Shown: positions 1 to 64,000 of the stretch, one piece after another | How the letters are laid out: the number at the start of each line of letters is the position of its first letter | How positions within the stretch are numbered: the first letter of the stretch is position 1 | Program-made: the position numbers and the translations under genes | Origin: Caecitellus pseudoparvulus | Lineage: Eukaryota > Protista > Bigyra: Bicosoecida | DNA: 64,000 bases | Reading direction: 5' to 3' | Assembly: GCA_965644315.1 (NCBI GenBank) | Contig: CBFFRQ010000096.1 | Span: forward strand, 124,001 to 188,000 | The notes under the pieces: generated by a model | Database searches by the model: none | Seen by the model: only the letters and a program-made list of their open reading frames with translations | Told to the model about the DNA's origin: nothing

Positions 1-98
1 GCGGATGGTGAAGAGCCCGGCGCCGCCGCCCCGGCTGCCAAGCGGGCCAGAAGAGGCTGAGAGTGCTAGACACGCAGCAATGCAAAGGAGCGCCCAGC

Positions 99-1837
99 TC
101 ACGTGCTGTCTTTGCGGTGCCCACCCTTCTCCAGCAACGGGGCAGAGTCCTCGCTGGGGAGGGAGGCGCGCACCTGCTTCGCGTATGCTGAGCCGATGGG
201 GCTCGAGCCATGCAGTGCTCGTGCACGCTCTGCGAAGCGGAACTCCTGGCGCGACACAGACGCCTCCGCCATGGCGGACGCTGCTGCTTCCGCTGTGTTC
301 ATGCTTCCGTCAGGCATGAGCACCCGACCTTGTTGGGACACCAAGCTGGCCCCCCTGCGTGGCTCCGCCTTTGCGTGGTGAAAAATGGGGCTTTGGTCCA
401 CAGCAGACTTGTGCGACTGCTGGGCATCCCGCATCGTGAGGCGTGCAGGGGGGGGCTGGGAAGGCAAGGCAGCCGAAAGGGCCCCTCGCGCTGCAGCGGC
501 ATGTGCTGCCGCCGGCGACACGCCAACAGCCGCGATGCCCGGCTTGGGTCCGGGGATGCCACCAGGCTGCCCGCGGCCGCGGTGGTCCAGGCCTGTGCCT
601 GGGATGCGGGGGGTCTGGCCAAGGCTCACCCCGTCCTGGATGTACAGGCGGTGCTCAGCCAGCCACTTAGGGTTTGCAATGTCCAGGGCGGAAATCGCGC
701 CTGGGCCTGCGAGCCCCGAGCCCTCCAAGTACGCCACGGCCTCTGATGGTGATAGGCTGCCGATGCTTGCCCGGGTGGCTGCCGCTCGATCGTAGCCGCC
801 CAGCAAGCCCCTTGCCAGGTGCAACTTGGAGAAGTCCCCTTGAGAAATGAATCGGAGGGGCCCCTCCCGCCCCAGCACCGATGTTGTCAGCCCCTGCACG
901 CCGGCCCTGAGGTCTGGATCGTCGGCCCATCCTCGCAGCAGTCGGGCTCGGACAGAGAGCAAGTGCTCCAGGCGGCTGGTGAGGGCTGTAGTGGCGTCGT
1001 CAATGGGTCCTCGGTGTGCACAGAACAACGTCGAGAGCTCCATGGTGGGGTCTTGCAAGATGCTCTCTAGTGTCCGAATGCCTGCCAGCACGTCCTCATC
1101 GAAGCGCGCCATTGAGGGGCGGGCTGTGACGAACAGGTCCGCCGCGAAAAGCCAGCCTGTCTCCGGCACATACACAACATGGTGATCAGGACAATGACCG
1201 GGTGCATGAACGAGCTTCAGCGTGTATGTCCCAGCGGAAGCGCCTGCGACTGGATCTGCGGTGTCCACAGTTGCGGTCAGAGCCGCAGGAGCAGGCGACG
1301 CCGAGTACGGGGCCGGCTTCCCCCAAACGACCCGACGGTACCACTCAAGGTGAAAGCCCTCTGCGAAGTCGAAGGTGTGGTGGCGAGTTGCAGGTCCTGG
1401 GCCCATGGCTGCAACCCCGCAGCGAACGCACCCCGCAGCAAAGCTGTGGACAGCTCTGGAGCCATGACCTGCATGCCGAACTCCTCTTGCAGAAGCTTGC
1501 CATTTCCAGCATGATCTGCATACGAACCATGCGGGAACAATGCATGGGTGCAGTTTGGTCAACCCTTTGGGCGTTGAACTCTACCTTCATGGTGGTGGGT
1601 GGCCAGTGCTGTGGAGACTTTCACGCCTTGGGAAGCCAATTTCCGCAAGTATTGCCTCACCCACCGCGCGTGGTTTGGAGCGCCAGTGTCCACCAGCGTG
1701 TCTCCCACACGATACATCCACACAGCTGTGTTCGGTGCCATTCCACTGATGCCCATGTGAACGCCCTCGACGCCCTCTACCATTGACTTGGTGAAAACAG
1801 GGGCCAGCCGGCTGGCTGCCCGAAGCATGCTGGCCAT
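99..1837 (-). CDS. Metallo-beta-lactamase fold hydrolase (LACTB2/glyoxalase II-like), 3 exons
   Basis: Splicing introns 1516-1584 and 1361-1431 restores THHHEDH (HxHxDH). Also LVDTG, HAPGHCPDH, FAADLF and CAHRG motifs. N-terminus is Arg-containing and non-acidic; C-terminus has a long low-complexity tail. Confidence 0.85.
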
Positions 1838-2299
1838 CCCTGGCCAGGGACAGCACCAGCCCTCAGCCTCAGGCGAGCGAAAACACAAGAACGTCCTTGA
1901 AGACTGGTTGCTGCATTGCCATGGATCGTGGTGAGGCAGCAGGGCAGAAGTATTGTGTTAATGGTCGGCCGGACATTCAACGCGTCTGGCTGCGGCGCTG
2001 CAAGCCTCCCTCCCACACACGCCATCTAATGAGCAAACAAAACCACCGCATTTTTCTCCTTCGGACTTCCAGCTGTCGTGGTGCTTTCAATGCTCTGGTC
2101 AGGGCAGAAACGCTGGGCACCACAGAGCTGGACACCACCCCTGCAGGGGCTTCAAGCCACCTCTAGATGCAAGCAATCAGGAGGATGCAAGTCGAGTACA
2201 CTGGGGCGCGACTGGGGCTTGACTTTAGCTGACTCATGCGGCTCAGCATGCTTCACTGGAGGCATTGCCTGCCGCCTGAAGTGCGCCAGGGACAACTGT

Positions 2300-2655
2300 T
2301 CACTCTTTGCCTCCCTCCATGGTGGTGGAAAGTCCTTCGCTGCCCTGCATGCGTTGCTCAAAGTGAGGCCTCCATGCTGTGGCAGTCTCCCTCAAAGTCC
2401 CGCCCTGCGATGCACGGGAGCGCGTGAGCTTGGAGTCGTAACGCCAGCGAAACGGCGCCGCAGCACGCACGATTGCGTTCAAGCGCGAGAGGTTGGAGTT
2501 CAAACTTCGAATGTTCATGGCAAGGTCTTTCAATACTGCGGCCATGTCTTCCCATGCTTCTTGTTTCTGCTCGTCAAACTCCTGTACGTTTAGGTAGAGT
2601 CTTTGTGGTTGCTGGCGTGGGGTCTGAAAGCCGGCCTGCTTACCTGGGGATCCAT
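2300..2655 (-). CDS. DAD1: 75-aa DASH/Dam1 complex subunit Dad1-like protein, 3 exons
   Basis: Exons 2655-2644, 2581-2471, 2404-2300 (GT-AG introns of 62 and 66 nt) give MDPQEFDEQKQEAWEDMAAVLKDLAMNIRSLNSNLSRLNAIGGTLRETATAW. This resembles the Dad1 pattern F.+Q+......L..+..NI..LN..L.....+G......W. Confidence 0.65.
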
Positions 2656-3053
2656 GACTGCTACAAAGTGACGTGTTGACCATGCCAAACCTGGATGCTG
2701 GTGGATAAAAAGGTCTGCATGCTTTGGCTTTTGCAGGGCTCACGCTCTGAAAGGTTGGGGGTGCTTCCCAAACTGCAAGCCGCCACTTGGGGATGCTGAA
2801 AACGTGCATCGTTGCCCTCCAGCTTCCTCCACGAAGCAACCGATGTGGCATTGACAAGAAGCGTTTCACAAGTGCGTTCATTTACCAAATGCGCCAAGCC
2901 CAGTGGCCAACAGAGGCGGTGCCTTTGCACTACCCTAAATCCCATCGCTCAAAACACTGGCCTCCTGCTGCCCCGCCCCCTCCAGGGCCACCGCTGCATG
3001 ACAACAAACTGCATGGCTGGCTAGCAGGCGGAGCGCCACAGCAGGCATGGTGC

Positions 3054-4745
3054 TTAGTTTGCGAGAATACATGCACCCAAAGCCATTGATAGCGGCAGCA
3101 GGTACCACGGCCACATGATGTCGTGCCAGGTCATCTCAGGGTGCAGCGGCTGCCCGTCGGCTGTGGCAGCAAGGAAAGTGCCCATCCAGTACAGCCAAAC
3201 GGTCAAGCCCATCAGGAAAAGGACGCATGTGTCCTTGAAGGTAGGGGAACTGCCCAAGCCATCTGCGATTAAGAGAGTTGCAGCAGTTGTGCCACCTGCT
3301 GCAAAAATCCACTGCGGCAGCAGCACGTATCCATACGAAAGGCCAGAGTGGATGCCACCGCCAGCAGAGTCCCATCGTGAAGCCAGCATGATGGCAGGGA
3401 TGGAAAAGGTTGTCCACACTGCAAAAATCAGCGCCATCGCCTCAGTATCATCGTCGTTTTTTAACCCTGCCAGAATGACAAGTGAAAAAATCCACAAAGG
3501 CGTGAACACTGTTGCCCACGAAGAATCCACCGACCCTTCTACCTTGCCGTAGATCAAGAAAAGTTGCAAGATCGGCATGGCAACAACTGCCGCTAATGCG
3601 ACATGTTCAGCTCCCAAATCATCGTTGACGAGCTTTTTGAGCATGGTCACAAACACTCCTGCAGCTGCCAGACTCAGAAGGATCAGAAGTGCAGCCCAAG
3701 CTTGCGGGACAGACATGCACACATCCTGCGGCGATGTGTCGTACTGCCCTGGACCGGTCCACAGAGGAGGGTTCGCCTCCAAGCACGTGTATCGCTCGGC
3801 CACCGTGATGGCAAAACACGAGCAAAGTATACCAACAGCCAGTATACTGCCCCGAACAGCTGCTTGCTCCAGGCTCATTGAGCATGAGCAGTCACATGAC
3901 GAACACAGGTCGGCGAGGCGCGTGCTCAAAGGAACTGCTGGCTCGCGGTTCGCATCTGGTGGGGACACCTCCTCAAGCGCCACTGTCATGGCACTGGATG
4001 CACTTGATGACCGGCGTCGGGCCGGCTGGCGCATGCTCTGCTGGCGCTGAAACTGCAACGCGGTAGAGAGGTTGCCTGCTTGTTGGTTGGACGTGTACTG
4101 AGAGACATACGCCGCCCGCCACGCAGAGCCACTGTTCACGTGCTGGGGGCCGCCAACGACGACATGCATGTCAGCAGGCGTGAAGTAGCTGCCTCCTGGC
4201 GGACCACCGTATCCCCATCCGCCATACGAGCCTGGGTATGCCGGCGCCTGCGGCATGGGACCTGATGCAGGGTAGGCTGGCGCCTGTGGCTTGGAGCTTG
4301 AGCCTGGGTACGCGGGGGCGACGGGAGATGGCCCTGGTGGGGGGCCACCAGGTCGGGGGTACGCAGAGGGGTATGCTGGTGCAGTGGGAGGGGGTGCTTT
4401 CTGCGCTGTGCCAAGCAGGCGCCTGGAAGAGTGTGCGAGCAGGTGGTACGCCTTGGACAGCGACGGCTTGGGGCGCCCGAAATCTCGAGCAAAGACATGC
4501 TTCCAAACTTCGGGATTGTCAACAGCGGCATTCAAGCCCTTGTTCACCTGCCGGCAGCGCGCGAGTTCGACGCTGGACAGCATGCCATCGTTTCGGGTGA
4601 CAAACACATCCAGGGCGTACGCCTTCAGGGCGCCATCCACAGTCGCCCCACCCTGGTACACGGTTGAAGGGGTGCTCGCTTGCCCACCGCTGTACACGGG
4701 CACATTTGGATCTTGTCCGCTGGACCCTGCTGTGGAGGGATCCAT
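3054..4745 (-). CDS. F-box-like domain + Pro/Tyr-rich linker + TMEM185-like multi-pass membrane domain
   Basis: VELARCRQVNKGLNAAVDNPEVWKHVFARDF is F-box-like. PAYP repeats follow. The C-terminal half has about 7 hydrophobic segments with SWATVFTPLWI, SYGYVLLPQWI and TWHDIMWPWY, typical of TMEM185-type repeats. Confidence 0.7.
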   Translation of the reverse strand: MDPSTAGSSGQDPNVPVYSGGQASTPSTVYQGGATVDGALKAYALDVFVTRNDGMLSSVELARCRQVNKGLNAAVDNPEVWKHVFARDFGRPKPSLSKAYHLLAHSSRRLLGTAQKAPPPTAPAYPSAYPRPGGPPPGPSPVAPAYPGSSSKPQAPAYPASGPMPQAPAYPGSYGGWGYGGPPGGSYFTPADMHVVVGGPQHVNSGSAWRAAYVSQYTSNQQAGNLSTALQFQRQQSMRQPARRRSSSASSAMTVALEEVSPPDANREPAVPLSTRLADLCSSCDCSCSMSLEQAAVRGSILAVGILCSCFAITVAERYTCLEANPPLWTGPGQYDTSPQDVCMSVPQAWAALLILLSLAAAGVFVTMLKKLVNDDLGAEHVALAAVVAMPILQLFLIYGKVEGSVDSSWATVFTPLWIFSLVILAGLKNDDDTEAMALIFAVWTTFSIPAIMLASRWDSAGGGIHSGLSYGYVLLPQWIFAAGGTTAATLLIADGLGSSPTFKDTCVLFLMGLTVWLYWMGTFLAATADGQPLHPEMTWHDIMWPWYLLPLSMALGACILAN

Positions 4746-5642
4746 TGCTCAGCCTGGCTGAAGTGGATTCAAGTGCGCGGAAATTGGCCGACGAGCGAGG
4801 GCGCTATCAAAAGCACACAGAGATGGAGAAGGCAGTCAAATACCAAAAGTTGCAAAGGATATGTCTCCCCTTAGTACTCTTGTGGTGTTCTTGTTCTCAA
4901 GCGCTCAGCTGCTGAGGAGAGAACCGACCTATAATCGAGCTTCTCCACCCTCACCCACAACCTGCCGACCGTGCAGCCCAGGTTCGCGGTGCTGGTCTGA
5001 GCTGCGTGCAAGTACCACTTGCAGACTTGGGTAGAATGATGGGGTTTTGTTTTGTTCAACCCTACAAAATGAACATGAGAATGCGTAAAGAGGGAGACCT
5101 CGCGTCAAGAAACCGTCATTCTCCTGGATCGGCAATGAATGGCTGCGGAGAGAAGCTTCTTCCAGATGCCCTGGGCTTCTTCAGCTAGCAGTTGGAGTGC
5201 GTTGCTTCTGGATTTGGATAAGAACTGGGTACGGGACGAGCAGCCTGGTCGAAGTGCTGTGAGAAGGGAGAGGCCATCTTGCACGTGCATACAACGTGCA
5301 TCGAACAATGACAGGTGGACCACAAAAACGACAAAACTTGAATAACGGGTGTGTGCCGGACGAGGGGGGACTTGGACGTTGGGAGCCGAACCGGCGGAGA
5401 GCCACCCTGTGCAGGGCTGCGCCAGCCAGCACCACAATCTCGGGCGTAGCGTGTTTGAGCTCAAAGTTTGGCGAACGACACCCACTCCTGCCTGCCTAAC
5501 CGGTTGTTCTCCTCGTCAGCCTTGTACAAGACCCAAATGTGTGTTCATTAGGTGCCCTGAATGCTTTCTCTGCTTGCGATGGCGCTGTTGTGATCGCAAC
5601 GGTGCCGCCAGCCGACTCAAATCCCGCACTTGCTTTGCCCAG

Positions 5643-8600
5643 ATGCCCTCCACCAGGCGTGGATCGCGCAGACTAAGGAGGGCCTCAGACGTAAGCAGCG
5701 ATGAAGATCTTGTGCTTCAACGAGTCTTGAGGCTCTCAGCACAACAAGCCAAAGAGCAGAGGGGTGGTGCGGGAGAGCCTGCTTCAGGCGAAGGCGCCAC
5801 TATCAGCCAACACTCGGATAGCAGCGAGGAGGGCGACCAGAGCGCGGGCGATGTGGGAAGCTGTGGCAGTGGCAGTGGCAGTGGCAGTGGCAGTGGCAGT
5901 GGCAGTGGCAGTGGCAGTGGCAGCGATGGTGGGAGGTGTAGGAAAGGGTCAGCCGTCCGGCATGCTTCAAAGCGCCGACGGCTGCGGGGGAGAGGGAGTG
6001 ACGGAGATTCCTCTGATAACTCAGCAGATGAAGCCAGTGGCAGCGATGATGGTTCGGCAGGTGCCTCTCATGCCAGCTCTCGCCCGAGACGCGCGCGTCC
6101 GGCGCACTACTACGACGGGGACGTGCGGGTTGGTGAGGACCTGGGCGGCGGGACAGTGTTGGACGGAGGGCGGCGTCGCTCGACTCGAGCCCGGCGCCAG
6201 ACTGCCTTCCTGCAGGCAACTGCGCTGGCCTCTGATCCCGGCACTTTGCGGCGCTCCTCGAGGCACAGGCAGCATGGGGCACAGCCAATGGGTCTCTTTT
6301 CTTCCAGCTGGGGGTCCAGGTCTACGAACACACGCGGCGGAGGCGGGAAAGGCAGTCGCAGGGGCGTGCGCCGGAGGAAATGGCGCAATGCCCCTGAAGC
6401 GACAGATGAAAGCTCCACCTCAGACTCACTGGCAGAAGGGTCCCCAATGGCGCCCCGCGACTCGCAGCGGGGACATGATCGCAGGGGGCGTCGCAACGCC
6501 ATTTATGGCTCGTCAGGCTCAGAGGGAAGCGCTGACTCTGACTCCGATGTGCCGAGTCGCCCTGCTCCAGGCCATGCTGATGGAGGCATGCTGAGCCCGG
6601 GAAAAGGGAGGCGTGCCTCTGCTGCCCAAGCCGCCGCTGATGCTGCTGACGAGCGCTTAAAGCCACTGGACATGGGCACTGACGCGAGCAAAGCAGATGC
6701 CAGCCCGCTGACGGGTGGCGAGCCTGTCCAGTGGAGCAGCGTGGGGGGGCTTGCGAACCACGTGAGGGCAGTGAAAGAGCTGGTTGCTTTGCCGCTGCTG
6801 TACCCGGAAGTGTTTGGCAGGTTCGGGTTGAAGCCGCCAAAAGGGGTGCTCTTTCATGGCCCCCCAGGCACCGGCAAGACGCTGGTCGCCCGTGCTCTTG
6901 CGTGCAACTCGTCTTCTGGAGGACGCAAGGTGTCATTTTTCATGCGCAAAGGTGCAGACTGCCTTTCGAAGTGGGTGGGTGAGGCAGAGCGGCAGCTGCG
7001 TCTGCTGTTTCAGACGGCAGCAGCGCACGCGCCCAGTGTCATTTTCTTTGATGAGCTGGACGGACTGGCCCCCGTGCGCTCCAGCCGACAGGACCAGATC
7101 CACGCCAGCATCGTTGCCACGCTCTTGGCGCTCATGGACGGCCTGGACGACAGGGGGCAAGTCATCGTCATCGGCGCCACCAACAGGCCTGACTCCATCG
7201 ACCCTGCCCTCCGGCGGCCTGGCCGCTTCGACCGCGAACTTGCATTCTCCCTGCCGTCCGCCTCGAGCCGGGAGGAAATTCTCGGCATCCACACCAAGGC
7301 GTGGCAGCCCAGTCTTTCGCAAGCCTTCAGACGGCAATTGGCAGCGTTGACAGGGGGTTACTCAGGTGCTGACCTGCGTGCCCTGTGCGCAGAGGCGGCG
7401 GTGCTGGCTGTGCGCAGGCGCTACCCACAAGTATACACAACAGACGCCAAGTTGGACATTAACGTGAATGCGATCAGTGTCACGGCAGGGGATTTTGTTG
7501 GCGCCCTACGCAGCGTTGTCCCGACGAGCGCTCGTGTCGCTGCTGCCCCAGGCAGGCCACTCCCTGACCACCTGCAGCCGCTTCTGGGAGAAGTTGTGGA
7601 TGCAGCTCTAGCACGGGTGCGGCAGATCTTCCCTGTGCCTGCAGTGCAGAAGGCGCTGGATCGAAAAAAGTTGAGTCGCGACGCTGCCCCTCTTGTGGCG
7701 GGAGTTGGGGTGGCTGACTCTGACGCCGACTCCGTCGCGTCAGAGCTGTACGACAGCGACGACACAGCCATCATGGGCACCATGTACGCGTTGGGCTCGG
7801 CCCACGCTGAGGAAGTTGCACGATCCCTGTCTGAATCGCCGAGCGCTGTCGCCCCCGCCCGGGTGTTGGACCTGCGCGGGGTGCTCAAGCGCTCGGTCAA
7901 GTCACTCCCTGCACCCCCGCGCCTGGTACTGAAGCCTGAGGCTCCAGGCAGCGGCGTCTCTCGGGCAGTAGCCGCCTCGGCTGACTCCCCGCCGCGCCTG
8001 GTTGCAGCGGCGGTGCTACATGCACTGGAGGACGTCCAAGTGTTCCCGCTCTCCCTCCAAGCTCTGCTGTCGGACAAAAGCAGCGCAGGGGAGCCGTTGC
8101 CCGCGCTGCTCTCAGGCCGTGTGGCCTCTGCCATTGCGCAAGCCCCCTCAATTTTGTTCCTGCCGTCCCTGGACAGCACGTGGGATGCGCTGGATGCGCT
8201 GTCCAGGGCTGCGCTGGTGGATGCGCTGGGCAGTGTGCCCCTGGGGGCAAGTGTGCTGGTGCTTGCCACCCTGGACACTGCAGACGGCGCAGCCATTGAC
8301 CCGCAGCTGTGGAGCGCCTTCGCTCCCCCAACGGCCTTCGTGCGGCGAGTGCGGCAGCCGGCTGTGCCTGGACACCCTGGTGTTGGAGATGCGTCTTTCC
8401 TGAGCCCGCTGCAGCCCGGCACAGGCGGCACGCGAGTGGCGGGCAGCCATGCCAAGCTCTTCCGGGAGTTGCCCACGCCGCCTGACTTTGGGCTAGACCG
8501 CACACTGTCCCCCATTCCAGGTGGTGCGCCCAGCAAGGCTGGTGCAGGAGGGGCTTGTGCCCTGCTCACGGAGGTGGTGCAAGCGTTGTCACAAGCACCC

Positions 8601-10238
8601 GCCTCTGATGGTCCCTCGGGCGAGATGCGCGTCCCCATCACGCATGCTGCAAGGCATGCAGTCACTGTAGATGTACCCCTCCCCGACTCCGCACAGCGAC
8701 GAGCGTTTTGGACGGCAGCATTGGCGACAGCTATTCCCACGGTTAGCGACTTTCAGGGACAGCGTGAGACTGGAGCCAGCACAGTCCTAGACTGCCGGGC
8801 AGCGCGTACCGCTGCACGGCGGGCTGCCAAACGTGGGAGAGGCGGCGAGCAGCTGCGAGAGCTGCCACCGCCCCCTCCACCGCCCCCCGCTAAGCTCTCT
8901 GCCGCAGACCGCAAGAAGCTGGAGGCCAGAGAAGATAAGCGCCTGCGCCAGCTGCGGCTGCTGCTGCGTGAAGTGCTCGGCGAGTTCGGGCGTGACTCGA
9001 AGCTGCGCTGTTTGTCCCGCCCAGTGGACCCCGAGCTTGTGCCTGACTACTACGAGATCATCGAGCACCCCATGGACCTCAGCACCATGCGCAGCAAGGT
9101 GGACGAAGGAGCATACTTGTGCTATGCAGACTTTGCCGGCGATCTGGACCTCATCCTGTCCAACGCAAAACAGTACAATTCGCCTCGGGTGGCACGGGGC
9201 CGGGCCATCATCCAAGCAGCCCACAGTCTTCGAGATGTTGCGGACACCATGGCCCACGCATTCGACCGCAGGGTGGGTGGCAAGCTCCTCAAGCGCTGCA
9301 GTGAGATTGCGGAACGCCGGCGACAGGAGGAGTCCACGCGCGAGCCATCGCCTCCCGCCCGCGTGACACGTGCGGTGAGTGGAAGCCGAGCTTCACGCAC
9401 AAGCCGGCAGACATCTGGAGGGCACGGTGGCTTGGGAACTGTTTCGAGCTTGGGCGCGCTGTCAGGGACGCTAGGACCCTTGACTCTTGATGACGGTGCG
9501 CCTGTGGCTGTTGAAGACCCCGAAAAGCTCATGCGAGCCCTGCGAAAAGCACAGCGACAGGCAGAGGCACAGGCACAGGCTGAAGCAGAAGCAGAGGCTG
9601 ATGCTGGGGCTGGAGCAGAGGCTGATGCTGCTCGTCACGGCAATGAGACTGGTCACGCCACAGAGGAAGCAGATGGTGGGGGACAGGTGTCTCCCCGAGG
9701 CCAGAGCACGGACACAGAAGGAGACACTGCACCACCTTCCTCGGTGCAATCTGCAGCGATGACGAAACCTGAGGAGGCGGCCCAAGCGGGCCACCAAGTC
9801 GAAGTCCACTGGGAGAGCGCTTTCCAGGCGCTGCTGGAACAGGGCAGAGCAGATTTGGCGGACGTCCTCACGTCAAGCACTGTTGGGCAGGACGCATGTG
9901 GGCTGGAGGCTCTCCGCGTGCAGCTCCTGCGCGCCGCCGAGCCTGCTGTGCGGGCCATGAAGCAGTCCGCCCCCCCCGTAGGCGGCGTCGCGATGCCAGA
10001 GCACACGGCCAAAGCGCTGCTGTCGCAGGTTGGCGGTGGCAGTGGGGGTGGGCCTGAGTCCGATTCTGATGCTCTGGCAGTGATCTCGCGTGCCACTGCC
10101 TGCGCGCTGGCAGCACTGCATGCCGTCCGTGCGTGCACATCTCCTGTCCCACAGGTGGCAGAGACAAGTGTGCCCAAGCGCGCCAGCCCCGCAAGTAGAA
10201 GCCATATCGCAGCGCTGCAGGGAAGAGCCTTCACTTGA
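5643..10238 (+). CDS. ATAD2: ATAD2/Yta7-like AAA+ ATPase with bromodomain
   Basis: GVLFHGPPGTGKT, FFMRKGADCLSKWVGEAERQLRLLF, FFDELDGLAPVRS and DPALRRPGRFDRE motifs, a degenerate second AAA domain and bromodomain PVDPELVPDYYEIIEHPMDL...NAKQYN. Start taken as the first ATG (MPSTRR). Confidence 0.95.
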   Translation: MPSTRRGSRRLRRASDVSSDEDLVLQRVLRLSAQQAKEQRGGAGEPASGEGATISQHSDSSEEGDQSAGDVGSCGSGSGSGSGSGSGSGSGSGSDGGRCRKGSAVRHASKRRRLRGRGSDGDSSDNSADEASGSDDGSAGASHASSRPRRARPAHYYDGDVRVGEDLGGGTVLDGGRRRSTRARRQTAFLQATALASDPGTLRRSSRHRQHGAQPMGLFSSSWGSRSTNTRGGGGKGSRRGVRRRKWRNAPEATDESSTSDSLAEGSPMAPRDSQRGHDRRGRRNAIYGSSGSEGSADSDSDVPSRPAPGHADGGMLSPGKGRRASAAQAAADAADERLKPLDMGTDASKADASPLTGGEPVQWSSVGGLANHVRAVKELVALPLLYPEVFGRFGLKPPKGVLFHGPPGTGKTLVARALACNSSSGGRKVSFFMRKGADCLSKWVGEAERQLRLLFQTAAAHAPSVIFFDELDGLAPVRSSRQDQIHASIVATLLALMDGLDDRGQVIVIGATNRPDSIDPALRRPGRFDRELAFSLPSASSREEILGIHTKAWQPSLSQAFRRQLAALTGGYSGADLRALCAEAAVLAVRRRYPQVYTTDAKLDINVNAISVTAGDFVGALRSVVPTSARVAAAPGRPLPDHLQPLLGEVVDAALARVRQIFPVPAVQKALDRKKLSRDAAPLVAGVGVADSDADSVASELYDSDDTAIMGTMYALGSAHAEEVARSLSESPSAVAPARVLDLRGVLKRSVKSLPAPPRLVLKPEAPGSGVSRAVAASADSPPRLVAAAVLHALEDVQVFPLSLQALLSDKSSAGEPLPALLSGRVASAIAQAPSILFLPSLDSTWDALDALSRAALVDALGSVPLGASVLVLATLDTADGAAIDPQLWSAFAPPTAFVRRVRQPAVPGHPGVGDASFLSPLQPGTGGTRVAGSHAKLFRELPTPPDFGLDRTLSPIPGGAPSKAGAGGACALLTEVVQALSQAPASDGPSGEMRVPITHAARHAVTVDVPLPDSAQRRAFWTAALATAIPTVSDFQGQRETGASTVLDCRAARTAARRAAKRGRGGEQLRELPPPPPPPPAKLSAADRKKLEAREDKRLRQLRLLLREVLGEFGRDSKLRCLSRPVDPELVPDYYEIIEHPMDLSTMRSKVDEGAYLCYADFAGDLDLILSNAKQYNSPRVARGRAIIQAAHSLRDVADTMAHAFDRRVGGKLLKRCSEIAERRRQEESTREPSPPARVTRAVSGSRASRTSRQTSGGHGGLGTVSSLGALSGTLGPLTLDDGAPVAVEDPEKLMRALRKAQRQAEAQAQAEAEAEADAGAGAEADAARHGNETGHATEEADGGGQVSPRGQSTDTEGDTAPPSSVQSAAMTKPEEAAQAGHQVEVHWESAFQALLEQGRADLADVLTSSTVGQDACGLEALRVQLLRAAEPAVRAMKQSAPPVGGVAMPEHTAKALLSQVGGGSGGGPESDSDALAVISRATACALAALHAVRACTSPVPQVAETSVPKRASPASRSHIAALQGRAFT
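5865..5924 (+). repeat. (GGCAGT)n microsatellite encoding (Gly-Ser)10 in the ATAD2 N-terminus
   Basis: Nine perfect GGCAGT units plus one GGCAGC, read directly. Confidence 0.95.
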
Positions 10239-10247
10239 CGCAGCAGG

Positions 10248-10255
10248 AATGCATT
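10248..10255. terminator. Palindromic AATGCATT at the convergent ATAD2/AP2 junction (candidate 3'-end signal)
   Basis: Lies in the 15-bp gap between the two stop codons and overlaps the minus-strand TAA. It recurs at other convergent junctions. Function is inferred. Confidence 0.35.
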
Positions 10256-12803
10256 AGACACGTTTGATCACACCGTCACCCCAGTCTCCACCCGCCACGG
10301 CGCTGCGGGCGCCCCCTGGAGCCGCCAAGTCAGTTGGGTGCGCAGCTGTGGGGCTGGCTGGACCAGGCAGCACCTCAGCGTCTCCATCTCCTGTCGCCGA
10401 CGCCGCTTCTAGGGCGTCCACTGCTGCCGCGGCATCCAACACACGCTGTGTCGCAGCTGACCGAGGAGCCTCCGTGGAGCTGGCTGGGGCAAGGCGCAGT
10501 GAGGAGTCGCTGGCACCTTCGCCAGGCTGGGCGGCGGATGCGCGAGCAGTGGACAGTCTATCCGCGGCTGTGGGTGGGGGCGGAGTCAGCAGGGAGCTGA
10601 CTGGAATGGATCGCTGCCCCCGGGCTGTGTGCACGCTCACACTTTGACCCTGCTGTGATGGTTCTGGCGCCTGCGCAGTGCTGCGCAGCGGAGGGCAGGC
10701 GTGCTTCCCTTGGGCTGCTGCCAGCAGGGCAGCCTTGAGCTCCCCCAACGCAGCATACATGGCGTCCGCGGGTGTGTCGAGGGCTGCCACCGTGCCCTGA
10801 ACCTCCCGCAGCTCTTTCGCGAAGAATAAACCCCGGTCGTACGAGAAGTGTGTCTCCGCTGCAGCCCCCTGCTGCAGCAGACGCGCGACGTCCCCTGCTC
10901 GAGCTGCCTCTTCCTCGGTGGGGAAGGGTCCCAGCCAGCGGGAGACACCCACCCGGTCCACAGCGACAAACCAGGTGGGTTGCCCGGTGATGGAGTTCGG
11001 CCTGCCACGCCGGACACCGGGATAGGTGGACGAGGCGCCACCACTGTCGGCAGAGGCAGGCGTGTTGGCAGCTGGGCCAGGTCCTGCCCGGGGGGTGTAG
11101 TCAGCAGGATACACGCTGTAGGGGGGCGGCGGCGCGTGCTTGTACGTGGGGCCGACTCGTGCAGCCGCGAACGGGTCAAAGGGGGCACGGCCTGGGATCG
11201 CATGCGGGTGATACCCGGACACATGCACGAACACGGGTGCCTGCCGGGCGACAGGGTCCACCGTCGCAGGTGCGGGGGGGCCTGCCACCACTGATGTGCC
11301 CTTGATGGGTTGAGCGTGCGTTGCCGAAAGAGGAGCGGGCCCTCCATTCGTCAAGTTCAGTCGCACGACGAGGCCATCAGAGGAGCGAGGGCGTTTAACC
11401 CCACGCCGCTCTGCCTTCACCGCCTCCCCGCCAGTGGCTTGCTGTCCACTGTTGGGGCGCACAAACCACGCGTCAGGGGTCCAGCCACGGGTTGCCGGGC
11501 CAGCGGAGTCTCGCCCATCCACCGTGCCCAGGGCAGATGTGACGAGATGCCCCAGCTTCAGAGGTTGCTGCCCCACGCCCCACCCTCGAGGTGGCAGGTG
11601 GAAAGCCAGTGCCAGAGGCCCATCTCCCTCACCACCCTCCTCCCCTGCTTCTGCCCCACCCTCGCCTTGCGTCGGCAGCGCTGCAGCTGGCACACCTTGG
11701 GGATTGCCTTGCAAGGTGTCAGCCACAAAGCGACGAGCCGCAGACTCGCCTGCCTTGGGGAAGTTCAGCTTCGCAGCAGCTCCTTTCAGACTCCTGGCGG
11801 CCTTGTCATACGCAGCGGCTGCCTCCTCGGCTGAGCGGTACACACCTAAGTACACAAACTTGCCGTTGTGGAAGATGCGCGCCTGCCAGCACTTCTCCTG
11901 CCTCGCCATGTATGTGACGCCGCGAAAGCCTGAGCGTGTGCCGCTCTTGCTGCCGCTTGGCGGCGTGCGAGGAACGCGCTCAGGCGTGTGCTGGGCGTGC
12001 CTGGACCTGGCCGAGCCTGGGGTGGCCAAGAGGCGGCGGGGACGGGTGGGGGTCATCAAGCCCGCCGAGGAGGCAGGAATGACAGCAGCAGAAGTGGCCA
12101 TGGTAGGGGAAGCAGGGGGCAGTGCAGGCGGGGCAGAGGCTGGAGTTGGGGGTGGTGAGGGGGGGGCGATGTCTGCCCCAAGCCCGCGCAGGAGCTCCTC
12201 TGCCTCTGCGCGCACAGCCAGGGACACCTGCGACTCAGGCACCTCTGCTGCTGCAGGTGGCAGCAGAGTCAGCACCGACACTGCTCCTCTGGAGCCCAGC
12301 AGGGAGCCTGGCGTGGCAGTGCTGGTGCAGGGGAACTGCTCTTCCCACCCCACCTCGTTGGCGTAGCCTGGCAGATCCAGCATGGTCTTAGGGGGACCAT
12401 ACTCCATCATGGCATCCCGCAGCGTTGCTCCTGGCGGGAAGTTCGTGCGGGCGCCAGCTCCCAGCAACATGCGAGCAGCGGCATCCCACGCCAGGCCAGC
12501 GGCGGCGGCGGTGGTGAAGGCGCCCACCCGGTACTCGACGCCACGCCACCGGACGCAAGCGATCCACCTGTGTGGATTTTCCTCTGATGCCTCTGCTGCA
12601 ACGTCGAAGGTGACGCCTTTCAGAGCGGGTCGGCCGTCTGGGAACGTGGCCGGCGAAGCCTTGACTTTGCTGGGCTGGTCAACATTCGTGACGAGCGGCA
12701 CCGCGCCTTTCAGCAGCTGGGAGGCGCCCTTTGGGAGATCAAAGTGCCCAGGTTTGGACTTCGATAGACTCTCTGCTGCTCGGGTCAGCACCTCAGCAGC
12801 CAT
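10254..12803 (-). CDS. Transcription factor with three AP2/ERF domains
   Basis: LKGVTF..RWIACVRW..AAGLAWDAAARMLLGAGARTNF; SGFRGVTY..WQARI..YLGVYRSAEEAAAAYDKAARSLKGAAAKLNF; STYPGVRR..WLGPFPTEEEAARAGDVARLL..ETHF. Confidence 0.9.
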   Translation of the reverse strand: MAAEVLTRAAESLSKSKPGHFDLPKGASQLLKGAVPLVTNVDQPSKVKASPATFPDGRPALKGVTFDVAAEASEENPHRWIACVRWRGVEYRVGAFTTAAAAGLAWDAAARMLLGAGARTNFPPGATLRDAMMEYGPPKTMLDLPGYANEVGWEEQFPCTSTATPGSLLGSRGAVSVLTLLPPAAAEVPESQVSLAVRAEAEELLRGLGADIAPPSPPPTPASAPPALPPASPTMATSAAVIPASSAGLMTPTRPRRLLATPGSARSRHAQHTPERVPRTPPSGSKSGTRSGFRGVTYMARQEKCWQARIFHNGKFVYLGVYRSAEEAAAAYDKAARSLKGAAAKLNFPKAGESAARRFVADTLQGNPQGVPAAALPTQGEGGAEAGEEGGEGDGPLALAFHLPPRGWGVGQQPLKLGHLVTSALGTVDGRDSAGPATRGWTPDAWFVRPNSGQQATGGEAVKAERRGVKRPRSSDGLVVRLNLTNGGPAPLSATHAQPIKGTSVVAGPPAPATVDPVARQAPVFVHVSGYHPHAIPGRAPFDPFAAARVGPTYKHAPPPPYSVYPADYTPRAGPGPAANTPASADSGGASSTYPGVRRGRPNSITGQPTWFVAVDRVGVSRWLGPFPTEEEAARAGDVARLLQQGAAAETHFSYDRGLFFAKELREVQGTVAALDTPADAMYAALGELKAALLAAAQGKHACPPLRSTAQAPEPSQQGQSVSVHTARGQRSIPVSSLLTPPPPTAADRLSTARASAAQPGEGASDSSLRLAPASSTEAPRSAATQRVLDAAAAVDALEAASATGDGDAEVLPGPASPTAAHPTDLAAPGGARSAVAGGDWGDGVIKRV

Positions 12804-13091
12804 GCTGCATTCAGTGAGGGAGCAATACCGCCTGGGCAGGGGTCCAGCAAGCTCCAATTCCGCAGTGTGCGCAGCGCACGTGCCGATGCCCCACGTGCCA
12901 CACGTGCGTTTCTTCCAGCTGCGCCACCGATTCCAGTTGTAGCTGCAAAGCGTGTGTGTGGTGAACTTCAGCAGCCAGCCTCCGCACGATGGCACGCAAG
13001 CCGCCACACATGAGGTCTTGCGAGGGAATGTGACAGCCTCCAACTTGTGCCGACGATCGCCGTGGACGAGGGCTGCATTCAACAAGGCGCT

Positions 13092-15695
13092 TCACAAGTC
13101 ATCATCGTAGCCAGGAGCAGGTGGGGCGCCTGCTGCTGCTCCGAGGCGCCCTGGTGCCAACGGCACTGCCCCACTGGGGGACACAGCAGCGGCTGTGGCC
13201 GCCGCCACCATGCTGCCCTCTGCCCGGCGCTTGGACCCGCGGCTGGAGCCGGGGGGCGTGCCTCCCGCATGGGTCTGGCTGAAGTGTGCCGGCGCCTTAG
13301 CAAGGGCATCTTGGAGCTTGCCGGCTGCCAGCATGCCTGCGGGGTCGGGCACTGCCGAGAGTGTCAAGCCACCCTGAAGCGTCGACTGGCTTTGTCCGGA
13401 GGGCAGGGCCATGTCGTCCAGCAGCTCTGCCAGCTCAATGCCAGGCCTGTCATCCTCCTCGTCGTCACTGCTGCCGTCTCCAGCTGAGGGGCTGCCCCCT
13501 GCTCCGCCAGCGGCGACAGGGGCTGCGTGAGCTGAAGGCTGGATGTCGGCGCCAAGCACGGCACCTGGGCGAGACGACACGTGCCCCGCCATGGACGAGC
13601 CGTCACCCACCTGCAGGTCCCTGTACAAGTTGATCGTCGCGCGCAGCTTGCGGTCGTCCTCCAGCTCCTGCAGGAACTCCTCCCGCTCCCGTGCCTCCTT
13701 GTCCAAGTCGCCAGGCTTGGTCACCTCTGGGGCAGGCATACCCAGAGACTTGAGCTTCCACTTGCGGACCTTCTGGCGGGGTTCGTAGTACTTGCGCACG
13801 AGCACGACATCGGGCAGGCTGTCCTTGTCCCGCAGCGCTTGCTTGGCGCCTGCACCCCGGGGCCCCTTGCCCTTCTTGCCCCGCTGCATGGGGTCCTCTT
13901 CGTGCTCGTCCACGTACACGGCGTGCTTCAAGTCCAGGCCCAAGGCGATGTCACCAGGCTTCAGCACGTGGCCCAAGTGGCTGCGCACGGTGATGTAGTC
14001 GCCCACGTCGGCACTGTCGTCGTCGGGGCCGATGGTGACATCCGCCAACAGGTACCTGCCGCGGGGGCCGCCCGATACTGTCGTGGCCACTGAGCTGCGC
14101 CCGCTGACGAGGCCAGAAGACGCGACGCTGCGGGCCATGGCCAAGCCCATGTTCTTGGAGAACTTCTTGCCGGACGCCAGGGACGCGATGGCTGACGCTG
14201 CGCGGGATGCAACTGTGCCATCGCCCGCCAAACCCCGCGCAGCGCTGCCGGCGACGCTGCTCGTGTCAGCGCCGCCATGGGACGAAAAGATTACATCGTC
14301 GCCTTCAGCAATGGTGGCCATGTGGCGGCCCTTTTTGCGCCGGCTGACGCGCTTGCGGCGCTTGGCAGCAGCCTGGGAAGCAGCGGTTGCGGTGATGGTG
14401 ACGGGTTCGACGTCGTACACGACGTACTTGGTGAGGGCGGGGGCGGACATGATGGCCTTGAAGGGTGCCTTGTTGTAGCGCTCGTAGTTCATCTCTGCGG
14501 TGGTGATGGTGGAAGGGTCCACCATGTACACGAAGTTGGACACACGGTACACCAGCGCCAGAGGCGAGGGCAGGCCAAGCGCCGACTGCGTAACGGGCGG
14601 CAGCAGCACCAGGTCGTCGCGGCACAGCGGCACGATGGTGACGAGGAAGGTGTACTTGTAGTTGTACGTGGCGGTGTGCGTGTCTGAGCTGACGAGCTGC
14701 TTGGAGGTCTTGTACCCGCAGGGCACGACGCTCTGCAGGAAGTCCACGAACTTTGCAGCGTGCGACCGCTCCATGAACTGGAAATCCACACCATCTGGCT
14801 GCTGAGCCATGTTCGTTGCGTGTTCGTGCGCGGAGTGCTTCAGGATGAGCTGCTCTAGGTACAGGAATGTCTTCTTGTGAGGAACTCGCTGCCGCACCTG
14901 CACGATGGCTCGCCAAGTGTGCTCTGTGAACGACCGCGCGCAGTCCTCGCACTGCTGCCCGGCAATGACGAACTCCACTGGAAACGTGTGCCGGAGCTGG
15001 ATGCGATTCATCACCTGCAGGGGAGCGCAGGGCAGGCGGCGTGGCGGCCAGGTAAGGTGCGGAACGAAGCGAAACGCCAGCCCACGCTGCCAGTCGCACA
15101 ACACGGCTGGCCAGGGACGCGCAGCGGGATGCAAAGGACGAGCATTAGTTTTCTTGGACAACAAACCCTGTGTGGCAACCCCTGCACGCACCTCCTTCTG
15201 AATGGTGAGCTTTACCTTGATCCGCATGCTGTGGGACTCGGTCCAAATGAAGCCGGCATCCACCAACGTCACATGTCGCAGCGGGATTTTGCTCAGCAGA
15301 ATGGACATCAGCTGCCTGCTCTCCCATTCGGCTTGCATCCATCCAGGCCGCAGCCAGCTGCGTGGAGGCAGCCATTTGCAGCATAAGGAGCGCTGCAGTT
15401 TGTAGAGGTGTTCTGTGCCTCACTCACCGCTCGCAGTTCTTGCACCGGTGAATAATCAGCGACTTGGGGATGCCAGCCGTGATGTCTTCGCGCTTCCTCA
15501 AGCATGACAAACACAGGTTCGCGTCGTTAGGGGTGAAGAGCGTGGCACAGTCCGGGCACAGGCTGAGAGGGGCGCAACGCGGCAGAGGTGGGGCGGGCGA
15601 AACGCTACGGAAACGCGGACTTGCGCTACGCACATTTTCTGCATTGTCTTCCCCACTTCCTGGTCCGCCATGGCGGACATGGGAATCATAGCCAT
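13092..15695 (-). CDS. NMD3: 60S ribosomal export adaptor NMD3, 4 exons
   Basis: Introns 15563-15633, 15358-15427, 15015-15191. Zn-finger CPDC..CLSC..CKNC, ESRQLM, DAGFIWTESHSMRIKVKLTIQKE, CEDCARS, QVRQRVPHKKTFLYLEQLILKH and LPDVVLVRKYY. Confidence 0.95.
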
Positions 15696-15812
15696 GATGA
15701 TCCTGTCTGGCGCTGGCTGACTGATATACAACAAGCAAATGCCCTCGAACGTGGGCGACTGGGCAGGTGGGAATTGCCCGCATCCGGCCACAGTGCTCCG
15801 TTCCCACCACAC

Positions 15813-16845
15813 TCACAGCAGGGATTGCCGACGCGCATCCTCGGCCCCCTGCAATGCAGCCACTTGTTTCCTGTGTTGCCAGCATTGGAAGCCTGACAAC
15901 AGCACGGAGGCAACCAGGATCACCCCGTAGAAAATCGCCACCGGCAGGTACCTGAAGCCGTACAGGGTGTCGTACAGGGGCTTGGACAGCTGCTCAGGAG
16001 AGTACTTCCTAGAGGGCTTCGTCTGCGTCACAGGACACACCTCCCCTGGGCAGGCCGCCTTGCAGGAGGCGCAGGTGCAGGAGCTGTTGCCTGGCTTGCC
16101 ATACCCGGGCTGATCAGGGTCCTCAATGGAGGTGTTCTGGAAGCCACAGCAGTACTGCAGCGGAGCCTCCACCGCCTGAGGCATCGCCGCCTCCGTGAAG
16201 TTGAAGTTGATGAAGACGTGCTGGTTTTGCTGCACCACGGGCGCCTGCCCCTGGTAGTTCCACAGCCCCTCACAGTTGAAGGCGCCCTCCACCACCGTGC
16301 TCACCGCGGAGCAGCTGTCGTACACGGCACAGGCCCAGTTCTTGTTCATGTTCAACGTGTACTCCAGCACCTTGTTGCCGTCCACAGTCGTCACATTCGC
16401 GTGGCTGACCAGCTCTGCCTGCCGCGGGCTGCAGGTCTGCAGACACCAAGCAGTGCGCAGATTGGCGAAGCACGCCGGGCAGCCTCCGTAGGCCTGCTTG
16501 CCAAACTTGAAGTTCAGCGTCTTCAGATTCACATACAGCGCTGCAAGCTGATACCAACTGCAGCAGGCGTCATCCCCCATCTCGAACATCGGGCAGGGGT
16601 TGTACTGCATGATTGGGAAATCCGTGTAGTTCGGGTACTGTGCAGGGAGGTGGAGGGTGCCAGGTGCAGTGCACTTGCTGCTCCAGCGCGAAAACACGCC
16701 CACACACCTTGCCAGGAGGCTGGGACACGTTGTACGGCAGCGGCATGTCCATGCCCATCTCCTGGTAGTACCTGCACATGCCGTGTGCAGTGCCCACCAA
16801 GCCTGCCGCTGCAAGGAGCAGCAAGCTGCTGCCCTTGACACGCAT
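15813..16845 (-). CDS. Stand-alone NPC1 N-terminal-domain-like (folate receptor fold) type I membrane glycoprotein, 2 exons
   Basis: Signal peptide MRVKGSSLLLLAAAGLVGTAHG; intron 16638-16707. Cys pattern CC..Q...CPACFANL...WCLQTCSPRQ...VYDSC..V...CTCASC...C, several NxS/T sites, one TM (VAIFYGVILVASVLL) and a tail ending in LL. Confidence 0.8.
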
Positions 16846-17332
16846 GTCTGGCTCCTGCTCCCTGCCCGAGGGCCAACACAGCGCGCCAAAACGGTGCCGG
16901 AAGCAGAGACTCCCTGGGTTGAAATGAGTGTGACTGGACCATGAGGTGACGCGAGCCTCTTGGAGGGTTCGAGTTTGGCGGCGCCACGCGAGTGGAAAGC
17001 GTGTGTGTGTGCAGCGGGAGAGTGCGCATGAAAGCCTGAGCACTGCTCACACTGCCAGGCGAGCGACACTAAACAGACGCCTGGCATCCAGGCAAGCGAA
17101 CAGGGGATCGTGTCGCCTCCCTTTGCTGTTGGCTTGACTCCTTGTGTGCGGTGTCCACAGCATCCTTGCGCACTGTTCGACCTGCCAACGCAGAGCCAGT
17201 TGTGCACCTGCCATCAGCCCACGGCGCACTCACAACCCTCGCCCCCCGGTGAGGCTTGGAAGGCCCGACAGAGTCGCCAGGGGCTGGTTTCTGCTTGCTC
17301 TGTCTGCCACAAAGTCGAACCTTCCTTTCGCC

Positions 17333-20300
17333 ATGGCCCGCTCCGCAACGCCTTGGTGGTGTTGCGTGGCTCTCTTCGTCGCTGCGACACTGCGCAGTGG
17401 CGCAGGTTATTCGTCAGGTGCGAGCATTGCATGGAGCGCTGAGCGTGTTTTGCTTCACAGCGCCTAGTTTGTATGCCGCTACTGTTTCTTTTCGCGACAC
17501 TGTGGCCTCAGCGGCTCTTGGGACAACGAGTCAGTCAGCACTGTGCACATGTAACCCGTCTTGCTCGCAGGGTACAAGAGTGGCTGCACGGACACTCCAG
17601 GACACGGGGACTTGCTCACGACGAGCACCGTGTCCAATGATGATTTCATGGTAGAGGTTCTTGATGCAAACTTCTCAGCTCCTGTCGCAGTGCTCGTGGC
17701 TGGGCAAACGTATGGCATCAACGTCTCCAGCATTGACGGTATGACGAACATTCGCGGCTTCCAATTCCACCCGCTGTACGGACAGGACACAGTCACAACA
17801 ACTGCCGATAGGTCGGGCACTGTGCTGCCAGGTCCGTGCTGCGTGGCTGCGTTCGCCGGCTTGCGCCAGGCACAAGACCCCCGATCCGTGCCTTCACAGT
17901 GAACCGCAAGTCAATCGGCATGTCGCTGTCTGCTGCCCAGAACTGCTACACAACGTGCAACGCTGCTGTGTTCGACACGACAGGGGTCTGCCAGCTTGAC
18001 ACCTCCTGCGAGGCGGGGAGCCCCAGCACCGTGTGCGCCACAGCTGCCACTCACAACGGGGTAGTGGGGCAGCCCTCCCTGCAGCTGGCCTGGCAAGCGC
18101 CCGCGTCGTGGCCGGCGGGCGAAACCCACGTCACCTTCCTCATCGCACCCATCGTGCTGCAGCTGGAGGTGTACATTCTTCGCGAGTGGACGACGCTGCC
18201 CATTGCAGTGGTGCCCACCCCCTCCCCGTCACCCTCGCCTAGCCCAGCCTCGACCCCAGCCGGCACACCCGCTGGTTCACCTGCAGCCAGCCCGGCCTCG
18301 ACCCCGGCCGGCACACCTGCGGCCACGCCTGCAAGTAGCCCAGGTGCAACCCCGGCCAGCACTCCTGAAGGAACGCCAATGGGCACGCCAGCGGCGTCCC
18401 CGGCTGGCAGTCCGGCCAGCACTCCCAGCGGAACGCCCTCTGTGTCTCCGTCTGGCGCTGCTACCCCTTCTCAAGCCTCAACCCCCAGTACCTCTGCTTC
18501 CCCCCCTCCCTTGACGTGTGCCGACACTTCCTGTGGCAGCCGTGCACGGTGTGTGGAACCCTTCGCGGGCACGCCCGTGTCCTGCCTGTGTGCCACAGGA
18601 TGGGCAGGCCCTGCGTGTGACAGGTGTGCGGCGGGCTTTGCACTGAGCGAAGGGCAGTGCCAGGTGCGGGGTCAGCCCAATGTGCGCCGGTCGGCACTGG
18701 TCCGGCTGCGCGTCGGCAACTTCCCGTCGACAGTCCTGACTCGCAGGCTGCAAGGCGCGAGTGTATCGCCAGTGCAGAGGCTGGTGCAGACGCTGCAGGT
18801 GCACGTGGGGAGCCACGGCACTGTGCAGGTGCTCAAGTGGGACGAAAACGGGGCGCAAGAGTGGCTGCAGCTCATCGTCGCCGCGGCGGACATGGGGGAG
18901 CTGGTGGAGGCAGTGGACATTGTCACTGTGCAGGCTAGCGATCACTCGAGTGCTACGCACCAGCTTTTGCGCCAGGAAGGTTTGGCGGTGGACGTGGACT
19001 CTGGCACCTGTTCGTCGTCCTTCTGTCTACGCTCTGGCTCAGCCTCCATTGACACGCTCGTCGTGAGCCAGGCGTTTTCCGGCCTTGCATGGGCTGACCT
19101 TCAGGGCACTCAAGACCTTGCTCCAGGGCTGACGCTTCGTTCTGGGGTGTTCGCGCCCCCTGGACCGCTGTCCGGGTGTGCTCAGTGGCCGCCAGGGGCT
19201 GCGTGGAGCCGGGTAACAAGTGAAGAAGCTGCAAGGCAGGAGGGCACCCTGGCGCTCGTGTTGGAGATGAGACGCGCGACGGCTGAGGCGTGGCTGGGGC
19301 TGGCGTTCCCACCGCCAGGCTCGGAGGCCATGCTGGGCGCCACAGCTATCATCGGGCAGCCTGGACAAGACATGCTCCCCTCCACAGCTGCCGCGTCGGT
19401 TGGCTTGACCACTGGCGCAGCTCACTGCTCAGACACCCTGTCAGCAGTGCTCAGCTCACTTGGTGCTGGGGTGGCCACTCACTCCATGACTGCCAAGACA
19501 AGCCTGGGGGTCCGAGCAGCTTCCACCCAGCTGGGGGTCATTGGAGGTGTCATTGGCACGGCATCCCTGCCCGTCCCGGGCATGCAGGGTGAGGGCACCC
19601 TCTTGCGTGTGGCTCTCCTGGTGAATGGCCCAAGCCAGGGCAGCGGCGGGGACCCAGGCACCAGCCTCCTTCCAGGTGGCAAGCTGTCCCTGCTGTGGGC
19701 AGCAGGACAGGACGGCACGACGTCGCTGGCGGCCCATGGCTCGAGCAATCGGGGCAGCGTGACAGTGCAAGTGTACGAGCCAGTGCCCGAGGCTCCGGCG
19801 TCGGATGCCGCGCTGCTCCGCGTGCACGGAGCCATTCTCGCCGTGTCCTGGTTGATTTTGGCGCCGCTAGCCATGCTCTTCACCCTCCTCCGCACGACTG
19901 GGTGCCTGCATGAGGCTGGCAGCACCTTTGACCTGCAGGGGGGAGGAGCTGCGCCGTGCTGGCTCAAGGCGCACGCCGCCCTGCATTGCTTGGCCGTGCT
20001 GGGCACCATTGTGGGCACGGCCATTGGTTTCGTGGCAACAGCTCGGCATTTCTCCGGCGCACATGCCGGGCTGGGCCTGGCAGCCTGCCTCTTGCACTTG
20101 GCGGCTGTCGCCGTCGCACTCCTCCGCCCCAAGCGTGTGTCCCGTCTCATTGGTGCGCAGCCCACGGGCACGGATGCGGAGGCCTTGCAGGGAGAGTACA
20201 CGGGGCGCAGCCGGGTGATGAGCGTGTTCTCCGCGCCACCCAACACTCCTGGGAAGGGCATCAGCGCCAAGACCACCAAGCGGGAGACTGCCAAGCAGCG

Positions 20301-20859
20301 GGCGGATGAGAGCCACCGCCTGCACGCCGCCCAAGCGGCCCACGATGCGGCTGTGAGGCGCCGCTCCGTTTGGGAGATTGGCCACCGCCTGTTGGCAGTG
20401 ACGCTGGTGTGTCTCTTCACAGCGGCTGGGCTGACTGGCTTGCTTGCGTCGCCGGACCAGGAGCAGCTGCGGGTAGCTGGCATGGTGGCCTGGTGCGTCG
20501 CAGTGGGGGCGCTGCTGGTCGCTGCTGCGTACAGGTTCTGGGCTGTGGACGCCTACGGTGCCGAGGGCACCATGGTTGTGGGGGTAAAAGGGGGGGTGGA
20601 AGGCTCAGGGGCCTCCACGACACGCTTGCATTCCCGCGCATCCATCCTGGGGAACCTGGGAGGCACGGGGCGTGCACAGCGGACCCAGGGCACAAGCAAC
20701 CCCATGCATGCCGCCCAGGGATCCGCCCGCGCTGTCTCTCCCCGAGCTTCGCTGGGAACTTCCCAGCGCAAGTCCTTGGCTGCGTTCGCGCCCCGTCGAG
20801 GCAGTTTCCTGGTGGGGGAGACCGTGCAACACTCGCGGCGCCAAAGCCACGCCCGCTGA
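17333..20859 (+). CDS. Reeler + EGF + DOMON + cytochrome b561 ferric-chelate reductase-like protein (FRRS1-like), 3 exons
   Basis: Signal peptide; introns 17418-17570 and 17832-17899. Reeler motifs PGHG, IRGF, ATH..LAWQAP; EGF CLCATGWAGPACDRC; DOMON WLGLAF..AMLGA..LLWAAG..AAHG; b561 histidines in VHGAIL, WLKAH, HAGLGL and WEIGHRLL. Confidence 0.85.
18214..18510 (+). repeat. Degenerate [ST]PA[GAS] tetrapeptide repeats (mucin-like stalk)
   Basis: PSPSPSPASTPAGTPAGSPAASPASTPAGTPAATPASSPG... in the translated ORF. Confidence 0.75.
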
Positions 20860-20945
20860 GGGCTGAGTCGTATGCTGGCCGCCCCCTCCTGTGTTTCCCT
20901 TCGACGTGGCACCTTGCGTGCGCTGCGTCTCTATCTTCTGGTGTC

Positions 20946-21479
20946 TCACTGGCCGTCCATGAGCTTGGCCAGGTCACTCTGCGTCATGCGGTGTGAGGGC
21001 AGGGAGCCTTCGGCCCTGTCTCGCGCCACCTCTTGCACCATGGCGTCTGCCTGCGCAGCAGACAAGCTCAGGCCCATATCTGCTGCAGATGCCAGCAATT
21101 CATCGCTTCCTATCATGCCGTCTGCGCCGCACATGTGCTCGAAGCATGCTTGCAGCTCAGTGGTTGACGAGGCATCGCGCAGTTCAGAGGCCATCAAGCC
21201 GAGGAACTCTCCGAAGTCCAGCGTCCCACTGCCGTCCTTGTCCTTCAGTGCCAGCATGTCCATGATCTCAGCGTCCGAGTACTCCATGCCCAGCGCACGG
21301 AAGATGACTGCAAGCTCCTGCTTGTCAATCTGCGGCGACAGGTCGCAAGTGCCGTTTCAGCCTGAAACGCTAAATAGACTGGCCGGCTTCCAGTCGCTCA
21401 CCACGCCGTTCCCGCTCGTGTCGAATGCCTGAAACACCTCCAACAGCCCGTCCACCTGTTCCTTCGTCAGGTAGTCCAT
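20946..21479 (-). CDS. Calmodulin/centrin-like EF-hand protein, 2 exons
   Basis: Intron 21330-21401. MDYLTKEQVDGLLEVFQAFDTSGNGVIDKQEL and DKDGSGTLDFGEF are canonical EF1 and EF2; the C-lobe loops are degenerate. Confidence 0.85.
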
Positions 21480-21927
21480 GCCCACCTTCCCTGCCTTGCA
21501 CAGCACCAGAAAGAGCACCGAAATGGCGCAGCACACAGGCCTTGCAAGCCTTCGGTGACGGGGAGAACCTGTTTGCTCACACTGTTGAACTTGAATACGT
21601 ATGTCAGCGACATTTGGTGTGCGATGGACGAGGTGATTGATTTGATGACCGGTTTTCCTTTTTGACACTCCGGCGCTAAAGACGTGGCAAGCTTGATGTG
21701 TTAGACGAGCAAACAAGGCTATATTTTCATGTGTGGGCGGTAGCACGTGAGAGTAATTGTTCACTACGCCGATACACCAAATCAGACTAGTACCTAGCCT
21801 TGCGCTCAAGCTGCCCTTTTATGTCAGGGTGCCAGCATTTGTTGCTTGGCGCTTGTGGTTGTCCGGGAGGCGCAGAGGTTTCCCGTCAACTTCCGCAGCA
21901 CAACTTGTGACAGCCACGTGCCCGACA

Positions 21928-23628
21928 ATGGATGCGAGGGCTCGGGCTGAAGCAACAGTCAAGGCATTCTTGGATGACACCACATTCCCGTCGCTCACTC
22001 CCGGAGTCCCTGTCGCCAAGTACCTGGCCCTTGCTCGCAACGCAGTGCGGGTGGTCGAGGAAGGCACCTTGGTCGTGGGCAAGGCATCCTACATTCGCCT
22101 GTACAAGACGTCGCACTTGCTGATAGCACTTGTGGCCAAACACCCCGACTTTAACAGCCTTCTACTGGAGGACCAGGCATGGGTGCAGTCTGCCGCCGTT
22201 TCAACGCTGGAGCGTGCTGAAGGCATGTTTGAGCAGCTGGTGCAGGCTCAGCTTGCTGCGCCGGCATCGGACCCAGGGGTGGACTTCCTCGCGCGCCTCG
22301 CTGCACTCAAGGGCCAGGCAGCCAGCCCAACGCCTGCCCCTGCCGCTGCCTCTGTGGCGGAGGCAGAGGCGGTTCCGCCGCCCCCCCTGCCCCAGTCAGA
22401 GCACCCCACAGAGGAGCCTGACGCACCAAGCTACGGTGCACTGAGCTCGGAAGCGGCACCCCACGACGAAGCAAGCCTTGCGGCAGTGGAGCCTGTGCAC
22501 GTAGGGCCCAAGCCCCCTACACCTGCTCCAGCTCTGCAGCTTGTGGACATGGCAGACCCTTCGCGATTGGAGCAGTTCTGCCCGCTGCTGGGCTTGCAGA
22601 ACCCAGGCAGCCTTTGCTTCCTGTCTGCGCCGTTGGCTGTGTTGCTGCGCCTGCCATTTACAAATGGGAGGGAAGTCCTGGACATGGGTGCCTCCCCGTC
22701 CATGAGTGCGTCGGCGGGTCAGTGCGCATCGTGGGCAGCGCTAGCCTCTATGGCCAGTGCGATGTCCGCTACGGCGCGCGCCTCCTCGCCCAGCTGCGAG
22801 ATCCCTTCAGCTGTGCTGGACAGGTTGAAGCAAGCGGGGATTCAAGTGCTGGTCGGGGACGAAGGGGATGCCCAGGAGGCCCTGTCTGCTATGCTCCATG
22901 ACTTGTGTGGAGGGCACTGGCGGGGCGGTGGGCCCTACCAGCTCACCACACAGCGCATCTGGTACAAGGCTGACGGCTGCGTGAAGCCGCTGTCTGTGAC
23001 CCCTGATCTCATGCTGCACGTGCCCATCCCTCTGCACTTCCTGACAGGTCCTTCCCACCAAGTGGTGCCGCTGGAGCACTGCATTTCAGAGGCGCTGCAG
23101 CCGCCGACACAGCAGGATGGCGACCGCTTCGTGTCTGTCTTCCGCAGCGTGCCTGACATGCTAGTGGTACACATTCAGCGTGCCGAGGCGCTAGCAGCTG
23201 CCCAGGCCACGCCTGGCATGCACCTCTGCCCCAACCTGCCCTCCAGCGGCCCTGACGTCGCCTGCCCCGACACGCTCACCCTGCCCTGCCCAGGCAGCGA
23301 CGCCGCTGTGTACCGCTTGCGTGCTGTGGTGGCACACCAACGCCTGCAGAGCGGCGGCTTGACTCACGCAGGCGCCGACGCCATGGCCACTGCTGTGGGC
23401 CCCTTCTCGCACCCTGTCGCATCAGTGGTGGTGTCCGGCACGGCCGCGGCGGCTGGCACGGCGACGCTGGACCAGGGTCACTATATGGCGCTGGTGCGGG
23501 AGCCTCACAGCAACGCAGCAGTGCAGTACAACGACTCCAAGGCCCAGTTCTACACCTCCCAGCAAGACGCGGCCACGTCCCCCATGCAGGCCTACCTGGT
23601 CTTCTACGAGCGCCTCGGCGGCAGGTGA
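21928..23628 (+). CDS. Ubiquitin-specific protease (C19) with N-terminal USP8/AMSH-type MIT-like domain
   Basis: Cys box GLQNPGSLCFL, GDAQEAL, YRLRAVVAH, His box GHYMALVR..YNDSK..AYLVFYER. N-terminal KYLALAR..SYIRLYK..LVAKHPDF. Confidence 0.8.
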   Translation: MDARARAEATVKAFLDDTTFPSLTPGVPVAKYLALARNAVRVVEEGTLVVGKASYIRLYKTSHLLIALVAKHPDFNSLLLEDQAWVQSAAVSTLERAEGMFEQLVQAQLAAPASDPGVDFLARLAALKGQAASPTPAPAAASVAEAEAVPPPPLPQSEHPTEEPDAPSYGALSSEAAPHDEASLAAVEPVHVGPKPPTPAPALQLVDMADPSRLEQFCPLLGLQNPGSLCFLSAPLAVLLRLPFTNGREVLDMGASPSMSASAGQCASWAALASMASAMSATARASSPSCEIPSAVLDRLKQAGIQVLVGDEGDAQEALSAMLHDLCGGHWRGGGPYQLTTQRIWYKADGCVKPLSVTPDLMLHVPIPLHFLTGPSHQVVPLEHCISEALQPPTQQDGDRFVSVFRSVPDMLVVHIQRAEALAAAQATPGMHLCPNLPSSGPDVACPDTLTLPCPGSDAAVYRLRAVVAHQRLQSGGLTHAGADAMATAVGPFSHPVASVVVSGTAAAAGTATLDQGHYMALVREPHSNAAVQYNDSKAQFYTSQQDAATSPMQAYLVFYERLGGR

Positions 23629-23634
23629 GCTGGC

Positions 23635-26600
23635 TCAGTGGCCATTCCCACCCAGCGCATCTCGCAGGAGGTACAGGGACTCCTCCAAGCCCACTGGCGG
23701 GATGCCTGTGTCTGGGTCGTGGGCCACCAGCTTCGCACCCACCACGTCGCAGACGACGTTTGCGTAGCGTTTCAGAGGGGGATACAGCAGCGACGCCTTG
23801 GCCATCTTCCGCAGGCAGGGCAGCGCCTCCGACACCTGCTGCGCACCCACCTCAACGCACATTTCCTGCAGCACAGTTGCCAACGCGTGTGCCAGCTCAC
23901 GTGGGTTCTTGGTGGCTTCCACCGCGCCATGCAGCGCGTTCACCTTCAGCGCAGCCGCTGGTGAGGGGTTGCTGGCTGCCGCCACTGCCACCTGCTGCCT
24001 CCACTGCCCGCCGTCGGAGGGGGCGAGGAGGTCTCCCAAGTGCAGTGGTGGGCCCACTTCGTCACCTCCCTTGCTGGGCATGGGCAGCGGAGCAGGCACG
24101 TCCACCAGGGGGTCTTCAATGCACTGCAGTGCGGCCCGCAGCGCGTGCACAGCCTGCGTGTTCTTGCTTGCGAGGCAGCGCTGGTCCCGTTGCGACGGCC
24201 TGGCGCCACGCACACGTTTGCAGTGCAGCGCCCGATCTCGGCAAATCCGCTCACGCGTCGTGGGCGCTTTGCCGCCCGTGCTGGATCGCACGTCTGGCTG
24301 CAGACCAGCTGACCGCATGGTCAGGTACAGCCCCTCTGCCGTGCGCACTGCATCTCGATAGGAGGCTAAGGACACCACGCCGCCTTGCACGGCGTCTGAG
24401 ACGTCCATGTGGCCAGGCGCGGGCACGCCTGCGCCGGCGGTGTCGCCCCCCTTGCTCTCCTGCTGTGCGCTGGAGTGGTGCGGAGCCTCCCACGGCCGCA
24501 CACACGCCGCAAGGCGCTGTCGCCGCCCCTGACCATCGTACCGCACGTTGTACCACTCATAGTGAGGGTGGGGCCAGGGAACGAACGCCTGGCGTGGGCG
24601 AGGCACCAGCCGGCTGGGGATGTCCCCAGCTGCGTCGTGGCTGCCGCACGCCCCCGCCGCACCTGCTCCCGCCTGGGGTCCGACTTCCTCGGGGACAGGG
24701 GATGCTGACAAGGCGGAAGTGCGGTCCGTGGAGTCTGTCTGGGTGCTGACTGTCTCGTCGTGGCCTTGTGCACCCACCATGGCCACTGCCTGCGCAGCTG
24801 CACGGGAGCGGGCGGCGGCCGCCACCGCCTCCTCCGCCGCCTCCCGTGCCGAGTGACTCAAGGCCCTGGCCGCATGCGCATCGACTCGTGGGCCCAGCGC
24901 TGCGGCGATGGGACTCACGGCGCGAGTTGCACCCCCTTGCACCCCCCCCTCGGCCTCTTCGCCGTCCGGGCCGCCTTCCCTCGCTGGCTGCTCACTGTGC
25001 ACAACCGTCCGGCGTTGCTGCTCGCCGTACTTTTTCAGCAAGTACTGGATGCCGGGGCTTCCTGGCTGTCCCGAAGGGTGCGCCTGCCGTGTGCTCCGTA
25101 CAGTGGGCCCACCGCGTAAGGCTGGTACAGGGCTTCCCAAGCTGTGGGAGGCAGTGTGCATGGGAGGATAGGACGCGTGTTGGCTGGTGCGGTAAGTTGC
25201 AGGGCGGCCGCCAAGGGACCTGAGGCCCACGCCAACATCGACGGTGGCATCAGAACCCTGCAGCAGCTCCTGCCCCGCATACTGCCCACTGCGTGCCTGG
25301 CTGGCAGCGCCCTGCAGCAGCTCCTGCCCCGCATACTGCCCACTGCGTGCCTGGCTGGCAGCGCCCTGCAGCAGCTCCTGCCCCGCATACTGCCCACTGC
25401 GTGCCTGGCTGGCAGCGCCCTGCAGCAGCTCCTGCCCCGCATACTGCCCACTGCGTGCCTGGCTGGCAGTGCCCTGCAGCAGCTCCTGCCCCGCATGCTG
25501 CCCACTGCGTGCCTGGCTGGCAGCGCCCTGCACCAGCTCCTGCCCCGCATACTGCCCACTGCGTGCCTGGCTGGCAGCGCCCTGCACCAGCTCCTGCCCC
25601 GCATACTGCCCACTGCGTGCCTGGCTGGCAGTGTCCTGCAGCAGCTCCTGCCCCGCATACTGCCCACTGCGTGCCTGGCTGGCAGCGCCCTGCAGCAGCT
25701 CCTGCCCCGCATACTGCCCACTGCGTGCCTGGCTGGCAGCGCCCTGCAGCAGCTCCTGCCCCGCATACTGCCCACTGCGTGCCTGGCTGGCAGTGCCCTG
25801 CAGCAGCTCCTGCCCCGCATACTGCCCACTGCGTGCCTGGCTGGCAGTGCCCTGCAGCAGCTCCTGCCCCGCATACTGCCCACTGCGTGCCTGGCTGGCA
25901 GTGCCCTGCAGCAGCTCCTGCCCCGCATACTGCCCACTGCGTGCCTGGCTGGCAGCGCCCTGCAGCAGCTCCTGCCCCGCATACTGCCCACTGCGTGCCT
26001 GGCTGGCAGTGTCCTGGAAGAAGCTAAGCGGCGCATAGTGCTGGGATTCAGGCGTGTCTCCGTCGGTATCCGGACTGCCACCCTCGTGGCCCCCATGCTG
26101 GTGGGAGGAGGAGGAGCAGGAGTCGGGCCCGGGGCTCAAGCTGTGCTCGGAGAACGAGCTGGCGTCGTCAGACTGCTCCTCAGCAACAGAGTGCACACCC
26201 CGGAGGTGCTCGGGTGTGCCCTCATCCGAAGGGGGAGCTGGTCGCAGAGGGGACATGCCAGGCGGCGGAGGGGGCGTGGGAGTGCTCACGGACGAGGCGG
26301 TTTGCGGCCCCTGCCCAGCGAGGTGGGCTGAGGAGGCGACAGAGGAGCCTGACACGGAAGTCATGGCGGCCATGGCTGCTTGGAGCTGTGCGTGCTCCTG
26401 CTGAAGCTGGCGGTACAGCGCGTCGTTGGTCGCGATTTGCCCGCGCAGCTGTGCTTCCGCACTCTGGGCGGCTCGCAGGTGGGACAGGGAGGCGGCGAGG
26501 GCGGAGGAGGTGGCCTCGGTGCCAGAAACCTGTGACTGGGACTCAGTACTGGCCTGGTGGCTGCCTTGCTTCGGGTGGGTGGACGCAGGCTGGCTTGGCG

Positions 26601-26943
26601 CCATTGCAGCGGAGAGGGCTGCTTCGAAGGATGTGGTGGAGCCGGGCGGTGCCGTGGAAGAAGAGGCACCCACGCCCACCTCCATGGTGCGCGGAGGTGT
26701 GGAGTCATAGGAAATGTGGGAGGCTGTCGGCTCGCCGGGGTGTGGTGGCAGGCCCAGCGCCACGCTGTCCCAGCTGATGTCTCCACTGCTCTGGCTAGCG
26801 CCAGTGACACTGGCAGGGGCTGCACGAGGAGTGCGGGCGCGCACGCGGGGAGTGTCCACATCAGGAGCGTCAGATTGAGGGGATAAAGATCGCATCACTG
26901 CTGTGCGTGCAGCGTGGAGGAAGGGAAAGTCGTACGTCGCCAT
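23635..26943 (-). CDS. 1102-aa low-complexity protein with coiled coil, 14x18-aa repeat and Cep70-like C-terminal segment
   Basis: Single long ORF. C-terminal TRERICRDRALH and LQEMCVEVGAQQVSEALPCLRKMAKASLLYPPLKRYANVVCDVV recall Cep70-family helical motifs (tentative). Confidence 0.6.
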   Translation of the reverse strand: MATYDFPFLHAARTAVMRSLSPQSDAPDVDTPRVRARTPRAAPASVTGASQSSGDISWDSVALGLPPHPGEPTASHISYDSTPPRTMEVGVGASSSTAPPGSTTSFEAALSAAMAPSQPASTHPKQGSHQASTESQSQVSGTEATSSALAASLSHLRAAQSAEAQLRGQIATNDALYRQLQQEHAQLQAAMAAMTSVSGSSVASSAHLAGQGPQTASSVSTPTPPPPPGMSPLRPAPPSDEGTPEHLRGVHSVAEEQSDDASSFSEHSLSPGPDSCSSSSHQHGGHEGGSPDTDGDTPESQHYAPLSFFQDTASQARSGQYAGQELLQGAASQARSGQYAGQELLQGTASQARSGQYAGQELLQGTASQARSGQYAGQELLQGTASQARSGQYAGQELLQGAASQARSGQYAGQELLQGAASQARSGQYAGQELLQDTASQARSGQYAGQELVQGAASQARSGQYAGQELVQGAASQARSGQHAGQELLQGTASQARSGQYAGQELLQGAASQARSGQYAGQELLQGAASQARSGQYAGQELLQGAASQARSGQYAGQELLQGSDATVDVGVGLRSLGGRPATYRTSQHASYPPMHTASHSLGSPVPALRGGPTVRSTRQAHPSGQPGSPGIQYLLKKYGEQQRRTVVHSEQPAREGGPDGEEAEGGVQGGATRAVSPIAAALGPRVDAHAARALSHSAREAAEEAVAAAARSRAAAQAVAMVGAQGHDETVSTQTDSTDRTSALSASPVPEEVGPQAGAGAAGACGSHDAAGDIPSRLVPRPRQAFVPWPHPHYEWYNVRYDGQGRRQRLAACVRPWEAPHHSSAQQESKGGDTAGAGVPAPGHMDVSDAVQGGVVSLASYRDAVRTAEGLYLTMRSAGLQPDVRSSTGGKAPTTRERICRDRALHCKRVRGARPSQRDQRCLASKNTQAVHALRAALQCIEDPLVDVPAPLPMPSKGGDEVGPPLHLGDLLAPSDGGQWRQQVAVAAASNPSPAAALKVNALHGAVEATKNPRELAHALATVLQEMCVEVGAQQVSEALPCLRKMAKASLLYPPLKRYANVVCDVVGAKLVAHDPDTGIPPVGLEESLYLLRDALGGNGH
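25258..26013 (-). repeat. Coding minisatellite, 14 x 54 bp (GAASQARSGQYAGQELLQ)
   Basis: Fourteen near-identical head-to-tail units with no spacers. Variants occur only at a few positions (G/D, A/T, L/V, Y/H). Confidence 0.97.
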
Positions 26944-27096
26944 GTTGGCGGGCGTTGCGGTAATCGCTTCAGCCCACGATCACGCCGCGCGGTTTGGACG
27001 AGCCCGTGCGAAGTTGACGGAGGAAGTGGGCGGCGCGCAAGTCAGGGAGGGAATATGCACACACGCTTTGAGAGTTCATGGACGTGTCGTTGCGCA

Positions 27097-28421
27097 TCAT
27101 TTGGATTTGCGTGAGCTGCCCTTGCTGCTCTTGGATCCCTTGCTCCTGGGCGTGGAGGGTGTGGACGCGGCGGCCTCTTCTGCAGGGGGGGCGAGCGTCT
27201 TCTGCACGGTCAAGTTCCCCGTGCGCATTTCCCACGTGTCCCCCTTGGGCACTGCTAGAGCCCCTGTGGCGATGAGGGTGTGCCGAAGCACGCCCGAAGG
27301 CGCGTCGTGCCCACCCTCACCTGTGCCTTCACCGTCGTCCTCGTCATCACTGCTGTCTGCAGCACCGCCTGGATTCAGGGACTTGATGGCTGCAATGTCT
27401 TCTGCCAGCACCTCTGCCCTCCGCCGCTGCGCAAGGGTCATGGCTGAGAGAGTTGGCGGGCGCTGCGTTTCGGCACGCGCTGGCGAATCAAGGCCGAGGA
27501 TGGCGCTGCGGACGAGGGTGGTGGAGGGGTTGTGACCTCGTTTGGGTCGGCCCCACTCAGTTTGGTCGAAGGGGATCCACGGCTTGGTCAACCTGCGCAA
27601 GGGGGGGGGGGGGCGGCGGCATAGCGTGCCGCTAATGCACAGCACATTTGGGCGCGTTGCAACGCACCCGGAAGCTGCGCCAGGCACCGTGGCTCCCGCC
27701 TTGAAGTAGCCAGGCGTGTACTCGATGGCTGCGATGGCAGTGTCCCCCGGTTTTGCCATGCCGATGCCGTTGCGCGTCGTGGCAAAGTCCAGCGGGTCAA
27801 TGCGGCGTTTCCGCGCCATGCCGTCCTCCACGCCGTACTCCTTTGAGGCCCGCCAACGCACGTTGACGCCGTCAGGCCCGCGCACGCGGCCCTTTTTCGG
27901 CAGACTTTCCATGGGGTCGTACACGCCATGGTCCACCTGCTGCCCAGGCGGGTTGGCCACGGCACGCTTGCCGGGCCTCCACTGCGCTACTGGTGCCGAG
28001 GTGGAGTGCGCCAGAAGGTCCCTGTCGGAGGGGGCGGCGGCGTGGACCCCCTGCGCTGCAAATACAGACGCTGGAACGGTGCCTGTGACGCGTGACTCGG
28101 GCAGCTGCATCTGGATGGGCCGCCTGTGTGGCTTGTACTCCAGAGCTGGCCTGGTCAGTGCAGGCCCAGCACCCAGTCCCTCAGGAGGTACCAGGCGCTG
28201 GCCTGGCTCAGGGGCACGGCGCAGGCCACGACGGAAAACTTGCGGCTCAGGAACTGCCTCGCCGCCGTGGATGAGCGCCTTGGCACCACTGCCGTCGTGC
28301 GGCGCCCCAGCAGCATCTGCGGCAACGCGACTTTGGTGCAACTCAGCGCGACACAGACGACGAGAGGGCGCAACGCACGTTGACTGCCGACGGTAAATGC
28401 ACCCAATGCTTCAGCAGCCAT
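27097..28421 (-). CDS. SPATS1/SASRP1-like putative ciliary/centrosomal protein, 3 exons
   Basis: Introns 28317-28378 and 27593-27667. RNGIGMAKPGDTAIAAIEYTPGYFKAG and RRRAEVLAEDIAAIKSLN resemble SPATS1 motifs RNGI...PGD..Y...E....F.KAG and EI.EV..LD. Confidence 0.6.
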
Positions 28422-28682
28422 GCTGGACTGCTAGCCTTGGCGCTTGAATCCCAGCGTGCGCCGCCGTGGGCTCTGTCGCTGCTGCGGTTTCTGGACCAAT
28501 TACCGCAGCTGCCACAGCGGGTGGGGGCAGAGGCTCTTATGCATAGGACAGCTTCAAAGCAGGTTCCATAGTATAAGACTAGCATGAATTTTGGGGGAGG
28601 CATTTTTCCTTCTGGCACGGCACGGCCAGGTCCGCCATGCCCGAAGGGAAAGCACTCCAACCTTTGCCACTTACTTCATTGC

Positions 28683-29233
28683 TCAGACCCCACCAGGGCC
28701 TGCCGCCCCCCCCACGCTGCAAAGGACGTCGGCTGTGTGTCGTTGTGCTGCGGCATGTGCTCCTAATGCGTCGCGCAGCTGGCTCTCAGCCTGCACAGCT
28801 GCGCAGAGGGACGCGGGCAGGAAGGGGCAGTGCGCCACAGGAGGGAGAGGTTGTGCGGAAGGCAAGACGCCGCACCCATGTGAATGGTCTCTTTGAGGGA
28901 CTTGGCCATCTTCTCTTGCTGATCTGGGCCAAGAAGTCGGTCCCGGCGCATGGCGCACAGGTCCACCATGAGGTCCGAAGCCGGGCAGTCCTGCAACAAG
29001 CCGCGGGGAGACACTGAAGCAACATGGGAGGGAGCACGTTTGACGGCTGAGCACACACATCATCATCATGCACGACGCGCTGCACGAGGTCATGCACGTC
29101 CTGTTTGCTGTTCAGTGTGGCCAGCGTTACGGCCTGAAACGCTGCGAAGCAGGTCCAAGCAAAGGGCTGCTGAAGGGGAGCATTCCAGGAGCGTGCACGA
29201 CAATGCCGCACCCTTTGCAGCATTGGAGGCCAT
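28683..29233 (-). CDS. Hidden 111-aa helical protein of unknown function, 4 exons
   Basis: Exons 29233-29212, 29141-29059, 28990-28876, 28798-28683. Three GT-AG introns (70, 68, 77 nt) with matching phases give one open frame from ATG to TGA. Confidence 0.7.
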
Positions 29234-29678
29234 TGTGTGGTTCGAACGGGGTTGGGCCTTGGCTCTGGGGCGTCAACGTGGCAGGGTCCTTCCCTGGCAG
29301 GAGCCAGGCTGATACACCCCACAAACAAGCCTGGTGGGGGCGAAGCCGAAGCACTGTACAGCTGGGAGCCGCACAGCAGCATTCACATGCATGCAGGCCT
29401 TCGGCGCTCCATTCTTTATCGGCCAGGAAGTGTGCATCGATGAGCCACCTGCCACAACGCAGGCAAGGCCCACCTGACTGCAGCTCTGCTGACCCCCCTC
29501 CCCCCCCCAATGTCGGTGGGGCGGCAGGAGCCAGGAAACGTTCGCCCCAAACACTTCACAAATCTACGAATCCACTCCCCCCGCTGTCCCGCACGTGCCT
29601 CCTTGCGCGTGTCCCGGTAGTGCCTGTTGGCCTTGGCGTGGTGGCAGTAGCCGCAACCCCCAAACCCAGCCCTCCACT

Positions 29679-32093
29679 ATGGCCGCCGAAGGTGGCGTGT
29701 CCGCCCAGGTGGCGATCAACATCGGCTTTGATGCCGATGTGGCCTCAAAGCTTGTGGCTGCTTTCAAGAGCACTGACGCAGACGGCTCTGGCTTCGTTGA
29801 CAACCATGAGGTACGTCCGCGCCACGCCACACCTCCGCCAGCAAGGGCTCGTTCCCCCGGGGCCCTGGTCGCGGTTCGGTGCCCGGCCAGGATTCCTGGA
29901 GGACCATGTTTGTTGCCCCTTGCCGCCTTGAGGCAGCCCTGGCGCTGCGCATGGCGGGCGACGTGGTCGAGCTGTCAGCTCACAAGTGCACCTTGCGCCC
30001 GCAGGTTGTGGCCCTGTTCAAGGAGCTGGGCAAGGACGTGACGCAGGCGGAGGCGGACGCCATGATCGCTGACGTGGACGTGAACTCAGATGGCAAGGTT
30101 TCCTTCGATGAGTTCTGCGTGGTGCGTGTTTCCAGGCCGCAGAAGCCGGCTTCGGCCTGGGGCAGTGCCTTTCAAGGTCCTCCGCCACGACAGCACCCAG
30201 CACGCGCTGCCCGCGCCCCTGCCTGCAGATGTTCGGCAAGGCCGAAGGCACTGGCCTGCGTGAAGCTGTGTCCAAGCGCCACGGTGAGCTGCAGAAGATC
30301 AAGGGCGCCGTGGGCGAGCACTCCTACTCCGAGGAGGAGAAGGTGAGCAGATGCAACGCGATGCTGCTTCCGCAAGGCAGCCTTGCACCTTTGTCTCCGC
30401 GCCGCCTGCCTCCCCTGCGCAGTGGGCATTCACCCAGCACTTCAACTTCACGTTCGAGGAGGACAAGTACCTGACTGAGAAGGGCATCGTGCCCATGGAG
30501 CCGGACAGCATGGAGCTGTTCAGCCACATCTCCGACGGCATCATGCTGGCCAAGTTCATCAACCTGGCCAAGAAGGACACCCTGGACGAGCGCGCCCTGA
30601 ACTACCCCAAGCGCCGCGCCCTGAACAAGTGGGAGAAGACGGAGAACTTGAACGTCGTCATCAACTCCGCCAAGGCCATCGGCTGCACCGTGGTGAACCT
30701 GCACGCTTCCGACCTGGAGTCAGCTGCCGGCAAGGAGTACCTGGTGCTGGGCCTGCTGTGGCAGCTGGTGAAGATCCAGCTGCTCTCCCTCATCAACATC
30801 AAGGAGTGCCCCGAGCTGGTCAAGCTGCTGGAGGACGACGAGACCCTGGAGGACCTGCTGGCGCTGCCGCCTGAGGACATCCTGCTGCGGTGGATCAACT
30901 ACCACATGGCCAAGCAGGAGTGCCCCCGCCGCGCCAAGAACTTCACCAAGGACCTGAAGGACGGCGAGATCTACGCCAACCTCCTGCACAGCATCACGCC
31001 CGAGCTGGACGAGTGCAACAAGGACAAGCTCATGGCCGTCTCCGGTCGGGACCGCGCCGCCGGCGTCATCGCTGGTGCTGGCGCCCAGGGTGTGCGCAGC
31101 ATCATCCAGCCCACCGACATCGTCAAGGGCAACAAGCGCCTGAACCTGGCCTTCTGCGCCCAGATCTTCAACAACAACCACGGCCTGGGCGAGCTGACGG
31201 AGGAGGAGAAGGAGCTCCTGCGCGTGGGTCTGCCCGACGACGCCGAGAGCGACGCCCGCGAGGAGCGCGTCTTCCGCATGTGGATGAACTCCCTGAACCT
31301 GCAGGACGGCAGCCTGTACATCAACAGCCTCTTCGACGGCTGCCTGGTGGACGGCCTGTACCTGCTGGAGGCGGAGGACAAGGTGGAGCCCGGCTCCGTG
31401 GACTGGAAGAAGGTGCAGAAGAAGAAGAAGGGCAAGCCCCTGAACAAGATCGTCGCGGTGCAGAACTGCAACCAGGCCGTCACTGTGGGCAAGGACCTCG
31501 GCTGCTCCCTCGTCGGCATCGGCGGCGTGGACATCAACGCCAACAACCGCAAGCTCATCCTGGCCCTCGTCTGGCAGCTCATGCGCAAGCAGGTGCTCAA
31601 GCTGCTGCGCGGCCCCGACGGCAAGGACAAGGCCGAGGCCGATGTCCTGCGCTGGGCCAACGGCGCCGTCAAGGAGCTCCTGGCCAAGGAGCTGCCTGAG
31701 CGGTCCCCCGTGAAGGACCCCTCCGACGAGGAGGAGGTGGCTGCCCGGGATGCCGCCGACGGCCTGCTGTCTGCGCACTCCAAGGTGAAGAACTTCACCG
31801 ACGCAAGCATCTCCAACGGCCTCTTCCTCCTGAACGTCGTGAAGACCATCAAGCCCGAGGCCGTCGACCCCGCCCTCGTGCTGCCCGGTGCCGACGAGGA
31901 GGAGGCCAAGCAGAACCTGCGCTACTTCCTCACCCTGGCCCGTGCCATGGACGCGCAGATCTTCTGCACCTGGGAGGACCTGTACGAGGTGAAGAAGAAG
32001 ATGGTCTTCATCACCATCGCCTCCGTGCAGCTGGCCGCCGAGGCCCACGCAGGCATCAGCACCACCACTGCTGCCGCTGCCGCCGCCGAGTGA
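29679..32093 (+). CDS. FIM: Fimbrin/plastin (2 EF-hands + 4 CH domains), 4 exons
   Basis: Introns 29811-30004, 30122-30228, 30343-30422. HSYSEEEK, ENLNVVINSAKAIGCTVVN, LVLGLLWQLVK, LPPEDILLRWINYH, REERVFRMWMNSL and LILALVWQLMR. Strong GC3 codon bias. Confidence 0.97.
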
Positions 32094-32162
32094 GCGCGCC
32101 CCCCTTCCTCCCCTCTCTCAACGCATGGCCACGTGCACAGGGGCTTGCCTCACCGCTGTGGA

Positions 32163-32170
32163 AATGCATT
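32163..32170. terminator. Palindromic AATGCATT in the convergent gap downstream of fimbrin
   Basis: Exact copy of the motif at 10248 and 50597. Function is inferred. Confidence 0.3.
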
Positions 32171-32275
32171 GCTCAACCTCTTCTCCCAGCTTCTTCCTCG
32201 TTCGGGCGCTTGCAAGGCATGCAAGTTTCGTGTGAAGCGCTGCTGTCCCTGCTCTCCGACAGCGCGGGGCGAAAT

Positions 32276-34073
32276 TCAATCGTCACCGCCTTGCGTTTCC
32301 CCTGCTCCTGCGTCCTCCACAGCAGGAGTTGTGCGCGCTCCTGCATCGCTCTCTGCTGGCGCTGTGTGGGCAGCTGCATCGTCACCTGCGAGCTCAGCGA
32401 CGGCATCTTCGTCACCACTCCCTGCAGCCGCTGCATCTGCGTTGCTCGGTGATGTGTGCTCGTGCTCCTGGCTGCGGAGGGCCTCACGGACGAGCTCCTC
32501 GTTGAGGGCCACCTGCTGACGGCCTCGCACGCCGTCCGCGCCGTACACTGTCTGGAGCCAGTGCAAGGTGCAGTGCCTGTCCAGGTCGTACGGGTCTGGG
32601 CCCACCCATTTCGGGGCGCAGCCGGGCACCCGCTGGATCCAGTGCTGAAACTCGGGGCGTTGCAGCAGGAACCAGCGCTTGACTTTGTCTCCACTCGGCG
32701 TGCCTGGGGGCGCCTTCTCCAAGCACGCAACGTGGTGGTCGCACAGCAAGGCCACCATGGCTGCCGAGGAGGACTGGATGCGCAGCGCTTTCCGGCCCGG
32801 CCGGCGCAGGGACGTGGTCCACTGCCACTTTTTCTTGTCCCAGGTGATGCCAGGGAACACCCCCCTGACCCAATCGCAGTCGTCTTCTTTGTGGGCCTCA
32901 GTCACGTCGATGGGGGGCGCGCCTTGCATGGCCGCAAGACTGGCAGCGGGCGCCTCAGGCTCAGGATCTCCCGCCGCCTCCTCCTCCTCTGCCAGCGACT
33001 GCTTGGCCATGAGGGTGGCAAGTTCCTCAGCTGTCGAGTGCTTCCCAGGCTGCGCCAGCTGTCGGCCTGCCGTGGGCCGTGCACGTGCCTCGGCACGCTT
33101 TTGCGTCGTTGTGCTGCTGCGCCTGCGTGTTGCCTTGGACTGGCGTGGGCCGCCACGCCACACGGCGAGGAGGGTCTCCTCCGTCGTATCCTCTGGAAGG
33201 TCGACCCACCGTGGGCCGCTCCACACTGGGGTCCCAGCACCATCCAGCGTGACCCAGTGCCGCAGCCCAGGCTGGCAGGCGAGGCACCAAGGCTCGTCAG
33301 GGTGGCTGGTTGGCGTCTTGCGCGCCACCTCAACCAGGTGCTGCTCCCGCTTGAGGCAAGCGAGGAAAGGTGTCAGAGCAGAGAGATGCTCGGTCTCCCC
33401 TCCCACCTCGACGCTGCACAGGTGCACGCGCCGCACGCTGTCAAAGCGCAAGCCTGTGAACGTCGCGGCGGCCAAGCTCTGCTGCACCTCGTCCTGCGAC
33501 CTGGCCCGTTTGCTACCGCCTGCTGTGCTTGTGCCTCGCTTCCCACGAGCAGGGGTCCTGGCTGACTTGCTTGGCATGGAGAAGTTTGCCTGCAGAGCCT
33601 GTAGAGTCATGTCATCCGGGAGAGACCACGGATCCGGCCCGACCCTGTGTGTGGGGGGGGAGGCAGGGCGTTGGTGGGGGCTGTCCAGAACGTGGGCGGC
33701 GGGCTCCACGCACCAAACGGGATCTGGGCAGCCATCAGGGTGCTGAATCCACCCCGAGAACCTGCACGGGTAGTGGGGGGGGTGCACCGCACATCTCCCC
33801 AAGCTCACGGCAAGCACAGCGCGGTTGCAAGCCATGAAACGCACTCAGGGCGGGTCACAATGGACCAGGGGATGGCAGCACTGTGCCCTGAAAACTTCAC
33901 GTATGGGCTCACTCCCAGCTGCCCTCGTGCAGTGTGGCGTAGGGGTCGTGAGCAGTGCTTGGCGAGCGGTACCAGTTTCCGCACAGACTCACCCTTGCAA
34001 CCAGCCAGTGCTCCCACCTCAGCGCCATGATGGCACTGGAGCGGGCGAGAGAATCCTTGGGAGCACGTTCCAT
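32276..34073 (-). CDS. About 523-aa protein with three copies of an AP2-like + Trp-rich module, 4 exons
   Basis: Exons 34073-33993, 33918-33845, 33761-33714, 33644-32276. Splicing restores RPEFSGWIQ..PVWVGPDP, which matches the C-terminal RPEFQHWIQ..PKWVGPDP. The 5' end is uncertain. Confidence 0.7.
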
Positions 34074-34532
34074 AGCTTAATTCGTTGAGCCAAGCAGAAA
34101 GCGTGCCAGCGTGGCACAGCCTCCTCCAACAAGCAAGCTGCGGGTTAAGCTGCGAGCTTGTGAGGGAGCAAGGGCACCACGTCTTCGCTGTCCAGCGACA
34201 CCCAGTTCAAGCCCTAGCGGCTGCTCGACGGGGAGAGAACAAGGTAGCTGCGTGGAGGCCCTTGCGAGTGAAGGCAGGCTGGTTGTGGGCCAATGCCACG
34301 ACTGGAATCCTGGTATCCATGCCAGGGCTCACACGATGCCATGCAAGGTGCCACTTTACACTAAGCCGGCTGCACATGCCACCGGATTTGGGGGCATGTA
34401 TGGCACTGCTGCCGGCGCCCTCTGTGTGGCAGCTGCGCTGGTTTGCGGATGCCTGCGCTTCGAGCCCTCGCCTGGTGCAGAACCACCCCCTGCCGTTGGA
34501 GCGTGCCAGCGCAGGACGAAGGGCTTTGAGTC

Positions 34533-37500
34533 ATGGCAGGGACAGGAAAAGTTACAGACGAATCGCTGGAGGTGGATGCATACGAAGCCGTGCACTCTGA
34601 GTTCGGGCACGGGGCGTGAGTGGCGTGGTGCGCGGGGCATTTGAACGCCGCCGAAACGCCAGGCTTGCCTGCCTGCCTCTCCGCAGCATCAAGAGCTTGG
34701 AGCTGAAGAACTTCATGACTCACAGTCACCTCATCTTGCGCCCTTCAGCTCGCGGGAACCTCATCATTGGTGAGCAACTTCTGCAAGTGCGGCAGGCTTG
34801 GTGCGCTCGCTTGGCACCCGCACACTGGCGCGCGCTCTCAGGTCCCAATGGCAGCGGCAAGTCCTCCGTTGTCTGTGCCATCATCCTGGGCCTGGGCGGC
34901 AGCATCAGGACCATGGACCGCGCAACTGACCTGTCTGGCTTCGTGAAGCGCGACACTACGACGGCGACAATCACAGTGAGGCGCGCTTGGCTGCGCCGAG
35001 GTGCACGTGCGTCAACACCCCCCCTCCCCCGTGCTGTCTGACGCGCAGCTGCACCTGCACGATGCGCACACGGGAGGGGACACTGTCATCCGGCGCACCA
35101 TTGACACGGACCGCAAGAGCTCGTTTTTCATGGGCAAGGCCGCCGTGGCGCTGGCCAGCGTCACCAAGCAAAAGGTGCAGGAGACGGTGCAGCAGCTGGG
35201 CATCTTCGTGGACAACAACTGCCAAGTGCTGCCGCAGGAGGCCATTTCGAAGTTCGTGAACGCCCACCGCAGGGACCTGCTGGACCAGATGGAGGGCAGC
35301 ATTCTGGGGGGCAGCCTGCTGAAGCAGCACGAGGAGCTGCGCGCCATGCAGAGGGTCATCACTGCAGGGGACGTGGCGCTGAAGGAGCTGACGAAGCAGC
35401 GCAAGCGAGCCTTTGAGGAGATGGAGACGCTGCAGGAGGAGATGAACCGCAGCGAGGAGGGGGTGGAGCTGGCTGCGCAGATGGAGCGCTTGAACGTTCT
35501 GAAGCCGTGGATCGAGACGCAGGCAGCGGCAGCCCGCGTGAAGAACCTGGAAGAGGCCATAGAACAGCAGACGAAACGCCTGCATCCCGCAGAGGAAGTG
35601 GACGCCCTCCAGGCGTCTGCCACTGACTTGAAGGCGCAGTGCAGTGCGCACAAGCGCGTGGCCTTGGCTGCGACGTCAGTGCTGAAGCAGCGCAGAGCCA
35701 AGCAGGCGGCCCTGGCAAAGGACCTGCGAGCTGCCGCCACAGACATCAGGACGACGAAAGCCGCGCTGCAGGTGCTGGTGGACGGCAAGGACAGCCGCCA
35801 GCGCACCATCACCAAAGCCACCAAGGCCCTCCGCAAGACGGAAGCTCGCCTGGCGCGCTGCCTGAACGGCCGGACGCAGGAGGAGCTGAACGCGCAGCGA
35901 GCGGCGGCATCCCAGGCGGAGCTGGCGGCCAAGGCCAACGTGGCATCAGCCCGCCAGGTGCTGCACCAGCAAGCAGCGGTGCTGGTGGAGGTGCGGGGAG
36001 CAGCTGCCAACCTTGCCCAGCGCATTGAGAAGGCGGCTCCCAGCCGCGGCAAGCGGCGGCAGGCCTTCCTGAGGCACGCGAGCGTGCTGAAGCACAGCAA
36101 GGGTTTCCATGCTTTGTTCACCAAGCTGGCCCAGCAAGCAGTGACGGACTTCAGCGACCCGCTGCCCTGCATTGTGGACCCTGCGACACCCCTCGCGGCG
36201 CGGGCTCTTGGCGCGCGCCTGTCATTCCAACAGGCCACTGCCATGATTGTGGGCACAGAGCAGGCCATGTCCAGTGTCGAAAGCGCGGCAGCTCAGTCTC
36301 ATGTGCGCATCACTAGCTTTCTGTTCCAGGGTGACGCGGCCGGCGCTGCTGCGGGCGCCGCTGGCGGCGGCATCCGGCTGAACGCGGCGCCGCCTGAGCT
36401 GCGCCCAGAGCTGGAGAAGGCCGGCGTGGAAGGATCCCTGCTGGAGGCGCTGGAGGCGCCCCTTCCAGCGCTGGCGTTTCTTGAGCAGCTGGGCATTGGG
36501 AAGACGCTGCTGGCACCCAGCATGAGGCCCGACCAGGCGTGTGAGCTGCTGCAGACCCACAGGCTCGCAGGGTTCACCGTCGTCTGCAGCGAGCACCTGG
36601 TGTCCTGCCAACGTGAGTCTTGAGCACCTCCACACAGCTGTGGGAGAGCCTGTGTTGCACTCCCCCCCCTCCCCCCCTCCTATCCACAGGCGGCCGCATC
36701 AGCGGTGTGTACAGCACTATTGTCAGGGACATTGGCCAGGAGCCGTCCCTGTTCAGCGTGGACAGCGACAAGCAGCACACGCTGCAGCTGAAGCAGGAGT
36801 TGGAGGAGGCTCAGCGCCAAGTGCAGGCCCAGACAGCCGTGGTGGAGGAAGCCAAGGCGGAGGTGGAGGCATGCCAGGCAGCGTACACAGCTGCAGTGCA
36901 GGCGAGAGCCCCCCTGGTGCAGGTGTTGAAGCAGGTGCTCACGTTCAAGGCAAAGATGAACGAGCTGCTGAGCAAAATCGAGGTGTGTGACGGCGCGGGC
37001 TGGCCGCCCCGCTGTGCCTGCGCGCCCCGCCACCGCACACCACGCACTGCACGCACACGGCCCCCACGCGCAGCGAGCAAAGCTGTCCAGGGATGACGAG
37101 AAGTGGCAGGCCAATGTGGCAGACGCGACGCGGAAGTATCGCCAGGCCATCGTCAAGTCCATGCGTCTGTACCAGGCGCTGGCGGAGTGTGCCCAGCAGG
37201 GGCAGGAGGACGACAGGCAGGCAACACAGGCGAACCTGTACCAGACGCTGCTGTCCAAGACCGCCCAGGCAGCAGAGGCCAAGCTGACCAGGATGCAGGA
37301 AGAGACCGCAGAGGCCGCGTCAGCCATCGCAGGGCTCAAGCTGCGTGCTGCGAAGGCTGCGACGCAGCGCAAGCAGCTGTTCAAGGCGGCCAAGTCGCAG
37401 ACGGGCCTGGGCCCCAAGCGCGACCAGGCGGCGTACGAAGCCATGCGGACGGAGATATTCAAGATGATGGAGGGGCTGCACCCCTCGGAGCTGGACGAGA

Positions 37501-38459
37501 AGGCTGTGCCGCGCTGGCAGGCAGCCATGGAGAAGGTGCAGGGGCGGCTGCTGGTGGCCATTGGGGACACGAGCATCCCCCAGCGCCTGGCGGCAGCGCA
37601 GACGCTGGTGGCGGGGCTGGACCAGAAGCTGCGGGATGCGTACGAGGAGGAGGAGTCTGGGAGGGCCAAGTTCCACTCCGCCCTGAAGGCGTGGAAGAGC
37701 CGGCTGGAGCAGCAGGTGGCTGTGCTGCAGCAGCGCTTCGCAGGGGACTGTGCGGCGCTGGGCGCTGTGGGCTCCATCAAGCTCGTGGACGGCGGCTATG
37801 ACTGCACGCAGTACGGCCTGGAGCTGCAGACGGCGTGGCATGGGCAGGAGGTGGGCAGCAGTGCCGCTGCGCAGCAGTCAGGCGGCGAGAAGAGCGTCAC
37901 CACAATCCTCTTCCTGCTGGCCATCCAGCACACCTCCCCCTGCCCCTTCCGCCTTATTGACGAGATCAACCAGGGCATGGACTCCAAGAACGAGCGGCGA
38001 GTGCTGGAGCTGGTGGCGCGCTCCACAGCCCCCACGGCCCTGGAGTGCGCCAAGCTGGGCCTGCCCTCCACGCCGCCCGGTCCTTCCCGCAAGCGCGTGC
38101 GGCCACAGGCGGCAGCGGCACCGCCCCTGTCGGCACATGAAGCGGCACGGGCCGACCCCGGCCACCAGTACTTCATCTTGACGCCAAAGCTGCTGCCTGA
38201 CCTGGACTTCCCCGACCACGTCCGCATTCACACCATGTTCAACGGTAGCTTCGTCTCGCGCACAGCTGCCTCATGCATTGACTTGGGAGTCATCCTCAGC
38301 AAGCGCCGAGCCAAGCTGGAGGAGGGCGGCGCGCAGCCACCCCCCCTTGTCGTCATGGAGGAGGACAGCGTCCCAGTCGCGGCTGCAAGCCTCGGCTCGG
38401 TGCCGGTTGCAAGCTCGTCCGCCCACGCCGGGCCTGGCGAGGAATCCGATGGTTTCTAG
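34533..38459 (+). CDS. SMC5: Structural maintenance of chromosomes protein 5, 6 exons
   Basis: Introns 34616-34686, 34770-34841, 34976-35048, 36613-36689, 36983-37073. LKNFMTH, GPNGSGKSSVVCAIILGLGG, NNCQVLPQE, QSGGEKSVTTILFLLAIQ..CPFRLIDEINQGMD..NER and QYFILTPKLL. Confidence 0.95.
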
Positions 38460-38489
38460 CCCTGAGGTGGCTGCCCCTGCCCCGACGTT

Positions 38490-38987
38490 TCAGAGGGCCG
38501 CAATGAAGACTGTTGTCACTGCCAGCAAGTGCGAGTTTGCGAACTGGACACTGAGAATGCCATCCTGCACGGGGACGAAGGGGAGGTGGGCCACCGTTTC
38601 AGCCGCGTTTCAACGGCACCACACACAGTTGCGACGTCCCAGTGAGCCGCCGTGGCGACGTCCAAAGCCGCATCGGTCTTCTGCATCAAGATGGTGTTCA
38701 CAGCGTACTTGAAATTCTGCAGTGGAAGCGGGGGTACGGCTGGAGCTCGAGCGACTGCGCGGCGTCGCGTAGCGCACCTTGCTCAAGTCCTCCAAGCCTT
38801 GCGTAACTTGGCGGTTGGCTTCCCCGACCCAGTCAGCAACCTTGGTGCGATCAAAGGACTTGCCCTTCAGAATGGACTCCAGGACCCTGCTCGTGGCTGC
38901 GTGGGCTTGCTCCTGAATGTCAGCAAAGGTCAGGGCTTGCGGCAGCTGGCTCTGGTCTTGCCTGGGTGTGGAGGACGCACTGGCCAT
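38490..38987 (-). CDS. Tctex-1 family dynein light chain (124 aa), 3 exons
   Basis: Introns 38717-38777 and 38565-38626. KVADWV..LEDLSKNFKYAVNTILMQK..AHWDVATDG..VTTVF. Confidence 0.85.
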
Positions 38988-39181
38988 GGCGGCGGGCTGC
39001 AGTCATCACACGCCACCGCACAATAAAACAACCCCGTCCACGCATGCGGCTCGTATTTCCAGAATTTTGCTGCATTTAGGCAGCTGCAGGTGGTGGCAAG
39101 CGTTCCAAAACTCCACTCCTGCGACCTACCAGCGAGTCTGCACACAGGCATACAAGCTGACACGTACTGAGACGAGTGCCC

Positions 39182-41242
39182 ATGGATGCTACCGCCGCCT
39201 TTGGCGGCTCTGGAGACACGTCGCCAGTTCCAGCAGGGCAGCCAGCGCTTGACGACTTGGTGCGGCTGCGCGCGGGCGCGTCTTTGAATGCCGGGGCAAA
39301 GCACCTGGCCCACGCTTTCACAGGTGCTTGTGATCCTGAACTTCCTCAAGCAGCACGGGTTTGTCGAGACACATGCATGCTTGCTGAGCGAAGCTGGCTC
39401 TCGCCTGTCCCTGCCGACTGTGGTGCGCGAGGCGACGTGCGAAACGTGCTTGAAACGCTATTCGCAGCACCCCTTCCTCGGCACGTGTGAGCAGATTCCA
39501 CCCATGACCAGCCTTGAGAAGATCGTCGAAGGCTTCATGGCACACGCACAGCAGGAGCGGCACCGGGCAAGCATTCGCCGCGGGCGGTCCGATCACGTGA
39601 CACTGGCGCTGGAGCACGCGCTCATGTCCATGCAGGTGAGGCCGCTGAGCTCAGCGCTACTGCGCCGTGCGCCGACAAGCACACTTGCACTACCTGCACC
39701 CCACACCGAACCTACTCTCAGACCATGGTGGAGGATTACCACTTCATCTGTGAGCACGGCAAGGCGCCCGCCTTGCCCAGACCCGGCCGGCGCCGAGTGC
39801 GTGTGGGGCACCGCCCCTCCAGCAGCGTGGGCCGGGCAGCCCAGCCGCCTGCAGACGCCGGTATGCCACCGCCCGCCCCTCCCCAGCCCCCCGTCCCCCC
39901 TCCAAAAGACCTGGACCAGACCAGCGCCCTCATCATGCAGCATTTGCTGGAGCAGGAGGAGGCTGCGCGGGGCGTGGCGGACGCCATCAACCGCCACGGA
40001 GGGCAGGGCATGAGCGTCGCAGACATGTCCATGGCTGCAGAGGACCTGGTGGAGAGCCTCCTGGCCCGCCTGGGTGCAGAGGGCGGTGAGGAGGGCAGCA
40101 CTCCCTCGCCGCCAGCCCCCGGCGCCCCGCCTGCCCCGGCTGCTGCCTCAGGTGGCGGCGGCATCCAGCGCCTGCCCCTGGACGCCCAGTCTCTTCTGGA
40201 CATGCCGGTGACCACGCTGGACCTGGATGCGAACTCCCGCTGGGCGTCAGCGCTGGCCCGTGCGGGGGCAGGGGCTGGCGTGCCCCCTGCGCCTGTGGCT
40301 GTGGCCACCGCTGACGCCCAGCGCCCCTCGCCGCCGCCACAGCCACGCAGGGTTCACCAGAGAGCAAGCGCCAGCTCGGCTTCAGCGCCAGGGCAGGAGG
40401 GCGGCACTGGAGCACGTACAGGCATGGGCACGCCAGCCCCCCGAAGCCCTGCCCGCACCAGCACCCCTCGCCGGCGCCGCCGCATCAAGCCCCTGCCCGT
40501 GCCCACGCCAGAGCGGCGCGCCCTGCGGCATCCCGGACACACGGGCGTGGAATGTAGTGCCCAGGGACCCCCTGCTTCCTCCAGCGCAGTGTCGGCCCAT
40601 GAGGCGCCCAGACCAGCGGCAGGCGCACGGGGGAGCGGTGAGGCTGGGGCCGTGCGCCGACCAGACCCGGCTGGCAGCTCGCCCCCCATGCCCATGTCCA
40701 AGCAGGCCTTCATTGCGCTGCACACAGCGGCGTCTCCGCCCCGGCGCATCGTGCCGTTCGCGCCGTTCATGGGGGAGGGCGGCTTGACACACCTGACGCC
40801 GCCACGGCCGCCACAGGCGGCGGCGGCGGGGGGCGCCACCAGCGGTGCCCAGGCCGCCAGTGCCAGTGCCCCGCCCCCTTCCCCTGCTGGGCAGCGCAAG
40901 CGGCAACGCAAGAGCACGCCCGTGCAGCGACGGGCAAAGGTGCCTCGGCAGGGCGGTGCCGACGCCCCGCCGGGTCTGCCGCCCGGCTGGAGCTGCCACA
41001 CCAGTGTCACGAATGGCCGCACGTACTTCTTCAATGCGAGCACGGGGCAGAGCACCTTCGACGCGTCTGAAGTGTTCGGGGCTGCGGCTGAGCGCCAGGG
41101 CCGCGCCCAGCCACAGGAGGAAGAGCAGGAGCCAGTGCAGGGTGACGACCCCAGCCAGGCGGCTGCGGCGGCTGCGGCGGCGCCAGTGGACGACGCACTG
41201 CTGGCCAGTCTGCTAGACGAAGTGCACGGGAGTGGAAAGTGA
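39182..41242 (+). CDS. LisH + WW domain protein, 4 exons
   Basis: Introns 39260-39323, 39423-39494, 39636-39721. LisH LVLVILNFLKQHGFVETHACLLSEA; WW LPPGWSCHTSVTNGRTYFFNASTGQSTF; basic NLS-like RKRQRK. Confidence 0.75.
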
Positions 41243-41414
41243 CACGTTGAATTGGCTGTATGCTGCCACACGAGGTACACATGGGGGCGGGTGCTCGAGG
41301 CACCTGCACAACACAAAAAGCGTCGCCGGGTGGGGGGTCTAGCCCTCCCAGTCGGCGCGCGGACATTAACACGTGCCCCCGCGTGGGCGCTACAGCCACT
41401 AGGCGCGGGGGCGT

Positions 41415-44322
41415 TTATCGGGCGGTGGGAGGAGGCACCACGGTACGTGGCTGCCTGGAGGGGGGCCGCGTCGCAGAGGGCACTGGGGAAGGAGCTGCTG
41501 CGGACAGCTCGACACTGGCGGTGCCGCCGGAGCGGGAGGGCGTGCGGTTGGCACGGCCCTGCTTGCGTGGCGTCTTGGGCTTCTCCTCAGCCATGCGAGC
41601 GTAGCCACGCCAGGACACGGCGTTGACGATGAAGTCCAGGAAGCCGACCGTCTCGCGGCCCTGGCGGTGGGCAGCCACGCGGGCGCAGCAGAATTCAATG
41701 AGGAACAGCAGGAAGGCACCCACGAACAGCATGCCGACAGCGAGGCCGATGGCGTACTCGGTGCGGATGGTGCCCAGGGAGAAGACGGTCTCCTCGCAAG
41801 GGAAGGGGTCGCCGTCACCCTCCGCGTCGTTCTCGTTGGGGCCTGTCACCAGGACGTCCTGGGACGCGTCCAGCTCGGGGGCAGTGCTGTCCACGGCATC
41901 CACGGGCAGCTGGATGACTGCTGCCGCGTCGCCGGAGGGCGTGGAGGGAATGCTGGGCGTGCCGCCTGGTGTGGAGGCGCCGGGGGTGTATGCCTTGGCG
42001 CACATGTGCTCCTGGCTGCTGGGGGAGTCGTCCACGCAGATGACACCGGTCTGGTCGCGGTTGGAGAAGTTGTTGTTGCGGGAGCTGAAGTACGCCCAGC
42101 GGCCCTTGTTGTTCATGGCCACGGGGCCGGCGTCGAAGTAGGGCGTGAAGGCGGCGTTGAGCTTGGCGCAGTTCTGGGGGTGGTTCTCCCGCTCGTTCTT
42201 GTTGTTGATGGCCTCCAGCTGGTCCTGCGTCAGGCAGGCGCGGTTGGAGGCGGCCAGGGTCTCGCGCTGGTTCAGGTACGCCAGGGCCATGGCCGTGTCC
42301 ACGTCCGGCACCAGGGTGTTCCCTGGTCCCACCTTGGTGAACATGGTGGCGGAGCCGTCCACCTTCTCCACGCTCAGGGGCATGTTGCGGTTGTCAGCGG
42401 CCATGGCCACGATGTTGGAGCGGTCAGCACGGGAGTTCTGGTTGCCGGCGCTGGCCTGGTTGGGGTCAGGGGGCCCGCCCTCTGCGTCGTTGCAGCCGCG
42501 GCGGGGGTTGTAGTCAGAGCCAGTCCACTGGAAGTGAACGGTGTCCGTCGTGCGCACGTTGAGGTCGTTGGGCACGTAGTCGTACTCCACGGCGGGGTAC
42601 GTCTGCACGATGTTGCCTCGCTTGCCGCGCACGTTCAAGTTGAAGATGGTGCCGCCGTTGGCAATGGTGGCCCCAGCGGCGCGGTCCCGGGCCAGCTGCT
42701 GCTCAGAGTCGCCAGTCCCAGCGGGGGCCGCCTCACCTGGCATGAGGGGCTTGCGGATCTCGAAGACGTAAGAGCGGTCCTGGAAGGTGCGCCCGTACTG
42801 GTTGGTGTTCAGGGCCAGGGACACGATGTCCTGGTTGCCGGCGTCGTCGGAGTTGATGACGACGTAGGGGTCTTGCTGGATGGGGGAGTTGTCAGAGTTG
42901 TTGCGGTAGTCGATGCCGGGCGACACGGAGGCAGTGCCGACGGGCTTGGAGTACGCGGCGTAGTCGCCCGTGGAGATGTTGTAGCGCACACGCAGGACAC
43001 AGTTCTTGTTGGCATGCTGGGGCACCTGCCACACATACCGGTTGGCGTTGTTGCGGTGGGGGATGCTCTCGTTCACGTTGGCTGGGGCGGCAGCAGAGTA
43101 CACAGTGCCCTCGGCGTTGCCCAGCTGGTTGACACGGGAGTTGGGCAGGGACTGGCAGTCCACATCTTCCAGGCCCAGGCTGCTCAGGTCGGCGTTGGCA
43201 CCCAGGCCGAAGCGGTTCGTGATCCAGTTGTGCCCTGCGGCGGTGCAGGCGGCGGCGTTGTTGTACCACTCGCCACGCTGCTTCAACTGGGCGGGAGTGC
43301 GCTGGCCAGCCGCCACAGGCGCGCCTGCCGTCTCGATGCACTCGCCGACAGAGGAGGAGTTGCTGTTCTGGGACTGCGCCTTGAACCACTGGCACCACTG
43401 CGCCGTCTCAGCAGCGCTGCCATCACCATAGTCGTGCAGGACAGCGACGTCGATCCAGGGGTTGGGGGCCCAGTAGGGGTAGTAGTCGCGCTCCTCAGGG
43501 CACTCCAGGCCGTTGCGGTTGCCGTTGGGGTTCTGGCGCGTGCCACGGGCGTCGCGGCGGCGGACGTTCTGGTCGGCCGTGAACAGGCCCTTGTTGCGCT
43601 CACGCTGGGTGCAGGCGGCGTAGTAGTCGCTGTTCTCGTGCATGCCGAAGCGGCGGGTCTCCACGGTGTTGGCGATGCCTTGCGTGCGGTCGGTGGGGAT
43701 GGTGTCGGTGGCGGCGTCGTTCTGGTCACGGGGTGTGCCGTCACGGGGGGCGCCGACGTGGTACAGGTCTGGGCGGGGGTCCGCTGCCGAGGAGGCCTTG
43801 GCTCCGCCACGGAACGCGCCAGCGGGGTCCAGCGTGTCTTCGCAGGCGTACTGGATGACCATGTTGCACTTTTCCTTGGGGTTGTCACCACAGCCGTGCT
43901 GGGACGTCCACTCAATGGGGATCATGGAGCCAGCGTAGTAGTACCTGAGGCAGTGCAAGTCAAGCGCGAGGGTGGCTTTCGTGGTTTCGTTGCACTGCGA
44001 GCGGCCGACACGCACAGCTTGTTGGTCTGCACCTCAGGGCCGCCCACGGCACGAGGGCAGGCATAGCCACCCTTGGCGTTGTTCTGGCTGTCGAACAGAC
44101 GGTTCCCGTTGTTGCGGTTGACGTTGCGCTGTGAAGGCGGGCGAAGGCAAGGTGTGCTTCTGCTTCAAGGGCAGTGCACTTGGCCACAACGCCACAGGCG
44201 CCACGCACCTCGCAGTTGCGGTCATTTCCTCCACGGGGGTTGTGCATGTACACATCAGCTGCCACCAGCTGTGCGCTGATGGCGGCTGCGGCAAGCAGCA
44301 CCCGAGTGAGGGCTCGGGCCAT
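41415..44322 (-). CDS. DD3-3: DD3-3 family type I membrane protein, 3 exons
   Basis: Signal peptide, then DVYMHNPRGGN..NRLFDSQNNAKGGY, EWTSQHGCG, GLECPEERDYYPYW, RVRYNISTGDY, LNVRGKRGNIVQTYPAVEYD, SRNNNFSNR and a C-terminal TM. Introns 44129-44208 and 43945-44015. Confidence 0.92.
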
Positions 44323-44847
44323 TGCTGACGTTGACGCTGTGCGCGTCGGTGGAACGAAGCGTGTGACGCGACTCCCTGCGGCGGAGGCGGGGGGACAGTG
44401 CATGCAAAGCAAGTGCAAGCACACAGTGAATGGTTTGCGAGACCTGGCATGGCCGGCCAGCACGTGCGTGGCTCTGGCACAGGCCGTGAGTACGGCACGT
44501 CGCAGGGACGGCCGCTGCTTGCACACGCACCTGTTGAAGGGAACGGACTCCGCGAGGGGGGTGAGGACGACAGCAAGAGCCTGCTGTCTGTTGGCTTAAG
44601 GTTTGGGAAGAATTTTAGCTTCCGGTGGGGCAATTGCGGCGGAGGGGAGGGGTGTCAGGGGGGGGTGCGTGTGTGGCTGCCTCGCCCCTCCTCGCTGAGC
44701 AGGCATGGTGCTGCCCTGGCGACGCTGATGACGCAGGGCTCGCGCACTTTTCACCAACCCCACGTCAGCAGCGCCAAGATTTCGAAAGCGGATGCATTTG
44801 CTTCGAGGCGGCCGTGCTTGCGTCGAGGAGGTGCCCTGCGCGTTTCC

Positions 44848-45893
44848 ATGGCGTTTCAAGCGGCCATCAGCCGAGCCGGTGCTCGCTGGCTCAGGCTTGC
44901 GGGGGCTGCTGGGTGCGCTCTGAGCGTGTCTGCGTGCACAGCTCCGTGTCTCGCCCAGGAGTGGAGTGATGCGGACATGCGTTACTCGCTTGCGCAGTAC
45001 TTTGACCACACGGCTCTCAAAGTGCGGCGTGCTGCACGGATGCCCATGATGTGGTGCACCAAGCTTCACACTCCCTTGCCGCAGATGACGACGACAGAGG
45101 CCGACATCCTGAAACTGTGCCAGGAGGCAGCCGAGCACAACTTTAAGACTGTGTGTGTGAACGGGGGCTGGGTGGCCACTGCCCGCGCAGCTCTGGACGC
45201 TGCCGGGGCCACCCACGTCGGTGTCTGTGCCGTGGTTGGCTTTCCGCTGGGCGCAGGTAGCTCGCTGGCGAAGGCCTTTGAGACGCAGGCAGCCATCGCT
45301 GATGGCGCCGTGGAAATCGACATGGTGCTGCCCGTGGGGCACTTCCGCTCGGGTGCAGCAGGGCGCAAGGCTGCGGTGCGTGCTGCGTTGCAAGCGCAAA
45401 GCTTGCCGCTGGGCAACACCGCCCGTGCTGCCCCCCCCCACAGCTGCAAGACGTGCAAGTGGTGTGCGGAGTCACCCGCAACGCTGGTGTGGCCTTGAAG
45501 GTTATTTTGGAGACGGCAGCGCTGAGTGACGCGGAGATCGCCGAAGCCGTCAGCCTGTGCCGCCAGGCCGGTGTCGAGTTTGTGAAGACCAGCACTGGCT
45601 TTGGCCCAGGCGGCGCAACGCCACACGCGGTGTCTCTGCTGTCCAAGCACGCGTCAGCAGAGGCAGGCGACGGGCCTGCTGCTCAAGTCAAGGCGTCTGG
45701 CGGTGTGCGCACGCTCAGTGATGCGCTGGTGATGATCCGGGCTGGCGCGCACCGCATTGGCGCCAGCGCCAGCGTGCCCATCATGACGGAGCTCACCCAA
45801 CTGCAGCGCACGAGCTCCTCCACTGCATTGAAGATGCTGCAGGACGATGGGGTGGCCCTGCAACCAGCGCCCACCCCCTCTTCCCGTGCCTAA
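44848..45893 (+). CDS. deoC: Deoxyribose-phosphate aldolase (short DeoC type) with N-terminal presequence, 3 exons
   Basis: Introns 45022-45084 and 45376-45443. DHTALK, CAVVGFPLG, GAVEIDMV, LKVILET, FVKTSTGF, VKASGGVRT and RIGAS. Confidence 0.95.
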
Positions 45894-45936
45894 TCCATCT
45901 CGCAGGGAGGGGGCGGAGGGGTGCACAGGCGGCGCG

Positions 45937-47304
45937 CTATGGGGCACGCCCAGGCGCGTGCAGGTGGGGCAGCCACTGCGCCGCCATGTACTCTGCCGAC
46001 TGCATCTCGATGAGGCGGGACACGGTGCGGTCGAATGCAAACACCTCGTCGGCGCCGCCCCAGGCGTCCTCATCCCCCACCACGTGCCGGGAGGCGGGGC
46101 CAGTGGGTGTCAGGCCTTCTGCGTGCCCGCCTGGCTGGAAGATGTGCTGTGGCGGCAGCGGCGCGCAGGCGAACAGCTTCACCTTGTGCTCGTACAGGGT
46201 GTCCACGAGGGTGATGAAGCGGCGCACCTCCCCCCGCTCCTGCATGGACAGCTTGGGCACGTCCGCAACGTACACCACCCGGAAGTTCTGGGCGATGACG
46301 ATGAAGTCCGCTGCGCCCAGGGGCTGAGCGCACAGCTCGTGGAAGGTGAACCACGCCACGCCGGCGTCCAGCGCTGCACGGCGCACCGTCACAGCACGCC
46401 CCTGCGTGCTGAGTGTGGTGGCGCGGGGGCTCTCGCCCTTGGAGACGGTGTTGAAGGACGCCTGCAGGGCAGGCGTGCCCCCCGTCGTGATCCACGCCTG
46501 CCCCAGCTGTGTCCCCAGCAGGCGGTAGTCCGTCGGGGAGGACAGGTGCAGGACAGCGCAGTGGGCCTTGATGCTGTCGATAGTGGGCAGGAAGAGGTGC
46601 CGGTTCAGGCCGTCGCGGTACAGGTCGTCGGGGGGGCGGTTGGAGGTGGCCACCATGACGAGGCCTCCCCGGAACATGGCCCCGAACAGCCGCGCCATGA
46701 TCATGGCGTCCCCCACATCCGTCACCTGGAACTCGTCGAAGGCCAGCACATACGCCTCCCGCAGGAGGTCTGAGGCGATGGTGAGCAGGGGGTCCACCTG
46801 GCCGGCGCCGCCTGCGCCGTCCTGGCGCATGCGGTGCAGGCGCGCGTGCACGTCCAGCATGAAGGCGTTGAAGTGTACCCGGCGCTTGCGGCGGATGGGC
46901 AGGCTGTCCACGAACATGTCCATGAGCCAGGTCTTGCCGGAGCCGACGCCCCCCCAGATGTACCGCCCCTGGGGTACTGCTACTGGCGCAGGGGCAGGGG
47001 CCGCCTCGCGCCGGGCGCCCAGGCCCCCGAACGAGAACAGGGACGCGAGGGCAGTAGGGGGTGGCGGTGTCGGGCCAGCCGAGAGCGCTGGCGGGCCTCC
47101 CCTGCGGTCCAGGGAAACGATGGAGTCGTGCAGCACGTCCAGCTGTTTCATGACCGCCAACTGTCCTGGATCATGGTCGGCTTGTTTGGACTGCACGAGG
47201 GCCTTGTACTTCGCCAGGGGCGTCGTAGCAAAGGGCCGCCTGCAGCTGGCCAAGTTCCGCACGAGGCAGCCGAAGTGCCCCGCCACTGCGCCTCGCAAGG
47301 CCAT
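45937..47304 (-). CDS. AFG1: AFG1/LACE1 (ZapE family) mitochondrial AAA ATPase
   Basis: YIWGGVGSGKTWLMDMF, RVHFNAFMLDVH, FDEFQVTDVGDAMI, ATSNRPPDDLY, RRFITLVDTLYE and FAFDRTVSRLIEMQS. Confidence 0.95.
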   Translation of the reverse strand: MALRGAVAGHFGCLVRNLASCRRPFATTPLAKYKALVQSKQADHDPGQLAVMKQLDVLHDSIVSLDRRGGPPALSAGPTPPPPTALASLFSFGGLGARREAAPAPAPVAVPQGRYIWGGVGSGKTWLMDMFVDSLPIRRKRRVHFNAFMLDVHARLHRMRQDGAGGAGQVDPLLTIASDLLREAYVLAFDEFQVTDVGDAMIMARLFGAMFRGGLVMVATSNRPPDDLYRDGLNRHLFLPTIDSIKAHCAVLHLSSPTDYRLLGTQLGQAWITTGGTPALQASFNTVSKGESPRATTLSTQGRAVTVRRAALDAGVAWFTFHELCAQPLGAADFIVIAQNFRVVYVADVPKLSMQERGEVRRFITLVDTLYEHKVKLFACAPLPPQHIFQPGGHAEGLTPTGPASRHVVGDEDAWGGADEVFAFDRTVSRLIEMQSAEYMAAQWLPHLHAPGRAP

Positions 47305-47576
47305 GCTTGTGCGAATGCTGCAGGTTACAGGAAGAGAATGTTTCGTTCGCAGCGAGAATCGATGCGCGGATTTGACGGTGGGCGCTGTGTTGCGCCTGCA
47401 AGGCTCAGCTCGAGTGCTGGAGCCTTGTTTGTCCCAAGTCCCGTCCCACGTACACAATCCAGGCACCTCGCAAACGCTTTGAAGTGCGAGGCCGAGCTTG
47501 AAAGGCCCGCCAAGACTGCACTGCTCGCGCACTAAGCCTGTCTCTGGCCCGCCCTGGTGCACCCGTGCAAGGCAGC

Positions 47577-50500
47577 ATGGCCGCTTTGGCGGGTTCAGCA
47601 CCGGCTCTGCCGCAGGAGATCTCCGCCAGCACTGTGCGTGTGCAGCGCCCGGCTTGCCCGCTCGCAGGGCGCAGACACCCCTCTTCCCCACCCTCCACAC
47701 ACAGTCCGATGCCTGGCTGCCCAAGTTCTGCTCCTGGGCGCCCTTGCTGCCGGCAGACATCCAGGGCGACGGCAACTCTGCGGTAATTGAGAGCTGCAGC
47801 CAGAGCGCACGTGCGCTGCTGCGCATGCCCTATGCGGCCTTCATCTCTGCGATGATGCACAACGGGCAGGTTCGCTTGTGGTTCGATGCCCTGCTGCAGG
47901 GCCTGCCGCGGAAGGTGGACAAGCGTCGGGCACGCCTGATGGGGCCGGCGGCGGCCCTCGCGAATGTGCGTGCTGCCTTCCGCTGCTGACGTCGCGGTCG
48001 CAGGGGCGCCCACGTGTGGCACAGTCGACCCCCTCCCCTCGCACAGGTGGATGAGCTGTGCCATTTGACTTGCTTGCTGTGCCTTCGCCTGCTCGGCGGC
48101 GAGCGTGGGCAGCTGTCGCCGGAGAGTGCAGGCAGCCTCGTCAGTGCGCTGTACGACACCTGGACGCTGCACGTACCGCGGTTGCTGGACATCGCAGGGC
48201 TGCTGGCACCCACCATGCCACGTGTGGCAGGGGCGTGGTTCAGCTCCCTCATCGCCCTGCAGCCGGCGTACCTGAGCGATGTGCGGGACACGTTCCCCAC
48301 CATCACCACCACCGTGCAGGAAGCGTCACGCAAAGCGAGGGCGCTCCTGCAGCAACACGTGCCGGACCAGGGATCAGCTGGTGGCGTTTCCACCGTGAAC
48401 TTGAACCTGCAAGCGCTCGCAGGTGTTGTCCTGGATGCTGCCGGGCGCAAGGTGTGCCTGGACCTCTTGCGTTTCCTCGCTGACATTGCTGTTGCGTTGC
48501 AGGCCCTGCTGGCGGCACACCCAGACTTCAGCTTCGCGCTGCTGCCTGACGGAGCGCCCTTGGACAGCGCAGCAGTGGCACCAGGCACTTTGTTGTATGC
48601 GGTGCTGCATGCGTACAACCATGTCGTGCCTGCGCTGCTGGTGGCGGTCACTGACGTTGCGGTGTTTGTGCCGCCCAGCGCTGGTGTGGATGGCTTCGAC
48701 AGCCGGCACGTTGGCGCAACCATGGCGGCGCGGCGCGGGGGCGGCGGCGACGAGGCAGAAGCGTGGATTGCCTCGCAAACGGCGTCGCACCACTTTTTGA
48801 AGCTGTGGCACTGCGTTCTGTGCCACACCGCTCTGGTGCCGCTGGGCGCCTCTCCGCAGCACTTCACACGCCAGGAGCCCGCCGACTCCCTCCTGCCCCT
48901 CCTCGCCAAGCACTGCAACACTGCTTTCTCGGACTCCTTGCCAGTCGTGAAGGGTGGCGGGGTGCTGGCGGTGCCAGACATGGAGGGCGCCAGCGAGTGG
49001 ACAGCACAGCTGGCAGCTGCCCCCCCCCCGCCGCCCCGCTCACACTTGGTGGGGCGCCTGACAGCATCCCAGGTGCACGGGCGCCGAGCCAGTGCACAGG
49101 CCGTGTCGGAAGGCCTCGCTAGCTTCATTGGCGCGGCACTGGAGGGTGGCTCCCTGCACGCTGTCCTGTCCTCAGGCGGCGGCGTGGCGCGGTCGCGCGG
49201 CGGCGGCGGCGACACGCTGCACATTGTCGGGCGGGAAGCCAGCCTCATGTCCGAGTACACCCAAGCCTACCGTCTGCGGGACACGTTGGCCATTTTCGCC
49301 GCTGCAGCGTCCACCTCCGGCGCCAGCGAAAGCGCCGGCAAGCTGCCGCCCGGCGTCGTGTACACCGCCGCACAAGGCCCAGCGAGCGCCCAGGGGCCCG
49401 GCGACGGCAGCAGCTCCACAGCACCTGCAGCCCGGGTGTCTCTGCGGTGCACCCTGGACCGCGCGCGGCTGCAGTACCTCATGGACGCTCTGGCAGCCGC
49501 TGCCGCGTCCCAGCCTCTGGCGGTATCGGCGTCAGCGCCCCCATCCCCTGCCCTGCACCGGGCACCCTCCCTCACCACGCAGACCTCCCATGTCCCCACT
49601 GCCGTGGAGAGCATCCAGGAGGTGCTGCCACACATTTCTGTCCCGTACGCCACCAAGGCCATCGCCCACGCGGGGGGGGATGCCGACGCCGCTCTGCTGG
49701 CACTGTTGGACGGCAGCATGCCGCCTGAGGAGGACTTGGGCGAGGTTGCCCCGCCCACAGGTGGCACAGGCGCAGGGGGTGCCACACCCTCCATGTACCC
49801 AGCACCGCAGGGTGGTGGTGGCGGTGGTGGTGGTGGACGCCACGTGTCATCTGCTCTGCTGGACGGGGATGAGGACCCTGTGGCGGCGCTGCCGTCTGGG
49901 GCGGCTCGCGGGCTGAAGCAGGTGGGCAAGATCGGCACGCGCGACGTGGTGGGCGGCAAGGGCTTCGACGCCACTGCCTCGGTCATGGCCAGTCTGCCCG
50001 CGCCCACTCACGACGAGGCCTGGACGCAGCGCATGAGCAGCCTCATCGCCCTGCAGGCGTGGGATGAGTACGACGATGAGTACGACGACACGTTCGACGC
50101 TCAGGGGCGGTTCGACGCGGGCGGGGACGGGCAGCAGGTGGAGCTGATGGAGGCTGTGCCTGCAGGCACCCGCAGCGCCGAGATGAAGGCTGCGCGTGAG
50201 CGCCGTGCCGCGGCGGGTTTTGCTGAAGCAAGCCCCGCCGCTGCCGCTGGCTCGCAAGGGGGTGGTGCCGCGGGCGGCCGAGGAGGGGGACACCGGCGGG
50301 GAGCCCGTGGTGGGGGGGGGGCTGGTCGTGCGGGGCGAGGTGGTGCAGCAAAGGGGGAGCCTCCAGCTGGCGGCGGCAGGGGCCGGGGGGCAGCCACGGC
50401 CAAGGGGGGTGGGGGCAAGGGGCGTGGCAAGCCCAGCGGCGGCCGGGGCCGCGGCAAGAGCGGCCTTGCGGCAGCCGGCATGACGTCACAGGAGGCGGCG

Positions 50501-50584
50501 CGGAAGGGCGCCAACAAGGCCACCACTGGAAACCATGGGCGTAAGGACCGCGCCCGCAAGAAGATGGGCTCCGTGCCGGGGTAA
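47577..50584 (+). CDS. ASCC2: Activating signal cointegrator 1 complex subunit 2 (CUE domain), 3 exons
   Basis: Introns 47634-47704 and 47966-48046. LLRMPYAAF..FDALL..PR, LYDTWTLHVPRLLDI, CUE AVESIQEVLPH..LLALLDG, EYDDEYDDTFD, RGG-rich region and KGANKATTGNHGRKDRARKK. Confidence 0.85.
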
Positions 50585-50596
50585 GCCTCAACTGCA

Positions 50597-50604
50597 AATG
50601 CATT
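50597..50604. terminator. Palindromic AATGCATT in the 22-bp convergent ASCC2/Tctex-1 gap
   Basis: Exact copy of the motif. Function is inferred. Confidence 0.35.
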
Positions 50605-50606
50605 CG

Positions 50607-51100
50607 TCAGACACTCAGCGCGTACACCGTGGCGATGCCAAACATGCTGCTGTTCTCGAAGCGCACTGTGACTGAGCCGTCCAGGGTGGGGTCCCAGAAG
50701 CACTGGCTGTTGCTGCTGAAGCCTGCACCCTTCCGTTGCAGGATGGAGCAAGTCGCTGCCGAGGGGGGCGGACCGCACGAGCGTGGACGAGCCAGTGCTG
50801 GTGGTCGCAGGCTGGCGGCACGCACCGACGAACTTGAAGGAGAGGTCCAGCTGGGAAAGGTGGGCCATGATGTTCTGGCAGATCTCTGTCGTCCACTCGT
50901 GCATGCTCTCGCTGCTGAACTCCTTGTCTGACAGCGTGGCAGTCATTTCCTGTGGCGGCAGGCTGGCGATTTCCGCAACACGCCGTGGCTGTGCTGGAGC
51001 CTCAGACACGCACCGCGTCCGCGATCTTGCTGACCCTGTCCTTGACATCCTTAAACGCAATGATGCTTGTGATGCTGCTGCCGCCGCCAGCTTCAGCCAT
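50607..51100 (-). CDS. Tctex-1 family dynein light chain (119 aa), 3 exons
   Basis: Introns 50950-51013 and 50756-50825. WTTEIC..LSQLDLSFKFVATCSILQRKGAGF....CFWDPTLDGSVTVRFEN.SM..IATVYAL. Confidence 0.92.
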
Positions 51101-51468
51101 CGTGCCGCTTGCTTGCAATGAAAAAACTCAGGCAGGGCAGGCGGTTGATTCTGATGCAGGAGGGTGCGCCCTCTCTGACTGGCGAGGTGTTTACTGCAGT
51201 GCAGGGCCGTGCCCGGCTCCACGGGATGGACAGCGTCAGTGGACTGCACGTACTTGGAAGCGACATTTGCGCCCTGGCCTTTCGTGTGGCGAATGGGATT
51301 TGCTGCGTGAGCGCAGGCACGTGCTTCCAACTTCGAGTTCAGATGAACGGGGCGAGTCCATGCGCAGAGGTGAGTGCATTTCGTTCCAATACGTTCATAT
51401 GCTTTTGTAATGGGGAGGTGAACCCCAATGCTCTGTGCTTTGGGCGGCGTCCTGCCGGCAGGACGAGG

Positions 51469-51977
51469 TCAGGAAGACGGCGAGCCCAGCGGCACTCCGT
51501 GTGCTCGGAAGAACTCCTTCGTCACTGACACACGCTTGAACTTGGGGCGTGTAAGTTCACACTGATCCACCCCCTTTCCCCACTCTTGTGCCGTCGTCAC
51601 CATGCTCCCCCTGTCAATGCTTCTGTCGGGGCTGTGCAGTGTTTTGATGTTGTAAGGGTCTTCGCGCTCGTCGCTCAGCCGGTCAAACTGAGTGGTACAC
51701 GCAAAGGTGCGGGTCCCACCAGGAAGCTTGTAGGTGAGTGCTGCAGGTTGCGCCGCCTTCTCAGTTGCAGCAGCAGCTGCGGTGTGCGGAGGGACGCCTC
51801 GGCGTGGTGGCGTGCTTCCGTCTCGTTGAGACGGCGCCGACTTCTGCGGGCTGCCTGCGCAATTGCCGAAAAGGCCGGTGCACTTGCTCGTGCAGCAATC
51901 CGATTGTGTCGCTACATACCCGCGCTTCGCGGCGTGCAGCTTCGCAAACTGCCTGGGCTGGACTGCCTTGCGCTCAT
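51469..51977 (-). CDS. Small protein, possibly CFAP90-like ciliary protein, 2 exons
   Basis: Intron 51855-51919. C-terminal FDRL..KTLH..DR..TTAQEWG..PKFKRVSVTKEFFRAHGV recalls the CFAP90/C5orf49 pattern (tentative). Confidence 0.5.
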
Positions 51978-52517
51978 GGCAGTGACTCCCGTGCAGGACC
52001 GTGGTGTGCTGGGCACGAGGGGCAGCACGAGCGCACCAACAGGTCAAACGCAAGCACAGAGCTCCACATTGTTAACAGATTGCCCCTTTAATGTACCGAG
52101 AGCGAGACTGCGCCAAGCTGCAGAGGAAGCTCGCCGTCGATGCATCATGATGCACAAGGGGCCACCAGCACCAGCTTCCTGGCCCAGCACTGCAAGACTG
52201 AGTGGTCTCAGCCCCACCATGGCCACTGCACTTGTGCAGGACGCTGTGACCGAGGGCAAAACGCGCTGTATGAGCGGCAGAGCATGCCATGGCGTCGTCG
52301 CCTTACGCAAGATGCGGCGACGACGCCGCCTCAGCCACACCCCCCTTTTATCCCATCCTGCGCCACTCCAAGCCGCACATGCTGCGCTGGGAAGGCGCCT
52401 ACATTGCACCGCCCAACTGGACTGTGCGCCTTGCCTCATCGCCTGCAGCCTCCTGCTCTGCCCGGCGCAGCACTTTGAAGGCGGCAGCCTCAGCTCACCC
52501 CCAGCCCAGCCCCGACC

Positions 52518-53940
52518 ATGCGCCTGTTGTCAGCAGCGTTGCTGCTGTGCACTGCAGCTGCTGGAGCAGGTGAGTCCATGCTTTGGCAGCACTGGAGTGT
52601 GCGAGCACTGCACGGCACGCCTCCCGCTTCTGCTCGCAGCTGCTGCCGGGATGTTGAAGGATTGTGTGGAGCAGTATCACCCTCAAGCCGCCTCGGTCTT
52701 GGAGGCCGCCCTCGTCCCGGGCTTGTGCGTACTCCGTGCTTCCCCTGCAGCACACACTGCCCGCATACATATACATGATCCCCATTGCAGGGCTTCGGGG
52801 CCTCGCCTCTCTGGGGCGCTGTTTGGCAGCAGCAAAGATGTGCGCCAGCGTTACGTGCTCGTTTCGGGTGCAGCCGCCCACCGCCTCGAGTTCCTCGCCC
52901 TCCCTCACAGGGCCTCATGCAAGTGGCTCAGGCAGTGGGGTCAAACTTCGGATACGTCACTGTTCTCCCCTTGCAGCACCTGGCGAAGCAGCCCAAGCCT
53001 TCAGCAGGCGTCCTGCAGGCCATCGCTGATGCTCTCGTGAGTTTTCCTGCACCACCCACGAGCGGCCACCCATGCGCGGCACGCAGCTTCGCGCTCCACG
53101 CCTCAGGCTGCCGAGCCCAGCACCCTCTTCGTCGTCAAGGGCGTGGAGACCCTGACTACTGCTGACCAGCTGGGGTGCCTGGACCCCCTCCATGCGATGA
53201 TGGAGCAAGGGCACGTGACCAGCGCCGCCGGTGTCTCCCTGGACGCCACCGCCGCCGGCGTGCTGCTGGCAGTGGAGGCCCCCGACCTCGCTGGGCAGGT
53301 GCCTGGAGCTGCCAAGTCCTGGCTGGAGGCGCGGCTGGTGGCGGCGGCCGGCTCCTCCGCCGTGCTGACACCCTCCTCCTTCGTTGGCCGCCTGCGCACG
53401 AGCGTGGTGCTAGGGTCCCTGTCGCCCCAGAGCCAGGTGGCCCTGGCCAAGGCGGCACTCACGGGCCCCTGCAGCCACAAGGCCATGGTGCAGGCGACAG
53501 CTGCCCACGCAGGTGGGGAGGGGGCGGACGCCTCCGTGACCCACCAGGGCACCGGCGGACTGCTGGCGTGGTTGGCGGATGAGGAGGTGCAGGGCACGGT
53601 GCTGCCCCGGGTGTTGGCGGTGTGCACGGTGCTGTTCGTCATGTCCTTCGCCCTGCTGAACGGCACCATGCCCCCCAACGGCTCCCTGCACGAGCGCCAG
53701 AGCGCCTACCGTGCTCTGGACGAGGTGGGCGCCAAGCTGTCCCCGGCGCAAGGCGGCGTGGACGTGGATGTGGACGGCACCGGCGCCTGCTGGCCTGAGG
53801 GGCAGGCGCCCGCCCGCCCCGGCCTGGACGCTGACACTGCGCCTGGCACGCGCCTGGGCGAGGAGGGTGACGCCTCCCCACGCTCCGGTGGCGCCCGCCG
53901 CCGCCGCCGCTCCATCGGCAGCAAGACGGCCCAGGAGTAA
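52518..53940 (+). CDS. 381-aa type I membrane protein with lumenal torsin/LAP1-like degenerate AAA+ domain, 5 exons
   Basis: Exons 52518-52569, 52640-52724, 52791-52839, 52911-53036, 53107-53940 (introns 66-71 nt, phases consistent). Signal peptide, degenerate Walker A and B, retained FVGRL, one TM and an Arg-rich tail. Confidence 0.7.
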
Positions 53941-53961
53941 ACATGCATTGGGCGATGCAAT

Positions 53962-54656
53962 TCACGTCTCAGTGATGCTTGGCTGGGTGGGCGCCTGGCC
54001 CGGCCGCCCGATGATCTCCACCAGGAAGTCAAAGTACGGCGTGTGCGACAGTGCCAGCTGCACGTCGTACTTCGACAGCGTCTTGCGCTTGGCCAGTTCT
54101 CGGGAGCTGTGCTGCCAGGACCTGTGGGCGGAAGGGGCAGCGGCGCAGTGCCTGCGTGCCGCGGCGGGCCTGTGCCGCAGCGGCAACGCACCGCATGGTG
54201 AGGTCCGCCACAAACATCTCTACCGCCTTGGCCAGCAGCACCGGCGCCTCGGCGCTGATCATGCGCACGTCCTCATCGGCCTTCATGATGCGCTTGATGC
54301 GGGCCAGGGGCAGGTCGTTGTGTGTCTTGTACTCTGCGCAGGCGGCGCGGCGACAGGTGAGCTGCCGTCGGGCGGCCTTCCGCACCAGGCGCTGCCTCAC
54401 GTTGCTCCGTCATGTCTGCGGGCAGGCGCTGCACTTGGTACTTCATGTACCGGAACAGCAGTGGCAGGGCGCTCTGGGCGTCAAAAGGGTCCTCTGTTGC
54501 TGGGCAGCCGCCCACTGGGTCGCTGGTGGTGTAGGCTGGGAAGGACTCTGGCCAGCCGTGTTGCTGTGCGAGCTGGGCATCAGTCATGGACGCGACAGCG
54601 GCGGCAGCTGACACTGGCATGCCTTCTGCCGAAGCAGGTGCGCCTGGGTTTGACAT
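53962..54656 (-). CDS. NFYC: Nuclear transcription factor Y subunit C (HAP5), 3 exons
   Basis: Introns 54334-54400 and 54122-54191. [56 protein letters not shown]. Confidence 0.95.
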
Positions 54657-54994
54657 GTTTACACAAGGGGGGTGGATGCCCGCCAGCTCTTCACGTGAGA
54701 GGTCGGTGTTGGGGTGGGGAAGGAAGTGAACCGTGCGGGTAATTGGGCAGGGTGAAACGTCTGAGAAACGCGGAGAGGGCGCAGCAGTCCAGCCTGCACC
54801 CTGCTCCAAGGCAGTCGCGACAGCGCCCGACCTTAGTAGAAGTCAGCGCTCTGCATAAAATCCCCCCCACCCACTCTCCTCCTTCCCTGTCAACCTGACG
54901 CGCAGACAGGCACACCTTGCTGTGCGGGCCCTGGCAAAGCGCATGCTGCCCAGCAACCACTTCGTGGCACCCTTCTCGACACGGCGCGGGCACG

Positions 54995-57900
54995 ATGACG
55001 GCGGTCGAAGACTTCGCGAAGCGCAAGCTATCCGATGAGATCTTCATGTTCACCAAGCGGGTGGACGAGCCCCGAGAAGTGGAGGGCTACGTGGGAGTGG
55101 TGCAGACAACCTTGACGTGAGCCTCGTCGCCTTGCACCACGCCAAAGCCTGTGCACGCACGCTCGCCCGCTCCGCACCGTTGGCGATGACAGGTATGAGG
55201 TGGAGGTCCGCGCTTTCCGCGAGTGCGAGTTCACGCTGCGGTGGGAAGGCAGCGCCAACATGGCGCCGGAAGACGGCTCAGAGGCGACGGAGGTGTGTGT
55301 CGCCAGCGCTGCGCCCAGTGGCTGGTCGTCAGGGCCCGCCCACAGCACAGCACACCCCCTCCCGCCCCGCCTGCGACGCTGTACAGGCCAAGGTAGTCAT
55401 TCAGCCCTACGAACGCCGGCGTCTAGTGGTGCTGCAGCAGCAGGACTTGTTGGCGGGTTGGTCGCTGTCCATCGGCAGCAGCTGGCTGGAGCGGCAGCCT
55501 TCCGTGGAGCGCTGCAACGCAGCGGTGGCCGAGACGGCCAAGGCCATCGAGTCGGAGCTGCGCACGGCCAAGACGCTGGACTTTGGCGCAGATGCGGCCA
55601 CCATCGACCACCTGAACGCCGTGTGCGAGGAGCACGGCGTGAAGTTCGTGGACCTGGAGTTCCCACCAGTGGAGGCGTCCCTGTTTTCTGCCGCGTCCAA
55701 GCACGCCCCCAAGCCAGGAGCCCGCAAGATCACCTGGCGGCGGGCGACGGACTTCCTGGACCCCGACAAGCTGGACGTCTTCGTGCAGGGCGTGGAGCCG
55801 TCCGACATCTCCCAGGGCGCCCTGGGCGACTGCTGGTTGCTCTGCTCCATCGCCGCCTGCACGGAGTTCCCCTGGCTCATCACACGCATGTTCCAAGTGC
55901 ACGGGGACGACGCGGAGCCGCAGAGTGCCAACCCGTACGGCGTGTACAAGGTGCGCCTGTGCAAGAACGGGCAGTGGCAGTACGTTCGCCTGGATGACTA
56001 CTTCCCCTGCTACCCCGGCTCAGGGCCGGTGTACGCCAAGACCCACGAGCAGCAGGAGCTGTGGGTGCCCTTGGTGGAAAAGGCCATGGCGAAGCTGTGC
56101 GGCACCTACGATGCCCTGCGAGGGGGGCTGCCGTTCGAAGCCCTCATTGACTTGACGGGGTCCCCCGCCGAGAAGTACTCCTTTGCAGACGAAGCCGTGC
56201 AAGAAAGCATCAAGGACGGCTCCTTTTTCGAGCGCCTGAAGGAGTGGGACACGCGCGAGTACCTCATGACGGCCAGCACGCCAGGGGAGGACAAGTGGAG
56301 CGAGGATGGTGGCGGTGGGCCCACGTCTGGGCCAGGCCTCGTGCCGGGCCACGCCTACTCCCTCATCGCCGTCAAGGAGCTCAGCACAGGGGACAAGCTG
56401 GTGCAGCTGCGCAACCCGTGGGGCAGCTTCGAGTGGCACGGCAAGTGGAGTGACCGAGACCCAGCCTGGACTGCGGACGATGGCGCGTTGCTGGCTGAGG
56501 TGGGCAGCAGCCTGGACGAGGACGACGGCCTGTTCTGGATGGCCTTCGACGACGTCATGCACTACTTCACCGCCGTGAATGTCTGCTACATCCAGCCAGG
56601 CATGGGGCTGCCCTCGCAGTACAACACCGACGGTGAGGGCAACCCCACTGCGGGGCACTGGATCGACCAGCGGCGCAAGGGCACCTTCCGCCTGCGGGGC
56701 ACGGCGTCCAGGGAGGATGAGAGCGACACCCCCGTGGGCGCTGGCAATGACGTCATCAACAACTCCATGTACATCCTGCACGTGCCGGAGTACGAAGGCT
56801 GCGAGGACGGCGTCAAGAACCGCTGCTGGGTCAGCCTGCACCAGGAGGACGAGCGTGTGGAGACTGCCAAGCCGTACCTGGACATGGGTGTGACGGTGCT
56901 GCGCATCGACGACGACGAGTGGTACGCTGACACCGACGCCATTGACTACAAGGACATGGCGGCAGCGGCGCGCGTGGAGCCCCCCGCCATGACTCTGGTG
57001 GGGTCCACTGGCGTCGCGGTGGACCGGCAGCAGCAGCTGCAGGTGAACTTGGAGCCGGGGCGGTACTTGATCGTGCCGTTCACCACCGGGTGCAAGTTCA
57101 AGATGGGCGACAGCCAAAGCAAGTTGATCATCGAGGAGTGCGTGCCGGCACGTGTGGCGCCGTTGGCTGGCAGTGCAGCACCCCCCCTTCGCTTCCCTTT
57201 ACAGAGCTGTGTCAGCCACAGGCAGTGGCAGCGCGCAGGAGTTGGTGCAGAACCACCCGGAAGAGGCTGTGGAGCGTGGTATCGTGACGACCCTGCTGTC
57301 ACAGGCGCCTCAGCAGTGGACTGAAGACAGCGACTGGTACTACGACCAAGATGGCACAACCTAGTGCGTGCTCGGCTGAGCGCAGAGCGACGTGCCACCC
57401 TGTAACGCACCTCCCCTCACCCCCCTCGCAGTGTGGAGCGCGATGTCTGGTTCGTGCCCCGCGCCAAGCACGCCTTCAAGGAGATCTTCCACCGCCTGGA
57501 CGAGGACATGGATGGCGTGCTGAACGAGGCAGAGTTCAATCGGTACTGCGAGATGGTGACGGGGGAGGGCCTGGAGCCAGACACGTGGGCCTTCCTCCTG
57601 AAAGCCCTGGACTGCACGCCTGAGGGGCTGACACCGGATGGCTTCCTGCAGTACTACTGGTACCTCTTGCAGGCCAACGGCGGCGACGAGGAGAAGCTGT
57701 GGGAGTACCTGGAGTTCATGGGGTATGACCGCATGCTGCACCTGAACCGGGCGCGGGCCTTTGTCATGTCCGTCCACTCCAGCTTCGATGTGAGCCTGAC
57801 CCAGCTGCCGCACTGCGCGGACGTGTATGAGGAGGCGCTGGAGCGCCCCGTGAAGGAGCTGGGGGAGGCGCGCACCATGGGGGGTGACGGGGACGTCATC

Positions 57901-58143
57901 GTGTACACGCACAAGTCGGGGTACTGGGGCGTCACGCTGGCGGTGGAGAACAACAAGGACGTGCCCCTGAGCGTCAAAGTGGACTGCTCCAGCTCGGACA
58001 ACATCGTGTCCAGCGCAGGGGAACTGGACTCCACCATGGTGGTGCCCGCTGGCGAGACCAAGATCGTGCACCACCTCATGCCACAGAAGCAGGACCGCTG
58101 GTCCTGGGGGTACAGCATGCAGTGGCAGGAGGCGCACGAGTGA
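54995..58143 (+). CDS. Calpain (CysPc) with domain III, EF-hand and flanking DUF1935-like beta domains, 5 exons
   Basis: Introns 55117-55192, 55293-55386, 57138-57204, 57364-57431. Catalytic QGALGDCWLL, GHAYS and RNPWG; EF-hand DEDMDGVLNEAEF. Confidence 0.92.
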
Positions 58144-58269
58144 GCCGTAGGGCGCGACAATGTACATTCTTATTTCCCCCGCCATCGGCCACTTACTTTC
58201 TGTTCCTGACCAGCACAAGCGGCATCCAGTCACCCATCCTCGCTGCCCTGCATCTGCCCATCGCTTGCC

Positions 58270-59488
58270 ATGGCTCGTGCCTCTGAACGGGAGCCGTTGG
58301 ACTTGGGCGAGGGCGCCAAGGCTGCCATCCGCGCCTATGTGACGCAGGCACCCACAACCCATGTGGCAGAAGGCACTGTGCAAGGTGAGTTCGCCCTGCT
58401 CGGCGCGGGAGTGCTTCCCGCACGACACGGATGCTCCGTGCGGAAAATGCAGTAACGGTGACACACTCTAACCTGAAGGACCACCGCGTCCTGGAGCTGC
58501 GAGTGGACCAGTCTGAGACGGTGCAGGAAGTCAAGGAACGCCTGTACACGTACAATGGCACGGCAGTGTCGTACATGGCGCTGACCCTCATGGACGGCGA
58601 CCGAGTGGTGTGTGCCCGCACGAAACGCCAAGCCCAGCGGAGCAGCACGCCCGCACGTGCCCTGCCCGCCCCTCGCCGCAGGTGGCGAACCTCACAAACG
58701 ACCATGCGACCTTGGGCACGTACGGTGTCGCTGATGGCATGACCCTGCACGTGACAGACTTGGACCCCCACTCGTTGTCGAAAAACGGCGGGCTGGAGGA
58801 CGTTTCCCAGGTGGAGAAGTACCGGATGTCGGAGGAGGACTACGAGAAGCGCGAGGGCACCCTGCGCGCGTGGAAGAAGAAGCTGCTGGCAACGGACCCC
58901 GAGCGCGCCTACGAGCTGTTCCCTTCCCTGCGCCCCAAGGAGCTGCCCGAGGGCGTGGCGCCGGTGACGGAGGCTGCTTCCGTGGAGGGCATCGCAGTCG
59001 GCAGCCGGTGCGAGTGCTCCCCCGGCGCCCGGCGCGGCGCTGTGGCGTACGTTGGCAAGGTCAAGGAGCTGGGCGTGGGGTACTGGGTGGGCGTCAAGTT
59101 CGACGAGCCTGTCGGGCGCTCCGACGGCAGTGTGCTGGGCAAGGTGTACTTCGAGGCCGGCAAGGGCTACGGCGGCTTCCTGCGTGGCTACAACGTGGCT
59201 GTGGGGGAGTACCCCGCCCTGGAACTGGACCTGGGCGACGTCATGGGCGCGGAGGAGTCCAAGGCTGAGCCCCCAGCGCCGGCGTCCGCCGCTGGTGCAG
59301 CTGGCGCGGCAGCAACAGCAGCACCTAGTGAGGCGTCCGCCGCCGCGGCAGCCGGCGGAGAGGGCACCGCCCCTGCCACAGATGCGCCTGTGAAGGTGCA
59401 TGCGGGGTCTCGCACGGCTGGCCTGCGGGTGGTCAGGCGAGGTGTGGCGGACAGTGACGACGAGGACAGCGACGACGACGAGCTGTGA
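58270..59488 (+). CDS. TBCB: Tubulin-folding cofactor B (Ubl + CAP-Gly), 3 exons
   Basis: Introns 58385-58452 and 58608-58681. VTHSNL..VKERLY..G, EDVSQVEKYRMSEEDYEKREGT and CAP-Gly GYWVGVKFDEPVGRSDGSV.GK.YF. Confidence 0.95.
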
Positions 59489-59524
59489 GGCGCCGCGCAG
59501 GGCAGTCTGCGGTGCATTGCCCGG

Positions 59525-60100
59525 CTACAGCGCCTTGGTGTGGCGTCCAGAGGCGACCAGCTTGCCGTCGCTGTTGCGCGTGATGTCCACCTGGGTGAAC
59601 CCCAGCTTCTTGCCGGTCTTGAGCACGACGCCCACCACGGTGACCGTGTCACCCGCCTTGGCTGCGGAGGCGTAGGAGCAATTCAACTCCACTGTCACGC
59701 CAGCCTTGGTGGGGTCCACCGTCAGCAGGGCCAGCGTGCCAACGATGTCCACGAGGGTGGCCTGCGCCCCGCCATGCAGCGTGCCGTACGCGTTCTGCAC
59801 CATCTCCGTCACGGGCATCTCGCACTTGACCATGCCCTCCCCGACTTGCACCACCTTCAAATCCGCCATGTTGCGGTCGAAGCGGCTGCCAGTGTTGGCC
59901 AGATACCCAAGCAAGGCGTTTGCGCCGTGCTTCTTCGCCACGTCAATGAAAGATTCCCCCACTCGGTCCGCCTTGGACGTCACCGTCTCTGCCACGGTGC
60001 TCGCAGTCGCGGCGGCTGCCGTGCTGGTGCCAGCACCTGGGGCCTTGCTGCCTGCCGCAGCCCCTGCAACGTGTGCGATACGACGTGCACAGCACCACAT
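59525..60100 (-). CDS. ACOT13: Acyl-CoA thioesterase 13 (PaaI/hotdog fold)
   Basis: NAYGTLHGGAQATLVD, GVTVELNCSY and GKKLGF..V..LVASGRHTK. Ala/Thr-rich N-terminal extension. Confidence 0.9.
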   Translation of the reverse strand: MWCCARRIAHVAGAAAGSKAPGAGTSTAAAATASTVAETVTSKADRVGESFIDVAKKHGANALLGYLANTGSRFDRNMADLKVVQVGEGMVKCEMPVTEMVQNAYGTLHGGAQATLVDIVGTLALLTVDPTKAGVTVELNCSYASAAKAGDTVTVVGVVLKTGKKLGFTQVDITRNSDGKLVASGRHTKAL

Positions 60101-60558
60101 GTTGGCTGTGTCTCCAAGAGCTGCTGTGGTGGCTCACGGCAGGGCTGCTGCAAGGAAGGTTGCAGGCCTGCGGAAATTGCCTCGCTAAACTCGATGTGTG
60201 TGAGTTTGAGCGCGGGGAGGGCGGTGTGAGCAGTCCTGTCGGGGCGTGGCGACGGCAGCAGGCGACGTGGGTTGTGTTTGGTACAAGTGGCATGAGTGTC
60301 GGCCGACAGTTGTGCCGCCAGCGGTGGTTCAGGCGACCCCCTGCAGAGGCCGGTCACCCTCCCCCCCGCACGCAATGCAGCGCCAAGGGCATTCTCCGCA
60401 ACCCCGCGCAGCTCCACACTGGGAATGGACATCGCAGAGGACGCCGCCTCCTCACCCAGCTGCGCTGTCGCCTGCTCGAGCTTGCACAGCTCAGCAAGCG
60501 ACGCCTGCCGCCGCGTTTCGTTCCGCTACCACGCCACTTGCAGCTTTGCGGCTGCAGC

Positions 60559-63500
60559 ATGGCTCAGCACGATGCGGCCGGCGGCCCAGGCCTGGACGAC
60601 GAGGTGACCCTGGCTGAAACCCTGCGTGCAGCAGTGGAGCTGGACGACGCTGCGACGTTCCAGGAGCTGCTGGCTCGCGTGGACCGGGAGGTGCCTCCCG
60701 CTGACAGGCTGCTGGACTTGGGCCTGGCCTTTGCAGAGGCCCTGCGCATGGGCAAGGAGCCGTTCGTGCACCGCTTCGTGGACAGGGTGCCGGACGTGAA
60801 CGCGCTGATCCATGAGGGGTGCACGCCTCTCGTGTACGCTGCGGGGGGCCCGCCAGTGTCCTCCACCACCTCTGTCGTGCGGGCTTTGGTGGACCGAGGT
60901 GCCGACGTCAATCTCTTGGCGCCTGGCCCGCGCACGACGCCCCTCATGAAGGCATGTGGCGTTGGGAACGTGGAAGTTGCCGAGCTGCTGGTATCTCGGG
61001 GGGGCAGTGTGAGTGTCGCTGGCTGAGGCAGCATACTGACCCTCGGTGGGGGCGGCTCGAGCTGTATTTCCGCAGCCTCTGCGCCTGCACGCCCCCTCAC
61101 GCGCTGGGCGCGCCCCGCTCGCCGCAGGTGAACGCTGACAACGGTGACGGCTGGAGGGCGATCCTTAGCGCCTGTGACGCCGCCTCGCCAGAGTGTGTGC
61201 GCCTGCTCATCAAGCACGGCGCAGAGGTGAACGTCATCTCGAAGCTGAATGATGGCTGGACACCCCTCATGAAAGCGTGCCGCAAGGGCGACGTGGAGAG
61301 CGCCAAGGAGCTCATCAAAGCGGGGGCAGACATCAAAACATGCCCCAAGAACGGATGGGGCGCGTTACTGCAGGTGAGTGGGCCTGCCGCCCGCTGCTGT
61401 GGCCGTGTTCGCTGCCTGGCCTGTGGCCCTGGCGTTGCTGCCTGCGCCTGCTCGCCTGCACTGGCACCCCCCCCCCTCTCCCTGCCCTGCACAGGCATGC
61501 TTCAGCGAGAGCATCGACTGCGTGAAGCTGCTCATCGCCCACGGCGGGGACGTGAATGCGTGGACTGACCCTGACGCTGGCATTTCGCCGCTGATGGAGG
61601 TGGCGGCGCGAGGCAACGTGGAGCTGGCGCGGGTGCTGGTGGAGGCGGCCGCCGACGTGAACGCGCGCAACAGCAAGAACGGCTGGGGCGCAGTGCTGGA
61701 GGTGTGTGCCAAGAACAAGGTGGAGTGCCTGCAGCTGCTGCTGGAGCACGACGCAGACCCCAACGTGTGGACGAACCCCCGCACGGGCGTAACGCCGCTG
61801 ATCGAGGCTTGCTCTCGGGGGCACGTCGAGTGCGCAGAGCTGCTGATCCAGTTCCACGCCAACGTCGACGCGCGCAACAGTGAGAATGGCTGGTCGGCGT
61901 GCATGGAGGCGTGCGCCAAGGGGCAGGTGCGGGCGGTGGAGCTGCTCATCAAGTACGGCGCAGATGTGAACAGCGTCACGAAGCAGCCCAATGGGGACTC
62001 CCCCCTCATGACGGCCTGCGGCAAGGGGCACGCCGACGTCGTGAAGGTGTTGCTGGCAGCGCACGCGGACGCCAACAACGGCTCCTCAGACGGCTGGCGC
62101 CCCGTCATCTCAGCCTGCGACAACGGCAACGTGCGCTGCCTGCAGCTGCTGCTGGATGCGGGGGCTGACCTGAACTTCTTCACGAACCAGGAGACAGGCT
62201 TCACGCCCCTCATGAAGGCGTGCTCCAAGGGCAGTGCGGAGTGCGTGCAGGCACTCATCGCCTCGGGCGCCAGCGTGGACGCGGCGAACTTGAAGACGGG
62301 CTGGCGGGCCATGATGAACACGGTGAAGGAGGAGGGGCGGGAGGAGTGCCTGCAGCAGCTGGTGGCGGCGTCAGCAGAGGTGAACTTCACGACGGAGAAC
62401 GCCGACGCGTGGTGCCCCCTGGCCAAAGCCGCCAAGGAGGGGCTGCGGGACGCCGTGCGCATCCTGCTGTCCGCTGGCGCAGACGCCAACCTGACGCACA
62501 AGACGTCAGGCCTGACGGTGCTGATGGAGGCGGCGTCTGCGGGGCACGTGGACGTCGTGCAGGAGTTCATGGCCTTCCGTTCCCGCAACGGCATCGACCT
62601 GGACGGCACCTGCCGCAAGACGGGCAAGACCAGCATGGCCTACGCCGCCGAGCGTGGGCACACGGGCGTCGTGCTGTCCTTGCTCAACGCGGGGGCGGAT
62701 CCGGACATTGGCGCCAAGCGGGGCGTCTGCCCCATGCAGCTGGCAGCCGTGAAGGGGCATGTGGATGTGGTGCAGGAGCTGCTGAGCCGGGGCGTGTCAG
62801 CGCGCCAGGCCATGGACATGCGTGGGTACACGACGCGAGTGCCCACACACGTGCAGACGTGCCTGACCTCTCGAGTGGAAGCGGAGTGTGGCGCGGAGGC
62901 GGACGCCGCCGCCGCCGCCCTCCTGGCTGAGCTGGAGGAGGAGGAGGCGGCCGAGAGCGCCAAGAAGCAGAAGGCGGCCCGCAAGCGCGCCAAGCGCAAG
63001 GAGAAGCGCGAGGCAGAGAAGCACGCTGCTGCCGTGCAGGCGCAGAAGCAGGCCGCCGCCAAGGCGCAGAAGCAGGCCGCTGCTGCAGCTGTCAAGGCGC
63101 GGGCTGCCGCGGCCAAGGCGGCCAAGGCACCGCCGGCCCACACCGCCCAGCCTGCGCCCCAGAAAGCCAAGCCCGCACCGGCACCTGCCCCTGCGCCCTC
63201 TTCCCGGTCCTCTGCAGGCCAAGGCTCGGCGCGCAGTGGGGCGTCGTCCTCCCGCCCCTCGGGAGGGGGTGCTGCCCGGACACGCCAAGCCCCTGCTGCT
63301 GCGCGCACCGACCGCACAACGCCTGGGGCCCAAGCGCAACACGCGACCGCCGCAGCAAGCAGCAGCGGCGGCAGCAGGGGCAGTGGTGCCTCGCGCCAGC
63401 GCAGCTCGGCAGGTGCTGCTGCCACCTCCAGGGGAGGGCCTAGCAGTGCTGGTGGCAGCCGCGGCGCGAGCCGGTCCTCTGGGGGCGCCTCAGGCTCCAG

Positions 63501-64000
63501 AGCAAGCGGCAGCTCTGCCAGCGGCGGTGGTGGCGGTGATGCTCAGCGGAGGCAGGGCAGCCGGCCTGCGGCCGCCTCCACCCGGGATGCAGCGCGGCGG
63601 CAGGGCGGTGGCGTGCGTGCCCCGGCAGCACCCTCCGTGCCCGCTGCCAGCCAGCCAGTGCCCGCTGCCGGGGACGACAGGGCGGACTTCCTCATGGGGC
63701 TGGGCCTGGGCCTGTCGGGGACGCCGCTCATGATGGACCTAGGCAGCGAGCAGGGCCTGCACTCCAGCTCCTCAGCCGCCCCTTCCGCCAGCTCAGGCGG
63801 TGGGGGGGAGCACGGCGCCTATGGCGGCCCGCAGACCTCATCCGGCTTCAGCAGCGGCATGGGCGGGAGTGACGGGTACTCCCTGGGCCTGGGCAGCATG
63901 CAGCTGGGCGGGCAGGGCCAGGGCCACTCCTCTGCGTCTGGCGGGGGGGGCGGCTCCCTCGGCCTGGGCAACGTCCCCAGCTTCGGCGGCTGGCAGGGGG
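60559..64000 (+). CDS. Ankyrin-repeat protein (about 17 repeats) with coiled coil and Gly/Ser-rich tail; truncated at the window end
   Basis: Introns 61009-61127 and 61374-61494; last exon stays open to 64000. Repeated TPLMKAC..G...V.LL..GADVN, then LLAELEEEEAAESAKKQKAARKRAKRKEKR. Confidence 0.9.

Follow-up and report, generated by a model that had tools for sequence, protein, structure and literature searches.

The gene described here is located at positions 52518-53940 of the forward strand of a 64,000-nucleotide stretch of DNA (hereafter the window) from Caecitellus pseudoparvulus (assembly GCA_965644315.1, contig CBFFRQ010000096.1, positions 124,001 to 188,000). The window has the appearance of a compact eukaryotic genome, with a GC content of about 65% and short introns. 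The gene of interest is preceded by a Tctex-1 dynein light chain gene, and downstream of it come genes for an NF-YC-like histone-fold protein, a calpain bearing EF-hands, tubulin cofactor B and a thioesterase. The calpain (55117-58143, +) has domain III, and an adjacent EF-hand ORF is probably part of the same gene. Gene order across 48014-60100 is kept at the related loci L007, L011 and L099, where the gene, the calpain and tubulin cofactor B recur, with the thioesterase found in three species; it is kept despite a GC content of about 56% in L007 compared to 65% here. Elsewhere in the window, a 943-codon ORF (10254-13085, -) gave a weak match, below the curated cut-off, to the AP2 DNA-binding domain, a family best known in plants and apicomplexans. 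Three long ORFs of 800-1100 codons (17836-20859, 23635-26943 and 41415-44066) had no Pfam match, and an internal repeat of about 240 bases with 67% identity was seen in 61203-62027, inside an unannotated ORF.

The gene comprises five exons (52518-52569, 52640-52724, 52791-52839, 52911-53036 and 53107-53940, all +), each of which is stop-free and which together sum to 1146 nt, corresponding to 381 codons followed by TAA. The four introns, of 66-71 nt, are all of the GT...AG type with phases 1, 2, 0 and 0. All loci found for the gene represent unspliced DNA, and the five-exon splice model of the original prediction is borne out by the ORF and length arithmetic, by the four intron positions and phases, which three syntenic orthologues (L007/L008, L011 and L099) share, by the variants among alleles and by an exon 4/5 junction identical to that of the independently deposited model CAE7853778.1. 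The peptides quoted in that prediction were likewise all present in the sequence. Among six near-identical alleles, the exonic variants were 22 synonymous and 4 replacement, and variant density was about 2.7 times higher in introns than in exons, with the GT/AG sites untouched. Since the introns are conserved and the variants mainly synonymous, an artefact or a pseudogene could be ruled out; this is a genuine gene on which selection acts.

Near-identical DNA (97-99%) was found in environmental assemblies and in the Symbiodinium sp. KB8 assembly, there on small contigs. Two KB8 contigs (L006 and L103, GCA_905221625.1) are 97% identical, and their proteins have been deposited under a dinoflagellate name; as judged by their gene density, the KB8 contigs would represent a second organism of that culture, probably a co-cultured flagellate. 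Mavirus-like genes are also present in the KB8 assembly (PMC10120064), a hint that the flagellate may be Cafeteria-like.

With regard to more distant relatives, a full search of representatives yielded one further cluster pair, a word search with a profile yielded a third species, and a look-up of neighbouring genes yielded the fourth. Each orthologue has the calpain and tubulin cofactor B as neighbours in an unchanged gene order, and the orthologues match exons 2-5 exon by exon better than shuffled sequences do, with 39-62% identity in exon 5. Three word searches and one full search of representatives gave no relatives beyond these four species, which is weak evidence of absence because the word search at first missed even a 57% identical orthologue; the model was moreover searched exon by exon, which lowers sensitivity. 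A tblastn search against plasmids gave a single chance match, scans of metagenome and viral contigs gave one already known locus, and candidate P0006 from the representative searches was dropped as a repeat artefact. About a quarter of the columns are invariant among the four species, so that a single invariant Arg is by itself weak evidence. Invariant columns are packed most densely in two patches, at the Walker B position and in the segment around the invariant Arg, and conservation is also spread across the linker, the membrane flanks and the tail. What emerges is a well-founded gene family that had gone unannotated, found so far in four related species.

Exon 1 (52518-52569) encodes a signal-peptide-like segment of 17 codons, ending at the phase-1 intron, in which a basic-hydrophobic-small pattern was recognised by inspection in the four species. 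Exon 2 (52640-52724) encodes an N-terminal helical segment with a conserved P-x-A-A motif, whose own match to ClpB was non-significant, and contains the invariant Cys26 (52663-52665). Exon 3 (52791-52839) presumably holds strand 1 and the Walker A position, assigned by position only, and exon 4 (52911-53036), which is Cys-free in every species and had a weak, non-significant match to ClpB, presumably holds helix 1, strand 2 and helix 2. Exon 5 (53107-53940) encodes the second half of the putative lumenal domain, a linker, the membrane helix, the tail and the stop. It starts with the Walker B position (53125-53148), where four hydrophobic residues are joined to an invariant Lys-Gly-x-Glu replacing Asp-Glu, in a register inferred from the distance to the hairpin and lying outside the hhalign alignment. 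Helix 3, the pre-sensor-1 beta-hairpin and strand 4 (53188-53274) align to E. coli ClpB 690-718. In the profile alignments, a segment resembling the second region of homology (53368-53424) follows, and its invariant Arg199 (53389-53391) aligns with ClpA R643, ClpX R307 and ClpB R756, the latter two of which are known arginine fingers. In Thermus ClpB the arginine finger is given as R747 (PMC4358337). The small helical lid domain is absent after an invariant Cys-Ser-His (53470-53478), which includes Cys226.

A single transmembrane helix is predicted at 53599-53655, its hydropathy being 2.1-2.5 in the four species compared to 1.2-1.5 for the next best segment. The tail beyond it (53662-53937), predicted to be cytosolic or nucleoplasmic, is 92-113 aa long, with an Arg run (53896-53910) conserved in four species and a PKRK motif in three of the four. 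The conserved motifs of the tail, comprising a Cys/Gly-Asp-Val-Asp stretch with Trp after the membrane helix in the four species, PKRK and the Arg run, match no family; they may bind a nuclear or cytosolic partner. The tail pI spans 5.8-9.6 across species and therefore does not allow assignment to either the LAP1-like pattern, which is basic and nuclear, or the acidic LULL1-like pattern (PMC4999309). The signal peptide, the single C-terminal membrane helix and the Arg-rich tail were all proposed originally, and a signal-peptide-like start, one hydrophobic helix per orthologue and an Arg-rich tail recur in the four species; this combination makes a type I topology likely, while glycosylation sites were uninformative as a topology test. 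Cys26 and Cys226 are the only invariant cysteines of the lumenal part and are likely to form a disulfide. Two further details of the original prediction fared less well: the Lys of its 'SSKD' motif varies among orthologues, and its 'GPC' Cys, although conserved, is not in a LAP1-like position, as it follows the Arg by 27-30 residues and precedes the end of the membrane helix by 64-71 residues.

To what extent the lumenal part resembles an AAA+ domain was addressed with family libraries, fold models and profile comparisons. When exon 5, segments of it and the orthologous sequences were scanned against Pfam, NCBIfam and PHROGs, no family was matched (one PHROGs match was at E 0.06); with exon 5 from the four species, as with exons 2 and 4, Pfam returned nothing even at E ≤ 10. 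Sequences in the PDB were matched neither by a single sequence nor by profiles of two, three or four sequences. Two AlphaFold models of the half domain encoded by exon 5 were of low confidence (pLDDT 39 and 46), and three Foldseek searches with half-domain models gave no significant match, the ClpC1, ClpB and MCM matches being discounted as they had E-values of 2-5 only. Both models nevertheless display helix, hairpin and strand in the order expected after the Walker B motif of Clp-clade domains. These fold tests were handicapped because what exon 5 covers of the presumed domain is its second half alone, with two strands of the sheet missing.

The profile comparisons pointed weakly, though repeatedly, towards the Clp clade. 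The exon-5 profile favoured ClpA-D2, ClpX and ClpB-D2 over 40 other proteins, with pairwise E-values of 0.005-0.03, and when compared to 110 windows of 45 E. coli proteins it placed AAA+ proteins at four of the five top ranks (chance 0.006, the windows being non-independent). ClpA-D2, ClpX, RarA and ClpB-D2 were at or near the top of this ranking and aligned in the expected register. High ranks also went to FtsK and ClpB-D1, which aligned in a different register. The ClpX family profile reached E 0.0054 with none of 40 shuffles as good, and the ClpB-D2 profile aligned over 87 columns (ClpB 691-777), with shuffles as good in 0/60, 3/160 and 0/40 cases. In this alignment the hairpin, strand 4 and the arginine-finger segment match in order and beat 98-100% of the shuffles, the pairwise E-values being just 0.005-0.03. 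It should be noted that the hhalign probabilities were just 2-7%, and that the Clp family was picked for comparison after the sequence had been seen. The NtrC and RavA family profiles fitted exon 5 no better than shuffles, and with the ClpB-D2 HMM exon 5 was unranked among six-frame decoys. Profile comparison of exons 2-4 with ClpB gave no signal, so that the Walker A position is set by order alone. Of the AAA fold originally proposed, the weak Clp-clade profile signal thus speaks for it, whereas the library searches and the AlphaFold and Foldseek analyses of the exon-5 half do not. We consider Clp-clade ancestry of exon 5, to which these alignments point weakly, to be quite probable, while the AAA+ reading of the lumenal part as a whole is weakly supported.

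No G-K-[T/S] occurs in exon 3 of the four species, and Lys-Gly takes the place of Asp-Glu at the Walker B position, as assigned by register, in all four, in agreement with the predicted loss of the Walker residues. The retained arginine finger was also upheld, in that an invariant Arg lies in the Clp register and the profile evidence, albeit weak, is repeated. The lumenal domain is probably a dead Clp-type domain.

The reading that we tentatively prefer, and that we hold to have slightly less than an even chance of being correct, is that this dead Clp-clade domain gives its Arg to a lumenal torsin-like ATPase, and that it probably arose independently of LAP1. The product would sit in the membrane of the ER or nuclear envelope with type I topology, and a cleaved signal peptide would place a domain of about 205 residues in the lumen. 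This domain would be a Clp/HCLR-clade AAA+ fold reduced to its large subdomain, lid-less and closed by the Cys26-Cys226 disulfide. It would neither bind nor hydrolyse ATP, no turnover being expected since the P-loop lysine is missing, Lys-Gly stands at Walker B and there is no lid. A soluble torsin-like ATPase in the lumen would receive Arg199 at its active site, and the membrane protein would both tether and switch on this partner. The basic tail might set the location, by ER retention or by placement in the inner nuclear membrane. As to origin, the simplest course would be that a protist torsin-like ATPase with a signal peptide was duplicated and that one copy, losing the Walker motifs, acquired a membrane anchor at its C-terminus, independently of LAP1/LULL1 in animals; a single step would then account for both the signal peptide and the type I topology. 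An activator role is plausible because the Arg segment is kept as a top-conserved patch, following the logic of LAP1/LULL1 (PMC4358337, PMC4999309), and signal-peptide torsins with intact sites, reported from kinetoplastids (PMC10903960), make a lumenal partner plausible.

The active torsin partner that was to be expected from the original prediction did not turn up: no lumenal torsin-like ATPase was found in the 64-kb window or in the short related contigs, and two DNA patterns for the torsin P-loop gave off-frame chance matches only. Other P-loop proteins in the window are an ATAD2-like AAA protein with a bromodomain (5349-10238, +), an AFG1-like ATPase (45937-47826, -) and an SMC-like protein (about 34600-38459, +), none of which resembles a lumenal partner. 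An unlikely though still serious alternative is that the dead Clp-clade AAA+ protein has no partner and serves as a scaffold or receptor in the lumen or at the cell surface, the Arg being needed for folding or self-association. Such a protein would show an equally weak Clp-clade signal and no partner, and conservation across the linker, the membrane flanks and the tail besides the Arg segment is in keeping with it. However, the Arg segment is among the two densest invariant patches, the pattern of losses fits that of known activators (PMC4358337), and the partner was sought in just about 64 kb of genome plus short related contigs.

We regard it as rather improbable that the lumenal domain is no AAA+ domain at all and that the motifs arose by chance in an Ala/Gly-rich, lineage-specific membrane protein. 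The blank library and fold searches, the unmatched exons 2-4 and pairwise E-values of no better than 0.005-0.09 would be expected on this assumption, but the hairpin, strand 4 and Arg segment agree in both order and spacing over the 87 columns, several independent AAA+ proteins are top-ranked, and the predicted helix-hairpin-strand order fits. The poor fold model does not discriminate, being expected under either reading since the folded piece is without the two central strands.

That the protein is a true, very diverged LAP1/LULL1 orthologue with its anchor moved to the other end appears improbable. The same functional losses, a basic extralumenal domain and a C-terminal Cys would favour such a relationship (PMC4358337), but orthologues were seen in the four related species only and the predicted topology is opposite: LAP1/LULL1 are type II proteins with the helix just before the lumenal domain, whereas a signal-like start and a helix after the domain are predicted here in four species. 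In addition, a full Clp-like hairpin is predicted here, whereas LAP1 is not known to have one. The LAP1/LULL1 disulfide links a helix 1 Cys to the C-terminal Cys (PMC4358337), in contrast to Cys26 near the N-terminus and a Cys-free helix 1 here, and the Arg-to-Cys spacing is 19 in LAP1 and LULL1 (PMC4358337, PMC4999309) compared to 27-30. The LAP1-like cysteine pattern of the original prediction is therefore not retained. The Pfam LAP1C and Torsin models gave no match when tested exon by exon, at reduced sensitivity; likeness to torsins and LAP1 was judged from descriptions and these models rather than by direct sequence alignment. Judged by profile, topology and disulfide position, the protein is not a member of the LAP1/LULL1 family. 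Finally, it is very improbable that some nucleotide binding is kept, or that the protein is an unusual ATPase acting through the non-canonical invariant K115, E118, D130 and H133 of exon 5, for although the FtsK and ClpB-D1 register sets an invariant Asp at the Walker B position, this Asp lies within the best-predicted helix away from a strand end, the P-loop Gly-Lys-Thr is missing from exon 3 in every species, and the lid and sensor 2 are absent.

The torsin and activator pair has been treated as an animal feature, and torsin function is still open (PMC4358337, PMC7175109). It is conceivable, if somewhat doubtful, that the protein represents the first torsin-type activator outside animals, independent of and opposite in orientation to LAP1/LULL1, and that the split between ATPase and activator evolved at least twice; the literature as covered, which was incomplete, yielded neither a protist activator nor one with type I topology. 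If a protist activator of reversed topology is indeed at hand, arginine-finger complementation in the ER lumen would be either older than assumed or have evolved twice, the essentials (a dead AAA+ domain that is tethered to the membrane and carries the Arg) could be told apart from the incidentals (type II orientation and lamin binding), and the existence of overlooked activators of kinetoplastid torsins would be indicated. Should the protein be no more than a pseudo-ATPase confined to this lineage, it would count as an unannotated orphan of modest interest.

Compared to known systems, the protein resembles torsins, including the kinetoplastid torsins and ERIKA from outside animals, in its predicted signal peptide and its putative lumenal Clp-derived domain (PMC10903960). 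The kinetoplastid torsins contradict older claims limiting torsins to animals, and the 'undescribed' protist ER torsin system of the original prediction was accordingly an overstatement (PMC10903960). Torsins keep Walker A/B, the sensor motifs and the lid, all of which are absent here, and animal torsins are without the arginine finger, whereas the Arg is kept here (PMC4358337, PMC7175109); the C-terminal membrane helix and tail are also unlike torsins. Lacking intact Walker A, Walker B, sensors and lid, the protein is by its sequence not a torsin. The ClpA and ClpB D2 domains and ClpX (HCLR clade) are the best matches, at the hairpin, strand 4, the arginine-finger segment, strand 5 and the next helix; these are cytosolic active ring ATPases whose pore loops, sensors and lid are unrecognisable here. 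LAP1 (TOR1AIP1) and LULL1 (TOR1AIP2) are animal proteins, in contrast to the protist host of the present one, and are single-pass with a lumenal AAA+-like domain from which Walker A/B and the lid are gone, as is also the case for the putative fold here. In place of the Walker B acid they carry a basic residue, as does the present protein with its Lys, and they keep the arginine finger and two conserved cysteines (PMC4358337, PMC4999309), which correspond here to the invariant Arg and to Cys26 and Cys226. The protein may share the mode of action of LAP1/LULL1.
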